Position numbers and translations under genes: made by a program. The notes under the pieces are model-generated. The model did not search any database, was not told where the DNA came from, and saw nothing but the letters and a program-made list of their open reading frames with translations. Source: an uncultured Planctomycetia bacterium (GTDB taxonomy: Bacteria > Omnitrophota > Gorgyraeia > Taenaricolales > CAZCCH01). Taken from it: a stretch of DNA of 54,105 nt. Positions 1-54,105 of the stretch are shown one piece after another (within the stretch, counting starts at the first letter, position 1; every line of letters begins with the position of its first letter). The stretch covers positions 1 to 54,105 of the forward strand of contig CAZCCH010000001.1 of NCBI GenBank assembly GCA_964497315.1. Direction: 5' to 3'.

Positions 1-3000
1 CATCAGGGTATTCTTTATCTAGGTGATGTCTTCTTGCTTGAGTGTAAAGGTCTAATGCCTTAGAACGCTTAAGCATTTTCTCAAGCTCTTCCCTTTCTGT
101 TGGGTCTACTAAGTCTTCATGTTCTAGGAAGCCTTCAAGGTTTTCTCTTGCTAGAGGATAATTACCACCTTCAAAGAACCTAATACCTTCTTCTCTTAGG
201 CTTAAGAGTCTTGCTTTGGCAAGCTCCTGTTCAAATGCCTTCCTACCGCTTCCTTTAAAGAGACCTTCTGCAGTTTCTAATACTGCTACAGCTTGAGTGC
301 ATTGGTTTTGTTCCAGAAGTTGAGTGGCTCTTTGATTAGCCACTCTGCAGGATAGGTTTACTAGCTTTTTTTGCAGTGCTTCATCTGGCTTGGGATGTGT
401 CATAAAAGCTAGGTTGTATTCTTCTAGGGCTTCTTCTAGTTGTCCTTTTGCTTCTAAGGAACGTGCCTTTTGGGTATGCTCTCTTGCTCCATCTAAGGCA
501 GGTTTACGGGAGTCGGTAAGTTGTTTTTGCCATTGGGCTTTTGTTACGATTTCTCTGGATTCGCAAACTGCTCTACTAGCTATAGGTGTTATACTTACGC
601 AGTCACCCTTAATATCGATAACTGAATGGTTTGGCACATTACCATTTAAAGAAGCACGAACAACACCATCTTCTGCTCTTATATCTTGATACCTTTTATA
701 TCCTGGTTTATCCCACCAGTCTACCCGTCTTATATAGTAACGGCCGTTTTGTTTTTGTAAGATAATACTTGCAAAATCTCCTACCCTTTTGCCGTCTTTG
801 CTACTAAAAACTCTAAGCGTCCTGCCAAGTAAACTCTTCGGTGCCCCTTTAGGTAAAATAAGATTATCTATATAAACTATAGGTGCATCTACATGTTTAC
901 TGACAGTATCTTTAGTAGTAACATATAAAAGCTTACCTGAGCCATCCCTTGCTGCAATATAATAATCAACATTGTCCGACCTTAAGAAATCTCCTTCTGG
1001 TCCTGTTATGGCAATTGGCATATTATTTGTTTTGCCATTTTTGGTAGGGCTTTTTTCATAAGCTGTCCAAATGGCACTACTATCGCGCCAAGGAGACCTA
1101 ACGCTATAGTTATGTGTTATGCCTCCAGATGTACTAAACATATTTTTCTTAAGTACATTTCTGGCTCTTGCAGCAGCATACCTACCATCAGGCAAAATTA
1201 CTACTTTACTAGCAGTGTCATTGTAGCCTTTTGCAAGAGAATCTAATGTCTTTCGGGTATCAAGATGAGGATATGGTCTTTCTGTAAGTAAGGCAATTAA
1301 TTCTTTATATGTCTTAGGACCTTGCTCTAATTGTTCCCATAAAAAGGTATTAAGTTCATCATGGGTTAACTGTCTAGGGTTATTCCAAATTTCTATATCC
1401 GTACTGATATCCGCACCGATGCGGGATATATATTTTTTATCTTTTGTAAGCCTCCAAATTTGTCTTGGTAAGGCATTTTCTTCTGCTTCAGCAGAAAATT
1501 TACCTTTCCTTGTTCTTAAGCGATACACACCATGGCTATAATCTCTTCTGAAATGGACTTCTTTAAGCCTTCCACCATTAAAAAAGAAACTCAGGCTTAA
1601 TGGAAACCCTCTAATTCTTCTTATTATGTTGCGAAGGGATACCCTGTAAGGCAAAATTGATTTTATAAGATCTCCTTCGGACAAGGAAATATTTTCAAAA
1701 TAGCTTCTTTCTTGCTTGCTATCAACCTGTACATTTCTAAGGCAGCAATCAATTACATTGCCCTGTGCATCTCTTTGAACAATAAGAGAGAAAGGATTTT
1801 CTGTGCAAACAGTGCCACCTATTACTTCAAACAGCATAATAGGCCAACCATTGTCCCTTACTATTCTTAGCCTATCCCCAGGGAGGAAGTAATTCCTTAA
1901 ATCTACACCGGTGCGTTTTTGGTTTACAAAGATTCTAGGCTCATCAAGCACTATTTCTTCACCCAGATACCCATACTTGCCACCTCCTATATGCACTATA
2001 TCTTGCCTTTTACTAAGTGCTTCTAGAACTAGCTCTACTCTTTCCAGCCCATCAAAACCTACGCCAACTGCCTCAGTTAATTCATGAGCAGTTTTTGGTT
2101 TTTCTTCTAAGCTCTCTGAAACAAAAACTTCTAACTCACTTTGAGGTAAATCATCAATACCTGCTAATTTATCTGTCCATTTAAACCAAAAAAGTTTATA
2201 TCCTAGTGCAAGTCTTTCGGAGATGGTTAAAGAATGAGGTTTAAAATCTTTTATATGGTTGAACTCTCGAGTTCCTTCATCATACCAAACATTGAATATC
2301 GCTCTTACAGGTAATAGATTGTTACCCAATTTAAATACCCTAGCTGCCTTACAAAGCTTACCTCTATGTTTATAAGTGAACATTTCAACTAAAGCCTTAT
2401 CTCCTTTTTTAAGGCCTCGTGTAATACCATTCATAGCGCCTGTTTTCTTTTCTGTTGCAAGTTCTTGTAGTATTACATTTGCGCGTTCATTGGTAACTGT
2501 AATAACTAAAGGCTCAGGTGGCGGCTCTTTAGCATCCCAATTAGTAAATCTATTAATCGCTTCTTGGTCTGGGTAGTATATCGAATCGACTTCTGAATCT
2601 AAGCGGTGATAGGCTGTTCCGTAAAATTTTTCTTCTCCTGTAGGCCCTCTCCCATAAACTTTGAACCTTCTTGTATCTTTTGTAGTTGGCACACTCTCCA
2701 AAACAGCTTCAGGCTCTGTAATTCCCTCCTCAGGTGTATATTGAGCTTCTATTTTGGTGGAACCTGTCCCCTCTCTTAGCACTATAACACCTTTTTTGCC
2801 TATCCTTCTAGCGCCTCTCTTACCCAAAAGGGCAGTCACCTCTGGTAAAACCACCACTCTAAAAATACCCTTAATCTTTATCTGAAACCTCAACCATAAT
2901 CTAAGTAAGCGCCTACTTCCAGCGTGTTTATCTGAACAAGATATATCTTCTGGACCAAAAACTCTATCAAAATACTGTGTTTCTTCATTCCAAGTGGCAA

Positions 3001-4555
3001 ATCCTACAGGTTTACCTTTTTTTCTAAAATAGACGAGAATACCTCTTTGCGCCTTTCCTTCTTTATTTTTAAACCAAATTACCTCTACCCATACCCTCCT
3101 TCTTGATTCTTTTGTCTTTCTGCCTTTGTAATGTGTAAATTTATCACCTACGCAGTATCTTCTGTTTTTGCTATCAGCTCCGAAAACTACAATATCTCCA
3201 CTGCTAAGCAACGGCACCGACAATAGCTTAGCACTAGGCTTTTTATGTGTCCTTGCAAATTCTTTCATGCATTCTAAATCATTTGGTTTTTTAGGTTTTG
3301 TCATGAAAAAGCCTTTAAAACCAGCACGTAATTTCTTATTTTCTCTCTCGAATGCTTCTTTCTTGTCATCTCCCTGAGCTTTAAATGCAAGGTGTTCTTC
3401 TTCTGACTTTTCAAGTTCACCTTGTTCACCTTCAAGGTTTACAAATTCAAATGTGATATCTTGGAATTCTGGTATGTAGGTTTGAAGGAATTCTCCTTTT
3501 AGGTTTGTATCAAAGTGGGTCTTGGCTGCTTTTCTTATTGAGATTGTAAGGCCTTTGGGTCTCTTTCTTGTTTGCATATCTTGAAGTAAACCAGCAAAGG
3601 CTTCATCTTCAAGAGCCAATAAGCCTGGGCAAAGATTAAAATCAAAGCTTCTCTCATGAGCATGTGTTACTTTATTAAAAGCCTTGACTCTTCTTTTTAC
3701 TTCAGCCTTTGGCATACTCATAAGCCTTAAGGCAGTATCGTAATCATCTCCTGGGTATATACCTAATTCATCACGTAGATGTGTAAGATTAGATTTGATT
3801 TGACTTGTGCTTGGGAGGTTTTGAGGTTGGGTTAGGGCTTCTTCTGGTTGGGTGAGGGTTTCAGAGAATCTTGCTTTTTCTGGTCTGCCGGTAACCTCTC
3901 TTCTAAAACGTTCAACTAATCTATTGCCGAGAAATTCACTAATGGTAACCTTGGGCTTATCTAGATGAGGGGAAAGATATAATTTTTCTATCATCACGCG
4001 GTGTTTTCTGTAGATGTCCCTGGTAATTTTATGAATTATCTTTTTAGCTGCAAGTTCTTTTGGTGTCTTTCGTGGTTCAGACGGTTTCCATCTTTCGGGT
4101 TTGAGATAAACAAGTACTTCTATATCAGAAGGGTAAGGGTTTTTGTGATAAGATAAGGCATCGCCATGAGACATTTTTTTTGGAAATAGTCCTAACCGCA
4201 TTGTGCCTTTGGCAAAACTTCCCACCACATAAACAGGAACAACTTCTAATTTCCAACCCTCAACTTCTGTTATCGCACAGCAGCGCTCATAAAATTCATT
4301 AAGCGCTTCTTGATAAGCCTGCAAGGCTTGTTTTCTACCTTCTTCATCTATTGCCTTTCCAAATCTATTAAAATGCTCGCTGTTTTCTCCAAGCTTACCA
4401 GCCAATTCTTCTGCAAACCTGCTGTTTCTAGTTTTATCAGGTCTAAGTGTATCTCTAGAAAAATCAGCCAAGGCAAATTCCGACACTACAGCTGAAAACA
4501 AAAAAGTCCTCAGTAATACTATTGCTATTATTTTGGTAATAAAGTGTTTTTTCAT
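1..4555 (-). CDS. Giant hypothetical protein, >1518 aa, 3'-partial (C-terminus beyond the left window edge); absent from the supplied ORF track
   Basis: Plus-strand triplets in the frame pos = 2 mod 3 contain no tta/cta/tca from 2 to 4555 (checked line by line). The minus strand is therefore open for 1518 codons. ATG = cat at 4553-4555; the nearest in-frame upstream stop is TAA at 4616-4618, with no ATG between. The N-terminus MKKHFITKIIAIVLLRTFLFSAVVSEFALA is hydrophobic (signal peptide or anchor). It is probably missing from the track because no stop lies inside the window. Confidence 0.85.
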   Translation of the reverse strand, partial: MKKHFITKIIAIVLLRTFLFSAVVSEFALADFSRDTLRPDKTRNSRFAEELAGKLGENSEHFNRFGKAIDEEGRKQALQAYQEALNEFYERCCAITEVEGWKLEVVPVYVVGSFAKGTMRLGLFPKKMSHGDALSYHKNPYPSDIEVLVYLKPERWKPSEPRKTPKELAAKKIIHKITRDIYRKHRVMIEKLYLSPHLDKPKVTISEFLGNRLVERFRREVTGRPEKARFSETLTQPEEALTQPQNLPSTSQIKSNLTHLRDELGIYPGDDYDTALRLMSMPKAEVKRRVKAFNKVTHAHERSFDFNLCPGLLALEDEAFAGLLQDMQTRKRPKGLTISIRKAAKTHFDTNLKGEFLQTYIPEFQDITFEFVNLEGEQGELEKSEEEHLAFKAQGDDKKEAFERENKKLRAGFKGFFMTKPKKPNDLECMKEFARTHKKPSAKLLSVPLLSSGDIVVFGADSKNRRYCVGDKFTHYKGRKTKESRRRVWVEVIWFKNKEGKAQRGILVYFRKKGKPVGFATWNEETQYFDRVFGPEDISCSDKHAGSRRLLRLWLRFQIKIKGIFRVVVLPEVTALLGKRGARRIGKKGVIVLREGTGSTKIEAQYTPEEGITEPEAVLESVPTTKDTRRFKVYGRGPTGEEKFYGTAYHRLDSEVDSIYYPDQEAINRFTNWDAKEPPPEPLVITVTNERANVILQELATEKKTGAMNGITRGLKKGDKALVEMFTYKHRGKLCKAARVFKLGNNLLPVRAIFNVWYDEGTREFNHIKDFKPHSLTISERLALGYKLFWFKWTDKLAGIDDLPQSELEVFVSESLEEKPKTAHELTEAVGVGFDGLERVELVLEALSKRQDIVHIGGGKYGYLGEEIVLDEPRIFVNQKRTGVDLRNYFLPGDRLRIVRDNGWPIMLFEVIGGTVCTENPFSLIVQRDAQGNVIDCCLRNVQVDSKQERSYFENISLSEGDLIKSILPYRVSLRNIIRRIRGFPLSLSFFFNGGRLKEVHFRRDYSHGVYRLRTRKGKFSAEAEENALPRQIWRLTKDKKYISRIGADISTDIEIWNNPRQLTHDELNTFLWEQLEQGPKTYKELIALLTERPYPHLDTRKTLDSLAKGYNDTASKVVILPDGRYAAARARNVLKKNMFSTSGGITHNYSVRSPWRDSSAIWTAYEKSPTKNGKTNNMPIAITGPEGDFLRSDNVDYYIAARDGSGKLLYVTTKDTVSKHVDAPIVYIDNLILPKGAPKSLLGRTLRVFSSKDGKRVGDFASIILQKQNGRYYIRRVDWWDKPGYKRYQDIRAEDGVVRASLNGNVPNHSVIDIKGDCVSITPIASRAVCESREIVTKAQWQKQLTDSRKPALDGAREHTQKARSLEAKGQLEEALEEYNLAFMTHPKPDEALQKKLVNLSCRVANQRATQLLEQNQCTQAVAVLETAEGLFKGSGRKAFEQELAKARLLSLREEGIRFFEGGNYPLARENLEGFLEHEDLVDPTEREELEKMLKRSKALDLYTQARRHHLDKEYPD

Positions 4556-4567
4556 TTCTTTTCTACA

Positions 4568-4605
4568 ATAAAAAAGCTGCCTAAATTTAACATATTTTGG
4601 CAGCC
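4568..4605 (-). terminator. Intrinsic-terminator-like hairpin plus U6; putative riboswitch expression platform
   Basis: Minus-strand RNA reads GCUGCC-A-AAAU-AUGUUAA-AUUU-A-GGCAGC followed by UUUUUUAUUG. The stem arms are 4576-4586 and 4594-4604, and the U-tract is the plus-strand A-run 4570-4575. It ends about 15 nt before the ATG at 4555. The left arm overlaps the 3' strand of the aptamer. Confidence 0.6.
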
Positions 4606-4668
4606 TTGCAATCCCTTAGGATCAATGGCTTTGCGTCCCCACCTTACGATAAGTTTGCCCTTTTCTAA
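4598..4668 (-). promoter_or_regulatory. c-di-GMP-I (GEMM-I)-like riboswitch aptamer in the 5' leader of the giant ORF
   Basis: Minus-strand RNA: AGAAAAGGGCAAACUUAUCGUAAGGUGGGGACGCAAAGCCAUUGAUCCUAAGGGAUUGCAAGGCUGCC. Elements: GGGCAAAC (4653-4660), a 6-bp stem capped by the GNRA tetraloop GUAA (4644-4647), GGGACGCAAAGCC (4627-4639), a second imperfect hairpin, and a closing GGCUGCC. Block identity and the 13-nt spacing match my memory of the V. cholerae Vc2 aptamer. Confidence 0.7.
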
Positions 4669-4673
4669 CTACA

Positions 4674-4679
4674 ATTATA
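4674..4679 (-). promoter_or_regulatory. Candidate -10 box for the riboswitch/giant-ORF transcript
   Basis: Perfect TATAAT on the minus strand, 7 nt upstream of the first aptamer nucleotide. There is no convincing -35 (ACAAAA at 17-nt spacing). Confidence 0.4.
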
Positions 4680-4846
4680 CTGTTAAAAAGCTTACTTTTT
4701 GTTTTTCTAATGACATACTAATACACTAATTATCTCACTTACTATATATAACACACAATAGTCAGTTTTATTACTTTTTTATTTACTAACAAGGCATAAA
4801 AAAGACATGTCTATAACCATAACTTCTTTATTTACAGTTAGTTATG

Positions 4847-6421
4847 TTACTTAATGATATTCTCTTTTTTTAGTAATTTTTTCTTAGCTTTGAGGCCTTT
4901 TGAGAAACCACCCAATGTGCCATCTGAGCGGATTACGCGGTGGCAGGGGATAATACCAGGAAGGGGATTTTTGTTTAAGGCATTGCCTACTGCCCTTACT
5001 GCATCAGGGTTGCCTATTTGTTTAGCTACCCATTTATAAGAGCATGTCTGGCCTTTAGGGACTTTACTAACTGCCTTATATACCTTAAGCTGAAACTCTG
5101 TGCAGGTTTTAAGAAGCAGTTGTTTTCTTTTTAAACCAATACCAGGAATTTGATCTAAAATTGATTTCTTTGTTAATTTGCCTCTTAACACATGATGATA
5201 GGAAATAGCAAATCTGTGTGCCTCATCTCTTATTCTCTGGATTAACTGCAATGCCTTTGAATTTCTCTTTAATATGATTGGAGTCTTTTTCTCTAAAACA
5301 TGTAATCTCTCTAGCTTTTTTGCAATTCCAACAACAGGAATCTTTTTAAGACCTATAGATTTTAAGGCCTTGGTTGCTACTGAGACATGAGACCTGCCAC
5401 CATCAATAAGTATTAAATCAGGTAAAGGCTTATGCTCTTCTAATAATCTTTTATACCTTCTTGTTACGATTTCTTTTATCATTGCATAGTCATCAATACC
5501 TTCAACAGTTTTTATCTTAAAGCGTTTGTAATTTTGTTTATCGGCTAACAAATCAAAAAAACTTACCATGGAACCAACTGCCTCAGAACCAAACACATTG
5601 GAAACATCAAATGCCTCTATCCTCATTGGAGTTTTTGCTAAGCCCAACACCATCCTCAACTCTTCTAGTCTTTGTCTGCGGGTTATGGTTTCAAGATTAA
5701 AACCTTCAAAAGTAGCCTTCCCCTCGGAGACTGAGGCAAGTGCCTTTATCTGATCCCTAAGCCTGGCTGCTTCTTCATAGTCTTTCTTAGAAGATGCCTC
5801 TTTCATCCTAAAAGTCAAAGCCTTAACTAATTGTGTTTTCTTACCCTCTAAAAATAAACAAGCATCTTTTAATATCCTAGCGTATTCTTTTTTAGAAATC
5901 CTACCAACGCAAGGTGCAAGGCATTGACCAATATGATAATTTAAACAAGCAGTTTTTGGAAAAGTCTTACAGGTCCTCAAAGGAAAAATTTTTCTCATTA
6001 TAGCAAGCGCTTCTTTTAATAATTTAGCATTTGTATAACGCCCATAATATATAGAACCATCTTTTTTTCTTTGCCTCGCTATAAAAATCCTTGGGAATTT
6101 TTCCCTTTTCGTTACCTTAAGTAATGGATAACGCTTATCATCCTTTAAATCTATATTAAATTTAGGTCTATAGCGCTTTATCAGGCTCCATTCCAATAAC
6201 AGTGCCTCTGCCTCGGAACCCGTCGGTATACAACTAAAATCTTTAATATTACTAATTAAAATTCGGGTTTTGGTATCTTGAATATTCTTTTTAAAATAGG
6301 ACAAAACCCTTTTCTTTAAGGATAAGGCCTTTCCTATGTAAATAACCTTACCAGCCTTATCCTTCATCAAATAAACACCAGGAGAGTCAGGTAATTTTTT
6401 TAGTTTCTTTCTTATATCCAT
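4847..6421 (-). CDS. uvrC: Excinuclease ABC subunit C (UvrC) with the C-terminal HhH region replaced by an MGMT/Ogt-type alkyltransferase domain
   Basis: GIY-YIG N-terminus (PGVYLMKDKAGKVIYIGKA); UVR motif (DYEEAARLRDQIKAL); endonuclease region (IEAFDVSN, HRFAISYH); one HhH (IPGIGLKRKQLL). The last 85 aa (TEFQLKVYKAV...PCHRVIRSDGTLGGF) are an MGMT DNA-binding domain with the PCHR active site. Confidence 0.85.
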   Translation of the reverse strand: MDIRKKLKKLPDSPGVYLMKDKAGKVIYIGKALSLKKRVLSYFKKNIQDTKTRILISNIKDFSCIPTGSEAEALLLEWSLIKRYRPKFNIDLKDDKRYPLLKVTKREKFPRIFIARQRKKDGSIYYGRYTNAKLLKEALAIMRKIFPLRTCKTFPKTACLNYHIGQCLAPCVGRISKKEYARILKDACLFLEGKKTQLVKALTFRMKEASSKKDYEEAARLRDQIKALASVSEGKATFEGFNLETITRRQRLEELRMVLGLAKTPMRIEAFDVSNVFGSEAVGSMVSFFDLLADKQNYKRFKIKTVEGIDDYAMIKEIVTRRYKRLLEEHKPLPDLILIDGGRSHVSVATKALKSIGLKKIPVVGIAKKLERLHVLEKKTPIILKRNSKALQLIQRIRDEAHRFAISYHHVLRGKLTKKSILDQIPGIGLKRKQLLLKTCTEFQLKVYKAVSKVPKGQTCSYKWVAKQIGNPDAVRAVGNALNKNPLPGIIPCHRVIRSDGTLGGFSKGLKAKKKLLKKENIIK

Positions 6422-7987
6422 TTATCTTTTTATTAGTTTTTTTAGAATTTGTCTTGGTTGCTCAAGGCCTATTAGTAAACTTACAAAAATATAAACAACA
6501 ATACTTATTGAAATAATTCCAAATAACCTTAAGGCCTCTTGGGATTTACCTATTAAGGAGGGGGCAAGCCACTGCCTATACAAGAAGAAACACACAACAC
6601 CCATAACAATACCTGAGGAGAGCATTTTTAAAACCGAAATTAGAATCCGCTTACCGTCTATGCGGCCAATCTTTTTGCGCAGTATAAAAAGGAGTAACAT
6701 GAAATTACAGGTAGCTGAAATGCTCGTTGCAAGTGCTAAACCACCTACTTTAAGAGGCCACATCAAAATAATATTTAATAAAAAGTTTAATGCCACACAA
6801 GCACTTGCTACCTTAACCGGTGTTAAAGTATCCTGCATTGAATAAAAACAAGATACCAAAATCTTAATCCCTGCATAGGCAAATAAACCAAAGCAATAGA
6901 AAAATAAAGCCAGAGATGTAATCATTGTTGAATATTCATCAAATTGGCCTCTTTCAAATAAAATACTCGTAATAGGCCTTGCTAATACCAAAAGGCCTAT
7001 TGCAGAAGGTATTGTTATAAAAAATACAGTCCTCAGTGAAAACGAAAGGGTCTCTCGTAAATCAGACATATTTTGCCGTGCAGCATGCATTGACATAGCA
7101 GGTAAGGCTACTGTGGCCATGGCTATACCAAATATCGCCAACGGAAATTGAATTATCCTGTTAGAATAATAAAGCGCTGCTACAGCTCCTTCTCCGACGA
7201 TAAACGCCAATGAGGCAAGCATGGTATCTATAAATACGTTTATCTGGTACACGCAAGCACCTAAGGCCCTTGGTAAGAGGAGTTTTCCTATTTTTCCTGC
7301 GGCAGGATGGGTAAATGAAATCTTTTTCGTTAAGCGAAACCCTTTTTTAACCAAGGCAGGTATATTAAAAGAAAGCTGCGCTACCCCACCTAGCAATACA
7401 CCTAACCCTAAACCCATTACAGGTTCATCTAGAATAGGACATATAAAAAGTGCACTTAGTATCACACACACGTTAAGCGTTGCCTGACCAAAGGCAGGTG
7501 CGAAAAAGTGCTTAAGTGAGTTTAAAATACCCACAGCGTATGCTGTAAGACCTATTAAAATAAGGTATGGAAAAAGTATCCTTGTGAGTCTTACAGTCAA
7601 AGCAAACTTGGCAGGATCTTTTATAAACCCAGGTGCAATAATCCTAATAATTGCAGGGGAAAATATTACACCTGCAATACTTAAAAAAACCACAACTAGA
7701 AATAGGAGGTTTAAAACAGTGTGGGCAAGCTCCCAGAATTCCTGCTTGCTTTTTTTGGTGAGATACTCGCTAAAAATAGGGACAAATGCTGCATTAGTGG
7801 CACCCTCTCCGACTAAATCCCTGAATAGATTTGGTATACGAAATGCAACCACAAAGGCCTGGGCGGCAATGGAGGTGCCAAAAAGCCTGGCTATTACTAC
7901 ATCCCTTATAAAACCTAATATCCTGCTTGTTAATGTGCCACATCCTACAATACCTGCCTGCTTGGCAATAAAATCTTTTTCTGTCAT
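6422..7987 (-). CDS. murJ: Lipid II flippase MurJ/MviN
   Basis: 521-aa polytopic membrane protein with the typical N-terminus GFIRDVVIARLFGTSIAAQAFVVAFRIPNLFRDLVGEGATNAAFVPIFSEY. Confidence 0.9.
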   Translation of the reverse strand: MTEKDFIAKQAGIVGCGTLTSRILGFIRDVVIARLFGTSIAAQAFVVAFRIPNLFRDLVGEGATNAAFVPIFSEYLTKKSKQEFWELAHTVLNLLFLVVVFLSIAGVIFSPAIIRIIAPGFIKDPAKFALTVRLTRILFPYLILIGLTAYAVGILNSLKHFFAPAFGQATLNVCVILSALFICPILDEPVMGLGLGVLLGGVAQLSFNIPALVKKGFRLTKKISFTHPAAGKIGKLLLPRALGACVYQINVFIDTMLASLAFIVGEGAVAALYYSNRIIQFPLAIFGIAMATVALPAMSMHAARQNMSDLRETLSFSLRTVFFITIPSAIGLLVLARPITSILFERGQFDEYSTMITSLALFFYCFGLFAYAGIKILVSCFYSMQDTLTPVKVASACVALNFLLNIILMWPLKVGGLALATSISATCNFMLLLFILRKKIGRIDGKRILISVLKMLSSGIVMGVVCFFLYRQWLAPSLIGKSQEALRLFGIISISIVVYIFVSLLIGLEQPRQILKKLIKR

Positions 7988-7996
7988 ATATTAAAG

Positions 7997-8425
7997 CTAT
8001 TTTTTAAGCTTGTGCGCTAAAGCGTTAATCTCATCGGCTAAATCTTTTAACTCATCGTGTTTCCTTAGCTTTAAAGCAAAATTTCTATCCCCTTCGCTAA
8101 TCCTACGCAGGCATTTTTTAATCCTTACTAAGGGGCCTGTGATTTTATGTGAAAACAAAATAGCAGATATAACAGCGAAGATAGCTACAGGTACAAACCC
8201 AAGAAACATCCTCCAATAAATCAAGTCCATCATATCTGTAATCTTCCCCTGCGGATACACGGCGGTGAGTTTTGTCATCAATTGTGACCAGCCTGCATAA
8301 TAAAGCACAGCAGCGGAAACTGAGAAATTCAATAGTAAAAACAAAAGCATTAACCTGGCATGTTTATACTGAACGCTTTTATTTACTATATACTGTGTCC
8401 TACGCCATTTTTTAGTCTCTGACAT
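7997..8425 (-). CDS. Small membrane protein with two TM helices and a HAMP domain, no output domain
   Basis: Two hydrophobic segments are followed by HKITGPLVRIKKCLRRISEGDRNFALKLRKHDELKDLADEINALAHKL (HAMP-like amphipathic helices). The protein ends right after this. Confidence 0.6.
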   Translation of the reverse strand: MSETKKWRRTQYIVNKSVQYKHARLMLLFLLLNFSVSAAVLYYAGWSQLMTKLTAVYPQGKITDMMDLIYWRMFLGFVPVAIFAVISAILFSHKITGPLVRIKKCLRRISEGDRNFALKLRKHDELKDLADEINALAHKLKK

Positions 8426-8426
8426 A

Positions 8427-9356
8427 TCAATTTCCTTTCCTTAATAAAGCTACTTCTCTCCTTATTATAACTCCAATCTTATCCGATTTACTACGAAATA
8501 TTAAATTAGCGGCATGCGCAAGCGGCATATATCTGGTAGTTTTACCGTTTATCTGACAAATTAAATCCCCTTCTTTAAACCCGCTTTCTGAAGCAGGGGT
8601 TGCCCTTACAACTTCAGATATTGTTAAACCTTCTGGTTGCATTGATAAGACCATGCCTAGACGTTTTGTTCTTCCAGATTTTAAAGCTGTCATTAATCTA
8701 GCGTACCAGGGTTTTTTAATAACCGGTAGCGTCAGGTTTTTTTGAATAGTAGCCACAACTGCCGTATTTGGCTCTCCCATCAAAAACCATGCTGCTTCAT
8801 CTGGCTCCATATAATAAAGGGAAGAATCCCATGCCTTTACTATTGAATCTCCTTTTTTAATACCTTCAAAATCTGCTGGAGAATCCTCTCTTACAGAGGT
8901 AATCTTCTGTATATTATCGGTCTTTTTAAGCTTTATTCCAAGCTGTTCATATAACATTGTACTTGCCTCAGAAGAGCTAAGTTTAAGCTTTAGCCTCTTT
9001 TGCTCATCCATTGCCTTCATTATAGCATATTGTGCTTGTTTAAGCTCAGGATTCATCTGGTTTGCCTTGTAATAAAAACCTATGGCTTTATCTAAATCCT
9101 TTTCTTCAAATGCCCTATCTCCTAAATAAAGGTAATTCTGCTCTTGTGCCTCAAAAAATATTTCCTCAATCGCATATTTGGGGATAATCACCTCACCCCT
9201 ATATGTAGATAAAACTATTCTATCGTAGTGCTGTTCAACCACTAGTCCCTTTCTCATTTGGTCAGATTTCATATAAACACGATCTGCTAAGCCTTGAGAA
9301 GTATTAAATATTAAAAAACCGCAAAAAATTAATAATAGGCATGCAAGCCTTTTCAT
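8427..9356 (-). CDS. Secreted TPR/PDZ-domain protein
   Basis: N-terminal signal-like segment; TPR-like LGDRAFEEKDLDKAIGFYYKANQMNPE; two PDZ-like segments (ADFEGIKKGDSIVKA, ASESGFKEGDLICQINGKTT). Overlaps the upstream gene by 4 nt. Confidence 0.55.
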   Translation of the reverse strand: MKRLACLLLIFCGFLIFNTSQGLADRVYMKSDQMRKGLVVEQHYDRIVLSTYRGEVIIPKYAIEEIFFEAQEQNYLYLGDRAFEEKDLDKAIGFYYKANQMNPELKQAQYAIMKAMDEQKRLKLKLSSSEASTMLYEQLGIKLKKTDNIQKITSVREDSPADFEGIKKGDSIVKAWDSSLYYMEPDEAAWFLMGEPNTAVVATIQKNLTLPVIKKPWYARLMTALKSGRTKRLGMVLSMQPEGLTISEVVRATPASESGFKEGDLICQINGKTTRYMPLAHAANLIFRSKSDKIGVIIRREVALLRKGN

Positions 9357-10327
9357 TTGCTTTTCCTTATTAGCCTTTTGTAACTCAAATAATGGTGTAT
9401 GGCCACTCCTGCAAAACTAGGGTGGTTAATATAGGTATCCACTAGTTTTTTTAGTTCTGTCTCCATATGAGCTATGCTCTTTCCCCCGAAAGTAACATGT
9501 TCATGATATAAATTCGCTTTTGTCTCCTGGCCAATATAAACCTTCTTGCCTTTTTTGGAGGCATAGTCCATCTCACCTTTTATAAGTTTAATTGAGCCAT
9601 TTTCTCCTTCTGCAAAATTCCGGTAGTCCATAACTACAATCGCATCAATTACATCTAACATATGAAAACAGGCTGGGGCATATTTGCCCTTCCACTCAAC
9701 CGACATATTTGGGTCGTCGTCATACCAAAATGGAATATCTGCAAAAAATTTTAATTTTATTCCGCGCTCCTTTATCAATTGCATTATCTTCTCATTCATA
9801 TCTAGGTATTCCCTTAAGATTTGAGCTTTATTTTCCTCCCATGCCTTCTTGAAAAGGTAGGGTTCAACATCACTATGCAATCCATCAAAGCGCTCATGTG
9901 GCTGGGACTCGAAGTTAAACATCAAAACCCCTTCAGCCCAATCCAATGCCCTCTTATGAAACCTCTCAAATGCCCAGCGGGGGTCTCCTGCTAAGGCATG
10001 TACTGAGATATTTCTCCTGTGGGCCCTTGAATTAAACTTCCTACATATAGGAGTCATTTTCCCTCTTACATTATATGCCGAATAAAAAAGAAGGTCTATA
10101 TTTTTTTTCTGACAAAAATCTAGGAGTCCTTCTGTGGCCTCCTTGTCTTCTATGACCTTCGCATCCCATACCCACATAGCCCTTGAAGGCTCTTCTTGAG
10201 CATGGTCTTTTTGTGAGTAGCTAACTTCAGCAAAAAGGCCTGTTGTGAATAAAAAAAATAGGCCGCAAAGAAAAATTCTAAAAAGCTTCGATATCAAAGC
10301 ATTTAGGCTTTTTATATTTTTCTTCAC
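9353..10327 (-). CDS. Secreted glycoside-hydrolase-like (TIM-barrel-like) protein, paralog of the central domain of the 818-aa protein
   Basis: Signal-like N-terminus. Shares blocks with ORF 12872..15328: MWVWD/LWVWK, HALAGDPRWAFERFH/EALTGTPTWALEKFH, FDGLHSDVEPYLF/MDGISLDVEPYLT, VVMDY/ALMDY. Confidence 0.5.
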   Translation of the reverse strand: MKKNIKSLNALISKLFRIFLCGLFFLFTTGLFAEVSYSQKDHAQEEPSRAMWVWDAKVIEDKEATEGLLDFCQKKNIDLLFYSAYNVRGKMTPICRKFNSRAHRRNISVHALAGDPRWAFERFHKRALDWAEGVLMFNFESQPHERFDGLHSDVEPYLFKKAWEENKAQILREYLDMNEKIMQLIKERGIKLKFFADIPFWYDDDPNMSVEWKGKYAPACFHMLDVIDAIVVMDYRNFAEGENGSIKLIKGEMDYASKKGKKVYIGQETKANLYHEHVTFGGKSIAHMETELKKLVDTYINHPSFAGVAIHHYLSYKRLIRKSK

Positions 10328-10361
10328 AGCCTATTCCCTTTGTGTTTTCATACTAACTCTT

Positions 10362-11042
10362 TTACTCTAAAGCAATGTCATCTATGTAGACAATGCCCTC
10401 ACCTGCTCCCTCTGGGAAACAATCAGCCTCAAAGCTGACTGAGATAGAGGCAAATTTCGCCGTATCAATGAAGAAATCATCCAGAGGTACTATTGCCTTC
10501 TGCCAGGTATCGGTAATCTTGCCTGCTGGAAGATAGATCCCTATCTCTTCGCTCTTTACAGAATCACCGACTTTATCCCAATGGGCATCAGCTGCGCCTA
10601 TCATAAAGTTTGTTTTTCCCTCAATACCCTTAACCCAAAGGGTTATTGAGCGATAGGCACTTGCATCAAAATACGACCTTTGCATTTCTTCATCCTCTGA
10701 TATTCCCGGCGTAGGAGAAGTAGTGCGTATTTTCTTAAGAAGGGTGTAATAACCACACCAGCCACCCATATCGAATGGCCCACCTTCATTTCTTTTATCA
10801 AATCTAAGCATCAAAGCTGTGGTTGGTCTTCCCTCTTTGTGGTCCTGCCTGAATGCCATCATTGCCTTTGAGGGTGCTTTTACATAGACATTGGTCTTAC
10901 CACCCAAAGAGTTTGTAATACTACCTGATTCAAAATCATCCACAACTACTTTCTCATTCTGGGCGTATGCCTCGCATATTAAAGCACTGGTTAAAGCAAC
11001 TCCTGCCACTGCTACAATTGCAATCTTGGTTAATCCTTTCAT
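10362..11042 (-). CDS. Secreted single-module CBM-like beta-sandwich protein (CBM11/CIA30-like, tentative)
   Basis: Signal peptide ending AYAQ; AGGAGG SD 8 nt upstream. Conserved blocks: DDFE, GGWCGYYTLL, FDAS.Y..IT.WVKG, GDSVKSEEI..YLPAGKIT..WQKA.VPL, VYIDDI. Confidence 0.5.
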   Translation of the reverse strand: MKGLTKIAIVAVAGVALTSALICEAYAQNEKVVVDDFESGSITNSLGGKTNVYVKAPSKAMMAFRQDHKEGRPTTALMLRFDKRNEGGPFDMGGWCGYYTLLKKIRTTSPTPGISEDEEMQRSYFDASAYRSITLWVKGIEGKTNFMIGAADAHWDKVGDSVKSEEIGIYLPAGKITDTWQKAIVPLDDFFIDTAKFASISVSFEADCFPEGAGEGIVYIDDIALE

Positions 11043-11059
11043 ACCTTCACCTCCTTGTT

Positions 11060-11677
11060 TTATTCAAATTTTAAATCATCTATATAAACTGTTCCCTTAC
11101 TACCACCCCCAGGGAAACATTCGGTCTCAAAACATATGGCTAGCGATGCGAGTTCTTTATGCTCTAAGAAAAATACCTCTAGAGGAACCGTTGCCTTCTG
11201 CCACTGAGTAGTGATTTTTCCTCCTGGCAGATATTTTTCGATATTTTCTGACTTTACGGAATCCCCAAGCCCTTCCCAGTGTTTATCGGCAAGGCCCACT
11301 TTAAAGCTCTCCTCCCCCAATGCACCTTTAACCTGAAAAGTTATATTTTTAAATCCTGAGGCATCAAAATACCTGTTTCCGTTACGCATCAGGGTATAAT
11401 AACCACACCAACCGCCATGGCTGAAAGGACCACCTTCACTTTTCTTATCGTATTTAATCATTAAGGCCTTACCCTTATCGCCAAAGTATTCCTTATCTGT
11501 CCTGAGAGCCAAAGAACGCGAAGGTTCTCTTTCGTATGTGCTTGAGCGGCCACCTATCAAATTGCCTGCTTTTTCGAAATTATCCACCAAAAGCTCTTCT
11601 GCGTAACCTAGAGATAATGGATAAATAATAACTGACAGTAAAATTATACAAACAAGAATTGTTTTCACTTTCACCAT
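11060..11677 (-). CDS. Secreted single-module CBM-like paralog
   Basis: Same blocks (GGWCGYYTLM, FDASGFKNITFQVKG, GDSVKSENIEKYLPGGKITTQWQKATVPL, VYIDDL). I place the start at the ATG at 11677 (GGAGG 7 nt upstream, TAATG overlap with the upstream stop) rather than the TTG at 11683 in the track. Confidence 0.5.
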   Translation of the reverse strand: MVKVKTILVCIILLSVIIYPLSLGYAEELLVDNFEKAGNLIGGRSSTYEREPSRSLALRTDKEYFGDKGKALMIKYDKKSEGGPFSHGGWCGYYTLMRNGNRYFDASGFKNITFQVKGALGEESFKVGLADKHWEGLGDSVKSENIEKYLPGGKITTQWQKATVPLEVFFLEHKELASLAICFETECFPGGGSKGTVYIDDLKFE

Positions 11678-12867
11678 TACCAATCCTCCAATAATTCTTC
11701 TTCAGTTTTAAGTGTAAATGTTAAATCATCTATATATACTATGCCTTTTTGTTTCGTATTAAAGTTTATTACAAAAGAACCCATCTGCGAAAAGTTAAGT
11801 TTTCCAAAATCTTCAAGCGGGATTATAGCCTCTTGCCATTGAGTTGTAACGCCTTCGGGTAAGTACTTTTTTATTTTGCCTGCCTTTAGGGAATCTCCTA
11901 TATTAATCCAGTTCTTATCGGCCATGCCTATCTCAAACGTCTCGCCACCTTTTTCACCCTTTATGAAAAAGGATGCACTTTTGTATCTTGATAAATCATA
12001 ATATTCACCGTCTACTTGGTTGAGCAAAGTAAAATAACCACACCAACCTGTTGACTGTTTATCATAATTTAATTTCAGGCTGCGGCCTTCACTGCCATAA
12101 TGCACATCCTCAACTCTCAACGCCCTGCAAACAGAAGGAAGTTTTTTATACGTATTGGTTTTCCTACCCAAAAGATTAAGGTCACTATGGTCAAAATTAT
12201 CCAAAAGTAAATATCCTTTGTTGTAAATCTCTTCTTCTCTGTTGGCAAGGTATTCGGTATGAAATCTTATATTGTCTATCCAGAATTCCCCACGGCCTAA
12301 TTCGTTGCAAAGAAAAACTATGCTATATATTTGCGATAAATCTGGCCCAAAAAAATCTGCCAGTGGAATAACAGCCTGTTGCCATTCAGTTGTAACACCA
12401 GAAGGTAGATACCTATAAATGGAGCCTATCATTACCGCATCTTCTCTTCTGTTGGAAATGAGGTCGTTTATTCCTATTTCAAAAGTTTCACCGCCTTCTT
12501 TTCCTTTTATCATAAATGTCATGGTTGTGTATTTTGATAAATCTGCAAGAAAGATCATATAGGTTCCACAAAAAGATTTTTCATCCTTGCGCCAATACAT
12601 CATCTTAATGGATGTGGGCACCTCTCCTTCTTTTAGTTCTTCGCCTTCATAATAAACCTTATTATCAAGATAAGCGCCGTATTTGGAAGGTTTAAGTGCA
12701 AAACCTCCTATTTTACCGCGATGGCCAAATGTCCTTTCTTGTTCAGTCAGGGCATCCTTGGAAATCTCAGGTAACTGATCTATACTAGCCATCTCGGCAT
12801 AACTTAACGGCAGGTGGCAAAAACTAAAGATTAAGCTACATATGATAAAAGTAAAAAGAACTCTCAT
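11677..12867 (-). CDS. Secreted protein with two tandem CBM-like modules
   Basis: The module occurs twice (FCGTYMIF...WIDNIRF and GWCGYFTLL...VYIDDLTF). I prefer the start at the ATG at 12867 (MRVLFTFIICSL..., GGAG 7 nt upstream) over the track start at 12894, which overlaps the upstream gene and lacks an SD. Confidence 0.5.
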   Translation of the reverse strand: MRVLFTFIICSLIFSFCHLPLSYAEMASIDQLPEISKDALTEQERTFGHRGKIGGFALKPSKYGAYLDNKVYYEGEELKEGEVPTSIKMMYWRKDEKSFCGTYMIFLADLSKYTTMTFMIKGKEGGETFEIGINDLISNRREDAVMIGSIYRYLPSGVTTEWQQAVIPLADFFGPDLSQIYSIVFLCNELGRGEFWIDNIRFHTEYLANREEEIYNKGYLLLDNFDHSDLNLLGRKTNTYKKLPSVCRALRVEDVHYGSEGRSLKLNYDKQSTGWCGYFTLLNQVDGEYYDLSRYKSASFFIKGEKGGETFEIGMADKNWINIGDSLKAGKIKKYLPEGVTTQWQEAIIPLEDFGKLNFSQMGSFVINFNTKQKGIVYIDDLTFTLKTEEELLEDW

Positions 12868-12871
12868 CTTG

Positions 12872-15328
12872 TTACTCCAATACCAATATTCCAAAAGTTG
12901 TAGGATCTCCCCAGACCCTGTTTACAGAACTAGAAAGTAAACATTTCTGTGGCGTAGCCTTATTATCACAATCACTCGGATCTACGCTAATACCAAGCTT
13001 CATGCCTTTAGCGAAAGAGGCGGGTATTGCTTCTTGTGCCCTACCTAATACTTTAGCTCCAGAAACTGGTTTAATGCCTGGTTTTTGTTTTATGGTTGAA
13101 AACAGAAGTTCCGCTGGAATTTTTACTTCCATTATATATCCGGTATCTGTCTTGCTGGCTGCTATATCAATAAGCTTCTTATAATCTAGGCCTAGGTCTG
13201 GCACCCAAACATACACCTCAGGCTTTAAATCTTTGAAATTACCCGGAGAAAATCCAAACTGAAAATCATCATAGTTGTTTATAGACTCATTGTAATCTCT
13301 CTTTAGCTCAACATCAAGCCAGAATTCAATGTGGTCTCCCTCCCACATTTGGTCTCGCTTTTTTTCCTGGACCACACTGTTGTCTGTAACATCAAAGGCA
13401 AAGTAAAGATTTTCTTCATCCCACATGCTATAGGTAGCAGCGCTCAAATCTTCAGCTCCTCCCCAGGCAGCTTTCCCATACACTGCATTTTGTTTTTTAT
13501 CAATTTTGTACGGCTTGGTGAGATCCCAATCATCTAGCTTTCCATCAATGGCAAGAGTTTCTTTTGATGCCAAACTAGCTATTTCATAAATTTTCTTAGG
13601 TCTTGGTTTAAGTGGTATGTTTTTAGCGCGGGGTAAGAGTTTATAAGAATAATAGCAATGTATAGCAAATCCTTCAAAGGCTGGATTTCTCGAAAAGGCC
13701 CTTTCAACTACTTTCAGTCTTTTTTCCATCTCTTCCCAACCTTCTTCAAAGAATGTAAACCTTCTCTCGCCCTGATTAAGCCTTATTAAATCCTGTGTTT
13801 CAACACCTATGCTTACTTGTTTGTTTGCCTGTTTTGCCATTTCTAAATGGGCTTTTCCTTTCTCAATAACCTTCTTGGGATCATCGTGATAATCCATCAG
13901 GGCGATATAATCCACTAGTTCCAAAATCCTATTTTCAAATCTCCCCTCATCTATATCAGCATAAAATGTTGAAATGGCAACGCCAAAGCGAAAATCTTGA
14001 TTATAGCTGTCAATAAGGCTACGCAGTTTTTCAAGGAGCACAATATAATCTGCTTTGATTCTTTCTCTGTCTGTTTGCCATTCTGTAGTTAGGTATGGCT
14101 CTACATCTAGAGAAATGCCATCCATTCTTTCGTTTTTAGGTCTGTCTTTGTTAAACTTCAAAAACGCCTCTACCCACCTACTGCAATCCTTATGAAATTT
14201 CTCAAGGGCCCATGTTGGGGTCCCTGTAAGTGCCTCTATTTTTAAACCTCTTTTATGCGAAGAGACCAAAAATTCAGCTAATCTTTTACAGTATTCTTTT
14301 TCTTGCTCAGGGTCAAATTCTCCAAAATATAGATATATATATTCAATAGCTGCCCGTTCACACAAGTCAAAGAGATCTTTTCTTGCCTTTAGGTTATTTA
14401 TAGGATCTATCTTCCAAACCCAAAGAGAACGCGGATGTTTTGGCTTAAGTTTTGCCTGAGGAAGATTATACGCTTCTTTCTCTTGGACTTCAGCATCAAC
14501 CTTAAAGGACATATCATCTATAAAAATTTTACCCTTACCTCCATAGCGAAACCATAAAACAACAGAACCCATATCACGCATATCCAATTCTGCCCCTACC
14601 CTTGAAAGCGGAATCTTTACCTCTTGCCATTGAGTAGTTACCCCTAAGGGTAAAAATGAATTTACATCACCTGCATAAATAGCATCTATTTGAAGCTCTT
14701 GCATATCTGAATCAGCTAGGCCTATGTCAAACTTCTCTTGACCCTTTTCACCTTTAACCCAAAAACTTAAGGTATTGTTATCGGAAACATCAAGACCATC
14801 TAATAATGTATACCATCCAGCCCAACCTGCCTCTTTTTTATAATCTATAACAAGTCCTTTACCAGTTTCCCCTCTTCTATGCTTCCTTGATTTAGATATA
14901 ATAGCATATGAGGGCCTCTTTGCCCAGGTACCCTGATATGTCCCCAGGGCTGTACTCCTTTGATAAAAAACACCTGAGGTCATTCCTTTATCAAAAGTAT
15001 CAACAATTATTCCTGAAGATACCTTTGCATCTGCAGAAAGCCCTGTTTGTTCAGGTTTAACCGCTTGCGATGTAACTGCCTGTATGCTTGTTTTAGCAAC
15101 GTCTAATATGCCAGAACTGGCCTTCTTGAAAGGAATATCAAACAATTTAGAAGATTTTAAGCTTATAGGTTTAATATTTTGCTTAAGCACATCAAAGATT
15201 GCGCCTCCAGAGAGAAGATCCATAATAAGACCTATTGTTACAATTAATACTGTCAAAATAGCTGCACCTGTGAAAACAGGATGTTTTTTTAGTTTATCAA
15301 TTGCATTTTCTGTCTTTTTCTTTCCCAT
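12872..15328 (-). CDS. Membrane-anchored multidomain protein: CBM-like module + GH-like TIM-barrel-like domain + C-terminal CBM9/DOMON-like domain
   Basis: N-terminal TM (FTGAAILTVLIVTIGLIM); CBM-like block (GWAGWYTLL...IFIDDMSF); central domain paralogous to ORF 9353..10327. The C-terminus IDGKLDDWD...AWGGAEDLSA...WDEENLYFAFDVTDN...WEGDHIEFWLD is typical of CBM9-like domains. Confidence 0.55.
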   Translation of the reverse strand: MGKKKTENAIDKLKKHPVFTGAAILTVLIVTIGLIMDLLSGGAIFDVLKQNIKPISLKSSKLFDIPFKKASSGILDVAKTSIQAVTSQAVKPEQTGLSADAKVSSGIIVDTFDKGMTSGVFYQRSTALGTYQGTWAKRPSYAIISKSRKHRRGETGKGLVIDYKKEAGWAGWYTLLDGLDVSDNNTLSFWVKGEKGQEKFDIGLADSDMQELQIDAIYAGDVNSFLPLGVTTQWQEVKIPLSRVGAELDMRDMGSVVLWFRYGGKGKIFIDDMSFKVDAEVQEKEAYNLPQAKLKPKHPRSLWVWKIDPINNLKARKDLFDLCERAAIEYIYLYFGEFDPEQEKEYCKRLAEFLVSSHKRGLKIEALTGTPTWALEKFHKDCSRWVEAFLKFNKDRPKNERMDGISLDVEPYLTTEWQTDRERIKADYIVLLEKLRSLIDSYNQDFRFGVAISTFYADIDEGRFENRILELVDYIALMDYHDDPKKVIEKGKAHLEMAKQANKQVSIGVETQDLIRLNQGERRFTFFEEGWEEMEKRLKVVERAFSRNPAFEGFAIHCYYSYKLLPRAKNIPLKPRPKKIYEIASLASKETLAIDGKLDDWDLTKPYKIDKKQNAVYGKAAWGGAEDLSAATYSMWDEENLYFAFDVTDNSVVQEKKRDQMWEGDHIEFWLDVELKRDYNESINNYDDFQFGFSPGNFKDLKPEVYVWVPDLGLDYKKLIDIAASKTDTGYIMEVKIPAELLFSTIKQKPGIKPVSGAKVLGRAQEAIPASFAKGMKLGISVDPSDCDNKATPQKCLLSSSVNRVWGDPTTFGILVLE

Positions 15329-15402
15329 TCTTTAGGAATCCCTTTCTTGTCTATTTAAGTTGTTATGACAATATATTACCCTTACTGACAATTATGACAT
15401 AT

Positions 15403-15431
15403 AGTGTATCATAATAACATTACAAATGCAA
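15403..15431 (-). promoter_or_regulatory. Sigma70-like promoter proximal to the 818-aa gene
   Basis: Minus strand TTTTTTTCTC-TTGCAT-17 nt-TACACT, with the -35 at 15426-15431 and the -10 at 15403-15408, about 75 nt upstream of the ATG at 15328. Confidence 0.5.
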
Positions 15432-15514
15432 GAGAAAAAAATTAACTTTTTATTATCCTAACAATATGGTGGGTAATTTTGGAAGAAATTAAAGACATAA
15501 TAAAAATTTTCTTG

Positions 15515-15561
15515 GCTAAAAATAAAACGAGAGACTTCCATTTTTTGGTTGTCTCTCGTTT
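15515..15561 (-). terminator. Rho-independent terminator (minus strand)
   Basis: 11-bp perfect stem, aaacgagagac (15525-15535) / gtctctcgttt (15551-15561), with a 15-nt loop. On the minus strand it is followed by UUUUAUUUUUAGCC. Confidence 0.7.
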
Positions 15562-15584
15562 GGGCTAAGATTAACCAAGAAGAA

Positions 15585-15630
15585 CCCTTGGCATAAAATC
15601 TAGTTTGTAAAATTTATTTTATGCCAAGGG
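15585..15630. other. 15-bp perfect inverted repeat (stem-loop)
   Basis: cccttggcataaaat (15585-15599) and attttatgccaaggg (15616-15630) are exact reverse complements, separated by a 16-nt loop. Confidence 0.8.
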
Positions 15631-15733
15631 CTTTGCCTTTGTCGAGGAGGTGCCCATATTTTCCGTTGTCTTTTTAAAGATCTTTTAGAAAGTTACATAT
15701 CAAAAATACGAATGCTTCTAGTCCCTACTTTAC

Positions 15734-15762
15734 AATATAGCCGAATAAGACAATTTTGTCAA
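15734..15762 (-). promoter_or_regulatory. Near-consensus sigma70-like promoter with no adjacent ORF
   Basis: Minus strand TTTTTTTC-TTGACA-17 nt-TATATT, with the -35 at 15757-15762 and the -10 at 15734-15739. Confidence 0.6.
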
Positions 15763-15938
15763 GAAAAAAATTAATTTTTTTTCATTTGTGGATTTACTTT
15801 TTAAAATCGTTGAAAAAGCACCTCTGGCAAAACACATATTTTTTCACAACCTATAGGAATTTACATATATTGGGGCAATCCAATCGAAAAATAAAGCATT
15901 AGGTCCAAAATCAAACTCTAAGAGTCTTCTGGATACTC

Positions 15939-15996
15939 ATGATACGGTTCTAAGCATAATTTCCTAAATTAACCGTATCATTTAGAACCGTATCAT
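15939..15996. repeat. Three copies of the 10-bp motif AACCGTATCA (one inverted); the outer pair forms a 13-bp inverted repeat
   Basis: tgatacggtt at 15940-15949; aaccgtatca at 15971-15980 and 15986-15995. atgatacggttct (15939-15951) is the exact reverse complement of agaaccgtatcat (15984-15996). Confidence 0.85.
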
Positions 15997-16027
15997 ACAT
16001 TTTTAGTATCTTGGTGGGATTTTTGAC

Positions 16028-17461
16028 TTATCTTGAAGGGTTTAGTGATATATCAGCTGTGCAATAGCCCTCAGTGAATATATCCGCCCCTTGAGGGTCT
16101 TTCACGCTAGCTATCTGCCTGCCAAAGGAATCTATGAACACAGAAAAACCTGTATTTCCGCATCTAACCACAGGAACCTTGTTTTCCACTGCCCTAAATA
16201 CAGAGGCTTGCGCGTGTTGATAGGGAGCACTGGATTTTCCAAACCAAGCATCGTTTGTAATATTTACTAAAAAATCTGCGCCATTTTTAACAAAGCGTTT
16301 TGTTAAGTCCGGAAAGATATCTTCAAAACATATAAGCGTACTAAACTTTGCAGTTGTTGGGCTAAGTTGCTCAAAAACAGTATATTCTTTACCAGGCTTA
16401 AAGTCTCCAATTGGCGCAGGTGAAATTTCTCTTATAAAGCCTAAACTTTTTTCAAAAGGAACATACTCACCAAATGGAACCAATTTTATCTTATCATATC
16501 TTTGTTGAATACTTCCATCTTTCAAAACAAAAAGGGCGCTGTTTGTATATTTGCCTGATGGTAATGAAATTGGAGCACCTATTAAAAGGTTTGTCTTTAA
16601 CTGTCTTGTTAAATGCCTTATTTGCCTAAAAATTACCTGATCTTCATAAGGATCTGCTGGTATGGCTGTCTCAGGCCAAATAATAAGATCTGGTTTATCC
16701 AGGAATGCTAGCTTGGAAAGGTGTATGTATTTTCCTAAAATTTCCTGGGTTTTTTCTGGATCCCACTTATCTTCTTGTAGGATGTTTCCTTGTATAACTG
16801 AAATCCTCACTTTATCTCTCTTGTCTAAATCTTTTGAGGTTTTAAGTTGAGAAAACCCATATATATAAACACCCGTTATGACTATCAAGATGCAAACTAC
16901 CACATATAACTTTTGCTTTAATTGTGTCTTTAGGTAAAATAATCTATACAAAGCAATATTCACTGCCATAATCAAAAAAGACACTCCCCAGACACCTACA
17001 AAACTTGCAATCTGTATTACTGGCAAATTAAGCCATTGAGAATAACCAAGTAAAACCCATCCAAAACCACTTAATGCATTAGCCCTTATAAATTCTAAAC
17101 CAACCCAGAGACTGCTTATAAGAACAGTTTCCAACATTAAGGGTAGTTTCTTAGAGAATATAATATTTGAAAGAAAACAAAAAACACCAAAATATAATCC
17201 AAGATATAATACAAGTACTATAAGACCAAAGACACTAACATATGAAAGCCAATATAGGCAACCAAAGAAAAAAACTATACCTGCTAGATATCCTAGCAAG
17301 AAGGCATTTTGGGGTTTTTTGCCAAAGATGGCTGCAAACAATGGTATGAATGCAAACCATGCAAAAAGGTATATATTCGTATTGGGAAATGATAAGGTGA
17401 GTAATGTGGCAGAAATTATGCTTAAAAAAATACAAGACCACTCTTTTTGTATATTTTTCAT
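16028..17461 (-). CDS. lnt: Apolipoprotein N-acyltransferase
   Basis: Polytopic N-terminal half plus a CN-hydrolase domain (LIIWPETA, KIKLVPFGEYVP, LICFEDIFP). The start overlaps the RND2 stop by 4 nt. Confidence 0.85.
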   Translation of the reverse strand: MKNIQKEWSCIFLSIISATLLTLSFPNTNIYLFAWFAFIPLFAAIFGKKPQNAFLLGYLAGIVFFFGCLYWLSYVSVFGLIVLVLYLGLYFGVFCFLSNIIFSKKLPLMLETVLISSLWVGLEFIRANALSGFGWVLLGYSQWLNLPVIQIASFVGVWGVSFLIMAVNIALYRLFYLKTQLKQKLYVVVCILIVITGVYIYGFSQLKTSKDLDKRDKVRISVIQGNILQEDKWDPEKTQEILGKYIHLSKLAFLDKPDLIIWPETAIPADPYEDQVIFRQIRHLTRQLKTNLLIGAPISLPSGKYTNSALFVLKDGSIQQRYDKIKLVPFGEYVPFEKSLGFIREISPAPIGDFKPGKEYTVFEQLSPTTAKFSTLICFEDIFPDLTKRFVKNGADFLVNITNDAWFGKSSAPYQHAQASVFRAVENKVPVVRCGNTGFSVFIDSFGRQIASVKDPQGADIFTEGYCTADISLNPSR

Positions 17462-20400
17462 AAAAACTGTGGTCTCCTGAATAATTTAGAAAATATTCGC
17501 TTAACATCTTCAAACATCAGAAACATGCATGGTACTATAACAAGTGTTAATATAGTTGAGGTTGCCAAACCAGACATTACAGTTATAGCCAATGGTGCCC
17601 AAAGGTTTGCTTCTGGGCTTCTGTCTATGGCCAATGGTAAAAGCCCTAAAATGGTTGTGCAGGTAGTCATCATTATAGGCCGCAAGCGTGCTTCTGCTGC
17701 TACCAATGTAGCCTTTAGGTTCCTAAAGCCTTCTTTGTGCAATCGATTTAGATAGTCAATTAATATTATTGCGTTGTTTACAACTATCCCTCCAAGCATT
17801 ATCGAACCCATAAGCACACCTACATTTATAGGCTTAGAAAGCCTTTCTAAGACTATTACAACGCCTATTGCAGCTAGTGGCACTGTAACCATTATAATAA
17901 ACGGTTGTGCATAAGACTCCAACATTGCTGCCAATACAAGGTATATCAGAACCAAAGTCAAAACTAGTGCAAAGGAAAGTTCTTTTTGATTGCGTTGCAT
18001 CCTCCAATAGTTTTCGCCAAAACGCCAGTGATAGTCTTCTGGGAATTCCATATCTTGTATTGCCTGCCTTACTAACTCTGCTGCTGTTCCAAAGGGGTGC
18101 TTTCCCCTATTTGCGCTAACTTGGATCATGCGGTTTTTGTTCTTCCGCCATATCTTGCTGGGTCCTGTGGCTGGCACAAGATCTGCAATCTGCTCTAAAT
18201 AAATCTTCTCACCCTTAGGAAGCACAACTGTTAGTTTTCTTACTTGGTCTAGGGTTTCTCTATCTGTCTTTCTTAGGCGTGCAACAACCTCTACTTCCCT
18301 TGCCTTGGTGTGATACAAAGTAGCCCTTAGGCCTCTCATCTTTGCATGAAGGACATTGGCTACATCTTCAACTGTTAAATTAAAATCTGCTGCCTTTTGC
18401 TTATTTACAACAACCTGCCATTCAGGTCGTCCCTTTCGCCAGCGTAGTTTCAAATCCGTCAAACCTTCCACAGTCTGCATCCTTGTAAGCATACCTACGG
18501 CTAGTTCATTTAATACTTCATAATCCCATCCATATATTTCTAATATAACCTCGTTCGTTTCTACCTCTTGTGGTTCTTCAAAATATATAAATGCCTCCTT
18601 GTATTGCGCTTCTACCTTTCCTACTTTCCCTCTAAGCTCTTCTATTACCTGTTTGGTTGTCCTTTTTCTTTCTTCTATAGGAACTAGCTTGACATATACC
18701 TTAGAAGACCATGGCTCAACCCTTGATGAAAAAGTCTTCATTTCAGAAACTTCTCCTAAGACTTCTTCTATTTGCTTTACAGCCTGGTCTGATATATCCA
18801 ATTTTGCACCTGTGGGAAGCTCCACAAAGATAGTAAAATCTTCCTGCTCTGTAGTACCCACAAACTCCTTCTGCAGCTTTGGATAGACAAACATGCATAC
18901 TAAAACAAACGCAACGCAAGCTGCTGCTAAAAAAATGTATCTGTTTCTTATTCCATTTAGTAAAAATTTGCGGTATATCCTATGGAAAAAACCTGGTTTC
19001 TGCAATGGTCTTACAGGCAATTTTTTCAACTTAGGACTTGCTTCATCTTGAGTTTCAAATGTTGAGCCTTTAGCTTTCTTCTTTTTTCCTCCTGGCAAAC
19101 GCGCTGCTAGCATGGGCACCAAAGTCAGCGATACGAAAAGTGAAGCCAAAAGAGAAAATGTTACTGTCATAGCCAGGCCTGCATAAAGTATCCTTATTTC
19201 TTTATTTACAAATACTATTGGCAAAAAGACAACTATCGTAGTAATGGTGGCTGCAATTATTGCTAATGTTATCTCTTCGCTTCCCTCTTGGGCGGCATCT
19301 GTTTTAAAAAGGCCTATCTGGCGTTTTTTAAAGATATTTTCCAGTACAACGATAGAGCTGTCAACCAACATTCCAATACCTAATGCCAAACCACTCAATG
19401 TCATAATATTCAATGAAATCTTTCTAAAATACATAAAACAGAACGTAGCAACTACTGAGATAGGGATTGCACAAGCTATGATAATAGTTGAGCGCAAATC
19501 TCTTAAAAACAGAATTAAGACAACAACTGCTAAAATCGCTCCATATAAAAGTGCCTTCTTCACCCCGTTTATGGCTCGCAATATAGACTCTGACTGATTA
19601 TACGTTGGTATCATAGATATCTTCTTTTTTCGCTCCTGGACTATTTTTTCTGTTTCCTCGATAATCTTCTTGGCGACCTCCACCGTATTGGCGGTGGATT
19701 CTTTTTGTATATACAATGAAACGACGGGTAATTTATCCACCCTGGCAAAACTTCTCGGTTCTAAATATGAGTCCTTTACATCTGCTACATCTTTTAATCG
19801 AATAATGGCCCCACTTGGCGCAACCGCCACACCGGTTTCTTTTATATCTTCGATTGACTGAAATTCTCCTACAGTCCTTATTAGATATTTATCTCTTGTT
19901 TTTTCCACATCTCCAATTAAAAGATTTAAGTTGTTTAAGCTTAAACTATTTATTACCTTGCCTATGGGCAAGCCATAGCCCTGCAGTTTATTTTGGTTTA
20001 CCTCAACTAAAATCTTTCTTTCCCTTCCCCCACCTATATCCACATTTGCTACGCCGTCTATTCGCATAATGCGTTCTTTTATGCTCTCATCTACCATTTT
20101 GCGCAGTTCTTCAGTTGTGTAGCGTGTTCCTGTTACTGCCATTATAACTATAGGATAATCTGACTGTTCGAACTTAGCTATAACGGGTTTTTCTATTTCT
20201 TTTGGCAATTTGTTTCTAGCTTTGGAAAATTTTTCTCTGGCCTCTAATGCTGCAAAGTCCATATCTATCCCAGGTTCAAAGGTCATTACTACACGGCTAC
20301 GCCCCTCTTCAGATATTGAGATTATATCTCGTAAATTGCTGACTGTACCTATCGCTTCTTCAATAGGTTTTGTAACTAAGTTTTCTACTTCAACGGGTGG

Positions 20401-20565
20401 CATGCCACCTCTGATATTAATAAAAATAGATATATCTCCAAAACTAAAATTTGGCATAAGTTCAACCGGCAATCTCTGCAGGCTTATTATGCCTAAGACA
20501 AGAATGGCTGAGAATACCATTAATATAGCTATTGGACGATTTATGGAAATTTTAGGTAAGCCCAT
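17458..20565 (-). CDS. RND efflux transporter permease (second of a tandem pair)
   Basis: 1035 aa; N-terminus PKISINRPIAILMVF; GLALGIGMLVDSSIVVLENI; GGIVVNNAIILIDY; ARLRPIMMTT. Confidence 0.9.
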   Translation of the reverse strand: MGLPKISINRPIAILMVFSAILVLGIISLQRLPVELMPNFSFGDISIFINIRGGMPPVEVENLVTKPIEEAIGTVSNLRDIISISEEGRSRVVMTFEPGIDMDFAALEAREKFSKARNKLPKEIEKPVIAKFEQSDYPIVIMAVTGTRYTTEELRKMVDESIKERIMRIDGVANVDIGGGRERKILVEVNQNKLQGYGLPIGKVINSLSLNNLNLLIGDVEKTRDKYLIRTVGEFQSIEDIKETGVAVAPSGAIIRLKDVADVKDSYLEPRSFARVDKLPVVSLYIQKESTANTVEVAKKIIEETEKIVQERKKKISMIPTYNQSESILRAINGVKKALLYGAILAVVVLILFLRDLRSTIIIACAIPISVVATFCFMYFRKISLNIMTLSGLALGIGMLVDSSIVVLENIFKKRQIGLFKTDAAQEGSEEITLAIIAATITTIVVFLPIVFVNKEIRILYAGLAMTVTFSLLASLFVSLTLVPMLAARLPGGKKKKAKGSTFETQDEASPKLKKLPVRPLQKPGFFHRIYRKFLLNGIRNRYIFLAAACVAFVLVCMFVYPKLQKEFVGTTEQEDFTIFVELPTGAKLDISDQAVKQIEEVLGEVSEMKTFSSRVEPWSSKVYVKLVPIEERKRTTKQVIEELRGKVGKVEAQYKEAFIYFEEPQEVETNEVILEIYGWDYEVLNELAVGMLTRMQTVEGLTDLKLRWRKGRPEWQVVVNKQKAADFNLTVEDVANVLHAKMRGLRATLYHTKAREVEVVARLRKTDRETLDQVRKLTVVLPKGEKIYLEQIADLVPATGPSKIWRKNKNRMIQVSANRGKHPFGTAAELVRQAIQDMEFPEDYHWRFGENYWRMQRNQKELSFALVLTLVLIYLVLAAMLESYAQPFIIMVTVPLAAIGVVIVLERLSKPINVGVLMGSIMLGGIVVNNAIILIDYLNRLHKEGFRNLKATLVAAEARLRPIMMTTCTTILGLLPLAIDRSPEANLWAPLAITVMSGLATSTILTLVIVPCMFLMFEDVKRIFSKLFRRPQFL

Positions 20566-20566
20566 T

Positions 20567-23500
20567 TTACACCAGCTCGTAATAGCGACCCCTGGCCAAA
20601 GGACCTACGCCGCGGATTAGACCTTTATCAACTAATTCCTTTAAGTCTCTTGCAGCAGTAGGTACAGATACGCCAAAAAGGGTAGCATATTGTTTGCGTG
20701 TAATCTTTTTATTCTCCGTAAGATAATCTATAAGTTTTCGTTGTCTTTCGGTTAGGCCTGATGTATCAGGCTTTGTGGGTTGCACTGGAGGTGAAAGCGG
20801 TGTAGGTGGCTTTGTTGGTTTTGGCCTTGGTGGCTCTGGTTTTTTCTCTGGAGACGCAGGTGGTGCGGGTGTTTTTTGTTCTGATGGAGGAACTATTTCT
20901 TTTTGCGGAGGAGGCATTTCTATTATAGGTAGCTTTGGAGGAGCTTCTGTTTTTTCAAGCAGTGGTTGTTTTGGTGGCTTTTCTTTAGGCTTTCGTGGCT
21001 CTTCTTTTGGTAATACCTCTTTTATTAATTTTTGCTTTGGTTTTTCCTTTAGTTTTTCCTCTTTAGGGGCAGGCATCTGAATTGTAGTTGGTTCTAAAGA
21101 AACCTCCTCTTCTCCAAGAATAGCAGTCTCCACTCTTGGTTTGGCCTTAAAGAAACTAAACATACCTTCAAACACTAGATAGATTGTTGGTATTACTACT
21201 AAGGATAAAAATGTAGATATTATCAACCCGCCCATAACTGCTATGGCCATGGGCATTTGTATTTCTGCGCCTTGGCTTAAGCCTAAGGCCAGTGGACAAA
21301 GGGCAAAAATGGTTGTCATTGCAGTCATTAGTATCGGCCGTAACCTTGCCTGAGCTGCTGTTAAAACTGCGGGCAAGGCCTCATATTTATCACGTCTTCG
21401 CAAGGTATTCACATAATCAATTAGTACGATACCATTATTGACCACTATGCCACCAAGTACAATTATACCCAAAACTACCATTATTGATAGAGGTGTGTCT
21501 GTAACGCGCAACGCAAATGCCACTCCTATAATAGAAAGCGGGAAGGTAAAGATAATGATAAACGGCTGCCATAAGGACTCAAATTCTGCTGCCATAATCA
21601 TACAAACCATAACCAATGACAATATAAGAGCAAAGCGAAGGCTATTAAATGATTCTCGCATTTGAAGATGTTCGCCGGTTAATCTAGCTGTATAACCAGA
21701 AGGTAATTCCTTTTCTAGTTTTTCAAGCATTAAATTTATATCATTTGCGACTTCGCTAAAACTCCTTTTGAGTATATTTGCTGAAATCATGATTACCCTT
21801 TGCTGATCTAGTCTTTGAATTTGACTCGGGCCTTTTCCTATGCCCATGTATGCCACCTCTGCTAAGGGGACCTCTATCTCTAAGGGAGAATGCACAATTA
21901 ATCGCCTTATCTTACTTATATCTTTTCTGTCTTGTGGCCTTAAGCGAACCCTCACATCTATTTCCCTACCTTGTTCTTTAAATTCTGTGGCAACATAACC
22001 CTTCATGGCAGTCTGTGCTGTCAATGCGATATCACTAACTGAAAGATTATACTGTGCCGCCCTGTCTTTTCTTACATTTACCTTTGCCTCTGGAGCTGGT
22101 GGGACAAAAGACGACTTTACGCTATAAATTCCATCTACGAGCTGTAACTTTTTCTGCACGTGGTCTGAGATATTCTTTAGATCCGCTAATTCTTCTCCCT
22201 TTACCTCTATAACAATAGGCGCACTTGCTTGAAACGCCATTTGAAATACACTTTCCTGCACAATATATTCTAACTCAGCGCCTTCCAAATTTTTCTCTTT
22301 TAAGTTAGTTTTAAACTGCGTGAGAAAATCGGCTGTTGAGATATATCTAAAATCCTGCGGGTGCGTCTCTTTTACAAAAAGCTTCGTAATAGCTTGCACC
22401 CATAAGAATTTTGACCTTTTATATCCCGCTAAAGGTTTCAGGTCTACCATTATCCTGGCCTGATGTGGACCCAAGGTTTCAATGCCACCCCCTAAGGCTT
22501 CCTTTTCCCTGCTTGAACCAATAGCAACTGTTACGCTTTTGATTTGGGAAAACTTAAAAAGGACGCTTTCTATTTTCTTGACAACCCTATTTGTAACAGC
22601 CAAGCGTGTCCCTGGAAACATATCCACCTTGATAGTAAATTGTCCTTGGTCTACCTTTGGTAAAAATTCTTTATCAAGACCTATAAATATCTTTAAGACA
22701 AGTAAAAATATTACTGCAACGCAAAAAAGGCTCAAGAATTTATTGTTCAAAAATAGATTAAGTCCGCCTACATAGGCATTAGAGGCCTTTTGCATAGAAA
22801 ATATACCTTTTAGTCCCTTCTTGTCTACATTTGCACTGCTAGAATCATCTTTGAGGGGATTGGCATCTTTTTTTGTTTTAACCATAGATGCCAACACGGG
22901 TATCAATGTAAGAGCTACAACAAGGGAAGATAAAAGTGAAAACACTACTGTGAAGGCAAGCTCTTTGAAAAGCTGGCCTGCAATACCAACTACAAATGCC
23001 ATAGGTAAAAACACTGCTATTGTAGTAAGGGTAGAACCTACTATTGCTGAACTTACCTCACTTGCACCGAATATGCTTGCCTCTTTTGCAGATTTACCTT
23101 CTTGTCTGTGTCGGAAAATATTTTCCAGGACCACAATAGCATTATCAACCAACATTCCAACACCAAGGGCAAGTCCACCCAGTGAAATCATATTAAGCGT
23201 AATCCCTGAAAAATACATAAGACTAAAAACTGCTAGAATGGATATAGGAATGCTAGCTGTTACAATTAATGCAGAAGTTACTCTTTTTAAAAATATTAAT
23301 AACACCAGAAATGCTAAAATACCTCCTCCGATGGCAGCATCTCTTACACCATTGATGGAGGCTTTTATAAATTTTGATTGATCGTAGGCAATTTCCATTT
23401 TTATCTGGTGAGGAATATCAGCCTTTAATTCCTTAAGTGCTTGCTTTACATTATTTGCCACCTGGAGGGTATTCGTACCAGCCTGCTTTATTATTGACAG

Positions 23501-24409
23501 AGAAATATTTTCTTTCTTGTTATACCGTGAAACTGTTGTTTTTTCTTTAAATGTGTCTTTTACCTTGGCGACATCTTTTAGTAAAATAAGTCTTCTTTCC
23601 TTCTCTTCCTGTTCATCTGGAGGAACCATTACGCCTTCTCTTTGCTGTTTATACTGTTTGTCCTCATCAAGGGCGATGGCAATGTCCTCCATCTCTGAAA
23701 TTGCCTGAAATTCTCCGATAGTCCTAATTAGATACTCATAGAAAGTCTCCTCAATTGTCCCTGCAGGATAATTTAAATTGGCCTTCTTTAGGGCATCTGC
23801 AATTGCTACAACTGAAATACCAGCAGCCTGCAATCTACCCTGGTCAACTTCAATGAGAATTTCCCTCTCTAGGCCGCCGCTTATATGAACTGCCGCAACA
23901 CCATCTGTTTTCTCTAATTCGTTCTTGATTACTTTTCTTGTAAACTGCAAAAGTCCGCCCTGAGAAATTCCTTCTGCGGTTACATTCAAGACGACTACTG
24001 GCAATTCAAATGGATTGAATTTCATTACTATTGGGTCTTCGCAACCGCGGGGAAGACGCTCTTTTACTAAATCTATCTTCTCCCTAACGCCCAAGGCGGC
24101 AAAATCCATATTTCTGCCCCAATCAAACTCTGCTATTATTAAAGAGAGCTCCTCCTTTGAGGTAGAGCTTATCTTGCGAAGACCGCTGACTGTACCAATA
24201 ACCTCTTCTAGAAGTTTCGTTACAAGTATTTCTATTTCTTCAGGTGCGGCATCCTTATAAAATGTAGCAATGGTGATTTGTGGGTAAGTTATAGGTGGGA
24301 ATAATTCTTGCGGCAAGCGCCCCCAAGAAATAATACCAAGCAACAGTATTCCTAAGAATACCATAAAGATAGTAACTGGTCTTTTTATAGATAAGTTCGG
24401 TAAACCCAT
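20567..24409 (-). CDS. RND efflux transporter permease with a C-terminal Pro/Lys/Glu-rich linker and a winged-HTH domain
   Basis: The RND core covers aa 1 to about 1098 (GLALGVGMLVDNAIVVLENI, GGIVVNNGIVLIDY, ARLRPILMTA). A 120-aa low-complexity linker follows (20756-21115). The last 62 aa are LTERQRKLIDYLTENKKITRKQYATLFGVSVPTAARDLKELVDKGLIRGVGPLARGRYYELV (20570-20755). Confidence 0.85.
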   Translation of the reverse strand: MGLPNLSIKRPVTIFMVFLGILLLGIISWGRLPQELFPPITYPQITIATFYKDAAPEEIEILVTKLLEEVIGTVSGLRKISSTSKEELSLIIAEFDWGRNMDFAALGVREKIDLVKERLPRGCEDPIVMKFNPFELPVVVLNVTAEGISQGGLLQFTRKVIKNELEKTDGVAAVHISGGLEREILIEVDQGRLQAAGISVVAIADALKKANLNYPAGTIEETFYEYLIRTIGEFQAISEMEDIAIALDEDKQYKQQREGVMVPPDEQEEKERRLILLKDVAKVKDTFKEKTTVSRYNKKENISLSIIKQAGTNTLQVANNVKQALKELKADIPHQIKMEIAYDQSKFIKASINGVRDAAIGGGILAFLVLLIFLKRVTSALIVTASIPISILAVFSLMYFSGITLNMISLGGLALGVGMLVDNAIVVLENIFRHRQEGKSAKEASIFGASEVSSAIVGSTLTTIAVFLPMAFVVGIAGQLFKELAFTVVFSLLSSLVVALTLIPVLASMVKTKKDANPLKDDSSSANVDKKGLKGIFSMQKASNAYVGGLNLFLNNKFLSLFCVAVIFLLVLKIFIGLDKEFLPKVDQGQFTIKVDMFPGTRLAVTNRVVKKIESVLFKFSQIKSVTVAIGSSREKEALGGGIETLGPHQARIMVDLKPLAGYKRSKFLWVQAITKLFVKETHPQDFRYISTADFLTQFKTNLKEKNLEGAELEYIVQESVFQMAFQASAPIVIEVKGEELADLKNISDHVQKKLQLVDGIYSVKSSFVPPAPEAKVNVRKDRAAQYNLSVSDIALTAQTAMKGYVATEFKEQGREIDVRVRLRPQDRKDISKIRRLIVHSPLEIEVPLAEVAYMGIGKGPSQIQRLDQQRVIMISANILKRSFSEVANDINLMLEKLEKELPSGYTARLTGEHLQMRESFNSLRFALILSLVMVCMIMAAEFESLWQPFIIIFTFPLSIIGVAFALRVTDTPLSIMVVLGIIVLGGIVVNNGIVLIDYVNTLRRRDKYEALPAVLTAAQARLRPILMTAMTTIFALCPLALGLSQGAEIQMPMAIAVMGGLIISTFLSLVVIPTIYLVFEGMFSFFKAKPRVETAILGEEEVSLEPTTIQMPAPKEEKLKEKPKQKLIKEVLPKEEPRKPKEKPPKQPLLEKTEAPPKLPIIEMPPPQKEIVPPSEQKTPAPPASPEKKPEPPRPKPTKPPTPLSPPVQPTKPDTSGLTERQRKLIDYLTENKKITRKQYATLFGVSVPTAARDLKELVDKGLIRGVGPLARGRYYELV

Positions 24410-24430
24410 GTTTTTTGTTTTGTTAAAAAA

Positions 24431-25747
24431 TTATTCTAAGCTAAATGGCAATCCTTCATCTACTCCAACTTCTGGTTCAGCTGATAAAGGTTGCTGGGTT
24501 TCCAGTATTTCTACTTTAACCCCATCGGAAAGTTCACCCCTTGCCTCTGTTATTACAAGCTCTCCTTCTTCTAGCCCCCAAGATATGACTGCCTGATCTG
24601 AGGTAAGATAACCTGGTTCTACTTCTTTTAATTTGGCTGTCACCTCAGGAGTGACTACATAAGTCGAGTCAAAGGTACCATCGCCATCTTGGTCAATTAG
24701 GCAAGAGTTTGGAACTACTATTACATCATCTTGTTCAAATACAGATATATTGGCTCTGGCAAACATGCCAGGCAAAAGCTTTGCCTCGGGGTTTTCTACT
24801 TTTATCTTGCAAGTAAGAGTTCTTGATTTTCCTTCTATGGTAGGCAATATATTATCTATTGGACCTGTAAAGGCAGTTTCAGGATAGGCATCCACTGTAA
24901 TATTGGCCATCTGACCTAATGCTATCCTTTGTAATTCTTTTTCTATCACACCTACTTCTACAAATACACTGTCTATATCTACAATGCTTGCAATTTTGTT
25001 CTGGCTTGTTATAAACTCACCTGGTTCTGCCTCCTTAGTACCCATAACACCATCAATTGGTGAAAGAAGATATGTCTTATCTAATTCTGCTTTGGAGAAT
25101 GCAACTTCTTTTTCTGCTGACACTGCTTGACTTTTGGCATTTTCATATTCAAGTTCTATTTCTTCTAGTTTAGGCTTTATTATCGCACCTATTTTGTACA
25201 GGTTTTGATAAATCTCTAATTTTTTCTTGGCCGTCAAGGTTTGCGTCTTAGCTGTCTTTAATTTCGACTGGCTATATTCTACTTTTAAAACCGCATCTTT
25301 CTCATTGAGTGTAGCAATAACGTCTTGTGCTTCTATCAAATCGCCTTCTCTAAAATTTATTGAGTCAATCACACCATTTACTTCAAAACGCATTTCAATC
25401 TCTTTTTGACCCTTTATGGTACCCATGGTAGGCAATATATCTTTAAAATCTTCCTTTGCAATTTTGTATGCAATAACCGGTACCACCTTTGCCATCTGAA
25501 GTTCTTCGTCTGCTTTTTTCTCAGTAGGCTGAGGGATTTTAATAAAACTTGAAATAAAAGGAACCTTCGCTAAAAATGTATGCAGACTTGGACCATAGGC
25601 AAAAAATAAAGCTGCCAAGCCAACTATAACAACCAAAATCGTAATAAGTCTGTTGGCTTTATTTCTTGTTCTTTTGCTTGTTTGTTTTTCTTTTGCTTTT
25701 ACTTTTTCTTTCCCTTTTTCTTTCTTTCCTCTAATTTTCATCTTCAT
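24431..25747 (-). CDS. Efflux periplasmic adaptor (membrane fusion protein, HlyD/AcrA family) with a Lys-rich N-terminal tail
   Basis: Basic tail MKMKIRGKKEKGKEKVKAKEK, a TM anchor, a coiled-coil hairpin region, and a beta-barrel block (VEVGVIEKELQRIALGQMANITVDAYP). Confidence 0.8.
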   Translation of the reverse strand: MKMKIRGKKEKGKEKVKAKEKQTSKRTRNKANRLITILVVIVGLAALFFAYGPSLHTFLAKVPFISSFIKIPQPTEKKADEELQMAKVVPVIAYKIAKEDFKDILPTMGTIKGQKEIEMRFEVNGVIDSINFREGDLIEAQDVIATLNEKDAVLKVEYSQSKLKTAKTQTLTAKKKLEIYQNLYKIGAIIKPKLEEIELEYENAKSQAVSAEKEVAFSKAELDKTYLLSPIDGVMGTKEAEPGEFITSQNKIASIVDIDSVFVEVGVIEKELQRIALGQMANITVDAYPETAFTGPIDNILPTIEGKSRTLTCKIKVENPEAKLLPGMFARANISVFEQDDVIVVPNSCLIDQDGDGTFDSTYVVTPEVTAKLKEVEPGYLTSDQAVISWGLEEGELVITEARGELSDGVKVEILETQQPLSAEPEVGVDEGLPFSLE

Positions 25748-25765
25748 GCTCTCCTAGTATTTTTT

Positions 25766-27841
25766 TCAATCAAAATAATCAACAATCCCTATTGCCTTAT
25801 TCAGATTTGCCAAGGCCGTCTTATAACTTGCTATTGCCTGATGATAGAGAGCCTTTTCATCGGCCAGTTTTATCTTGGATTCTAGAACCTGCGATAGGAG
25901 TGCTTCGTTTAACGCAGCTTCTGCTGATAAAACCTTTGCCTCTTCTTCTCTAAACCTTATCTTCCTGCTGGTGTTTTGCAATTGCATAATCGCTTTTTCG
26001 TAACTATTAAATGCCTCTCTTACTTCTAAATTGATAGTTTTTTCCATTTCTATAAGTTCGTTTTCGGCTTTAAGTTTTCCTATAAAGGCAGATTGTTTCT
26101 CTGAAAGACTAGCTAGGTTATCAAAAATGCCCACTTCAGTCGAATGGGTTATTGAACCGGTCCTTGTCGTCTGGCCAAGCTTTGGACTTGTTTCATTGTC
26201 ATTAAATGTATATGAGCCTGTACTTTTTCCAAAAGGCTTTGTAACCTTAACACCTACATACCAGTCTCTGTTAACATCCAAATCTTCTGTTTTGTATGCA
26301 CCGCCTGACTCACCTAAAAATCCGGATAGATCCACCTTGAATTTATCCTTGCTTCTTGCAATAAGGTCTTCAAAATCACTGGATTCCAAAAGTAATCCCT
26401 GGATATGTATTTCTGACCTATTCTCAAAAGCAAGTTTAAGGCATTCGTTTAACTCTATCTCTTTTGCTTCATATTCTGTATCAAATGCAATCTGTATATC
26501 TGTAGCAGGATCTAATTCCATTGTCTGTAAAAGTGCGATCTTAGTTAAAGCTACTTCTTTATCCGCTATGGCTAACTGATATTCAACTTGATTGACCTGC
26601 GTTTGGACATTTAAAAGCTCCAGCTGTGTGGAAAGCCCGATATCAAACCTTTTCTTGGCTGAAGATAATCCACTGCGCACTTCATCAATGAGTCCCTTTT
26701 GGTCAGAGAGGTTCAAAAAGGCTGCCGCTAATTCATAAAATTTTTCTGTGACTTTTGCAATAATCTCGGTTTCAGCTTTGGTGTATTTCTCAATTGCCAC
26801 TTCGCGATTGACCTCTGCCTGGCGGAGGCTGAGCTTAAGCCTGCCACCATAATATAGAGGCTGTTCAAGCTGTAAACCGTAGGATTTTTCTATAAAGGTT
26901 GTTCCGTATACATCTCCTTCGGTATGCGTATATTTGGCTGTTGCCTGAGGATAAAGACCTCTTTTTGCTTCATCCACCTTCATATCAGAAAGACTTATTT
27001 CCTCCTCGGCAATTACAAGAGGCAAATAGCTATAAGTAGCTATATCAATACAATCTTTGAATGAAAGTGCCCCTTTTTGTGTGGGGGCATCTACCTTTGG
27101 GAGAGATGTCGCTTTAGATACAATCTCTTCTCTAATCTTTTCAAATATTTCGTCTCCTACAGACGGCACCTTTTTGGCTTTTGCTAGTTTTAACTGGACT
27201 GGTTCTATTTCTTGTAATTTTGGTTTAGGTGTTACTGGCTTAGGTTTTGCTGTTAGAACTTGTTTCTTCTCCTGCGTTGGCATTGGCTTTGGTGTGGGGG
27301 GTTGTCTTCTTGGTGTTAATTTCAATGTAGGGACTTGCACAGGTTTTGGTTTTTGTATTAGCTTCTGTCTTGGTCTTGCGAGTTTTACTGATTTTACCTG
27401 ACCTATATCAACTGTAATCCGATTTACTCTCTGGTATTCTTTATATGAAACAGGCTTCTCTAGCTCTATCGTGACCATATCAACCGGATAGAGGCCACCC
27501 TCACCCATTTGTTCTAAAGACTCTGTTATTTTTATCCTGGTAACTAAACCTTCTTGCAGCGGGATAATTTTCTCTTCTAATTCACTATAGGCTTTTTCAA
27601 CAGGGTCTATGGCTATAGTTTTATTATCTTTGCCTAAATAAAAGCTAAAGAACTCAAAATAGCGGTTAGCTGTGATAATAACTCTTGAACCTTGGGTTTG
27701 ATTTTGTATTTGAATATCTGAAATAATTAGGGGTTCTTCAGAATTGGAGGGGTATTGGGATAAACAATGAGAAGGGCATGCTACCTGCAGCAAACCGATA
27801 ACCAAAATCGCTGTTAAAAATAAACCTGCTTTGTATCTCAA
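25766..27841 (-). CDS. TolC-like outer-membrane efflux protein with a ~250-aa N-terminal extension (AMIN-like domain + Pro/Lys linker)
   Basis: The C-terminal ~430 aa show the duplicated OEP/TolC-type helical pattern. TTG start with the SD AAGAGGAG. The N-terminus has a signal-like segment, then SRVIITANRYFEFFSFYL...ITVDIG, then the KPKPVQVPT...KPKPVTPKPK linker. Confidence 0.7.
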   Translation of the reverse strand: MRYKAGLFLTAILVIGLLQVACPSHCLSQYPSNSEEPLIISDIQIQNQTQGSRVIITANRYFEFFSFYLGKDNKTIAIDPVEKAYSELEEKIIPLQEGLVTRIKITESLEQMGEGGLYPVDMVTIELEKPVSYKEYQRVNRITVDIGQVKSVKLARPRQKLIQKPKPVQVPTLKLTPRRQPPTPKPMPTQEKKQVLTAKPKPVTPKPKLQEIEPVQLKLAKAKKVPSVGDEIFEKIREEIVSKATSLPKVDAPTQKGALSFKDCIDIATYSYLPLVIAEEEISLSDMKVDEAKRGLYPQATAKYTHTEGDVYGTTFIEKSYGLQLEQPLYYGGRLKLSLRQAEVNREVAIEKYTKAETEIIAKVTEKFYELAAAFLNLSDQKGLIDEVRSGLSSAKKRFDIGLSTQLELLNVQTQVNQVEYQLAIADKEVALTKIALLQTMELDPATDIQIAFDTEYEAKEIELNECLKLAFENRSEIHIQGLLLESSDFEDLIARSKDKFKVDLSGFLGESGGAYKTEDLDVNRDWYVGVKVTKPFGKSTGSYTFNDNETSPKLGQTTRTGSITHSTEVGIFDNLASLSEKQSAFIGKLKAENELIEMEKTINLEVREAFNSYEKAIMQLQNTSRKIRFREEEAKVLSAEAALNEALLSQVLESKIKLADEKALYHQAIASYKTALANLNKAIGIVDYFD

Positions 27842-27868
27842 CGAGGTCTCCTCTTACAAAACAACCTC

Positions 27869-27909
27869 GGTCCGTGTATGCGAAGCTTGGCTTCGATCGG
27901 GGCACGGCC
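27869..27909 (-). other. GC-rich compound hairpin in the efflux-operon 5' UTR
   Basis: ggtccgtg (27869-27876) pairs with cacggcc (27903-27909) with one bulge. The inner perfect hairpin is cgaagc-ttg-gcttcg (27881-27895). It stands out against the AT-rich surroundings. Confidence 0.55.
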
Positions 27910-27953
27910 ATTTGCTTTTTTTATCCTATTTATGTTAAAAGTTATATTTTAGC

Positions 27954-28045
27954 AACCGTATCAGGCTGCATTAACCGTATCAAATGAAACTGTAGCATAT
28001 TTATAACCCATTGTCAAGAAAAAACTTCAGAATTATGATACGGTT
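27954..28045. repeat. Three copies of AACCGTATCA (one inverted) bracketing the efflux promoter: candidate operator sites
   Basis: aaccgtatca at 27954-27963 and 27973-27982; tgatacggtt at 28036-28045. The 27973-27982 copy lies 7-16 nt downstream of the -10. The 28036-28045 copy lies 19 nt upstream of the -35 and directly abuts the stop codon of the 138-aa ORF. Confidence 0.8.
27989..28017 (-). promoter_or_regulatory. Sigma70-like promoter of the efflux operon
   Basis: Minus strand GTTTTTTC-TTGACA-17 nt-TACAGT, with the -35 at 28012-28017 and the -10 at 27989-27994, about 140 nt upstream of the TTG start at 27841. Confidence 0.6.
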
Positions 28046-28449
28046 TCCGGGGGATTTGTTGGGGGTGGGGTTGGTTGTTGTTGGATAGACTTAATATCAG
28101 GGGCTTCTTTGGTCTTTTCTGCCTCTGCTAGAAGCGCCTTTTTTCTTCTGTAGCGGCGCATATATTCTCTCATATAACCCCTGTGTCTTTCCTTGTATTT
28201 CTGTCTATATTCTTTAAAATACTGGGGGTTATTTTTTCTCCATTTTTGGATTCTTTGCTTATATAGCCTCTTCCAATAGGGGCTTCTGGTTTCGTCCATC
28301 TTGAAATAATGGGGATTGCTAACCCTCCATTGCTTCATATTACCAAGCTGTCTCTGCCTCTGGCAGGCCACATCAGAGCAAAACTTCTGTGAATTAGGCC
28401 TGTATTTAGATGGGGTAAATTCTCTTTGGCAAATTGGGCAAATAGGCAT
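28033..28449 (-). CDS. Small, highly basic zinc-ribbon protein (hypothetical)
   Basis: CPIC...18 aa...CSDVAC (four Cys), then Lys/Arg/Tyr/Trp-rich helices (YWKRLYKQRIQKWRKNNPQYFKEYRQKYKERHRGYMREYMRRYRRKK) and a Pro-rich tail. It has its own promoter. Confidence 0.6.
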   Translation of the reverse strand: MPICPICQREFTPSKYRPNSQKFCSDVACQRQRQLGNMKQWRVSNPHYFKMDETRSPYWKRLYKQRIQKWRKNNPQYFKEYRQKYKERHRGYMREYMRRYRRKKALLAEAEKTKEAPDIKSIQQQPTPPPTNPPETVS

Positions 28450-28502
28450 CTTTTAAATCCCTATATGATAAAAGCTTCAAGACTAACTTTTTGTTACTCT
28501 TA

Positions 28503-28531
28503 ATGATAGCATATGGGCTTTTAATTTGCAA
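28503..28531 (-). promoter_or_regulatory. Sigma70-like promoter of the zinc-ribbon gene
   Basis: Minus strand AATTTTC-TTGCAA-17 nt-TATCAT, with the -35 at 28526-28531 and the -10 at 28503-28508. Confidence 0.5.
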
Positions 28532-28536
28532 GAAAA

Positions 28537-29529
28537 TTATTCTCTTGATAATATCTTTTTTGCTGCCTGAAAAACCTCGTCTGGGTCAATAAGCTTCATG
28601 CATTCGCTATTAGAGGCACAAAGTGCTTTTTCACACGGTAAGCAGTCTAAATCTTTTTTTATAACAACATCTTTAGGACCTGTGGGTTTATACTTCTCAG
28701 AGTCCGTCGGACCGAATATGGCTACAACTGGTGTGCCTACAGCCCAGGCTAAGTGCATAGGTGCGCTGTCATTGGAAATCAATAAGCTAGATCTTTTTAA
28801 TAAAGCTGTGAGTTGTTTTATATTTGTCTTACCGCATAAATCTATTGCGCTTTTCTTTAGCTTTGCTAAGACCGCATTGACTATTTCGCGGTCTTCTTCA
28901 GCCCCGATTAAAATAACCTTTGTGCCTAATTCATCTAAAAGTCTTCCTGAAACATCTGCAAAGCCATCAGCAATCCATCGTTTTGTATGGCTTTTTGCAC
29001 CTGGGCTAATTGATATTATTATATCATTAGTGCTTATATTATGCGCTAAAAGCATATTATCAACTTCTGATATGACGCTATTATTTATATAAATATTAGA
29101 ACCTAATGTATTATCTTCTATATAGGGCACTATTTGCTCAAGGCGCCACAAATGCCGGTCTTTCATATGAATTCTATCTCTAGGAGGCTTTTTTAAAGCT
29201 AAAAATAAACTACCTGGCTTTAAAACAGGTCCGAAAATACTGTTTCGTAAATCAACAACTAAATCATAATTATTTTTCCTTAAAGAAAAAGCCAGGTTTA
29301 ATTTTTCTTTTAAGCTACCTGTATTATAAATAAATACCTTATTTATACGGGGGTCTTCTTGAAAAATCTCCTGTGCTCTTGGGCCTACTAAAATATCCAG
29401 TTGTCCTTCAGGAAACTTTTTACTTATTGCTGAAACCACAGGCAAGGTCAGGATAACATCGCCTATATTGCTTAGGGTTATTAGAAGGATTTTCATATTA
29501 CAGGATGGGTCTTTGATCAATTCAGGCAT
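28537..29529 (-). CDS. Glycosyltransferase family 9 (LPS heptosyltransferase-like)
   Basis: MKILLITLSNIGDVILTLPV...; LISNDSAPMHLAWAVGTPVVAIFGPT; C-terminal Cys-rich tail (CLPCEKALC). Confidence 0.8.
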   Translation of the reverse strand: MPELIKDPSCNMKILLITLSNIGDVILTLPVVSAISKKFPEGQLDILVGPRAQEIFQEDPRINKVFIYNTGSLKEKLNLAFSLRKNNYDLVVDLRNSIFGPVLKPGSLFLALKKPPRDRIHMKDRHLWRLEQIVPYIEDNTLGSNIYINNSVISEVDNMLLAHNISTNDIIISISPGAKSHTKRWIADGFADVSGRLLDELGTKVILIGAEEDREIVNAVLAKLKKSAIDLCGKTNIKQLTALLKRSSLLISNDSAPMHLAWAVGTPVVAIFGPTDSEKYKPTGPKDVVIKKDLDCLPCEKALCASNSECMKLIDPDEVFQAAKKILSRE

Positions 29530-29542
29530 TACCCTTGTATAT

Positions 29543-30580
29543 TTATGGCTTTTTTAAAAAAGGCGTAGCTTGTTTCAAAACTTCTTCTACGCTAATAGCC
29601 TCCATACATTTATACTTATTGCAAGTCATATCATAGCATGGAATTTTACAATTTAGGTGTCTTTCTACAACAACTATATCTTTTCCTCGCATAGATAAGG
29701 GATAGGGGCCTGTTATTTTAGGCGATGTGGGTCCATATAGTCCAATTATTCCAGATTTTTTTACAGCCACTGCTATATGCAAGGGTCCTGAATCATTTGA
29801 AATAACAAGGTTTGATTTTTCAGCCAATGCCCCAAATTGCCCAAGAGAGGTTTTACCGCAACAAATTATAGGTTTATGCAGCATCAAGTTGGCTATTTGT
29901 CCTGCCAATTCTTCATCTTTGGCAGAACCTGTTATTAATATTTTTACCCCAAATTCATCTATTAATCTATCGGCTAGTCTTGCAAAGTTTTCTTTAGGCC
30001 ATCTTTTTGGCATCCAGTTTCCTGCAGGATGCAATATTACTACTGGATCTTGTAGAATTATGCCTGCGCCTTTTAAAAATCCATCTGCCCAAATTTTTTC
30101 ATTATCAGATACAAAAAAATCACAACCTTCGCTGTCTGTTCTAAGGCCATAGCCTCTAGCCAACCTTAAAAAATATTCCGCTCTGTGTACCTCGCCCTGT
30201 GGGTGGTTTATATTTTTGGTAATTAACATAAAGCGCTTCCAGTAAAAGAAACCTATTCTTTTTGGTATACCGGCAAGCTTACAAACTAATGTCCTTGTAA
30301 AAGAGCGATGCAGCAAAAAGGCTATCTTAAACTCTTGCCTCTTAAGAAGCTGCGCAAGTTTTAATTTTCCAGCAATTGATTTATGCTCACCCTTCTCATC
30401 ATAAATAATAAGTTCATCTATATTAGGATTTAATTCAAGTATTTCCTTACATCGAGGTACAACCATGCAGGCAATATGGCTTTCAGGGAAATTTTCCCTT
30501 ATTGCTCTTATAAAGGGGGTTGAAAAAACAACATCCCCAAGCCAATTGACATTTACTATTAATATTTTATCTATTTTCAT
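29543..30580 (-). CDS. Glycosyltransferase family 9 (LPS heptosyltransferase-like)
   Basis: ILIVNVNWLGDVVFSTPFIRAI; VISNDSGPLHIAVAV; GLYGPTSP. Confidence 0.8.
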   Translation of the reverse strand: MKIDKILIVNVNWLGDVVFSTPFIRAIRENFPESHIACMVVPRCKEILELNPNIDELIIYDEKGEHKSIAGKLKLAQLLKRQEFKIAFLLHRSFTRTLVCKLAGIPKRIGFFYWKRFMLITKNINHPQGEVHRAEYFLRLARGYGLRTDSEGCDFFVSDNEKIWADGFLKGAGIILQDPVVILHPAGNWMPKRWPKENFARLADRLIDEFGVKILITGSAKDEELAGQIANLMLHKPIICCGKTSLGQFGALAEKSNLVISNDSGPLHIAVAVKKSGIIGLYGPTSPKITGPYPLSMRGKDIVVVERHLNCKIPCYDMTCNKYKCMEAISVEEVLKQATPFLKKP

Positions 30581-31680
30581 TCAATGCCTGTTGCTTCCTT
30601 GTACACTTCTTCTATTTTTTCTGCCATCTTAGCCAAAGAAAATTTTTCTTCTATCAATTGCTTCGCTGCCTTACCAAGCGCATCTGCAAGTTGTTTATCT
30701 TTTAACAGCTTCATGAGAGCGTCAGCAAGGGCATCTTCATCTTTTGGTGCAACAAGAAGACCTGTCTTTCCATCTTTAATTAAGGAATAAACGCCACCTA
30801 CGTTAGAGCCAATAACAGGTTTTGAGGTTACCATAGCCTCCATTACAGCGAGACCGAGACCCTCTTGCAAAGAAGGTAACACAAATATATCCATTGCAGA
30901 TAATGGTTGTACGGTATCAAGTGTAGAGCCTTCCAAATTAACCTTATCGCCTATACCCAGCTGTAGCGTGAGATTAACCAACTCTCTTTGACAAGGGCCA
31001 TCTCCAACAATTAAAAGTTGGGCATCTGGGATTTCCTCTAAGACCTTCTTCATTGCCATAACAAGAAATTTTTGCCCTTTTACTGGAGATAACCTTGCAA
31101 TGCTGCCTATTATGGGGCCTTCTTTCAAGCCAAGCCTAGCCTTATATGATTTTATTTCTTCTTTTCCTGCGACTCTAGAAAATTGCTTTACATCAACGCC
31201 ATTATAAACAACACGTACTATATTTTTCTTTGCCTTTAAATCATTTACTAAATGTTCTCTTACGGCTTCACTTATTGCAATAGCCCTCTTACCCCAAAAA
31301 CCAAAGAATTTCCTTCCTGCATGCGGCCTGAAAAATCCATGGCATGTAGAAACAAAAGGAACTCCTGTCTTTTTTGAAACAAGATAGGCTATTACCTGTG
31401 TAACCCTTGTTTGGGCATGAATAATATCTGGCCTTTCTTTTTTTATCAACTCTTCTAAATCATTCACTGCCTTAAAAACACGCGGGCTTAGTTCAGATTT
31501 AGTCCTTACATTTAACTGAACATGCTCTATGTTACTTGCCTTTAACCCTTCAACTAAATCCCCTCCACTAGAGGCTATTTTTACAAGATGGCCACGTCGC
31601 TCCAATGCCTTGGCTAAAGATGTGGAATATACACCTATACCTCCAAAATCAAGATGAGTTGTTAAAATTAAAATCTTCAT
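30577..31680 (-). CDS. Glycosyltransferase family 4 (GT-B, group 1)
   Basis: MKILILTTHLDFGGIGVY; PSLQEGLGLAVMEAMVTSKPVIGSNVGG (EX7E motif). Confidence 0.8.
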   Translation of the reverse strand: MKILILTTHLDFGGIGVYSTSLAKALERRGHLVKIASSGGDLVEGLKASNIEHVQLNVRTKSELSPRVFKAVNDLEELIKKERPDIIHAQTRVTQVIAYLVSKKTGVPFVSTCHGFFRPHAGRKFFGFWGKRAIAISEAVREHLVNDLKAKKNIVRVVYNGVDVKQFSRVAGKEEIKSYKARLGLKEGPIIGSIARLSPVKGQKFLVMAMKKVLEEIPDAQLLIVGDGPCQRELVNLTLQLGIGDKVNLEGSTLDTVQPLSAMDIFVLPSLQEGLGLAVMEAMVTSKPVIGSNVGGVYSLIKDGKTGLLVAPKDEDALADALMKLLKDKQLADALGKAAKQLIEEKFSLAKMAEKIEEVYKEATGIE

Positions 31681-33788
31681 ATATTTACCCAGTGTAAAAC
31701 TTTTTCTAATACCTCTTCAACGCTAATCAGGTTCATGCATTTTATGTTCTGGCAATTTGGTCTATAACAAGGGCTGCATCTTAGGTTTTTACGCATTATG
31801 GTGATTCTTTCCTTTGCTGGAGGGGCGTGCCTACTTGGGTCAGTAGGACCAAATAGAATCACTGCTGGTGTTTTGACTGCTGCTGCAATATGCACGGGCG
31901 CACTGTCTGGACTTAATAAAACCTTGCAGCGTTCAAGCAAAGCAGCCAATTGCAAAAGGGTAGTCCTCCCACAGGCATTTATAGGCTTTGACTTGGTTAA
32001 TGATAAAAACTTCTCCACGTATTTACTATTGAGCTTACTTGCTACAATTACTGTCCTTATATGCTTTGCGGCCAATATATCACAAAGTCTTGCAAATTTT
32101 TCCGCAGGCCAGATTTTGGTTTTCCACCTATTACTTGCTAGGGGGTTTATTGCAACCAATTCCTGCGTGGGGTTCAACCAATTTTCTGAAAGAAACTTCT
32201 TTGCAAAGCTTCTGTCTTCTTCCTGCGGCCAAAGCTCTAAATGGTCTGATTTTGGCTTAATTCCCAAAAGGTTTACTACCCGAAAACTATGTTCTACCGG
32301 CGGCAAAGGTGGATACTTGGTGTCTTTAACGCCACAATTCAATAAAAACCCTAGTTTTTTATTTGAATAACCAAATCTGGCAGTGGCCCCACTTAAAAAA
32401 CCTAAAATATGAGACCTATTATTATTCTGAAAATCGATAACAACATCAAAGCTCCTTCTTTGGATATCTTTGGCAAGCTTTAAAAATTTCTTTATTCCTT
32501 TACCGATTAAGGATTTATTATATACTATCAAGTCATCTACATAAGGACAATGCTGTAAGGCTTCGCGGGCCTCTAGGCCTACCAATACGCAAATACGTGC
32601 TGTAGGGAATTGCTCTCTTATCGCACGAAGGCTTGGTATGGACAACACCACATCTCCTACTGCACCTATCTTTATAACCAATATCTTAAACTGTTTAAGG
32701 AGCTCACTATAAGCCTTGATGGTTTTATCAACCATCAAATCAAGCGCGTATCTTTCCTCAACATCAGACCTTGCTTGAGTAGCAAGCTTACATGCTAACT
32801 CTGGATCTTTTAAAACTCGCACAACCGCATCTGTCATGCTATCAGTATCTTCAGGTGCAACTAAAAGGCCATTTTTTTTATCAGTAATTATATCAACTAC
32901 ACCCCCTACCCTTGTAGCAACAACCGGGACACCACTAGCCCATGCCTCAATAATCACACGGCCAAAGGCTTCTTGTACCGTGGTAGCTAAAACTAAAAGA
33001 TCTAACTTTGCTAAAATTTCAGGGACATTCTGGGTGGTTCCAGTAAACTCTACATACCTATTTAAACCTAGCCTTTTAACTAAAAGCTTTAGCTCCTGTT
33101 TGTACTTTTCTTTTCCCTTTGGGACATCTCCGACGATTAACACCTTAAGATTAGGGATAATCCTAACTACCTTGGCTATGGATTTTATAAAATAAGGGTG
33201 TCCTTTTATGGGGGTAATCCTGCTAATCATTCCAATGGTTTTTTCTTTGCTGTTCCTATTAGCGATAAAATCAAACTCATCCAAATTAACCCCTCGTGGA
33301 ATCATGCGAATTCTATCTTGCGGAACACCGAAGTCTTTTACCATATGTTTTGCGATAACATTGCTTGCTGTTATAACGAACTTACCCCAACTCATGGGCC
33401 TACTTAAAATGTGGTTAGAGTAATACCCATGGCAAGTGGTTACAAACACGGGCCTTGGTGGAATACCTAAATTTTGATGAGCACGTCTCGTTGCAAAAAA
33501 ACCTATTATGCCAGGTACTCGGCTTCTTGCATGGACTATCTCAATATCCTCTTCCTTTAATATATTTGCGACTTCTTCAATCATTTTTAGAATAGCAGGG
33601 AGGGATTTTTGATGTACGGGCAATTTGTAATGGGCAACACCGCTTTCCTCAAGTTGATTTACTAAAGGGCCGCCATTTGAGATAACAACTGCTTTATGCC
33701 CTAAGCTAGCTAGGCGTTTTGCTAAATCAACTGTACCTCTTTCAACTCCACCCACTTTTAATTCAGGAACTATCTGAAGGATGTTCAT
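31677..33788 (-). CDS. Bifunctional fusion: GT4 glycosyltransferase (N-terminal) + GT9 heptosyltransferase-like (C-terminal)
   Basis: N-terminal half: LKVGGVERGTVDL, QEAFGRVIIEAWASGVPVVATRVGG. C-terminal half: ILVIKIGAVGDVVLSIPSLRAI, LLSPDSAPVHIAAAVKTPAVILFGPTDP, CSPCYRPNC. Confidence 0.8.
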   Translation of the reverse strand: MNILQIVPELKVGGVERGTVDLAKRLASLGHKAVVISNGGPLVNQLEESGVAHYKLPVHQKSLPAILKMIEEVANILKEEDIEIVHARSRVPGIIGFFATRRAHQNLGIPPRPVFVTTCHGYYSNHILSRPMSWGKFVITASNVIAKHMVKDFGVPQDRIRMIPRGVNLDEFDFIANRNSKEKTIGMISRITPIKGHPYFIKSIAKVVRIIPNLKVLIVGDVPKGKEKYKQELKLLVKRLGLNRYVEFTGTTQNVPEILAKLDLLVLATTVQEAFGRVIIEAWASGVPVVATRVGGVVDIITDKKNGLLVAPEDTDSMTDAVVRVLKDPELACKLATQARSDVEERYALDLMVDKTIKAYSELLKQFKILVIKIGAVGDVVLSIPSLRAIREQFPTARICVLVGLEAREALQHCPYVDDLIVYNKSLIGKGIKKFLKLAKDIQRRSFDVVIDFQNNNRSHILGFLSGATARFGYSNKKLGFLLNCGVKDTKYPPLPPVEHSFRVVNLLGIKPKSDHLELWPQEEDRSFAKKFLSENWLNPTQELVAINPLASNRWKTKIWPAEKFARLCDILAAKHIRTVIVASKLNSKYVEKFLSLTKSKPINACGRTTLLQLAALLERCKVLLSPDSAPVHIAAAVKTPAVILFGPTDPSRHAPPAKERITIMRKNLRCSPCYRPNCQNIKCMNLISVEEVLEKVLHWVNI

Positions 33789-35851
33789 ATCAACCTTTTT
33801 GCTGCCCCAAGGACGGCTTCATTGTCACTCAACTTTGCTGTTGAGTTCCCCCTTTGCCATACACTGCAAATTTTATTTGTTAACTCTTTCGGCTTTATTA
33901 GAACAATGTGGTTTTTAAAAGAAAGGTTTTTTAAGAAAATGTTGTGTTTGTTTCTGCCTAGGCGTAAAAGCTTTACTAATAAGTTTCCTTTTTGTTTCGG
34001 CTTAAAGACCAAAACAACCTTATTGCCGCAGCTTGCTGCTTCAGAAACCATGGATATAGACTCTCCCGACACAACAAGCACTTGACTTAAATCTAATACC
34101 GCACCTATTACATCAGGTGGATTTTCGCGATTTGCCAAAATCAGCAACTTGCATCTTTTATAACCTGATAGCCTTTGGGAAAAAAGCTTCTCTACATCTT
34201 TAGATGTACGTCGGGATGTGGTAACTAAAATCTGTGCATCCAACTGCTCTGCTGCTTGAATAATCTGATCTAAGATTCCTTTTGCCAGTTTCACGCTCAA
34301 TTGAAACTGTTTATTGCTACCACCGATAAGAAGACCTATTGTTAGTTTTTCATCTAAGTTTAACTTTAACTTCTGACTGCTTTTTGAAAGATGTTCCTGG
34401 TTTACTAAATTCGGAGCACCTTCTGTTATTAAAACATTTTTACCCCTCCTGGGTCTGTCATGCTTTGGCATTATTGCAAGATCGAATTTCTTGATGCTCA
34501 GAAGGGCAGGTTTCATTATAATTACCGATTTTGCATTGTTTTCTACTTTTAGAAAGCGGTTTACAGCAGCCTGGGACCACCCGCATGAGACAATTACATC
34601 TGCATGGTTAAAGATTATCTTCCTGTAGGAATCTTTTGTTAGACAAAATCTTACACATCTCATGCAACCTTGGCATCTTGGTGAGGCAAACAAACTAAAG
34701 ATATTTAATAAAAATTTGAAAAATCTATTTTTAAACCGAATATTGACTATCCGCTGGGAATATATTAACTCTTCTAAGGTATCTTTTTTTATTCCCGTAC
34801 TATATGATCTAGATGAAGCCCTCTCCTGTGCCTTCTTTAAAAGTGCCACCCTGGAATCTCTCTGGGCCTTTTCTCGCACAGCCTTTTCTATCTGTTTTGC
34901 TACTGCCAAAGATTGGTTTAGATGTCCTGCCTTTCCATCACTCAATATCAAAATCCTGCGAGTTGGGGATGTCTTCCATCTTTTATGAAGCCATAACCAC
35001 TGAGTGGGGTAGTTGGTTATATATTCCTGCAATATATCAGTAAATTGCTGAAGGTTTGCTTGAATGTTCAGGCGGCGATTATCCTGAGTAAAAAGCTCTA
35101 TTGGTGGTTCAATAATTGCTAAATGCTTTGGGCCTTTTTCCCTTATTGCAAAATGCGGCAAAACTTGAGAGCCCAATTTTAACGCAAAACTCATAGCCCC
35201 CCCAGGTGTTGAGGTAAGCCTTCCAAAAAAGTTAACCAGGTACCCTGATGCGCCACCATCTTGGTCTGTCAATATCGAAACAGTTTTGTTTTCCTTTAAG
35301 GCCTTTATAAGCTGCTTCGTTGCAAGACCTTTGGTTATAACACCTCTGCCGCCAAGACGGCGGTAGTTATTTAATAAGGTATTAAGTTTTGAGTGTTTCT
35401 GCTGTCTCACAAACACATCCTGCGGGTATCCACGAAGAGCACCTGCAAGACTTGAAAGTTCCCAGTTTCCAAAATGCGCAGTCAATATAATAGTGCCGTA
35501 TCCAGCAGTTTTACTATGTGCTATATGTTCAAGTCCTTTCAGCTCGACATATTTGTCTATGTAATCTTTGTCAACTGCTGGAAGCCTCAAGACCTCAACT
35601 GCTGTCTGTGCTAAATTCTGAAAGACTTTTTTAGTAATCCTTCGTAATTGCCTTGGTTTTGTATGTTGTCCAAAGGCTGCTTTAAGGTTCGCATAGGCAA
35701 TAGAACGTCTTTTTGCATATAAAAAATAAATCATGCTGCCTATGCGTCTACCTAAGCGCAAGGCATGGGTAATTGGCAATTTTCTAAGAAGGTAGGCTAT
35801 CGCCAGTGTTGTAGGATACAAAATATTATCAGCTACGGAAATCTTTTTCAT
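33785..35851 (-). CDS. Fusion of lipid A late acyltransferase (LpxL/HtrB family) with an ELM1/DUF1022-like domain
   Basis: N-terminal ~295 aa with LTAHFGNWE (HX4E acyltransferase motif) and WLWLHKRWK. The C-terminal ~390 aa begin ILILSDGKAGHLNQSLAVAKQI, typical of ELM1-family proteins. Confidence 0.65.
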   Translation of the reverse strand: MKKISVADNILYPTTLAIAYLLRKLPITHALRLGRRIGSMIYFLYAKRRSIAYANLKAAFGQHTKPRQLRRITKKVFQNLAQTAVEVLRLPAVDKDYIDKYVELKGLEHIAHSKTAGYGTIILTAHFGNWELSSLAGALRGYPQDVFVRQQKHSKLNTLLNNYRRLGGRGVITKGLATKQLIKALKENKTVSILTDQDGGASGYLVNFFGRLTSTPGGAMSFALKLGSQVLPHFAIREKGPKHLAIIEPPIELFTQDNRRLNIQANLQQFTDILQEYITNYPTQWLWLHKRWKTSPTRRILILSDGKAGHLNQSLAVAKQIEKAVREKAQRDSRVALLKKAQERASSRSYSTGIKKDTLEELIYSQRIVNIRFKNRFFKFLLNIFSLFASPRCQGCMRCVRFCLTKDSYRKIIFNHADVIVSCGWSQAAVNRFLKVENNAKSVIIMKPALLSIKKFDLAIMPKHDRPRRGKNVLITEGAPNLVNQEHLSKSSQKLKLNLDEKLTIGLLIGGSNKQFQLSVKLAKGILDQIIQAAEQLDAQILVTTSRRTSKDVEKLFSQRLSGYKRCKLLILANRENPPDVIGAVLDLSQVLVVSGESISMVSEAASCGNKVVLVFKPKQKGNLLVKLLRLGRNKHNIFLKNLSFKNHIVLIKPKELTNKICSVWQRGNSTAKLSDNEAVLGAAKRLI

Positions 35852-36918
35852 ATCTCAAGTAGTAACTTTTTAAATTTTTCTTCGTTCTCTTCTATCTTCA
35901 GTTTTACCTTAAGGGTTAATATCTTAACCTCAAAGCCTGTAGCCATTTCTTTATTGAGGGAGGACAGTTTAACCGCATCTTTTGATGTAGTAACAATAGT
36001 GTTTATCTTTTTGGTCTGGCAAGCATTTAAAATTTTATTTAATTCTTTTTTGGTATAAATATGATGGTCTAGAAAACTAAAGTTTTCCCCTATAATAGCA
36101 CCTGCTTTTTTTAACAATGTAAGAAAATAATCTGGGCTTGCTATAGCTGATACCGCACATATGCTTTTGCCTCTTAGGGAATCTAGGCTTATCTTAAGTT
36201 TGCTATGCAAATCTAGGAGGCCTTGTGGTTGATGGACTGAAGTTGCTATCAATGCATCTTTGTTCAATTGGGAGATTGTATTTTTTAAATCATCTAAAGT
36301 GTGGGCTGAATTATCTAAAAGATCTGTCTTTGTAAGTAAAATTACATCAGCCCTTTTTAAACTAGCTACAGGCTCGCGCAAAATTCCTCTGGGTATAAGC
36401 CTTTCGTTACCAAAAGGATTCAAGCTATCCACAGCTACTACATCAAGGTCTTTTTTCAAATACCAATATTGAAAACCGTCATCTAATAAAACAACCTCAC
36501 TCTCATGGTGCCTCTGCGCCTTGTTGCTCGAGTCTACTCTATTTTTTCCTACTATTACAGGTACATCCTGAAAATTTTCCATTAATGCTGCTGGTTCATC
36601 ACCCATTTTTTGCCATGCTCCATATCCCCTGCTGAGTACTGCAACCTTCCTACCAGCCTCTTTTAGAATTCCTAGAATATATATTACTGCTGGCGTCTTA
36701 CCTGTTCCACCCAAAGTAATATTGCCTACGCTTATAACTTTACATTTAGCTTTATTTGCTTTAAGCAGTCCAACTTTTCTAAAAAGATATATAGCGTTAA
36801 TACCTAAGCAATACAATAACGAGAGAAGGCAAAGTAAAGCTTTTAACGCTTGAGCCAAGGGATGCTTTAACTTATCTGTGGCCAAACTCAGAAGATAAGC
36901 CTTTATAGGTTCTATCAT
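35848..36918 (-). CDS. lpxK: Tetraacyldisaccharide 4'-kinase
   Basis: VISVGNITLGGTGKTP P-loop, VLSRGYG, LLDDGFQ. Confidence 0.85.
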   Translation of the reverse strand: MIEPIKAYLLSLATDKLKHPLAQALKALLCLLSLLYCLGINAIYLFRKVGLLKANKAKCKVISVGNITLGGTGKTPAVIYILGILKEAGRKVAVLSRGYGAWQKMGDEPAALMENFQDVPVIVGKNRVDSSNKAQRHHESEVVLLDDGFQYWYLKKDLDVVAVDSLNPFGNERLIPRGILREPVASLKRADVILLTKTDLLDNSAHTLDDLKNTISQLNKDALIATSVHQPQGLLDLHSKLKISLDSLRGKSICAVSAIASPDYFLTLLKKAGAIIGENFSFLDHHIYTKKELNKILNACQTKKINTIVTTSKDAVKLSSLNKEMATGFEVKILTLKVKLKIEENEEKFKKLLLEI

Positions 36919-38201
36919 TTTAAAAACTGCTCTATTAGTTGCAGTGTTTTTATACTAGCGCCTTTGTTTTGTTCAACGACTAACCTTGCCTGTTGCCCTA
37001 TTTTGTATCTTTTTTGCGTATCATTAAGTAATGAGGAAATTTCTTCTTTAAGGTGAGTTCCATTTTGAACCATTATAGCTGCATTTTCTTTAAGCAATAA
37101 ATCTGATATATCCTGGAAGTTAAATACATGAGGTCCATAAAGCATAGATTTAGCTATACTTGCTGGTTCAATAAGATTTTGGCCGCCGTGGCGAATTAAA
37201 CTGCCTCCTACAAATACAATATCAGCGAAGAAATAAAATTCTCTAAGTTCACCTATTGAGTCAAGCAGAAAAACCACTGGCTGCTGATTGTCAACATTTA
37301 GTGGCTCATCTTTTATCTTGGATAATCTCACTGATTTAAAATTCTCTCTAGTTATTATCCCTTCGATTTCTCCTGTGCGTTCAATATGTCTTGGTGCAAT
37401 TAAAAGTTTTAATTTGGGGTGCTTGCCTAAAAGACTCTTATATATCTTAATAATGGTTTTTTCTTCTGGTGAATGCGTGCTTCCTGCAACAAGCAAGATA
37501 TCATTTTCTGAAATACCCAAGGCATTCCTTCGTTTTTTTTGGGCATCTATATTTTCGATTTGTGTTTTTGCAGCATCAAATTTAATGCTTCCTGTAATGT
37601 GTACGTTTTCTTTCTTTGCGCCAAGTTGTATAATTCTTTTTGCATCCATATCTGTCTGCATGCAAAAAATGTTAATCTTTCTTAAAACATGCCTAAAGAT
37701 TAAACCTATAAACCAATACCCCTTAAAAGATCCAGGGGAGATCCTGCCATTAATTAGTGCTATGGGGATTTTATTCTTATTTGAAACACTTATAAGATTA
37801 GGCCATATTTCAGTTTCCGTAAGCAACAAAAGCTCTGGTTTTAGGTGATTTATCACTCTCTGCATTATAAATGAAATATCTAAAGGAAAATAAATGGTCC
37901 TATCAAATCCAGAGGTAATCTTTTTTGCTATTTTGTGCCCTGTTTGAGTAGTTGTAGAAATAACAAATCTTACCTTTGGGTTTTTATCCTTGATGGCCTT
38001 CATTATAGAAGAAGACGCTGTTACTTCTCCAACGCTTACAGCATGAATCCATATTGTCTTTTTTTCAGGCAGTGGATCATAATCATCTGATAACTTGCCC
38101 AATCTTTGTGCGAAGCCTTGCCTGTGCTTACCTTTTAATATAAAGGCTGGCAGATAAAAAATAGCGAAAACTATGAAGATTAAATTATATAGCAAATGCA
38201 T
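36915..38201 (-). CDS. waaA: 3-deoxy-D-manno-octulosonic acid (Kdo) transferase
   Basis: IWIHAVSVGEV, LLLTETEIWPNLI, VFVGGSLIRHGGQNLIEPA. Confidence 0.85.
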   Translation of the reverse strand: MHLLYNLIFIVFAIFYLPAFILKGKHRQGFAQRLGKLSDDYDPLPEKKTIWIHAVSVGEVTASSSIMKAIKDKNPKVRFVISTTTQTGHKIAKKITSGFDRTIYFPLDISFIMQRVINHLKPELLLLTETEIWPNLISVSNKNKIPIALINGRISPGSFKGYWFIGLIFRHVLRKINIFCMQTDMDAKRIIQLGAKKENVHITGSIKFDAAKTQIENIDAQKKRRNALGISENDILLVAGSTHSPEEKTIIKIYKSLLGKHPKLKLLIAPRHIERTGEIEGIITRENFKSVRLSKIKDEPLNVDNQQPVVFLLDSIGELREFYFFADIVFVGGSLIRHGGQNLIEPASIAKSMLYGPHVFNFQDISDLLLKENAAIMVQNGTHLKEEISSLLNDTQKRYKIGQQARLVVEQNKGASIKTLQLIEQFLK

Positions 38202-38214
38202 TTTTATTTAATAG

Positions 38215-39084
38215 CTAAGCACGTGGGTGGGCTTTTTCATAAACAGTCTTAAGTCTGTCTGTTGTTACGTGAGTGTAAATTTGTGTAGTTACCAAGTTCA
38301 TATGGCCAAGTAACTCTTGTACCGACCTTAAATCTGCACCTCTGTTTAATAAATGTGTCGCGAATGAATGTCTTAGGGTGTGAGGAGAAACCTTATTCTT
38401 TATGCTGGTTTTGTGTATATATTTTTCTACTATACGCCTAATAGATCTATCTGTAAGCCGTCTGTTGTTCTTGTTTAAGAATACTGCCTTGCTTGAGCTT
38501 TTATCGGCAGTTTTTCTTGATTTTAGGTATTCGCCGATTGAACGCAATGCCCTATCGCCAATGGGAGATAGTCTTTCTTTTTTTCCCTTGCCTTTAACCT
38601 TTGTAACTCCTCCGATAAAGTCTACATCGCTGACATTTAACCCTACTAATTCACTGACCCTGATGCCAGTGCTATAAAGGGTTTCTAATATCGCCCTGTC
38701 CCTTAAGCCTGCTAAATCTTTGTCAGGGGATTGTAAAAGTTTCGTTACCTGGTCTTCATCAAGGAATATGGGTAGCTTCTTGTCTAGTTTTGGAGTAGAT
38801 AAATCCTTTATAGGATTGGCCTTAAGATGACCTTCGCGGCATAAAAATTTAAAAAACGAACGAAGACAGGCTAGCTTTCTGGCGATGCTTGTCTTTGCAT
38901 ATTGAGTAGCTTTAAGATGAGCTAAAAACTTCCTCAATGTCAGATAATCTACGCTTTCAATTGGCAATTCTCCCAAGAAATCCTTAAAAACCCTTAAATC
39001 ATTCTTATAGTTGACGAGCGTATGCGTTGAGGCATTTCTTTCTATTTCTAAATATCTTAGAAATTTAATAATATATCGTTCCAT
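38215..39084 (-). CDS. xerC: Tyrosine recombinase XerC/XerD family
   Basis: FLRYLEIERNASTHTLVNYKNDL; GIRVSELVGL; HTLRHSFATHLL; LGH...TTQIYTHV. The dprA-topA-xer context suggests the chromosomal dimer resolvase. The C versus D assignment is uncertain. Confidence 0.75.
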   Translation of the reverse strand: MERYIIKFLRYLEIERNASTHTLVNYKNDLRVFKDFLGELPIESVDYLTLRKFLAHLKATQYAKTSIARKLACLRSFFKFLCREGHLKANPIKDLSTPKLDKKLPIFLDEDQVTKLLQSPDKDLAGLRDRAILETLYSTGIRVSELVGLNVSDVDFIGGVTKVKGKGKKERLSPIGDRALRSIGEYLKSRKTADKSSSKAVFLNKNNRRLTDRSIRRIVEKYIHKTSIKNKVSPHTLRHSFATHLLNRGADLRSVQELLGHMNLVTTQIYTHVTTDRLKTVYEKAHPRA

Positions 39085-39087
39085 TTG

Positions 39088-41070
39088 TTATTTTTCGCTT
39101 TTTTCTTCTGGAAGTTTTCTGGCTATATGATTACACTTTGGGTAATTGCTGCAACCATAGAAAAACCCTCTTCTTGGAGAGCGTTTCTCAACAAGTTCAC
39201 CGTCACAGCCTTCTTGTGGACATTTAACTCCTGTTGAAATGGATTTTGCGAACCTGCATTTTGGAAAGGCTGAACAACTTAAAAATCTTCCCCTCCTGCC
39301 CCATTTTATAATCATGGGTTTTCCGCAAAGCTCACAAACTTCTTCTGTGTAAACCACTTCCTGCTTTAGATTCTTCATGCGATCTTTTGCCTTATCGAGG
39401 GTACCTTGAAATTTAGCATAAAAAACCTCTAATAGTTTTACCCATTCAGTATCACCTTGCTCTATTGTATCTAGCCCCTTCTCCATCTCTGCAGTAAATT
39501 TGACATTTAGAATTCTCGGGAAGTGCTTAACCAATAAATCTGTAATTACAATTCCTAAATCCGAAGGGTGCAAATATCCGCTTTGTCGCCTTATATAATC
39601 TCTCCTTACAATGTTTTCTATTGTGGGCGCATAGGTGCTGGGCCTTCCTATTCCTTTTTCCTCCAATACCTTAACAAGGCTTGCATCAGAATACCTAGGA
39701 GGGGGCTTGGTAAAATGCTGGCTGGGTGTTAGTCCTAGTAAATTCAGACATTCATCTTTTGAAAGCTTTGGGATATGCTTTTCTGTCTGCTCTGCCTGTA
39801 AATCGTAAACAGCCAAAAATCCCTCAAAGATGCAAGTTGAACCTGTTGTCCTAAAAATGTATTTAGAATCCAACACAGATATATCTACAGAAGTTGTCAA
39901 AAATACCGCCGGGCTCATCTGACTTGCAACGAACCTTTTCCATATAAGGGTATATAATTTATACTGATCTGGGGTTAAAAACTTTTTAATTTTCTCTGGA
40001 CTCCTCATAACAGAAGTGGGTCGTATTGCCTCGTGTGCCTCTTGCGCGCTTTTCTTTGATGCATATTTTGGGGAAGACGCTGGTAGGAATTTTTTTCCAA
40101 AGTTTTTCAATATAAAATCTCTGGCTGCTGCCTGTGCAACCGTAGAAACCCTTACAGAATCTGTCCTCATATAAGTAATAAGACCAGTACCTCCCTCTTC
40201 TCCCATTTCAATACCTTCATATAAACCTTGGGCTGTACGCATTGTCTTTGAGGCTGAAAACCCAAGCTTGTTAAAACCTTCCTGTTGCAATTTACTGGTA
40301 GTAAAAGGTGCTTGGGGCTTTCTTTTTTTCTGAGATTCTTTTACAGAAGAAACAATAAATTCTGCCGGGCTTAGTTCTGCTACTATTTTTTTTGCATCTT
40401 CTTCAGTTTTAACGTCTGGTTTTTCTCCTTGTATCTTTTCTAGTTTTGCCGTAAAGGGTTTTTCTTTAGTTTTTTGTTTCTCTAATTCTGCTTCAACCTC
40501 CCAGTATTCCTGCGGTTTAAAAGCTTGAATTTGCCTTTCTCTTTCTACAATAAGCCTTACAGCAACTGATTGCACCCTACCTGCGCTTAAACCCCTGCCT
40601 ACCTTTTTCCAAAGTAGGGGACTTATAGAATAACCGACGATCCTATCTAAGATCCTTCGCGCCTGCTGGGCATTTACTCTTTTCATATCTATATCACGTG
40701 GATTTTTAAATGCCTCCAAGACAGCATCCTTTGTAATCTCATCAAACTCCACCCTTTTAACCTGGATATCCTTACCTACGACATCTGCCAAGTGCCAGGA
40801 AATCGCTTCTCCCTCTCTATCAGGGTCTGGGGCTAAATAAATGCCTTTTGTTTGGTCAGCTTCTTTTTTTAGCTCGCTGATAAGTTTTTTCCTGGAGGGG
40901 ATAACTACATAGGTAGGTTTAAAATCATTTTCTGTATCTACCCCAAAACTATTTTGTGGTAGATCCCTAATATGCCCCATACATGAGCGGACAACGTAGT
41001 TTGGACCTAAAAATTTATTAATTGTCTTTGCCTTTGCCGGTGATTCTACTATAACTAATGATTTTTTCAT
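39088..41070 (-). CDS. topA: DNA topoisomerase I
   Basis: Toprim N-terminus LVIVESPAKAKTINKFLG, DPDREGEAISWH, active-site region ITYMRTDS, C-terminal CxxC zinc ribbons. Confidence 0.9.
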   Translation of the reverse strand: MKKSLVIVESPAKAKTINKFLGPNYVVRSCMGHIRDLPQNSFGVDTENDFKPTYVVIPSRKKLISELKKEADQTKGIYLAPDPDREGEAISWHLADVVGKDIQVKRVEFDEITKDAVLEAFKNPRDIDMKRVNAQQARRILDRIVGYSISPLLWKKVGRGLSAGRVQSVAVRLIVERERQIQAFKPQEYWEVEAELEKQKTKEKPFTAKLEKIQGEKPDVKTEEDAKKIVAELSPAEFIVSSVKESQKKRKPQAPFTTSKLQQEGFNKLGFSASKTMRTAQGLYEGIEMGEEGGTGLITYMRTDSVRVSTVAQAAARDFILKNFGKKFLPASSPKYASKKSAQEAHEAIRPTSVMRSPEKIKKFLTPDQYKLYTLIWKRFVASQMSPAVFLTTSVDISVLDSKYIFRTTGSTCIFEGFLAVYDLQAEQTEKHIPKLSKDECLNLLGLTPSQHFTKPPPRYSDASLVKVLEEKGIGRPSTYAPTIENIVRRDYIRRQSGYLHPSDLGIVITDLLVKHFPRILNVKFTAEMEKGLDTIEQGDTEWVKLLEVFYAKFQGTLDKAKDRMKNLKQEVVYTEEVCELCGKPMIIKWGRRGRFLSCSAFPKCRFAKSISTGVKCPQEGCDGELVEKRSPRRGFFYGCSNYPKCNHIARKLPEEKSEK

Positions 41071-41966
41071 TTTTTAATTGATGGTTGTGGTTGGTTAAAG
41101 ATTTGTAATTCCTCTATTACATCCTGTGCAGTCTCTATCAATTTTGCCCCCTGTCGTATCAGGCAATGCGTACCTTGAGAGGTCACAGCCTTCGCAACAT
41201 TGGGAACAGCAAAAACCTCCCTGCCCTGATCCAGTGCACAATTAGCAGTTATTAGAGAACCACTCCTGGCTGCAGCTTCAACTACTATAACAGCTAAAGA
41301 AAGCCCACTTATAATTCTGTTTCTGCAGGGAAAATTTCCTTTTAAGGGCTTTGTCTCCATTGGAAATTCAGAAATTACAGCTCCTGCGTGTGATATTTCC
41401 TTAGCTAATTCCTTATTCTCTGGGGGGTATATATTCAAAAAACCGCTGCCTAAAACAGCTATTGTTCTACCACCTGCCTCTAGTGCCCCTTGATGGGCAG
41501 CACTATCTATGCCCCTTGCCAGGCCTGATATAACAGTTATTTTCTCTCTTGCAAATTCAGCTGCAAGCCTTCTCGCTGCATTACTCCCATAAGCTGATGG
41601 TATCCTAGTACCTACGATAGCTACTGCCAAATTGTCTTCTGGTAAAATTTCTCCCTTTACGTAAATGGCAACTGGAGGATCGTATATATGCTTTAGGTTT
41701 TGGGGGTACTCGCTCTCTTCTACTGTAAAAACCTTGGCGTTGTAATCTTTAATGAGTCTTAGCTCTCTTTGTAACCTCACGTCTTCTGAAATAGAAAGAA
41801 TGCTCTTAGCGATCTCTTTGTTTATGTTGCATGCATACTGTAATTGTTGTGTGCTAGCCTCCAATATGCCTTTAGCTGTATGAAATTTATCTAAGAGCTT
41901 TTTAATCGTAACCGGTCCTAGTCCTGCAACCATATTAAGTGCTATTAGACACTTTTTTTCTTCCAT
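41067..41966 (-). CDS. dprA: DNA-processing protein DprA/Smf
   Basis: VAIVGTR, SGLARGIDSAAHQGAL, SGSLITANCALDQGREVFAVP. Confidence 0.85.
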   Translation of the reverse strand: MEEKKCLIALNMVAGLGPVTIKKLLDKFHTAKGILEASTQQLQYACNINKEIAKSILSISEDVRLQRELRLIKDYNAKVFTVEESEYPQNLKHIYDPPVAIYVKGEILPEDNLAVAIVGTRIPSAYGSNAARRLAAEFAREKITVISGLARGIDSAAHQGALEAGGRTIAVLGSGFLNIYPPENKELAKEISHAGAVISEFPMETKPLKGNFPCRNRIISGLSLAVIVVEAAARSGSLITANCALDQGREVFAVPNVAKAVTSQGTHCLIRQGAKLIETAQDVIEELQIFNQPQPSIKK

Positions 41967-42454
41967 ATCTTAATAATTCTTTCTGCAACTTCAAATGGTT
42001 TTAAATTGCTTGTGTCAATATCGAAATCTGCCTTTGCATAATAGGGGGCTCGTTTATCTAAAAGTTCTTCTATCTTAGTCTTTGGATCTTCTGTATTTAA
42101 CAAAGGTCTATGCTTATATCCTTTAGTCCTTTCTAAGATAACCTCAGCAGTTGCTTTAAGGCATACTAAAATAGCATTTTTCTTAAGACTTTCAATGTTC
42201 TCTTCATCTAAGACAACACCTCCACCTGCAATGATAACAGTATTATCATAACTTGAAACTTCTCTTATTACTTCTTTCTCAACTTTGCGAAAATAACCTT
42301 CTCCTTCAGACTGAAATATTTCAACTATAGCTCGCACTTCTTTTTGCTCTATCAAAAAGTCTGTATCAGCAATATCCATATCCAGCTGATCGGCTAATAA
42401 TTTGCCAACGGCATTTTTCCCTGTCCCCATAAAACCTACTAGTACAATGTTCAT
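41945..42454 (-). CDS. aroK: Shikimate kinase
   Basis: NIVLVGFMGTGKNAVGKLLA Walker A, GGGVV, size 169 aa. Confidence 0.85.
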   Translation of the reverse strand: MNIVLVGFMGTGKNAVGKLLADQLDMDIADTDFLIEQKEVRAIVEIFQSEGEGYFRKVEKEVIREVSSYDNTVIIAGGGVVLDEENIESLKKNAILVCLKATAEVILERTKGYKHRPLLNTEDPKTKIEELLDKRAPYYAKADFDIDTSNLKPFEVAERIIKIWKKKSV

Positions 42455-42458
42455 TTTA

Positions 42459-43505
42459 CTAATATTTAGAAGACGCCTTTAAGTATTGCTTGTAGTTTTG
42501 AGTAGCTTCTAAAATGGAATCACCGCCAAATTTTTCCAAAAAACCTCTTGCTAACTCAAAACATACTGCAGCTTCAGCTACAACGCTACAAGCCTCTACA
42601 GCACTAGTATCATGCCTTTCTATGGATGCCTTACAAGGTTTTTTTGTCTTTATATCAACGGAAGCTAGAGGCGCACTAAGTGTTGATATTGGTTTCATGT
42701 AACCTTTAATAATTACTGGCTCTCCATTTGTTACGCCACCTTCTAGGCCACCTGCATTGTTGGTCCGACGGTAAAACCCATCTTTCTTGCTGTAAAAAAC
42801 CTCATCATGCACCTCAGAACCAAGCTTTTCAGCTATTTTTATGCCCTCACCAATCTCTACGGCCTTTACTGCCTGAATAGACATAATGGCTAAAGCCAAC
42901 CTGGCATCTAGCCTTCTATCATATTGAGAAAAGCTACCCAGTCCAGCAGGTAGTCCTTTTGCAACTACCTCAAAAGCACCTCCTAAGGTATCTCCTTTTT
43001 TCTTGGCCTCTTTTATTTTTTGTGTTATGGTCTTTTTTGAATGTACCCCACCTAACATTAACAAGCGACTTGTTATGTTTATGCCAAATCGCTTCAGAAA
43101 TATTCTACATATACTGCCAACAGCCACTCTCGCAGCAGTTTCTCTTGCACTTGAGCGCTCAAGGCAATCGCGCAAATCTTTTGTTAAAAATTTCAAACCA
43201 CCCGCTAAATCCGCATGCCCTGGTCTGGGTTTAGTTATTGAAGTCAATCTATTTATAGAAAAATCTTTATTTTCTATCTCTAATGCTATGGGACTTCCTA
43301 TAGTCTTTTTGTTTCGCAAGCCAGAAAGGATACACACTTTATCTTTTTCAATCTTCATTCTGGCACCCCTGCCAACACCTGCTTGTCTCCTGGCCAATTG
43401 GTGGTTAATTTCTTCTTTATCAAGTTTTAATCCGGCGACCATTCCTTCTAAGATTGCCACCAGGCACTTGCCATGCGATTCACCTGCAGTTAAATATCTT
43501 AACAT
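42459..43505 (-). CDS. aroC: Chorismate synthase
   Basis: MLRYLTAGESHG, RPGHADL, SARETAARVA, GGLEGG. Confidence 0.9.
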   Translation of the reverse strand: MLRYLTAGESHGKCLVAILEGMVAGLKLDKEEINHQLARRQAGVGRGARMKIEKDKVCILSGLRNKKTIGSPIALEIENKDFSINRLTSITKPRPGHADLAGGLKFLTKDLRDCLERSSARETAARVAVGSICRIFLKRFGINITSRLLMLGGVHSKKTITQKIKEAKKKGDTLGGAFEVVAKGLPAGLGSFSQYDRRLDARLALAIMSIQAVKAVEIGEGIKIAEKLGSEVHDEVFYSKKDGFYRRTNNAGGLEGGVTNGEPVIIKGYMKPISTLSAPLASVDIKTKKPCKASIERHDTSAVEACSVVAEAAVCFELARGFLEKFGGDSILEATQNYKQYLKASSKY

Positions 43506-43520
43506 TGCATTCCCCCTTAT

Positions 43521-44297
43521 TTAGAAAAACAGCCATCTTAATATATCTTCACCCCAAAAAATACATATCAAAGTAGCCAAAGATAAATATGGTCCGTATG
43601 GTATGTGTTCGACCTTGTATTTAAGTTTTAGGATTATTCCAACAGCTGAGCCAAAAAACGGGGCCAAGAAAAATACTAAAAGTACTAATTTCCATCCTAT
43701 AAAAGAACCTATCATGGCCATTAGTTTTACATCTCCACCGCCCATTGCCTCTTTTTTGAATACTGCTGCACCTAAAAGGCCTATTAGGTAAATACTCAAA
43801 CCCCCAGCCAACATGCCACCTAAAGAAATAAGCAATGAGTTCCAATGTGATGAAACCCCATGTAGCCCTGGAAAGACAACGCTAACTAATAACCCTACAA
43901 TCAAGCCTCCTAGGGTAATCTCATCTGGAATTATCTGGTATTTAAAGTCTACAAAGGTTGCAACTATTAACCCGCAACAAAGTGCGGTATATACAAAAAA
44001 CTTTACACTAATCCCGAACACGGAAAAAAACCAAACAAACATTCCTGCAGTTAAAAGCTCTACTAAAAAATACCTAAAAGAAATCTTTGCTTTACAAAAC
44101 CTGCATTTACCTCCAAGGAATACATAGCTTAAAAATGGTACATTGTCATACCAATAAATAGGCTTTCTGCAATTAACGCAATGTGAGCGCGGCGTTACTA
44201 CAGATTCTTCCTTCGGAAGGCGCCATATACAAACATTTAAAAATGATCCGACGATTGAACCTAAAATAAAAACAAAGATGTAAACAAAAATTGACAT
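43521..44297 (-). CDS. pilD: Prepilin peptidase (A24 family, type IV leader peptidase/N-methyltransferase)
   Basis: N-terminal CVNC...CRFC zinc motif, polytopic membrane protein, GGGDVKLMAMIGSFIGW. Confidence 0.8.
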   Translation of the reverse strand: MSIFVYIFVFILGSIVGSFLNVCIWRLPKEESVVTPRSHCVNCRKPIYWYDNVPFLSYVFLGGKCRFCKAKISFRYFLVELLTAGMFVWFFSVFGISVKFFVYTALCCGLIVATFVDFKYQIIPDEITLGGLIVGLLVSVVFPGLHGVSSHWNSLLISLGGMLAGGLSIYLIGLLGAAVFKKEAMGGGDVKLMAMIGSFIGWKLVLLVFFLAPFFGSAVGIILKLKYKVEHIPYGPYLSLATLICIFWGEDILRWLFF

Positions 44298-44316
44298 CTT
44301 CCCTCGCTGAATTTTA

Positions 44317-45165
44317 TTATTTAAGACCTCTCAAAAGTGTCTTTCGCATTATAGAAACTGGTGCCCTCTTGCCTGTCCACAACTTGAAGGCCTCCACCCC
44401 TTGGTATAATAACATGCTAAGGCCGCAAGAAGCTTTAAGGCCACATTTAGTAGCAGCTTCTACCAATTTTGTCTTTGGAACATTGTAAACTAAATCATAT
44501 ACTTTAAGACCTTTATGTAAATATTCTGGTTTTACTAAAAGTGCATCTTTCTTCTTCATGCCAATGGGTGTAGCATTTATCAATAAATTACTATTTTCTA
44601 TATAACGCTTCCAATTCCCAGAAACTACCTTTACTTTACACTTTGAAAAATTCTTTTTTAGTTCCTTCGATAGTTTATTAGCCTTCTTGCGGACTTTATC
44701 AACAACGCAAATTGACTCTGCTCCACCTGCAGCAAGAGTAGTCGCTACTGCCTTTGCTGCCCCACCAGCACCAATTAGGAACACCTTCTTTCCTTTAGCG
44801 GTTATTCCTAAATCCTCCTTAAGTGCTTTTAGAAAACCAATCCCGTCGGTGTTATAGCCAATTAACTTGTTGTTTTTATTAACAATTGTATTAACAGCAC
44901 CTATAAGTTTTGCTTCTTTAGTTAGTTTATCCAAATGTTTTATGCAGCCTTCCTTGTGTGGAATGGTTACATTCGCACCAGAGATACCAAATGTCTTAAT
45001 TACATTAATAGCCTTATCTATAAACCTGGGTGGGACTTCTAAAACTACATAAGTTGCATTTATGCCTAATTTTTTGAATGCAGCATTATGCATAACAGGC
45101 GAAAGGCTATGTTTTACCGGGTAACCTAACAAGCAATAGACTTTGGTATTTACATCTATTTTCAT
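44317..45165 (-). CDS. aroE: Shikimate dehydrogenase
   Basis: GYPVKHSLSPVMHNAAF, NVTIPHK, GAVNT, GAGGAAKAV. Confidence 0.85.
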   Translation of the reverse strand: MKIDVNTKVYCLLGYPVKHSLSPVMHNAAFKKLGINATYVVLEVPPRFIDKAINVIKTFGISGANVTIPHKEGCIKHLDKLTKEAKLIGAVNTIVNKNNKLIGYNTDGIGFLKALKEDLGITAKGKKVFLIGAGGAAKAVATTLAAGGAESICVVDKVRKKANKLSKELKKNFSKCKVKVVSGNWKRYIENSNLLINATPIGMKKKDALLVKPEYLHKGLKVYDLVYNVPKTKLVEAATKCGLKASCGLSMLLYQGVEAFKLWTGKRAPVSIMRKTLLRGLK

Positions 45166-45173
45166 ATAGATTT

Positions 45174-46679
45174 TTACTTTCTGTATATCGCTCTATTTAT
45201 CGCGTTTAGATATGCCTTAGCACTTGCTTCAATAATATCAGTTGAGGCACCTCGTCCTGTAATTTCTCTTTTATTAATACGCAAGCTTACCGTGACTTCA
45301 CCTAAAGCATCTTTTCCAGAGGTTACAGCCTGAATGCCATAATTTAAAAGTTTCACTCGTACACCTGTAATTTTCTCAATGGCCTTATAGCATGCATCAA
45401 CAGGCCCATCACCGGTTGCGGTCTTTTCAATTATCTTTGTTTTCTTTCTTAAGGCAACAGTTGCCTTTGGTGTAACCTTACTACCCCCAGTAAACTCAAT
45501 TGAGTCCATAACCCAGGCCTCGGGGACCTCTTTAATCTCATCTTCAACGATTGCTATTAAATCATCGTCGTAAACTTCCTTTTTCTTATCTGCTAAAACC
45601 TTAAATCTTTCAAAGGACCTGTCTATTTCATCTTTATCTAACTCAAAACCTAGCTTTTTTAATCTATCTGAAAATGCATGCCTGCCTGAATGCTTGCCCA
45701 AGACTAATTGAGTTTCTCCAAAGCCAACATCCTCTGGTTTCATGATTTCATAGGTAATGCGTTCTTTTAATATACCATGCTGGTGTATACCTGCCTCATG
45801 ACTAAAGGCATTTTGGCCTACAATGGCCTTGTTTCGCTGGACCAACATACCTGTTGCGCGTGCAATGAGCCGACTTGTCTTACAAAGCTGTGTCGTATCA
45901 ATATCTGTAGAAACCTCATAAAGGTCCTTCCTGGTCCTCACTGCCATGACAATTTCTTCTAAAGAGGCATTCCCCGCACGTTCGCCAAGACCATTAATTG
46001 TACATTCTACCTGACGTGCGCCATTTTGCACAGCAGCCAAAGAATTTGCCACACCAAGCCCTAGGTCATTATGGCAATGGACGCTAATTACGGCTTTATT
46101 AATGTTTGGAACGTTTTCTTTTATTCCCTTTATAAGCGTTGCGAATTCTTCAGGTATTGCATAGCCTACTGTATCAGGGATATTAACAGTAGTCGCCCCT
46201 GCATTAATAACAGCCTCAACAACCTTATATAAAAACTTCCTCTCTGTCCTGGAGGCATCTTCAGGTGAAAACTCTACATCCTTAACCAAAGTACGGGCAT
46301 ATTTAACAAAATGCACCGCTTGTCTTAAGATCTCATCTTCTAACTTTTTAAGTTTATACTTCATGTGTATCTTGGATGTTGCCAAAAATACATGTATGCG
46401 TTTATGCTTTGCTTTATTTAGCGCTCTGTAAGCTATATCAATATCACTTTTAACCGCACGCGCAAGTCCGCATATTATAGGTCTTTTTATTCTTGATGAG
46501 ACAAGTTTGACTGCTTCAAAGTCTCCAGGTGAAGCAATAGGAAAACCTGCCTCTATTACATCAACGCCTAGCTTATCAAGCTGGTGAGCGACCTCAAGTT
46601 TTGCCTTTGTCCCAAGGCTCGCACCAGGAGACTGCTCTCCATCGCGTAGCGTTGTATCAAATACGATTAACTTCTCCAT
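45174..46679 (-). CDS. leuA: 2-isopropylmalate synthase
   Basis: IVFDTTLRDGEQSPGASL, GVDVIEAGFPIASPGDFEAV, HCHNDLGLGVANSLAA, C-terminal LeuA dimerisation/regulatory domain. Confidence 0.8.
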   Translation of the reverse strand: MEKLIVFDTTLRDGEQSPGASLGTKAKLEVAHQLDKLGVDVIEAGFPIASPGDFEAVKLVSSRIKRPIICGLARAVKSDIDIAYRALNKAKHKRIHVFLATSKIHMKYKLKKLEDEILRQAVHFVKYARTLVKDVEFSPEDASRTERKFLYKVVEAVINAGATTVNIPDTVGYAIPEEFATLIKGIKENVPNINKAVISVHCHNDLGLGVANSLAAVQNGARQVECTINGLGERAGNASLEEIVMAVRTRKDLYEVSTDIDTTQLCKTSRLIARATGMLVQRNKAIVGQNAFSHEAGIHQHGILKERITYEIMKPEDVGFGETQLVLGKHSGRHAFSDRLKKLGFELDKDEIDRSFERFKVLADKKKEVYDDDLIAIVEDEIKEVPEAWVMDSIEFTGGSKVTPKATVALRKKTKIIEKTATGDGPVDACYKAIEKITGVRVKLLNYGIQAVTSGKDALGEVTVSLRINKREITGRGASTDIIEASAKAYLNAINRAIYRK

Positions 46680-46688
46680 AACACTCCT

Positions 46689-47681
46689 TTACTTCTTCAT
46701 CCAGGGCATCATTTCTCGTAAGGCACGGCCCACTTCTTCTATTTTATGCTTGCCTTCTTCTTCTCTGTACTTATTGAAGTTCGGCCTGCCTTCTTTGTTT
46801 TCCCTGATCCATTCCCTTGCAAACTTTCCAGATTGGACTTCTTTCAAAATCTTTTGCATCTGTTTTCTGGTGCGTTCTGAGATAATACGCTTGCCACGCG
46901 TATAGTCTCCATACTCTGCCGTATCTGATACGCGCTGCCTCATACCAGAAATACCGACTGAATAAATCAAATCTGTAATAAGCTTTAATTCATGGAGGCA
47001 CTCAAAATAGGCAATCTCTGGTTGATAACCTGCCTCTATTAATGTGTCAAAGCCTGCTTTGACGAGCTCTGTTACCCCTCCGCAAAGCACGGTCTGTTCT
47101 CCAAAAAGATCAGTCTCTGTTTCCTCTTTAAAGGTTGTCTCAATTACACCTGCACGGGCAGCACCTATTGCCTTTGCATAAGAAAGGGCCAAATCTTTTG
47201 TGTGCCCTGTTGTATCTTGAAAAACAGCTATGAGGCACGGGACACCCTTACCCTCTTCATACATCTGGCGCACTAAGGCTCCTGGCCCCTTGGGGGCTAC
47301 CATAAAGACATCAACCTTCTTAGGTGGTTTTATCTGTTTAAAATGAATATTAAATCCATGAGAGAAACAAAGTGCATTACCCTTTTTCAAATTAGGCTTG
47401 ACTGACTCTTTGTAAACCTTTGCCTGCACATGATCCTGTGTTAATATTTGAATTACATCTGCGTGGTTTGAGGCATCAGCTGCACTTACTGGAGAAAATC
47501 CATCTTCCTGTGCCTTTTGAAAATTAGGCGTTCCCTCTAATTCGCTGATTATTACATTTATTCCACTATCGCGCAGGCAAAGTCCCTGACCTCTTCCTTG
47601 TATACCATAACCTATAATTGCAACTGTTTTTTCTTTCAGTAAATCTAAGTTTGCATCTTGTTCATAATACATCTTAGCCAT
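46689..47681 (-). CDS. ilvC: Ketol-acid reductoisomerase (class I)
   Basis: [40 protein letters not shown]. Confidence 0.9.
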
Positions 47682-47723
47682 TTTGTCCTCCTGCTTTTCT
47701 TGCTATTTGCCTATTTGTAGGAT

Positions 47724-49139
47724 CTATATCCAAATTTTGATCTTTACTGTTGCATTCGATATGGTAAAATCTGTCCAATCATGGTCTTCAACACCATTCG
47801 CATCTGCCCGGCATCCAGTAGCATGGGCCCCTGCGACATATTTTAACTCTCCAGCACTATCATCAATGTAAAAAGTAAGGCCATAAAATTGGGGTGTTCC
47901 CGAATAGACTACAGGAGTACTCATGCCTTCATATATTATGATATCATCTTTGTCCTTCTCTTTCATGAGTATTTGAAAATGAGAATATTCTACTGTGGGA
48001 GGACTTCCTGAAACAGTACCAGTATCATTGCTACTGACATCAAACCAACTGGATTCCCAAGAAGGACTCCCTAAAGCCCCACCTAATGGCAGCCAGGCCG
48101 ATCCGCTATATATCTTAAGCCCCTTAGATGAGCCATCTGTGCCGTCATTATCATAGGCAATCATACCTTCAACAGGACTTGTTATTTCACTACTCGGATC
48201 TCCCATTCTCGGTGGTATAAAACCACTCGTACTCGAACTGACATCCAAAATGCCCGTAGGATGAGTAGTCCCAATACCAACATTGCCATTAGGAAAGGCT
48301 ACCTTATTAATATCGGTGTCTGTTCTTTCAACAATAAGCCAGGGTTTCGAACTATCTTCCGCATCATTAGTTGCATAACCGTAAAGTATGCCACTGGCTA
48401 CTATGTATTTCCAGTATTTTTCATCTTCATCCTCATCCCGCTCCTTTAGTACTAATGTAGGCATGGGGGAATCTATCACTAATCCTCGGCCAGAAATAGT
48501 GCCTGGGTCGTAAATATGCAACTGTTTCTGTGGATCTGATGTCCCAATGCCAACATAACCCTTATCTGAGGTTATAACCATAGCATCCGTATCTATGGAA
48601 CTAATAAAATCTCTTACATTTATTACAAAATCTTTATTATCATTCACGCGTAAATTAGCAGTAGCTTGTACCCCGCTAACTCCTGCACTAGCCCTGTGAA
48701 GCTGCAGTTCGGGCTGGCCGGCTACTGCTGCTATCTCCAAACCTCCGCTTCCTTTTGTAAGGGCAGTAAAGGGAGTTGTTGTCCTAATACCAACATTGCC
48801 GCCATCGTAATAAATATCTGTTCCATTTGCTGCTGGTATCCACACACCGCCTCCCAGGAGAGTCCATCCTTCTCCATCTTCTTCGCAGTAATAAAGGCCT
48901 TCTGTGTTGCCTCCTGTTCCATCATCATAATAAAACATACCTTCTAATTCTGAATTTGCAGCAACAGGTGGACCATCTCCAGGTGTAAGAGTAAGGCTTT
49001 CTGTTTCTAACTCGTTATATTCCCCTGTAGGGGCTGGGTAATAGGTGGTAAGTGTTACCTCCTCTGCTATAGCAGAGATTAAACCTGTTAAAACTATGCC
49101 TGCTATAATAAGTGGGATAAGTCTATAGGAGTGGGTCAT
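47724..49139 (-). CDS. Membrane-anchored/secreted tail-fibre-like repeat protein (hypothetical), embedded in the ilv operon
   Basis: N-terminal TM/signal, then TLTTYYPAPTGEYNEL. Three G-N/Y-V-G-I-G/R-T repeats (GNVGIRTTTP, GYVGIGTSDPQKQLHIY, GNVGIGTTHPTGILDV). Gly/Asp/Thr-rich. Gaps of only 14 and 42 nt to ilvN and ilvC. Confidence 0.6.
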   Translation of the reverse strand: MTHSYRLIPLIIAGIVLTGLISAIAEEVTLTTYYPAPTGEYNELETESLTLTPGDGPPVAANSELEGMFYYDDGTGGNTEGLYYCEEDGEGWTLLGGGVWIPAANGTDIYYDGGNVGIRTTTPFTALTKGSGGLEIAAVAGQPELQLHRASAGVSGVQATANLRVNDNKDFVINVRDFISSIDTDAMVITSDKGYVGIGTSDPQKQLHIYDPGTISGRGLVIDSPMPTLVLKERDEDEDEKYWKYIVASGILYGYATNDAEDSSKPWLIVERTDTDINKVAFPNGNVGIGTTHPTGILDVSSSTSGFIPPRMGDPSSEITSPVEGMIAYDNDGTDGSSKGLKIYSGSAWLPLGGALGSPSWESSWFDVSSNDTGTVSGSPPTVEYSHFQILMKEKDKDDIIIYEGMSTPVVYSGTPQFYGLTFYIDDSAGELKYVAGAHATGCRADANGVEDHDWTDFTISNATVKIKIWI

Positions 49140-49153
49140 TTTGGACCTCCTTA

Positions 49154-49627
49154 TTATTCTTTACTTATCGCTATTCTTCCAGTCCGCACTACTTCTTTAA
49201 TCCCAAACGGCTCAAACAACTCTAAAGCACTTTTTATCTTATCCTCATCGCCTACTAACTCTACTGTGATGGTCTTTGTGGCTGCATGAACAACTCTACC
49301 GCCTAGGGTTTCTGCTGTTTCTATTATCTCGCCTTTGTTCTTGCTGGTACTTGCAACCTTTATAAGCATTAATTCCCTGCCAATAAACTCACCTTCATGT
49401 AAATCCTTCACAATTATTGTATCTATGAGTTTATTTAGCTGCTTTTTAACCTGCTCTAGTGTGCGTTCATCTGCATTGACCACAATTGTCATCCTAGACA
49501 TAGTGGGGTCTTCTGTTTCTCCTACTGCCAGAGAATCAATATTAAAACCCCTGGCTGAAAAAAGTCCTGCAATTCTTGCTAAAACACCCGGATGGTTTTC
49601 TACTAATACAGAGTAGGTGTGTCTCAT
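49154..49627 (-). CDS. ilvN: Acetolactate synthase small (regulatory) subunit
   Basis: ACT domain HTYSVLVENHPGVLARIAGLFSARGFNIDSLAV. Confidence 0.9.
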   Translation of the reverse strand: MRHTYSVLVENHPGVLARIAGLFSARGFNIDSLAVGETEDPTMSRMTIVVNADERTLEQVKKQLNKLIDTIIVKDLHEGEFIGRELMLIKVASTSKNKGEIIETAETLGGRVVHAATKTITVELVGDEDKIKSALELFEPFGIKEVVRTGRIAISKE

Positions 49628-49628
49628 C

Positions 49629-51296
49629 TTAGGCCATGCCTCCTATCATCCTATTAATTGCCTCTCCTGCTGGAACCATAGGAAAAACGTTTTCTTCTCT
49701 TTCAATATGAAAATCCATAACAACTGGCCCGGACGTCTTCAGGGCCTTATTTATGGCCTTTTTTACATCTTGTTTTTTAGTAACTTTTATGCCTGTAGCG
49801 CCATAGGCCTGGGCTATCCCGACAAAATCTACACAGGTAAGCGGAGTGGCTGAATACCTCTTATTATAGAAAAGCTCCTGCCATTGCCTGACCATGCCTA
49901 AATAGCAGTTATTCAATATTGCTATCTTAACGGGAAGTTTGTGCTCAACAGCAGTGCAGAGTTCCTGTATATTCATCTGAAAACTCCCGTCACCTGCAAT
50001 ATCAAAAACTGTTTTTTTAGGACAACCTATCTGCGCACCTATTGCTGCTGGAAAACCATACCCCATTGTTCCAAGTCCGCCGCTTGAAACCATCGTCCTT
50101 GGTTTAGTAAATTTATACCACTGGGCAGCCCACATTTGGTTTTGGCCGACTTCGGTACAAATTATAGCATTGCCTTTTGTGGCCTCACAGATTTGCTCAA
50201 CAACATACTGAGGCCTAAGTTTACTATCTTTTTTGTAATACAAAGGGTGTTTCTTCTTCCATGCTATAATTGCCTTAAGCCAATCCTTGGTATCAGGTTT
50301 TTTGACAATCTTGGTAAGCTCAGTTAATATGCCTTTTGCATCGCCAACTATAGGCACATCCACTTTGACATTTTTACTTATTGCAACAGGATCTATGTCA
50401 ATATGTATAATCTTTGCGTGCGGAGCAAACTCATCAATCTTTCCTGTAACCCTGTCATCAAACCTCGCACCTACTGCAATAATAAGATCGCTTGCCTGAA
50501 TAGCATGGTTTGCATAGGCAGTCCCATGCATCCCTAGCATCCCTAAAGAAAGCTCATGCGTTTCCGGAAAACAGCCTAAACCAAGCAATGTTGTTGTAAC
50601 AGGTGTTTGTATCTTTACTGCAAATTCTTTCAGTTTAGAAGTAGCATCAGCTATAATTACCCCACCGCCAGCATAGATAATAGGCTTCTTGCTTTGGGCT
50701 ATAACCTTAGCGGCCTTTTTTATCTGACCAGGATGACCTGGATAAGTAGGTTTATAACTGCGCATGGAAATAGTTTTCGGATAATTAAAGTTCGTCTCCT
50801 GAAGTGTAACATCCACAGGGAGGTCTATGACAACCGGTCCAGGTCTTCCTGTTGAGGCAATATAAAACGCCTCTTTTATAACCCTTGCTAAATCTTTTAC
50901 ATCTTTAACAAGATAGTTATGTTTTGTGATGGGCCGAGTAATACCCGTAATGTCTGCTTCCTGAAATGCATCGCTTCCGATTAAATGCGTCTTGACCTGG
51001 CCGGTAATTGCAACCATAGGCACTGAATCCATGTATGCAGTAGCTATGCCTGTAATGAGGTTTGTGGCACCCGGGCCTGATGTAGCGATGCAAACCCCAA
51101 CCTTGCCTGTCGTACGGGCATAGCCGTCTGCTGCATGTGCTGCTGCCTGTTCATGGCGGGTCAGGATAAATCTGATAGGTGCATCATACAATACATCAAA
51201 GATAGGTAAAAGAACTCCGCCCGGATAACCAAACATAACTTCAACGCCTTCTTTCAATAATGACTCAACTAAAATTTTTGCACCTGTAAGTTTCAT
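49629..51296 (-). CDS. ilvB: Acetolactate synthase large subunit
   Basis: [27 protein letters not shown]; TPP motif [15 protein letters not shown]...GDGSFQMN. I place the start at the ATG at 51296, which forms an ATGA overlap with the ilvD stop. The 30 extra N-terminal codons in the track lie inside ilvD. Confidence 0.85.
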
Positions 51297-52966
51297 TTTA
51301 TAACTGCTCCTGTGTTTGCGGACGTAACCAGCCTTGTATATCTTGCTAGATATCCTTTTTTTATCTTTGGTTTTGGAGGACTCCATTTTTTGAGCCTTGC
51401 CTCCATCTGACTCTCACTGATTTCTAATTTTAAACTTCTCCTTGTAATATCAACAGAGATTATATCTCCGTCTTTTACTATAGCCAACGGTCCTCCAGAA
51501 GCTGCTTCAGGTGAAACATGCCCAATGCAAGGGCCGCGCGTCCCACCTGAGAAACGGCCGTCAGTAATCAAAGCTGTTTTGTTTGAAAGTCCCATGCCTA
51601 CTATAGCTGCTGTCGGAGCAAGCATTTCCCTCATTCCAGGTCCACCCTTTGGACCTTCATACCTTATCACAAGAACGGTCCCTGGTTTAATCTTTCCATT
51701 CATTATGGCACACATTGCACTCTCTTCTGAGTTAAACACCCTAGCTTTTGCCTTAAATTTGCGCATACTCCCCTCTACTGCGGATTGCTTTACCACAGCC
51801 CCTTCAGGAGCAAGGTTTCCTTTTAATACTGCAATGCCACCCTCTTTGTGGTAGGGCTTCTTGAGAGGTCTTATAACATCGCTATCAAGGATTTCTGCTT
51901 TTTTTGCAAGGTCTTTGATGTTTTTCCCATCAACCGTAAATGCATCTTTCAATTTTGACCTTAACCTACTAAGTGCCGCGGGTACCCCGCCCGCAAATTC
52001 TAAATCTTCCATAAAGTGTTCCCCGCCTGGTCTGATATTGCAGATATGTGCAGTTGTGCGACTAATCCTATCAAAAACAGAAAGAGATAGTTTAATTCCC
52101 ACTTCATTAGCAATCGCTGGTATATGCAACACGGTATTAGTAGAGCCCCCCAGTGCCATATCCAGTCTTATTGCATTTTCAAATGCAGCTTGGGTGAGAA
52201 TTCTACTGGGTTTTATATTTCTCTTAACCAAATTAACAATTCTACTACCACTCTCATAGGCAACCCTACGCCTCTTTGCAGAAACAGCCAGCGCTGTCGC
52301 TGAACCCGACAAGCTCATCCCCAAAGCCTCAGTAACACAATTCATGGTATTGGCCGTATAAAGCCCCTGACAAGAACCTGGCCCTGGACATGCCTCACAC
52401 TCAAGGGAATCTAATTCCTCTTTAGAAATCTTTCCTTTTTTATATCGGGCAAGTGCTTCAAATGTATCCCGTACAAATGAAAGCCTTTGCATTTTATGTC
52501 TTCCTGAAAACATCGGTCCGCCTGTTACAACAATACTTGGTATATTCACCCTGGCAACGCCCATTAACATACCAGGTGTAATCTTATCGCAATTTGTAAG
52601 ACATACCACGCCATCCAATTGGTGTGCCTGGGTTATTGTCTCTATCATATCTGCAATAAGCTCACGTGAAGGCAATGAATATTTCATGCCTCCATGCCCC
52701 ATAGCAATGCCATCACATATGCCTGGTATCCCAAAAACAAAAGGTGTCCCGCCACCAGCACAAATTCCCTGCTCAACTGCTCTTTCTAAATCTCGCAAGT
52801 GAATATGTCCAGGGATTAAGTCTGTAAAACTTGAGGCAATGCCTATAAATGGCTTTTTCATCTGTTTCTTACTTATACCTGTACCATACAAAAGGGCCCT
52901 GTGTGGAGTCCTTTCCAATCCCTTCTTTGCATTATCGCTTCTCATATATATACTCCTTTTGTCCAT
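51293..52966 (-). CDS. ilvD: Dihydroxy-acid dehydratase
   Basis: [42 protein letters not shown]. Confidence 0.9.
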
Positions 52967-52975
52967 ATTTTAACA

Positions 52976-52989
52976 ATTATATCATTATA
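52976..52989 (-). promoter_or_regulatory. Two TATAAT boxes 8 nt apart in the alr-ilvD spacer
   Basis: Minus strand GGTTATAATGATATAATTGTTAAAATATG. The boxes are at 52984-52989 and 52976-52981, and the latter ends 10 nt from the ilvD ATG. No SD is visible. Confidence 0.35.
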
Positions 52990-53009
52990 ACCACATAAAG
53001 ATAATTCTG

Positions 53010-54105
53010 TCAACATTTATACACCCTTTCTACCCTTGGGGCAATCCTTGTAACGATTTCATAGGGTATGGTATTTGCTAACGCTGCAACCTCTTCTGCT
53101 GTAATTGTAAGATTTTCTTGCGTGCCGATTAAAACTGCTTCATCACCAAGTTTTACACCAGGTATATGGCCAACATCTACCATAGTATGATCCATGCAGA
53201 CAATGCCTACAACAGGGGCCTTCTTACCCCTTATCAGGCAATACCCCTTATTGGAAAGTGTTCTTGGATAGCCATCGCCATAACCTATTGGTAGGGTAGC
53301 TATTTTAGTATTGGAGGCTGTTTTATAAGTCCTGCCATAGCTTATAGACCTTCCGGCCTCTGCCTCTTTGATAAATACTATCTTTGTCTTTAGGCTCAAG
53401 GCAGGTTTTAAATTTAGACCCTTCATTAAATCTACTCTTGGATGCAATCCATAGATCATAAGCCCAGGTCTTACTAAATTTAGGTGTGCCCTCTCAAATC
53501 CAATTATACCCATGCTATTTGCTGCATGCGTGTAAATGTCTTTAATTCCAAAAGATTCAATTTTTTTAACCACTGCTTCAAAAAAACCTAATTGGTCATG
53601 TGTAAACTTTGAATTTTCTTCATCGGCGCTTGAAAAATGAGTATATATACCTTCTAATTCTAGATTGCTTTGTTGGTTTATTCTTTTTATAAAATCCGCT
53701 GCCTGAGTATGCCATACGCCTATTCTGCCCATGCCTGTATCAACCTTTATGTGAACCTTCGCTCTTTTCTTTTTTTGCCTTGCTCTATCTTGTAAACCTT
53801 GGGCTAATTCATCATTGGCTATAGTCTGGGTAAGGTTATATTTCAATATAGCGTCTATCTCATTCGGCAATATTGGGCTAAAGACAAGAATGGGGGTATC
53901 TTTAAACTTAGTCCTTATGTTAATTGCCTCATCTACAGATGCTGCGCCTAAATAATCCACCCCACAGCCAACAAGCTTTTCAGACACCTTAAGGAGCCCA
54001 TGACCATAGGCTTCCGCTTTTACAACCACTAAAACTTTTGTCTTGGGTCTGATTTTTTCTTTAACTAAAGCTAAATTATGCTTAATAGAGCTTAAATCAA
54101 CCTCT
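53010..54105 (-). CDS. alr: Alanine racemase, 5'-partial (N-terminus beyond the right window edge)
   Basis: The PLP-lysine motif VVKAEAYGHG sits at the track 'start', which is an internal GTG. The frame stays open to 54105 (EVDLSSIKHNLALVKEKIRPKTKVLVV...). C-terminal block: GYGDGYPR, MDHTMVD. Confidence 0.85.
   Translation of the reverse strand, partial: EVDLSSIKHNLALVKEKIRPKTKVLVVVKAEAYGHGLLKVSEKLVGCGVDYLGAASVDEAINIRTKFKDTPILVFSPILPNEIDAILKYNLTQTIANDELAQGLQDRARQKKKRAKVHIKVDTGMGRIGVWHTQAADFIKRINQQSNLELEGIYTHFSSADEENSKFTHDQLGFFEAVVKKIESFGIKDIYTHAANSMGIIGFERAHLNLVRPGLMIYGLHPRVDLMKGLNLKPALSLKTKIVFIKEAEAGRSISYGRTYKTASNTKIATLPIGYGDGYPRTLSNKGYCLIRGKKAPVVGIVCMDHTMVDVGHIPGVKLGDEAVLIGTQENLTITAEEVAALANTIPYEIVTRIAPRVERVYKC

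What the first reader, a model, noticed from the sequence alone, without database searches (positions are those of the whole stretch)
1..4555. Unlisted giant ORF (>1518 aa, still open at the window edge) of unrecognisable function
The longest coding region in the window is not in the ORF track. It is lysine/arginine-rich, unlike repeat-type adhesins. It has a hydrophobic N-terminus.

It contains two segments that read like winged-helix modules (PKTAHELTEAVGVGFDGLERVELVLEALSKRQDIVHIGGGKYGY and GPKTYKELIALLTERPYPHLDTRKTLDSLAKGYND...ILPDGRYA). Several basic beta-rich modules follow, and the visible C-terminal part (about 2-500) is TPR-like.

I cannot place it in any family by eye. Its expression appears to be gated by a c-di-GMP riboswitch. 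A riboswitch-controlled giant protein mixing export-like and nucleic-acid-binding-like features is the best candidate for something undescribed here.
Basis: partly seen in the sequence, partly recalled or inferred. Interest (0 to 1): 0.7.

Follow-up and report, generated by a model that had tools for sequence, protein, structure and literature searches.

The report
Riboswitch-gated orphan giant exported protein
An uncultured Omnitrophota bacterium carries a very large (at least 1,987 amino acids), apparently exported protein with no relatives in any database; it sits behind a c-di-GMP-sensing RNA switch and differs drastically between otherwise near-identical strains, which suggests a signal-controlled surface or host-contact factor of unknown biochemistry.

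Summary
The ORF is real. It lies on the minus strand (ATG at 4555) and runs off the window's left edge after 1,518 codons; another assembly extends it to at least 1,987 codons without reaching a stop. A full-length c-di-GMP-I-type aptamer (4595-4668) lies 40 nt upstream. Its 3' strand is shared with an intrinsic terminator, which predicts a ligand-ON transcription switch. The host is Omnitrophota. The protein is an orphan: only 7 hits among 1.84 billion representative proteins, and no Pfam, NCBIfam, PADLOC, PDB, phage or plasmid match. New findings: (i) one N-terminal signal-peptide-like segment and no other hydrophobic helix; (ii) an N-terminal module (aa ~45-225) with Pol-beta nucleotidyltransferase motifs, shared with a few proteins (one labelled Omnitrophica), including 2,160- and 4,075-aa multi-enzyme giants; (iii) the two "winged-helix-like" segments are a genuine internal repeat, but winged-helix and TPR identities are unconfirmed; (iv) a strain 99.6% identical in flanking DNA carries an allele that falls to 32-71% amino-acid identity from residue ~372, with saturated synonymous sites. 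Best reading: a c-di-GMP-induced exported surface or host-contact protein with a strain-variable body. The regulatory logic is known; the protein is new.

The parts
4674..4679 (-). Perfect -10 hexamer TATAAT, ending 6 nt upstream of the first aptamer base; no good -35. Candidate dedicated promoter.
   Evidence: Read directly from the sequence. The consensus scan did not call it because the -35 is poor. Weak evidence.
4595..4668 (-). c-di-GMP-I-type riboswitch aptamer (Rfam clan CL00126; best model RF03167 'c-di-GMP-I-GGC').
   Evidence: 64.2 bits against a gathering score of 59, E 6e-13, model positions 1-80 of 80, GNRA loop GUAA present. The DNA is identical in L004. It has A where the GGC model consensus has G (GACGCAAAGCC). 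Other RF03167 hits in unrelated genomes also have A there, so the 'GGC' label is not evidence of an altered ligand.
4567..4607 (-). Intrinsic terminator: stem AAGGCUGCC / GGCAGCUUU with an inner 4-bp helix, then a U-run. Its 5' arm is the 3' strand of the aptamer's closing helices.
   Evidence: The hairpin alone folds at -14.2 kcal/mol. In the full leader the MFE forms the terminator and loses the AGCC:GGCU pairing that the isolated aptamer forms. The simple terminator scan missed it because its outer loop exceeds that scan's 3-8 nt loop limit.
2..4555 (-). 5' part (1,518 codons) of the giant gene. It continues beyond the window: at least 1,539 codons in L001 and at least 1,987 in L004.
   Evidence: Codon usage is native-like (RSCU correlation 0.83 with neighbouring genes, which range 0.80-0.96; GC 0.385).
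4466..4555 (-). Signal-peptide-like N-terminus, aa 1-30: MKKH, a hydrophobic core, then A-L-A before D31.
   Evidence: It is the only hydrophobic segment. The A-x-A motif is read from the sequence. The same layout occurs in P0005, P0006 and L095. No dedicated predictor was available.
3881..4423 (-). N-terminal module, aa ~45-225, with Pol-beta-type nucleotidyltransferase motifs: VVGSFAKG at aa 110-117 and PSDIEV at aa 142-147.
   Evidence: Five distant relatives match only this region (E 3.5e-7 to 4.8e-4). Gly of hG[GS] and the first Asp of DxD/E are invariant in 6 of 6. NTP_transf_2 is sub-threshold (16.7 bits here; 20.9 against a cutoff of 21 in P0003). AF2 with 6 sequences gives pLDDT 76.4, pTM 0.75 and an alpha-beta-alpha-beta-alpha-beta order. 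Foldseek top hits are MNT, OAS1, OAS2, the 1wot minimal NTase, Cid1 and Pla1, but all at E >= 0.12.
3443..3865 (-). Linker/helical region aa 231-371, conserved between alleles (93-100% amino-acid identity).
794..3442 (-). Strain-variable body, aa ~372-1254: 32-71% amino-acid identity to the L004 allele, dS about 0.6 to over 2, dN/dS 0.14-0.79. Sharp 5' boundary at gene nt ~1115.
   Evidence: A third version exists as fragment P0002 (43% identity).
1955..2152 (-).
   Evidence: hhalign probability 92% between the two copies; alignment A3. Fold identity unconfirmed.
1160..1372 (-). Internal repeat copy 2 (aa 1062-1132), the second 'winged-helix-like' segment.
2..793 (-). It continues at least 469 aa further in L004.
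   Evidence: TPR_14 at aa 1359-1396 scores only 18.8 bits against a 23.5 cutoff.

Best explanation
The gene encodes a very large (at least 1,987 aa) exported protein of an uncultured Omnitrophota bacterium, and it is transcribed only when intracellular c-di-GMP is high. Proposed mechanism. Transcription starts just upstream of the aptamer. Without ligand, the 3' strand of the aptamer pairs instead with downstream sequence to form an intrinsic terminator 12 nt before the ATG, and transcription stops. When c-di-GMP is bound, the aptamer holds that strand, the terminator cannot form, and the polymerase reads into the gene. The product has a cleavable-type signal peptide and no other membrane segment, so it is exported across the inner membrane. 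It consists of a conserved N-terminal Pol-beta-nucleotidyltransferase-like 'head', a ~900-aa body that has been swapped between strains by recombination and is maintained as deeply diverged alleles, and a conserved C-terminal region (only sub-threshold TPR similarity; secondary structure not modelled) whose end has not been seen. I read the variable body as the specificity or contact part of a surface or host/prey-interaction protein (an adhesin or effector scaffold), deployed when c-di-GMP signals the attached state. Shown: the ORF, the aptamer match, the alternative pairing, the orphan status, the host phylum, the allele structure and the internal repeat. Inferred: the ligand, the ON polarity, export, the NTase fold and the host-contact role.
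For: 1. The aptamer is above the Rfam gathering score and full length.
2. Aptamer and terminator folds are mutually exclusive.
3. The same architecture (aptamer plus an adjacent terminator, ON switch, large surface adhesin) is experimentally established for Bc2/cap in Bacillus thuringiensis (PMC4933901).
4. There is a single N-terminal hydrophobic segment with a positive n-region and an A-L-A motif. Relatives of the head module have similar N-termini.
5. The host is Omnitrophota. Giant, mostly exported or membrane-associated proteins are characteristic of this phylum and have been linked to c-di-GMP through adjacent PilZ genes and GGDEF domains (bioRxiv 10.1101/2023.11.21.568195; bioRxiv 10.64898/2026.06.07.730766).
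6. The head module recurs inside two multi-enzyme giants: P0004 with Endonuclease_NS, methyltransferase, PP2C and HAD domains, and P0005 with GNAT. P0005 lies beside a SurA/Rotamase_2 gene; a Rotamase_2 isomerase is reported next to Omnitrophota giant genes.
7. Allele structure: flanks differ by 0.4% and gene nt 1-839 are identical, then divergence becomes saturating, with dS around 1 and dN/dS below 1. This is typical of loci under frequency-dependent or host-driven selection that exchange by recombination.
8. Codon usage is native and the context is chromosomal housekeeping genes. There is no phage or plasmid relative.
Against: 1. No ligand binding, termination or expression data exist.
2. 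The signal peptide was judged by eye and by hydropathy only, and its core contains Lys8 and Arg16.
3. No adhesin-type repeat (Ig, cadherin, RTX, beta-helix), toxin or cell-wall hydrolase domain was detected in the 1,987 aa.
4. The net basic charge is atypical for classical adhesins.
5. The NTase assignment rests on three sub-threshold lines of evidence: Pfam below cutoff, Foldseek E >= 0.12, and motifs. The third catalytic carboxylate is not conserved in the family.
6. The gene's 3' end and downstream neighbours are unknown.
7. One contig carries the alternative allele with two frameshifting deletions, so the gene may be dispensable in some populations.
8. No c-di-GMP synthase, phosphodiesterase or PilZ gene is present in the 54 kb.
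Confidence: 0.45

Rival explanations
1. It is a self-surface or matrix structural protein (for example an envelope or biofilm scaffold) induced by c-di-GMP, with no role in host or prey contact. Allelic diversity would then reflect escape from phages or grazers that use it as a receptor.
For: It rests on the same export and riboswitch evidence. c-di-GMP classically induces matrix components. Strong allele divergence with dN/dS below 1 fits receptor-escape loci as well. No enzymatic effector domain was found.
Against: There are no repeats typical of matrix or S-layer proteins. The N-terminal NTase-like head is shared with multi-enzyme giants, which looks more effector-like than structural. Omnitrophota are described as host-dependent.
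Confidence: 0.22
2. It is a polymorphic toxin or effector-delivery protein. Its active toxin domain and cognate immunity gene lie in the unseen 3' part, and the visible region is the delivery scaffold.
For: It is large and exported, with a conserved N-terminal part and recombination-swapped distal sequence. The head module is shared with P0004, which carries a secreted-type non-specific endonuclease and other enzymes. A weak EAD7 'effector-associated domain' hit (E 0.29) is at noise level only.
Against: In polymorphic toxins the variable part is the extreme C-terminal tip. Here the variable part is central, and the C-terminal region seen so far is the better-conserved part. No RHS/YD, PT-HINT, filamentous-haemagglutinin or other pre-toxin domains were detected.
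Confidence: 0.15
3. It is a membrane-anchored cytoplasmic nucleic-acid-binding protein, for example a defence or chromosome-associated factor.
For: It is basic (net +45). Two repeated segments have a helix-helix-wing-like pattern, with weak PqqD and TFIIE_beta hits. NTase domains are common in defence systems. Nielsen and Lui report that 46% of Omnitrophota long proteins are TM-only with cytoplasmic bulk.
Against: There is no PADLOC hit. No winged-helix model passes threshold, and there is no similarity to a bona fide winged helix of the same genome. The positive n-region ahead of the single hydrophobic segment predicts an N-in orientation, which places the rest of the chain outside the cytoplasm (inference from the positive-inside rule). 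PqqD-type winged helices bind peptides, not DNA.
Confidence: 0.1
4. It is not a functional gene: a decaying pseudogene, an assembly artefact, or a chimeric contig that creates the apparent allele.
For: L216 carries the alternative allele with a 2-nt and a 1-nt deletion. Several assemblies break at the same points. There are no homologs.
Against: The window-type allele is identical and uninterrupted in at least five independent assemblies from JGI and ENA. A 1,987-codon frame is open in L004. dN/dS is below 1 along the whole length. Codon usage is native. A conserved riboswitch and terminator lie immediately upstream. L004's flanks carry their own 15 SNPs, so it is a distinct strain and not a join of the window strain with foreign DNA.
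Confidence: 0.04

Closest known systems
Bc2 c-di-GMP-I riboswitch upstream of the collagen adhesion protein gene cap (and cbpA) in Bacillus thuringiensis (PMC4933901; PMC7423583)
   Same: A c-di-GMP-I-type aptamer is directly followed by an intrinsic terminator next to the ORF. The switch is an anti-termination 'ON' type. The regulated gene encodes a large exported surface protein.
   Different: The host is a diderm Omnitrophota bacterium, not a Firmicute. The regulated protein has no collagen-binding, LPXTG or any other known adhesin domain. Nothing here has been tested experimentally.
Omnitrophota giant proteins (West-Roberts et al. 2023, bioRxiv 10.1101/2023.11.21.568195; Nielsen and Lui 2026, bioRxiv 10.64898/2026.06.07.730766)
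   Same: Same phylum. It is unusually long and has a signal-peptide-type N-terminus; the 'SP-only' class is 8.6% of long proteins in the 2026 catalogue. Large stretches have no recognisable domain. The literature links these proteins to c-di-GMP through PilZ and GGDEF.
   Different: The visible length (at least 1,987 aa) is far below the 10,000-aa threshold those studies use. It has no SecA-DEAD, C39/S8 peptidase, dockerin/discoidin or multiple-TM features. It is not preceded by a type II/IV secretion-like locus; UvrC, MurJ and other genes lie upstream instead. Control here is by a riboswitch, and the word 'riboswitch' does not occur in the main text of either paper.
Pol-beta superfamily nucleotidyltransferases (minimal NTase/MNT, OAS/cGAS-type, Cid1/PAP-type; Pfam NTP_transf_2 PF01909, Polbeta PF18765)
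   Same: The hG[GS] motif and the [DE]x[DE] motif sit on successive predicted strands. The predicted secondary-structure order is alpha-beta-alpha-beta-alpha-beta. These families top the Foldseek list.
   Different: There is a ~25-aa insertion between the two motifs. The third carboxylate is not conserved across the module family. No model passes its threshold. The module sits behind a signal peptide at the head of a giant protein.
Hypervariable or recombining surface-protein loci (a general class; from my own knowledge, for example pilin, capsule or O-antigen and receptor-binding protein loci)
   Same: Near-identical flanks (0.4% divergence) surround alleles that are almost unalignable at the DNA level. 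The boundary is sharp. Synonymous divergence is deep, indicating old alleles exchanged by recombination.
   Different: The replaced tract is at least 3.5 kb inside a single gene and its 3' boundary is not seen. Only two full alleles and one fragment are known.

Membership tests
c-di-GMP-I riboswitch (Rfam clan CL00126: RF01051 / RF03167) | Covariance-model score at or above the curated gathering score, over the full length of the model | tested here: met
   RF03167: 64.2 bits against 59, positions 1-80 of 80, E 6e-13. A lower-scoring hit from the same clan was suppressed by the tool, so the RF01051 score was not seen.
c-di-GMP-I riboswitch (Rfam clan CL00126: RF01051 / RF03167) | Sits in the 5' leader of a gene on the same strand, with an expression platform that competes with the aptamer | tested here: met
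   The aptamer ends 40 nt before the ATG. The terminator arm AAGGCUGCC is shared with the aptamer's 3' strand.
c-di-GMP-I riboswitch (Rfam clan CL00126: RF01051 / RF03167) | Ligand-contacting nucleotides, which decide canonical versus 'GGC' variant identity | tested here: inconclusive
   The sequence reads GACGCAAAGCC where the RF03167 consensus reads GACGCGAAGCC. Other RF03167 hits also have A there. Mapping this position to A47 of Vc2 rests on my recollection, because Weinberg 2017 is not held.
c-di-GMP-I riboswitch (Rfam clan CL00126: RF01051 / RF03167) | Binds c-di-GMP and changes transcription read-through | not testable with these tools
   Needs in-line probing or ITC and a termination assay.
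Pol-beta-like nucleotidyltransferase superfamily | hG[GS] motif followed by [DE]h[DE]h on the next strand | tested here: met
   VVGSFAKG and PSDIEV in the window protein. The Gly and the first Asp are invariant in 6 of 6 family members, and the second acidic residue is present in 6 of 6.
Pol-beta-like nucleotidyltransferase superfamily | Third catalytic carboxylate on a later strand | tested here: inconclusive
   The aligned strand has E in the window protein and D in P0003, but H, Q or a hydrophobic residue in the others. I had no access to model coordinates to check the geometry.
Pol-beta-like nucleotidyltransferase superfamily | Significant match to a curated family model or to a solved NTase structure | tested here: not met
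   NTP_transf_2 scores 16.7 bits (cutoff 21) for the window module and 20.9 for P0003. A PDB profile search gave only noise. Foldseek's best E is 0.12, although NTases dominate the top ranks.
Omnitrophota giant proteins (Archaeovorin or Dockerin types of West-Roberts et al.) | Encoded in an Omnitrophota genome | tested here: met
   The best TopA matches (55-61% identity) are all Omnitrophota MAGs. Head-module relative P0006 is named Candidatus Omnitrophica.
Omnitrophota giant proteins (Archaeovorin or Dockerin types of West-Roberts et al.) | Characteristic domains (SecA-DEAD, C39/S8 peptidase, dockerin/discoidin, many TM helices) | tested here: not met
   None were found in the 1,987 visible residues. 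The C-terminus has not been seen.
Omnitrophota giant proteins (Archaeovorin or Dockerin types of West-Roberts et al.) | Conserved neighbourhood: a type II/IV secretion-like locus upstream and PilZ genes downstream | tested here: inconclusive
   Upstream is UvrC-Ogt, MurJ, HAMP, PDZ and CBM proteins, with no secretion locus. Only a prepilin peptidase lies ~39 kb away. The downstream region is not recoverable.
   The best matches are PqqD at E 0.023 (2 of 4 copies) and TFIIE_beta at 0.06, all below cutoffs. The PDB profile search gave noise. hhalign against the AcrB C-terminal DeoR winged helix gave probability 0.5%.
   There is a single TPR_14 stretch at 18.8 bits (cutoff 23.5) in the window allele and 12.9 bits in L004. 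The allele profile had no PDB match.
Known anti-phage defence proteins (PADLOC) | Match to any PADLOC model | tested here: not met
   No hit for the four window segments. One noise-level hit (HEC-07, E 0.007, 12.9 bits) falls in the L004 C-terminal part.

The most novel reading that the evidence does not exclude
The N-terminal module defines a new, Omnitrophota-restricted family of exported nucleotidyltransferase-like domains. On this reading the gene is a c-di-GMP-triggered, strain-specific contact weapon or attachment device of an episymbiotic nanobacterium: the conserved enzymatic head would be presented or delivered by a body whose specificity is exchanged between strains by recombination. 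That would be the first riboswitch-controlled member of the Omnitrophota giant-protein arsenal, and it would give a direct RNA-level link between c-di-GMP and host attack.
Probability: 0.15. Interest if true: 0.75.

Novelty: new variant of a known kind. Interest (0 to 1): 0.5.

Why it matters
Omnitrophota are abundant, uncultured, probably host-dependent nanobacteria. Their oversized exported proteins are thought to mediate attack on or attachment to other cells, but how these proteins are regulated is unknown. This locus provides a concrete, testable regulatory input: a c-di-GMP aptamer with a simple terminator platform. It also provides a compact model protein of about 2,000 aa or more, rather than 30,000-150,000 aa. 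That protein carries a module shared with much larger multi-enzyme giants, and its central body is replaced between strains that are 99.6% identical elsewhere. If the head is an active exported nucleotidyltransferase, that would be a new effector chemistry for this phylum. If it is not, the locus is still a clean natural example of an ORFan under strong population-level diversification.

Tried and rejected
1. Homolog searches. The word-indexed search of 5.8 billion proteins found nothing with the 1,518-aa query or with the L004 C-terminal 487 aa. With the head-module profile it returned only P0006 and P0008.

2. Extending the gene. An exact DNA pattern and protein patterns found nothing in the GTDB genomes. 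An exact 3'-end pattern and an allele-profile scan found nothing in the JGI metagenome contigs. Only the exact-protein look-up of the neighbouring UvrC gene helped, giving L004 with 1,987 codons. The stop codon was never reached.

3. Structure. A single-sequence AF2 model of aa 31-400 was unusable (pLDDT 41.6).

4. PDB sequence and profile searches gave nothing or noise: the N-terminal 400 aa, the head profile, the whole allele profile and the repeat profile.

5. NCBIfam and PADLOC gave only noise.

6. Conserved riboswitch association: rejected. The other carriers of the head module have no riboswitch.

8. Altered ligand inferred from the 'GGC' model name: rejected as unsupported.

9. Phage or plasmid origin: rejected (native codon usage).

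10. A paralog within the window: none found.

11. Diversity-generating retroelement or hypermutation as the cause of the variability: rejected. Divergence spans about 3 kb with saturated synonymous sites, and no reverse-transcriptase domain was found among the window's annotated ORFs.

12. Internal repeats beyond the one pair: none found by BLAST or by block-wise hhalign.

Full report
**Observation**

The finding is real, but the gene lies on the minus strand. Translating window 4600 to 1 on that strand gives an uninterrupted frame. It starts at the ATG at 4555 (MKKHFITK...) and is still open at base 2, which is 1,518 codons. No in-frame ATG, GTG or TTG lies between the upstream terminator and this ATG (sequence). 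The ORF lister omits it only because it does not list ORFs that run off an end. The next longest ORF is 1,280 aa.

Composition is K 8.8%, R 8.0%, E 8.5%, D 5.3%, with a net charge of +45. A 19-residue hydropathy scan finds one strongly hydrophobic stretch, at aa 4-31. Nothing else is comparable in this allele or in the 1,987-aa allele.

**Riboswitch**

Rfam gives one hit above the gathering score in the whole window. It is RF03167 (c-di-GMP-I-GGC) at 4595-4668 on the minus strand: 64.2 bits against a cutoff of 59, covering model positions 1-80 of 80. It lies 40 nt upstream of the ATG.

Directly 3' of the aptamer, the sequence AAGGCUGCC-(17 nt)-GGCAGCUUU-UUUAUU forms a hairpin followed by a U-run. 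When the whole leader is folded, the minimum-energy structure contains this hairpin and loses the AGCC:GGCU helix that closes the isolated aptamer. Aptamer and terminator therefore compete for the same strand. From this I infer a ligand-ON anti-termination switch. The same logic has been shown experimentally for the Bc2 riboswitch ahead of the collagen adhesin gene cap in Bacillus thuringiensis (PMC4933901). A perfect TATAAT ends 6 nt before the aptamer (4674-4679), but there is no good -35.

The 'GGC' label should not be over-read. The window RNA has A where that model's consensus has G (GACGCAAAGCC). Aptamers from other phyla with the same core are split between RF01051 and RF03167. Two further RF03167 hits also carry A at that position. 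The paper that defines the variant is not held, so mapping this position to the intercalating adenine of the Vc2 structure rests on my memory.

**Context and host**

Every ORF with a Pfam hit in the 54 kb lies on the minus strand, and the set is chromosomal housekeeping:
- UvrC, MurJ, Lnt and two RND pumps with their adaptor and outer-membrane partners.
- Lipid A and LPS core genes, TopA, DprA and a XerC-like recombinase.
- The aro, leu and ilv genes, and alanine racemase.

GC content and codon usage of the giant gene match its neighbours. The best TopA matches among 185,579 species genomes are all Omnitrophota MAGs, at only 55-61% identity. The host is therefore an Omnitrophota lineage without a close reference genome. 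No GGDEF, EAL, HD-GYP or PilZ gene lies in the window.

**Extension and alleles**

An exact-protein look-up of the adjacent UvrC gene returned eight contigs from JGI, ENA and Logan assemblies.
- Five of them (L001, L002, L003, L005, L006) are identical to the window over the shared part of the gene.
- Several end at nearly the same places: aa 1518 in L002 and L003, as in the window itself, and aa 1539 in L001.
- L004 continues to 1,987 codons and is still open. L001's 21 extra residues match L004's continuation.

L004 belongs to a different strain. Its 3,644 nt upstream differ from L001 at 15 positions, or 0.4%. Within the gene, the comparison with the window allele runs as follows:
- nt 1-839 are identical.
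- nt 840-1104 carry 13 SNPs.
- From nt ~1115 the sequences become almost unalignable at the DNA level (53-69% identity).
- Identity returns to about 86% in the C-terminal region.

Codon-wise, residues ~372-1254 are 32-71% identical, with dS from about 0.6 to over 2 (saturated) and dN/dS of 0.14-0.79. Residues 1255-1539 are 71-96% identical, with dS of 0.26-1.0. This is old, selectively maintained divergence placed into a near-identical genomic background by recombination. It is not hypermutation or decay.

A third version exists as the 147-aa fragment P0002, which is 43% identical.

One contig, L216, is seen in two samples. It carries the L004-type allele with a 2-nt and a 1-nt deletion that take the frame out and bring it back 651 nt later. 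This is either real inactivation of that allele in one population or an assembly error. The window-type allele shows no such defect in any assembly.

**Orphan status**

- Pfam, NCBIfam and PADLOC give nothing above threshold.
- PDB sequence and profile searches give nothing.
- Phage and plasmid collections give nothing.
- The word-indexed search of 5.8 billion proteins gives nothing.
- An exhaustive phmmer search of aa 1-1200 against 1.84 billion cluster representatives gives seven hits. Two are fragments of other alleles of this same gene. The other five match only aa ~23-229.

**The N-terminal module**

Four of those five proteins were examined with Pfam and context look-ups (the fifth, P0007, is a 187-aa protein for which neither gave anything):
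- P0003 (460 aa) has near-threshold NTP_transf_2 and Polbeta matches.
- P0004 (4,075 aa) carries Endonuclease_NS, methyltransferase, PP2C and HAD domains.
- P0005 (2,160 aa) has a GNAT domain and lies next to a SurA/Rotamase_2 gene.
- P0006 (385 aa) is named Candidatus Omnitrophica by NCBI. It has the same layout of a hydrophobic N-terminus followed by the module.

L095 is a stand-alone ortholog of P0006.

The six-sequence alignment conserves a helix (YQxAxNxF), then hG[GS], LG[LI]FP, and P[SP]D[ILM][DE][VI]. The G-S and D-x-D/E motifs, in that order, are the signature of Pol-beta-type nucleotidyltransferases, here with a longer spacer than usual.

AlphaFold2 run on this shallow alignment gives a usable model (pLDDT 76.4, pTM 0.75) with an alpha-beta-alpha-beta-alpha-beta order. 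Foldseek against the PDB finds nothing significant. Its top ranks are nonetheless the MNT antitoxin, OAS1, OAS2, a minimal NTase, OASL, Cid1, GlnE-N and Pla1, at E values from 0.12 to 2.7. The viral library adds nothing.

Three weak lines of evidence agree, so I rate the NTase fold likely (about 70%). Catalytic competence is open, because the third carboxylate is not conserved in the family. None of the other carriers of the module has a riboswitch.

**The rest of the protein**

Block-wise hhalign on the allele alignment finds exactly one internal repeat. It pairs aa ~802-867 with aa ~1062-1132 (probability 92%, E 6e-7).

Their fold is not established:
- The best Pfam matches are PqqD (E 0.023, in 2 of 4 copies) and TFIIE_beta (E 0.06).
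- A PDB profile search gives noise.
- Comparison with the bona fide DeoR winged helix at the C-terminus of the window's own AcrB paralog gives probability 0.5%.

The 'TPR-like' C-terminal part has a single sub-threshold TPR_14 stretch. No structure model could be made for these regions.

**Interpretation**

Omnitrophota are known for very long proteins, most of them membrane-associated or exported, that are thought to act on host or prey cells. The literature already notes PilZ genes and GGDEF domains around them. Neither giant-protein paper contains the words riboswitch or nucleotidyltransferase, and only three held papers mention both Omnitrophota and riboswitch.

I therefore read this locus as a c-di-GMP-induced exported surface or host-contact protein with three parts:
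- a conserved NTase-like head;
- a recombination-swapped specificity body;
- a conserved C-terminal region (only a sub-threshold TPR match) whose end is unknown.

The regulatory design is a known kind. The protein itself, its head module family and the allele structure are new.

The main rivals are a self-surface or matrix protein diversifying under phage pressure, a polymorphic-toxin-like protein whose toxin lies in the unseen 3' part, and a cytoplasmic nucleic-acid-binding protein. A pseudogene or assembly artefact is very unlikely, given five identical independent assemblies, purifying selection along the whole length and native codon usage.

**Verdict**

I score interest at 0.5. This is a genuinely orphan, riboswitch-gated, hypervariable large exported protein in a poorly known phylum, and its regulatory input can be tested directly. 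Its biochemical function, its full length and its neighbours remain unknown.

Noticed in passing
window 4847-6421 (-): The UvrC homolog (GIY-YIG, UVR, RNase H-like endonuclease domains) ends in an Ogt/MGMT DNA_binding_1 domain with an intact PCHR active-site motif instead of the usual helix-hairpin-helix tail. It looks like a fusion of nucleotide-excision repair and alkyl-transfer functions.
   Followed up: partly
window 20567-24409 (-): This AcrB-type RND transporter (1,280 aa) carries a ~130-aa Pro/Lys-rich linker and a C-terminal DeoR/HTH_24 winged helix. A DNA-binding-type domain on an efflux pump is unusual.
   Followed up: partly
window 1-54105: Every ORF with a Pfam hit lies on the minus strand, more than 40 genes in a row with many overlapping or abutting ends. 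GC skew is negative throughout.
   Followed up: no
window 9353-15328 (-): Three consecutive proteins with CBM30, CBM11 and CBM9 carbohydrate-binding modules are followed by two proteins with no Pfam hit, a PDZ protein and a small HAMP protein. This may be a surface glycan-binding cluster a few kb upstream of the giant gene.
   Followed up: no
window 31677-35851 (-): Two unusual LPS-gene fusions: GT4 with GT9 (703 aa), and an LpxL-type lipid A acyltransferase with an ELM1-like domain (688 aa).
   Followed up: no
window 47724-49139 (-): A 471-aa ORF with no Pfam match is embedded between ilvC and ilvN in the branched-chain amino-acid cluster.
   Followed up: no
L091 149-12376 (P0004, 4,075 aa): This giant multi-enzyme protein (endonuclease, methyltransferases, PP2C, HAD and the NTase-like module) has its domains separated by a recurring RSE[AMV]R motif, at least 14 times. 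The motif may mark processing sites or linkers.
   Followed up: no
L216 836 and 1485 (= L004 5437 and 6088): The alternative allele carries a 2-nt deletion in GCGC and a 1-nt deletion in an A5 run, 651 nt apart, which together restore the frame. The same contig is reported from two samples.
   Followed up: yes
L114 6477-6729 (-); L104 1391-2308 (+): Tandem c-di-GMP aptamers occur in unrelated MAGs. In L114 one is called RF01051 and the other RF03167 although both have the canonical GACGCAAAGC core, so the Rfam GGC model captures many canonical-looking aptamers.
   Followed up: partly
L092 14558-16216 (-): A SurA_N/Rotamase_2 peptidyl-prolyl isomerase gene lies directly downstream of the 2,160-aa P0005. 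A Rotamase_2 isomerase is the kind of neighbour West-Roberts et al. report next to Omnitrophota giant genes.
   Followed up: no

Follow-up and report, generated by a model that had tools for sequence, protein, structure and literature searches.

A probable class-I c-di-GMP riboswitch of canonical type with a short P3, likely a transcriptional ON switch, in the leader of a very large secreted-protein gene from an Omnitrophota-related host

In the 54-kb stretch of DNA analysed here (54,105 nt, hereafter the window), from a host probably related to Omnitrophota, the gene for a very large secreted protein has in its leader what is most probably a class-I c-di-GMP riboswitch of canonical type. It has a short P3 and likely acts as a transcriptional ON switch. 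As an RNA (4668-4595, minus strand) it is a common representative of the c-di-GMP-I family; the unusual thing about it is solely the genomic setting.

We scanned the whole window with cmscan against Rfam 15 at the gathering threshold and found a single riboswitch match, a full-length model match to 4595-4668 on the minus strand (64.2 bits, E = 6.3e-13) that we annotate as a c-di-GMP-I (GEMM-I) aptamer in its short-P3 form. The top model was RF03167 (c-di-GMP-I-GGC, gathering score 59) and not RF01051, and a second model of the c-di-GMP-I clan (CL00126) reached at least its own gathering score and was outranked in clan competition. The gathering score of RF01051 is 35 bits, and the element scores at least 35 bits by it only if that second clan match is RF01051. 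Between 4540 and 4720, with permissive filters and E ≤ 10, c-di-GMP-II (RF01786) gave zero matches, and outside the c-di-GMP-I clan there was only noise and no credible family. An earlier note on this DNA had named the element a c-di-GMP-I riboswitch and suggested an Rfam comparison with both c-di-GMP classes; with the gathering score passed inside the c-di-GMP-I clan under the top label RF03167, canonical pocket nucleotides (see below) and c-di-GMP-II unmatched, that identity stands. The two core blocks that the note had placed 13 nt apart around a GNRA-capped hairpin are likewise as it described them. The hairpin loop is GUAA, and GGGCAAAC-N13-GGGACGCAAAGCC has a single match in the window (4660-4627, minus strand); 100 dinucleotide-preserving shuffles gave no match even when two mismatches were tolerated. 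We take both blocks to be identical to the core blocks of the Vc2 aptamer.

The aptamer folds on paper into the three helices of its class. Its P1, from the Rfam alignment, pairs the 5' strand UUAG (4665-4668, minus strand, as are all features below) with CAAA at 4599-4596, and is a weak helix made up of a G-C pair, an A/A mismatch and two U-A pairs. The P2 hairpin (4633-4658) and the P3 hairpin (4602-4630) were both placed by Rfam alignment and covariation. P2 consists of a GC/GC base, an internal loop of AAA and GAC, a CUUAUC/GGUGGG stem and the GUAA tetraloop at 4647-4644, while P3 is built from AGCC/GGCU, a bulged A, UUG/CAA, AUCC/GGAU and the loop UAAG, with a UG bulge on its 3' side. The junctions read AAAAGG between P1 and P2, AA between P2 and P3, and GC between P3 and P1. 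The tetraloop on P2 is of GNRA type and P3 has no 11-nt receptor; an invariant distal-P3 C-G pair is a plausible helical receptor on which GUAA could dock.

In Vc2 the ligand is touched by G20, A47 and C92 (PMC4744006, PMC5888326, PMC11705072), of which G20 touches one guanine of the ligand (PMC4744006, PMC5888326) and C92 is the Watson-Crick partner of the second (PMC5888326), and a cross-helix Watson-Crick pair, C44-G83, is universally conserved (PMC4744006, PMC11705072). By position mapping, the equivalent of G20 is G4659, whose role we take from the first two of these reports (PMC4744006, PMC5888326), and the equivalent of C44 is C4635, within the P2 hairpin; that of G83 is G4609, in the 3' UG bulge of P3. 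The equivalent of A47 is A4632 in the Rfam alignment, where the RF03167 consensus has G, and that of C92 is C4600 (role from PMC5888326). All five nucleotides are present, so the predicted pocket is canonical; for the C44-G83 pair both members are in place (C4635 and the bulged G4609), the pair being recognised here from its nucleotides alone.

Covariation was read from an alignment (n=32) of the window element and 31 metagenomic aptamers with P3 segments of 21-23 nt. Columns fixed by the search pattern are uninformative in it, and those of the P2 stems and of mid and distal P3 were free to vary. Across these 32 short-P3 sequences P2 and P3 were 98% paired, and 139 cells in the two helices were changed on both sides, compared to 49 ± 6 in shuffles. 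Sliding the 3' partners by one to three columns lowered pairing to 25-49%. Eleven pairs were changed on both sides, with five of the six pairs of the P2 stem covarying, and thus the pairing that the earlier note had proposed for P2 is compatible with covariation, as is that of P3. Several positions that the search pattern left unconstrained were invariant in the alignment and are also found in the window, namely the first and last base of the GNRA loop, the bulged A, the bulged G and the distal-P3 C-G pair. P1 was only 63% paired in the same alignment, because junction length varies among the aligned aptamers. At the locus itself the leader shows 100% identity among its seven available copies, as does the whole upstream backbone, including in the divergent allele L004, and the copies therefore give no locus-specific covariation and no sign of selection on the leader.

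The best-scoring model being RF03167 (64.2 bits against 59), the element could be read as a c-di-GMP-I-GGC variant with an altered binding pocket that senses something other than c-di-GMP, and it does have in common with that family the short P3 scaffold. We take 'GGC' to stand for positions 20, 47 and 92, as Weinberg et al. reportedly used it in 2017, in agreement with the printed RF03167 consensus. In the printed alignment, however, the core of the RF03167 consensus is GGGACGC-G-AAgCc and that of the window is GGGACGC-A-AAGCC, so that the window has A4632, the canonical A47, where the consensus has its diagnostic G; no other conserved core position sets that consensus apart from the canonical core. 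As a control we scanned metagenome contigs with a pattern that required a short P3 and accepted either purine at position 47, and found A at that position in 120 of the 120 loci returned. When 20 of these loci (L089-L204) were submitted to cmscan, 19 of the 20 pattern-matched A47 aptamers were labelled RF03167, at 60-80 bits, as were further aptamers on the same loci, and 27 lower-scoring clan matches were outcompeted across them. Since A47 controls receive the RF03167 label, the label tracks the scaffold with its short P3 rather than the nucleotide in the pocket, and the score is not diagnostic of the variant. We reject membership of the GGC variant on the A at 4632 together with the equally labelled A47 controls, and an element that senses some other ligand for this reason is highly improbable. 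A second reading on the same scaffold, a sensor of 3'3'-cGAMP (the c-AMP-GMP or GEMM-Ib type) or a binder of both dinucleotides, draws on the scaffold that the c-AMP-GMP type and c-di-GMP-I have in common. The defining change of GEMM-Ib is reportedly that of G20 to A, in work from 2015 attributed to Kellenberger and to Nelson, but the window has G at 4659, the equivalent of position 20, rather than A. Variants of altered specificity do occur among GEMM-I matches, and the shift sits at the pocket nucleotide in contact with the ligand's G or A base (PMC7266159, PMC9481103); with the canonical G at that place, we consider a cGAMP-type or dual specificity very unlikely. Some metagenome contigs (L092, L100, L117, L119 and L160) carry tandem c-di-GMP-I-clan aptamers, two to five within about 0.5-1.2 kb on one strand, an arrangement already known for the class (PMC9481103).

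The aptamer is in sense orientation with its 3' end 39 nt upstream of the ATG, and it overlaps an intrinsic terminator at 4570-4607, identified by ViennaRNA minimum-free-energy folding and energy evaluation. Its 5' arm is AAGGCUGCC (4607-4599) and its 3' arm is GGCAGCUUU (4581-4573), and the 9-bp, G+C-rich stem (-12.4 kcal/mol alone) is followed directly by a run of six U (UUUUUU) that reaches 4570. The loop is 17 nt long with an inner 4-bp AAAU/AUUU helix, and a consensus terminator scanner made no call on the hairpin because this loop exceeds the scanner's limit of 8. In the aptamer, this 5' arm corresponds to the P3 3' strand, G91, C92 and the nucleotide that opens the 3' strand of P1. The earlier note had seen GGCUGCC both on the 3' side of the aptamer and in a hairpin followed by U6, and had concluded that the two structures exclude one another; we reach the same conclusion, as AAGGCUGCC is common to aptamer and terminator and ViennaRNA folds both alternatives. 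The minimum-free-energy fold of the full leader is P2 plus the terminator, at -26.5 kcal/mol, and the aptamer fold, at -12.5 kcal/mol, is about 14 kcal/mol less stable, whereas a transcript that ends before the terminator 3' arm folds spontaneously into P2 and P3. With the terminator as the thermodynamic default, the aptamer folding first and the two mutually exclusive, an ON switch is predicted: the anatomy of the leader predicts that c-di-GMP permits read-through, a direction that the earlier note had left unsaid.

During transcription P2 and P3 would fold first. Bound c-di-GMP would then lock AAGGCUGCC into the aptamer through the pocket formed by G20, A47, C92 and P1, and with this strand held the terminator hairpin would be blocked and RNA polymerase could enter the ORF. 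In the absence of ligand, P3 would give way to the terminator, which is the more stable fold, and transcription would end near 4570, short of the ATG. A high level of c-di-GMP would in this way turn on a large extracellular protein, which would fit the usual 'sessile/attachment' logic of the messenger. Upstream, a possible -10 hexamer, TATAAT, lies at 4674-4679. The earlier note had transcribed the minus strand from 4679 to 4556 correctly and had described a perfect TATAAT 110 nt before the ATG; the hexamer is indeed there, at a distance of 118 nt from the ATG (4555), a minor slip, and as a putative promoter it is a -10 alone. No -35 was recognisable, as spacings of 16-18 nt give CAAAAA, ACAAAA and AACAAA, and a promoter scanner did not call TATAAT at 4679-4674. 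A start site 7-8 nt past the hexamer would fall inside the P1 5' strand or clip it.

The weak P1 and the missing -35 could also be signs of a decaying or non-switching element, in which the aptamer is uncoupled and the terminator serves as a constitutive attenuator or is leaky. The terminator fold is more stable than the aptamer fold by about 14 kcal/mol, which would agree with such decay, and diverged orthologues give no evidence of conservation. However, ON switches under kinetic control normally have a terminator that is favoured by a wide energy margin. In this element the aptamer and the terminator arm overlap exactly, and all positions that are invariant in the short-P3 group are intact, including those outside the search pattern; we therefore regard loss of switching as unlikely. 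Both polarities exist among c-di-GMP-I riboswitches (PMC4933901, PMC11218506), which brings in the reading of an OFF switch, or of a translational one. An OFF switch requires an anti-terminator that rivals the aptamer, but here it is the terminator itself that does so, and the region from the U-run to the ATG (UUUAUUGUAGAAAAGAA) is unpaired with the aptamer in every predicted fold, which makes either of these modes extremely unlikely compared to the transcriptional ON switch.

The 5' part of the ORF that this switch would regulate occupies 1-4555, with its ATG at 4555 and 1518 stop-free codons up to the window edge. Six metagenome contigs from independent assemblies (L001-L006) carry the locus, and all six end inside the ORF, two of them exactly at the window edge (codon 1518); the longest copy, the L004 allele, runs for at least 1987 aa without a stop. 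Because every contig stops within the ORF, its length can be stated only as at least 1987 aa, and of the 'giant ORF' in the earlier note this much holds, while any larger size lies past the point at which each available contig ends. The shared contig breaks suggest that strain variation or repeats disrupt assembly here. A signal-peptide-like segment at the N-terminus, MKKHFITKIIAIVLLRTFLFSAVVSEFALA, is the sole hydrophobic stretch of the visible ORF, in which Pfam found no domain and a single sub-threshold TPR match.

Homologues of the ORF were absent from two word-indexed searches and from a scan of GTDB species genomes, and phmmer against 1.84 billion representative proteins returned seven matches. 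Two of the seven are short fragments at residues ~600-820, one of them identical to a stretch of the L004 allele, and the other five are weak matches at residues ~23-229 with the common motif GS...(P)SD[IL][DE]. Two of these five belong to multi-enzyme proteins of 2160 and 4075 aa, whose domains include Endonuclease_NS, methyltransferase, PP2C, HAD and GNAT. Residues ~55-220 of the ORF (window 3900-4400) contain VVGSFAKGT...PSDIEV, which is like Pol-beta-type nucleotidyltransferases, and one of the five weak homologues has sub-threshold matches to NTP_transf_2 and Polbeta. AlphaFold2 modelled residues 31-300 poorly (mean pLDDT 55), and a Foldseek search of the model against PDB gave nothing at E ≤ 0.001. 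We therefore describe the N-terminal part as resembling a nucleotidyltransferase only by the GS...DIE motif and the sub-threshold matches of one homologue. The loci of the distant N-terminal-domain homologues have no riboswitch.

Comparison of the window (1-4555) with L004 (3645-9605) showed two haplotypes whose DNA is 100% identical in murJ, in uvrC, in the leader and as far as ~700 nt into the ORF. From there identity declines over a few hundred bases to 57-77%. The two proteins are roughly 50% identical over residues ~420-1250 and roughly 90% over ~1290-1480. This looks like a recombination boundary followed by a hypervariable body inside the regulated ORF, and a body that is a hotspot of recombination or divergence between otherwise identical haplotypes would fit a protein exposed to other cells. 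On a further contig with an L004-type allele (L215, 1-2919) the reading frame is called as three genes (1-864, 821-1492 and 1747-2919), which points to frameshifts, stops or assembly errors in that copy.

All long ORFs of the window lie on the minus strand, and its genes are diderm chromosomal housekeeping genes for LPS core, lipid A, RND efflux, Lnt, MurJ and TopA, together with shikimate and branched-chain amino-acid genes. Upstream of the regulated ORF are uvrC-ogt, murJ and genes for HAMP, PDZ and CBM proteins. The earlier note had seen nothing else related to c-di-GMP in the window, and we agree: Pfam found no GGDEF, EAL, HD-GYP or PilZ domain in the window ORFs submitted, which are nearly all of the long minus-strand ORFs between 4847 and 54029, four of them having no Pfam match of any kind. 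The gene directly upstream (4847-6421) encodes UvrC, with GIY-YIG, UVR and RNase H-like endonuclease domains, joined to a C-terminal O6-methylguanine-DNA methyltransferase DNA-binding domain. The best full-length matches to this unusual UvrC-Ogt fusion, at 49-53% identity, are in three Candidatus Omnitrophota MAGs, which have in common with the window both the fusion and the adjacency of murJ and uvrC. From these flanking genes the host is probably related to Omnitrophota. The three MAGs carry neither the riboswitch nor a long ORF after uvrC, and the riboswitch-ORF unit is therefore lineage-specific at this site.

Elsewhere in the window we observed several fusions, all on the minus strand. 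A 1280-aa RND (AcrB-type) transporter at 20567-24409 ends in a C-terminal DeoR/winged-helix HTH, an odd joining of a pump to a DNA-binding domain. The LPS cluster at 31677-35851 encodes a 703-aa fusion of a GT4 glycosyltransferase with a GT9 heptosyltransferase and a 688-aa fusion of a lipid A acyltransferase with an ELM1-like domain. Between a gene with a CBM9 domain and lnt, about 700 bp (15329-16027) have no ORF of at least 80 aa on either strand and no Rfam match.

Compared to Vc2 of Vibrio cholerae (RF01051), the window aptamer has the same three-helix junction, the same G20, A47 and C92, the same C44-G83 pair and a GNRA loop on P2. It differs in that its P3 is only 29 nt long and lacks the 11-nt GAAA-tetraloop receptor, its tetraloop is GUAA and may dock on conserved distal-P3 C-G pairs, its P1 is much weaker, and its expression platform is an overlapping intrinsic terminator. 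In predicted function its closest characterised analogue is Bc2 of Bacillus thuringiensis, which precedes cap (collagen adhesion protein) and is a proven c-di-GMP-I ON switch that acts by anti-termination (PMC4933901). Both are class-I c-di-GMP riboswitches in the leader of a gene for a large surface or extracellular protein, and for both, by prediction in the case of the window, termination is the default and ligand leads to read-through. However, Bc2 is from another phylum, Bacillota, and the window element, with its predicted function, from an Omnitrophota-like diderm host, and the window protein lacks adhesin domains and is nearly without homologues. Such a setting is not confined to these two: six of eight other annotated short-P3 aptamers precede large secreted proteins with Ig, fn3, DUF11, VWA or beta-helix domains, and an association with big extracellular proteins is therefore typical of the class.

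Omnitrophota are known to carry giant genes of the Archaeovorin and Dockerin types, most of which have pilZ downstream and which have GGDEF domains inside and N-terminal regions without identifiable domains; the pilZ genes and GGDEF domains link them to c-di-GMP (bioRxiv 10.1101/2023.11.21.568195). Like these, the window ORF is of great length and breaks up in assemblies, and a domain-free N-terminal region stands beside a signal peptide. It differs from them in that its length is proven only to 1987 aa, as against tens of thousands of aa for the giant genes. Neither transmembrane-helix arrays nor HEAT, glycosyltransferase, SecA or dockerin domains are seen in its visible part, and there is no type-II-secretion-like locus directly upstream, the downstream side lying beyond the contig ends. 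The giant-gene paper does not mention riboswitches, and in the literature we searched none was reported for Omnitrophota or their giant genes. A tentative and on present evidence doubtful extension of our finding is that the product of the window ORF belongs with the very long extracellular proteins of Omnitrophota that diverge fast, in which case the riboswitch would be the first cis-regulatory element known for such a gene.

For riboswitch biology the RNA itself is nothing new, and its interest in that field is as an annotation trap: clan competition in Rfam names ordinary A47 short-P3 c-di-GMP-I aptamers as the 'GGC' variant, and aptamers mislabelled in this way could inflate counts of the variant class and prompt automated reports of a false altered specificity. 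For the host, whose lineage is uncultured, the riboswitch gives a predicted regulation for a very long ORF and places a large secreted protein that is nearly without homologues in the predicted c-di-GMP regulon. If the ORF does belong with the giant genes of Omnitrophota, control by c-di-GMP would act right at the beginning of a gene whose transcription is costly, which would complement the known pilZ and GGDEF links around these genes, and ligand and RNA together would offer an experimental handle on when cells deploy attachment or predation proteins.

Follow-up and report, generated by a model that had tools for sequence, protein, structure and literature searches.

RND1, the first of two tandem permeases in a tripartite efflux system made up of an outer-membrane factor (OMF), a periplasmic adaptor (MFP), and the permeases RND1 and RND2, continues past its membrane core into a long leash and a C-terminal winged helix-turn-helix (wHTH) domain, and this RND1–HTH fusion is genuine, conserved, and under selection. 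Membrane-anchored transcription factors are known already, as are transporters that control regulators; for a full RND efflux permease with its own conserved DNA-binding domain, our literature search found no prior description, in line with the earlier note on this DNA, which knew of no RND–HTH fusion. On balance, we lean towards a model, drawn from sequence comparison, in which the tethered wHTH would bind the 10-mer TGATACGGTT, so that RND1 would serve as a membrane-bound autoregulator and DNA anchor. The operon lies within the 54,105-nt stretch of DNA analyzed here, to which we refer as the window.

The RND1 fusion protein

RND1 is encoded by a single ORF of 1280 aa on the reverse strand (20567–24409), in which the earlier note had flagged residues ∼1099–1280 (20570–21115) as a linker and DNA-binding domain added to an RND core. 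That architecture is borne out. Residues 1–1095 (21125–24409) form a HAE1-type permease core with 12 TM helices, residues ∼1096–1211 (20777–21124) a disordered leash of 116 aa (28% Pro, 17% Lys, and 15% Glu), and residues 1212–1280 (20570–20776) a 69-aa wHTH, followed by the stop codon at 20567–20569. Residues 5–1080 of the core align with positions 3–1020 of the 1021 in the Pfam model ACR_tran (E = 4.8e-240), a full-length match. In NCBIfam, RND1 is a generic RND permease that is nearest to the MdtB and MdtC models with scores below their cut-offs, and its matches to the RND_permease_1 and RND_permease_2 subfamilies likewise fall below the subfamily cut-offs. Homology with AcrB topology suggests that the C-terminus, and with it the leash, lies on the cytoplasmic side.

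By both profile and predicted fold, the tail of RND1 is a canonical winged HTH. A profile search of the last ∼70 aa had been proposed earlier; with the isolated last 69 aa it yields scores above the Pfam cut-offs for HTH_DeoR (33.8 bits; cut-off 21) and HTH_24 (33.0 bits; cut-off 21.9). AlphaFold2 predicts a winged HTH of three helices and a two-stranded wing (H-H-H-β-β; helices 10–22, 27–33, and 38–50, strands 54–57 and 65–68 of the tail) at a mean pLDDT of 89. A Foldseek search with this model returns the wHTH folds of MarR, CadC/ArsR, and DIP2311 with query-normalized TM-scores of 0.7–0.8, and DIP2311 (3lmm) superposes on the tail with an rmsd of 1.1 Å. Among PDB sequences, the tail matches the C-terminus of the Fic protein 8cil best, and outside RND fusions the nearest sequences are Fic and AlbA_2/HATPase_c_4-type C-terminal wHTHs, at 40–50% identity; the kinship with Fic- and AlbA_2-type C-termini suggested in the earlier note thus agrees with the sequence match to 8cil and with the appearance of DIP2311 in the fold search.

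The core departs from the proton relay of AcrB. The TM4 segment (LVDNAIVV) keeps only the first Asp, TM10 reads IVVNNGIV, and Asn occupies the AcrB D408 and K940 positions in both RND1 and RND2. We considered and rejected the idea that RND1 is a degenerate, non-pumping paralogue: because RND2 and the tail-less orthologues share the pattern, the unusual relay is a trait of the subfamily and not a loss specific to tail-bearing permeases.

Conservation of the fusion

The exact 1280-aa protein occurs on four contigs from at least two assembly sources (ENA ERZ23499079 and JGI 3300009127), and we assembled an orthologue set from 30 Omnitrophota-type species genomes with GC contents of 41–67%. In all 25 of the orthologous loci with enough upstream DNA to be assessed, RND1 is a single uninterrupted ORF (1165–1447 aa) that ends in the HTH, and where a tail is truncated by a contig end the frame stays open up to the contig edge. 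The continuity of the fusion, which had been raised as a point to check, is thereby settled. Beyond the prior plausibility of such errors in metagenome assemblies, nothing favors the idea that an error in sequencing or assembly removed a stop codon or wrongly joined an RND gene to an independent small gene for an HTH protein, an explanation of negligible probability that is ruled out by the identical ORF in independent assemblies, the 25 intact orthologues, and the open truncated tails.

Nor is the fusion a one-off, as might have been supposed from the window, since it represents a conserved family in Omnitrophota. Among orthologues, the HTH is better conserved (52–67% identity) than the pump core (50–56%), and the patterns S.PT.ARD and GP...GR.Y are invariant in 31 HTH sequences. 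Leash length ranges from 27 to 302 aa; the leash is rich in P/E/K/A and unalignable between species. A word-index protein search with the tail returned only five fragments, and an exhaustive search and genome scans were needed. Among the 78 top matches of the tail in a library of 1.84 billion proteins (E < ∼1e-10), at least 35 come with RND core sequence, and the remainder are mostly Pro/Glu/Lys-rich C-terminal fragments.

The efflux operon and its neighbors

The operon, all on the reverse strand, has the order OMF–MFP–RND1(HTH)–RND2(–lnt). Its first gene encodes the OMF (25766–27841; 691 aa; Pfam OEP, E = 2.2e-34), and is followed by the genes for the MFP (24431–25747; 438 aa; HlyD_D23/HlyD_3; TIGR01730 RND_mfp, 214 bits), RND1, and the tail-less paralogous permease RND2 (17458–20565; 1035 aa; ACR_tran, E = 6.6e-234), which starts 1 nt past the RND1 stop codon. 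The apolipoprotein N-acyltransferase gene lnt (16028–17461; LNT_N and CN_hydrolase) has a 4-nt overlap with the RND2 stop and closes the transcription unit in this genome only, as it was not found after RND2 in the other loci. The two permeases are ∼34% identical, are adjacent in all loci, and share one adaptor; RND2 forms its own orthologue group, at 48–67% identity, in all loci. The OMF and MFP genes lie directly upstream of RND1, and all loci of sufficient length keep this synteny.

We predict a sigma-70 promoter ahead of the OMF gene (27989–28017, reverse strand), TTGACA-N17-TACAGT with an upstream TG (a 10/12 match), and a transcription start near 27982; consensus prediction yields an equivalent TTGACT/TTGACA-N17-TAAGCT-like promoter in most of the orthologues shown. 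Upstream of the OMF lies ORF138 (28033–28449, reverse strand), a conserved operon neighbor that encodes an Arg/Tyr-rich basic protein with a Zn-ribbon (CxxC...C..C) and has no Pfam or NCBIfam family match; homologues occur upstream of the OMF in 12 tail-bearing and two tail-less loci. Annotation of the operon's immediate neighborhood revealed no TetR/MarR-type regulator gene, as the earlier note had remarked.

The 10-mer at both operon ends

The window contains exactly six copies of the 10-mer, compared to ∼0.1 exact copies expected by arithmetic, and no additional copies with one mismatch. All six lie at the operon ends (27954–28045 and 15940–15995). At the promoter end, two sense sites on the reverse strand (27973–27982 and 27954–27963) occupy ∼+1..+10 and +20..+29 relative to the predicted start, a layout also found in orthologues of the high-GC clade, and an inverted site on the forward strand (28036–28045; ∼−55..−64) overlaps the last codons of ORF138. 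The cluster at the 3′ boundary has three sites, two on the reverse strand (15986–15995 and 15971–15980) and one on the forward strand (15940–15949). The earlier note had described an unexplained repeated motif bracketing the operon promoter. The motif is real and is a conserved candidate operator; it does not, though, belong to this operon alone (see below). We rejected the idea that the clusters are the inverted repeats at the ends of a mobile element with the operon as its cargo: their order along the forward strand, → ← ← ... ← ← →, has mirror and not reverse-complement symmetry, transposase and recombinase genes are absent, and the motif positions are conserved between species.

Across the 30 orthologous loci, motif density is 3.6/kb upstream of the OMF, 3.8/kb at the RND2 end, and 0.17/kb elsewhere, a ∼21-fold enrichment at both operon ends. 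The motif in these loci is a strict, non-palindromic 10-mer with unconserved flanks, and its PWM is invariant at G2, A3, A5, and G8. Same-orientation copies show spacing peaks at 11 and 21 bp (start-to-start), the spacing that wHTHs bound head to tail along one DNA face would give, and inverted copies also occur. In the orthologues, sites either lie across the predicted +1..+30 region or adjoin the −35 element; because their placement differs between clades, downstream of the −10 element in some and upstream of the −35 element in others, the sign of any regulation is uncertain.

The motif also tracks the tail. Tail-bearing operons carry it at 18 of 19 promoters and 14 of 24 RND2 ends, where the cluster is usually upstream of a giant ORF. 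For comparison we used eight tail-less Omnitrophota orthologous operons that have the same synteny and are as closely related (RND1 44–58% identical); in these, the motif occurs at 0/3 promoters and 0/7 RND2 ends (Fisher p = 0.0026 and 0.0087, respectively), and its background density is 0.042/kb. One tail-bearing locus (L055) has promoter sites and its tail-less tree neighbor (L180) has none. A genome scan with the RND1 core yielded mostly distant RNDs from other phyla, which served only as background; these RND loci (1.2 Mb) lack such a tail and have a motif density of 0.048/kb. This co-occurrence suggests that the HTH is the binder of the 10-mer. An NJ tree, however, places most tail-bearing pumps in one clade (46/52), and for this reason tail and motif could be co-inherited traits of that clade.

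The 10-mer elsewhere in Omnitrophota

The motif also occupies a few other conserved Omnitrophota positions, namely between jagN and parA, between rnpA and yidC, on the 3′ side of tRNA-Glu before a gene for a small membrane protein, upstream of giant genes, and at second OMF/giant-protein loci. Of 51 Omnitrophota loci with perfect tandem pairs, only ∼5 are RND operon ends and 20 lie in the yidC/parA region. The 10-mer is thus not confined to the RND operon, and if it is the target of the tail, the tail would serve a small regulon or set of anchor sites.

Two other readings of the motif were tried and rejected. An RNA element (5′ UTR or terminator) is contradicted by the occurrence of conserved sites in both orientations relative to the flanking genes, sense before parA and antisense after tRNA-Glu. 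We considered a −10 element, since TGnTACGGT resembles an extended −10 and three parA loci carry the 10-mer 2–3 nt before the ATG, and rejected it as a general explanation because, as promoters, the copies flanking tRNA-Glu would drive antisense transcription of the tRNA, and because the RND promoters have separate predicted −35 and −10 elements.

Outside Omnitrophota, 17 Acidobacteria loci have perfect pairs, and the 13 examined adjoin tyrosine-integrase-like genes and lack an RND–HTH gene; we treat these as an unrelated element that shares the 10-mer by chance. Matches in Bacteroidales, Cytophagales, and Prevotella belong to longer tandem-repeat arrays.

Possible functions of the tail

In the model we favor, the presumably cytoplasmic C-terminus of RND1 would lead through the disordered leash to a winged-helix domain able to reach DNA, and this tethered domain would bind the phased tandem and inverted 10-mers over the predicted start and the 3′ boundary of its own operon. 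Binding at the membrane would repress the operon in proportion to the pump subunits already in the membrane, a feedback by dosage and not by allosteric sensing, and as a second effect the bound loci would be held at the inner membrane. We infer repression as the effect, and likewise any outcome of tethering DNA to the membrane. If the tail does bind the motif, no link from an envelope machine to gene expression seen so far would be more direct; pump number would be read out on DNA, and Omnitrophota, a phylum for which we know of no cultured model and of hardly any regulation, would gain a defined protein–DNA pair.

A broader version of the model is possible, though we hold it only tentatively. 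The pump-tethered wHTH might act as a chromosome–envelope tether that uses phased arrays of the 10-mer to keep a small and conserved group of loci at the inner membrane: its own efflux operon, the upstream regions of giant genes, the rnpA–yidC–jagN–parA region, and the locus with tRNA-Glu and the small membrane-protein gene. The rnpA–yidC–jagN–parA region is near the origin in many bacteria, and Omnitrophota cells are ultra-small. The motif positions by parA/yidC, tRNA-Glu, and very long genes would then mean that RND1 may organize the chromosome relative to the envelope. The abundance of an envelope machine would in this way influence both the expression and the location within the cell of genes for the envelope, secretion, and segregation. 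RND1 may also control the giant genes, which are thought to be the basis of the predatory or host-dependent lifestyle of Omnitrophota.

The strongest alternative to binding by the tail, which we judge somewhat unlikely, is that another protein of the clade, a soluble global regulator or nucleoid-associated factor, binds the 10-mer and that the tail has another role, whether binding a different sequence, binding DNA non-specifically between nucleoid and envelope, or serving as a protein–protein module. The genome-wide occurrence of the motif, with most perfect pairs away from the RND operon, would suit such a factor, shared ancestry of the tail-bearing pumps could account for the co-occurrence, and the fold search with the tail includes S25-type ribosomal protein matches (some winged helices bind proteins or RNA). 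Against it, the motif clusters strongly at both ends of the RND–HTH operon, as is typical of an autoregulated DNA-binding protein, the predicted recognition helix is invariant in parallel with the invariant 10-mer across the whole GC range of the orthologues, and the motif is missing from 8/8 tail-less orthologous operons, including close tree neighbors of tail-bearing ones. Moreover, no DNA-binding gene besides ORF138 recurs beside the sites, and ORF138 is dissociated from them in tail-less loci.

A release model, in which envelope or efflux stress would lead a protease to cleave the leash and free the wHTH as a soluble regulator, seems improbable to us. Regulated proteolysis of membrane-tethered transcription factors provides a precedent, a long, exposed, disordered, Pro-rich leash would probably be accessible to proteases, and its variable length is tolerated. 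Yet we saw no conserved cleavage motif or segment in the unalignable linker, no protease gene conserved in the operon, and no internal start codon ahead of the HTH from which the domain could be translated on its own.

We give still less weight to ORF138 as the regulator that binds the 10-mer, with the HTH tail incidental. Its homologues lie directly upstream of the OMF in tail-bearing loci and similar genes adjoin motif pairs elsewhere (L071, L088, L100, and L154), and a basic protein with a Zn-ribbon could plausibly bind nucleic acid, although ORF138 matches no known DNA-binding family. The two come apart in both directions: tail-less L179 and L180 have ORF138 homologues (50–54% identity) upstream of the equivalent operon and no motif, and six low-GC tail-bearing loci (L045, L048, L049, L052, L055, and L057) have the promoter motif without an adjacent ORF138.

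Least probable among the functional alternatives is the model of the earlier note, in which pump conformation or transport state would be passed to the HTH so that substrate load controls transcription. The covalent link between transporter and DNA-binding domain, and the precedents of PtsG–Mlc, MalK–MalT, and LysP–CadC, speak for it; we find it very doubtful, as no conserved structured junction follows TM12, and a leash that is disordered, unalignable, and 27–302 aa long makes allosteric coupling structurally unlikely. Dosage feedback or localization is more plausible than pump-state coupling.

Comparison with known systems

In ToxR, CadC, and TcpP, an OmpR-type wHTH at the N-terminus is covalently tethered to the inner membrane by a single TM helix, which is followed by a sensor domain in the periplasm; these regulators bind direct-repeat promoter sites and act on DNA while membrane-bound. 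RND1 resembles them in combining a wHTH and a membrane anchor in one polypeptide, with the cytoplasmic side presumed from AcrB topology, and differs in that its wHTH is C-terminal and DeoR/HTH_24-like, its disordered leash spans 27–302 aa in the family, and its anchor is a complete 12-TM RND pump subunit. RND1 may therefore work like this class, and is no member of the ToxR family. In the trigger transporters (PtsG–Mlc, MalK–MalT, LysP–CadC, and DctA–DcuS), the transporter stands upstream in the circuit and holds a regulator at the membrane, with transporter and DNA-binding protein being separate polypeptides that interact reversibly; RND1, in contrast, unites both in one polypeptide, and a signal-dependent step is not evident.

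As a pump, the system is like MdtABC and MuxABC in having one adaptor and two tandem, translationally coupled genes for paralogous permeases, and its best equivalog-type NCBIfam matches are to MdtB/MuxB, MdtC, and MdtA. The permease scores nonetheless remain far below the MdtB and MdtC equivalog cut-offs (NF007798, 390 bits versus 1584; NF007905, 420 versus 1774), RND1 and RND2 differ in carrying Asn at the AcrB D408 and K940 positions, and we know of no Mdt or Mux permease with a C-terminal domain. The Fic, AlbA_2, and HATPase_c_4-type proteins that share the wHTH are soluble, unlike RND1, and have their HTH after an enzymatic or ATPase-like domain; the DNA targets of Fic/AlbA_2-type wHTHs are largely uncharacterized.

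Noc, a ParB-like nucleoid occlusion protein, binds specific chromosomal sites and the membrane at once and recruits DNA there, and an HTH tethered to a pump, with several chromosomal sites, would do comparable recruiting. Noc associates peripherally with the membrane, has an amphipathic helix and a CTP switch, and recognizes palindromic sites; the tail of RND1 has no homology to it, and its candidate site is an asymmetric 10-mer in tandem arrays. If the tether reading is true, RND1 would be a counterpart of Noc or of transertion that is built on a transporter and works through a covalent link.

Conservation of the fusion

The RND1 gene (20567-24409, minus strand) encodes 1280 aa, of which residues 5-1080 match nearly the full 1021-position Pfam ACR_tran model (E 4.8e-240). 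After the last TM helix comes a leash of about 116 aa (residues about 1096-1211; 28% Pro, 17% Lys, 15% Glu), and the final 69 aa, scanned alone, exceed the curated Pfam cut-offs for both HTH_DeoR (33.8 bits, cut-off 21) and HTH_24 (33.0 bits, cut-off 21.9). The earlier note had described just such an RND core with a low-complexity linker and an HTH that profile scanning of the C-terminus should recognize, and the core match, leash composition and two HTH scores bear it out. AlphaFold2, given a small alignment, confidently predicts three helices and a two-strand wing for the tail (mean pLDDT 89), and Foldseek matches this model to the winged helices of MarR, ArsR/CadC and DIP2311. Residues at the AcrB D408 and K940 positions are Asn in RND1, but equally so in RND2 and the tail-less orthologues; since they occur throughout this RND subfamily, they are no sign that the subunit with the HTH is a dead pump.

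We regard it as virtually certain that the fusion is real and conserved. Four contigs encode an identical 1280-aa protein, and they come from at least two sources (ENA ERZ23499079 and JGI 3300009127). Scanning one genome per GTDB species retrieved 30 RND-HTH loci (GC 0.41-0.67), and every MAG concerned is labelled Omnitrophota or “uncultured Planctomycetia”; wherever upstream DNA suffices (25 loci), the HTH ends one single ORF, 1165-1447 aa long, and in the other five the frame stays open up to the contig end. Together, the independent sources and single ORFs rule out an assembly artefact and settle the question of continuity that the earlier note had raised. A word-index protein search with the tail also found five short “proteins” with Pro-rich N-termini; three are encoded at the very start of a contig, immediately upstream of an RND gene, and the two for which DNA is available have a frame still open at the contig edge, so these are truncated C-termini of the same architecture.

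Orthologous RND cores are 50-56% identical to that of the window, the P/E/K/A-rich linkers (27-302 aa) are unalignable, and the HTH, at 52-67% identity, is more conserved than the pump core. Two patterns are invariant in 31 HTH sequences: the predicted recognition helix has S.PT.ARD and the wing has GP...GR.Y. When the tail was searched exhaustively with HMMER against 1.84 billion representative proteins, 73 matched at E ≤ 1e-10. Those at least 50% identical to it are nearly all RND fusions or C-terminal fragments of them; weaker matches include small free-standing HTH proteins and, judged from N-terminal sequences, apparent C-terminal domains of AlbA_2/HATPase_c_4-type and Fic-type proteins. 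Likewise, the closest PDB sequence match is to the wHTH at the C-terminus of a Fic protein (8cil), in keeping with the kinship to Fic and AlbA_2 C-termini proposed earlier. Four of the top matches (P0006, 1182 aa; P0008, 2918 aa; P0056; P0075) carry 4-8 tandem copies of this wHTH subfamily per polypeptide.

Operon and gene neighborhood

The gene order OMF, MFP, RND1-HTH, RND2 (outer-membrane factor, periplasmic adaptor and two permeases) is kept in every locus long enough to tell. RND2 starts 1 nt past the RND1 stop codon; the two are distinct paralogues (about 34% identity) in separate orthologue groups, with the tail on RND1 only. The last gene of the unit in the window is lnt, with a 4-nt overlap at the RND2 stop; it was not found downstream of RND2 in other loci. 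The 691-aa OMF (25766-27841, minus strand) is unusually long: its best OEP/TolC matches fall between about residues 260 and 440, its N-terminal extension of ~250 aa has no domain match, and orthologue alignments often begin near residue 250.

Upstream of OMF lies ORF138 (28033-28449, minus strand), with homologues at that position in 12 tail-bearing loci. This basic protein combines a Zn-ribbon at its N-terminus (CPICxxx...CxxxxC) with repeats rich in Arg and Tyr (NPxYFK...), finds no match in Pfam or NCBIfam, and is kept immediately upstream of tail-bearing and tail-less operons alike, as well as beside motif pairs elsewhere. The gene after RND2 is a giant ORF in 14/21 tail-bearing loci (>1100-2200 aa, cut by the locus end; e.g. 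L046:9163-15579), and a tail-less locus (L178) precedes a 10,166-aa gene; in L010, L045, L049 and L054, RND2 is followed by a coiled-coil protein and a GspF-like protein. From these neighbors, the RND-HTH operon seems to sit next to the conserved secretion/giant-gene neighborhood described for Omnitrophota.

A repeated motif at the operon ends

The 54-kb window has exactly six copies of the 10-mer TGATACGGTT and no one-mismatch copies elsewhere; by our own arithmetic, about 0.1 exact copies are expected. A promoter scan predicts TTGACA-N17-TACAGT with an upstream TG at 28017→27989, which places the transcription start near 27982; two sense copies lie at about +1..+10 and +20..+29, and one inverted copy, at about -55..-64, overlaps the last codons of ORF138. 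The remaining three are just past the lnt stop codon. The repeated motif that the earlier note had seen around the promoter thus brackets the operon, and orthologues show enrichment at the same two ends: counting sites with no more than one mismatch in 30 loci and their 10-kb flanks gives 3.6/kb in the 550 bp around the OMF start and 3.8/kb around the RND2 stop, compared with 0.17/kb in the other 405 kb. In 14/21 tail-bearing loci, the 3' cluster is the upstream region of the giant ORF, and elsewhere it precedes GspF-like secretion genes.

A matrix from 83 sites gives a strict 10-mer, T-G-A-T/g-A-C-G-G-T-T, with unconserved flanks, and same-orientation spacing is mostly 11 bp (10-12 bp in 11/20 pairs) or 21 bp, that is, one or two helical turns. 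Most orthologous loci have a TTGACT/TTGACA-N17-TAAGCT-like promoter; in the window and in loci of the high-GC clade, tandem sites lie just 3' of the -10 element, and in L045, L048, L049 and L052 an antisense pair abuts the -35 element instead.

Association of the motif with the tail

Two candidates recur beside motif sites, the HTH tail and ORF138. Searching with the C-terminal part of the RND1 core yielded many close homologues ending at most 25 residues past TM12, and we compared eight such tail-less Omnitrophota loci (L178-L182, L262-L264). Synteny is unchanged where locus length shows it, RND1 is 44-58% identical to that of the window, and RND2 starts no more than about 50 nt from the RND1 stop and in most cases overlaps it. 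At least one motif site is present at 18/19 tail-bearing versus 0/3 tail-less promoters (Fisher p 0.0026), and at 14/24 versus 0/7 RND2 ends (p 0.0087), in samples that are phylogenetically non-independent, since 46/52 tail-bearing sequences form one block in an NJ tree of 256 core residues. Three small tail-bearing groups fall among tail-less lineages; in the one case checked, tail-bearing L055 has promoter motif sites, while its tail-less tree neighbor L180 has none. The 95.8 kb of tail-less loci hold four scattered one-mismatch matches (0.042/kb, background level), and in 1.2 Mb of RND loci from other phyla the density is 0.048 sites/kb and no comparable HTH tail occurs. ORF138 is disfavored as the partner of the motif because L179 and L180 lack the motif despite an ORF138 homologue (50-54% identity) directly upstream; the motif tracks the tail instead. 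Directly after the tail-less operon of L181 is a free-standing 192-aa HTH_17 protein (L181:14436-15014), which may be a conventional regulator for a pump without its own DNA-binding tail.

The motif elsewhere in genomes

The motif is not private to the RND-HTH operon. In a scan of all species genomes, at least 118 stretches carry two perfect copies separated by 0-12 bp, where we estimate about 14 by chance. Among the 118 matches listed, 51 are Omnitrophota-type MAG loci, several genomes giving more than one contig, and six of their assemblies also hold the RND-HTH operon. Those 51 listed loci comprise the rnpA-yidC-jagN-parA region (20), tRNA-Glu 3' flanks ahead of a gene for an ~82-aa two-TM protein, a FIST-like gene or a giant gene (~9), second OMF-like, ORF138-like or giant-protein loci (~8), RND-HTH operon ends (5) and unclassified contexts (~9). 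In the parA class, the pair is right behind the stop codon of a short Jag_N-like gene and, in 3/6 loci, only 2-3 nt 5' of the parA ATG; pairs of the tRNA class directly adjoin the 3' end of the tRNA and run in the opposite orientation. Use of both orientations favors a protein site at the DNA level and argues against an RNA or promoter element. The ~82-aa family (FKVLAW...GEIIRLLLxIE) occurs both right after tRNA-Glu and the motif pair (L110:2187-2444, L113:1215-1463, L076:6087-6335) and between ORF138 and OMF of high-GC-clade RND-HTH operons (e.g. upstream of L035:3238).

The 13 acidobacterial pair loci examined, from Terriglobia and Bryobacterales MAGs (L068, L073, L075, L079, L085, L099, L107, L111, L117, L129, L131, L132, L139), lie beside integrase-like genes and appear unrelated to the Omnitrophota system. 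They carry the identical perfect pair, TGATACGGTT-N1-TGATACGGTT, and in several of them the integrase-like gene next to it is of the tyrosine type and ~375 aa long; the impression is of an unrelated mobile element using the same 10-mer, for instance as arm-type sites.

Other features of the window

A candidate small RNA (15500-15762, minus strand) separates the 3' motif cluster from the CBM9 gene: a strong sigma-70-like promoter (TTGACA-N17-TATATT, 11/12 match) precedes about 200 nt with two long hairpins and an intrinsic terminator (RNA fold z-score -5.7), no ORF >35 aa and no Rfam family. A c-di-GMP-I-GGC riboswitch (4595-4668, minus strand; 64 bits, above the gathering score) directly precedes an ORF (1-4555, minus strand) of >1518 aa that continues beyond the window edge. 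The encoded protein starts with a signal-peptide-like sequence, lacks Pfam domains, probably belongs to the very long Omnitrophota proteins and is apparently under c-di-GMP control. A UvrC-like protein (4847-6421, minus strand; GIY-YIG, UVR and UvrC RNase H domains) has a fused C-terminal methyltransferase part, the O6-methylguanine-DNA methyltransferase DNA-binding domain (DNA_binding_1, E 3.5e-33).

Proposed mechanism and relation to known systems

The best-supported reading is that RND1-HTH would be a membrane-tethered DNA-binding protein. RND C-termini are cytoplasmic, per AcrB topology, as that of RND1 would be, and the leash, spanning up to about 35 nm by our estimate (roughly 0.3 nm/residue), could let the wHTH reach DNA close to the membrane. 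We think it more likely than not that the tail binds TGATACGGTT. The main rival has another clade-specific factor binding the motif and the tail serving a different role. If the tail is the binder, asymmetric 10-bp sites in 11-bp phased tandems would fit head-to-tail binding by two or three winged helices, which a trimeric RND assembly may present locally. Sites over the predicted transcription start point to negative autoregulation. Given a leash that is disordered and hypervariable, dosage feedback and membrane localization of bound loci would be the favored effect, and the allosteric “pump-state” sensing raised by the earlier note is unlikely. Toward the full model of RND1-HTH as autoregulator and anchor we lean only slightly.

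Full-text searches found no published description of an RND-HTH fusion. Among three reports on Omnitrophota genomes, RND, efflux, TolC, helix-turn-helix and DNA-binding are absent from PMC10066038 and 10.64898/2026.06.07.730766, and 10.1101/2023.11.21.568195 has no mention of efflux, TolC, RND, AcrB or helix-turn-helix; what the two giant-gene preprints describe around giant genes is instead T2SS-like and pilus loci. The nearest NCBIfam models for the permeases and adaptor are MdtB/MdtC/MdtA, yet scores are far under the equivalog cut-offs. Membrane-anchored transcription factors and transporter-linked regulators are a known kind of system; the RND-HTH architecture and its candidate cognate site are, as far as these searches show, new.
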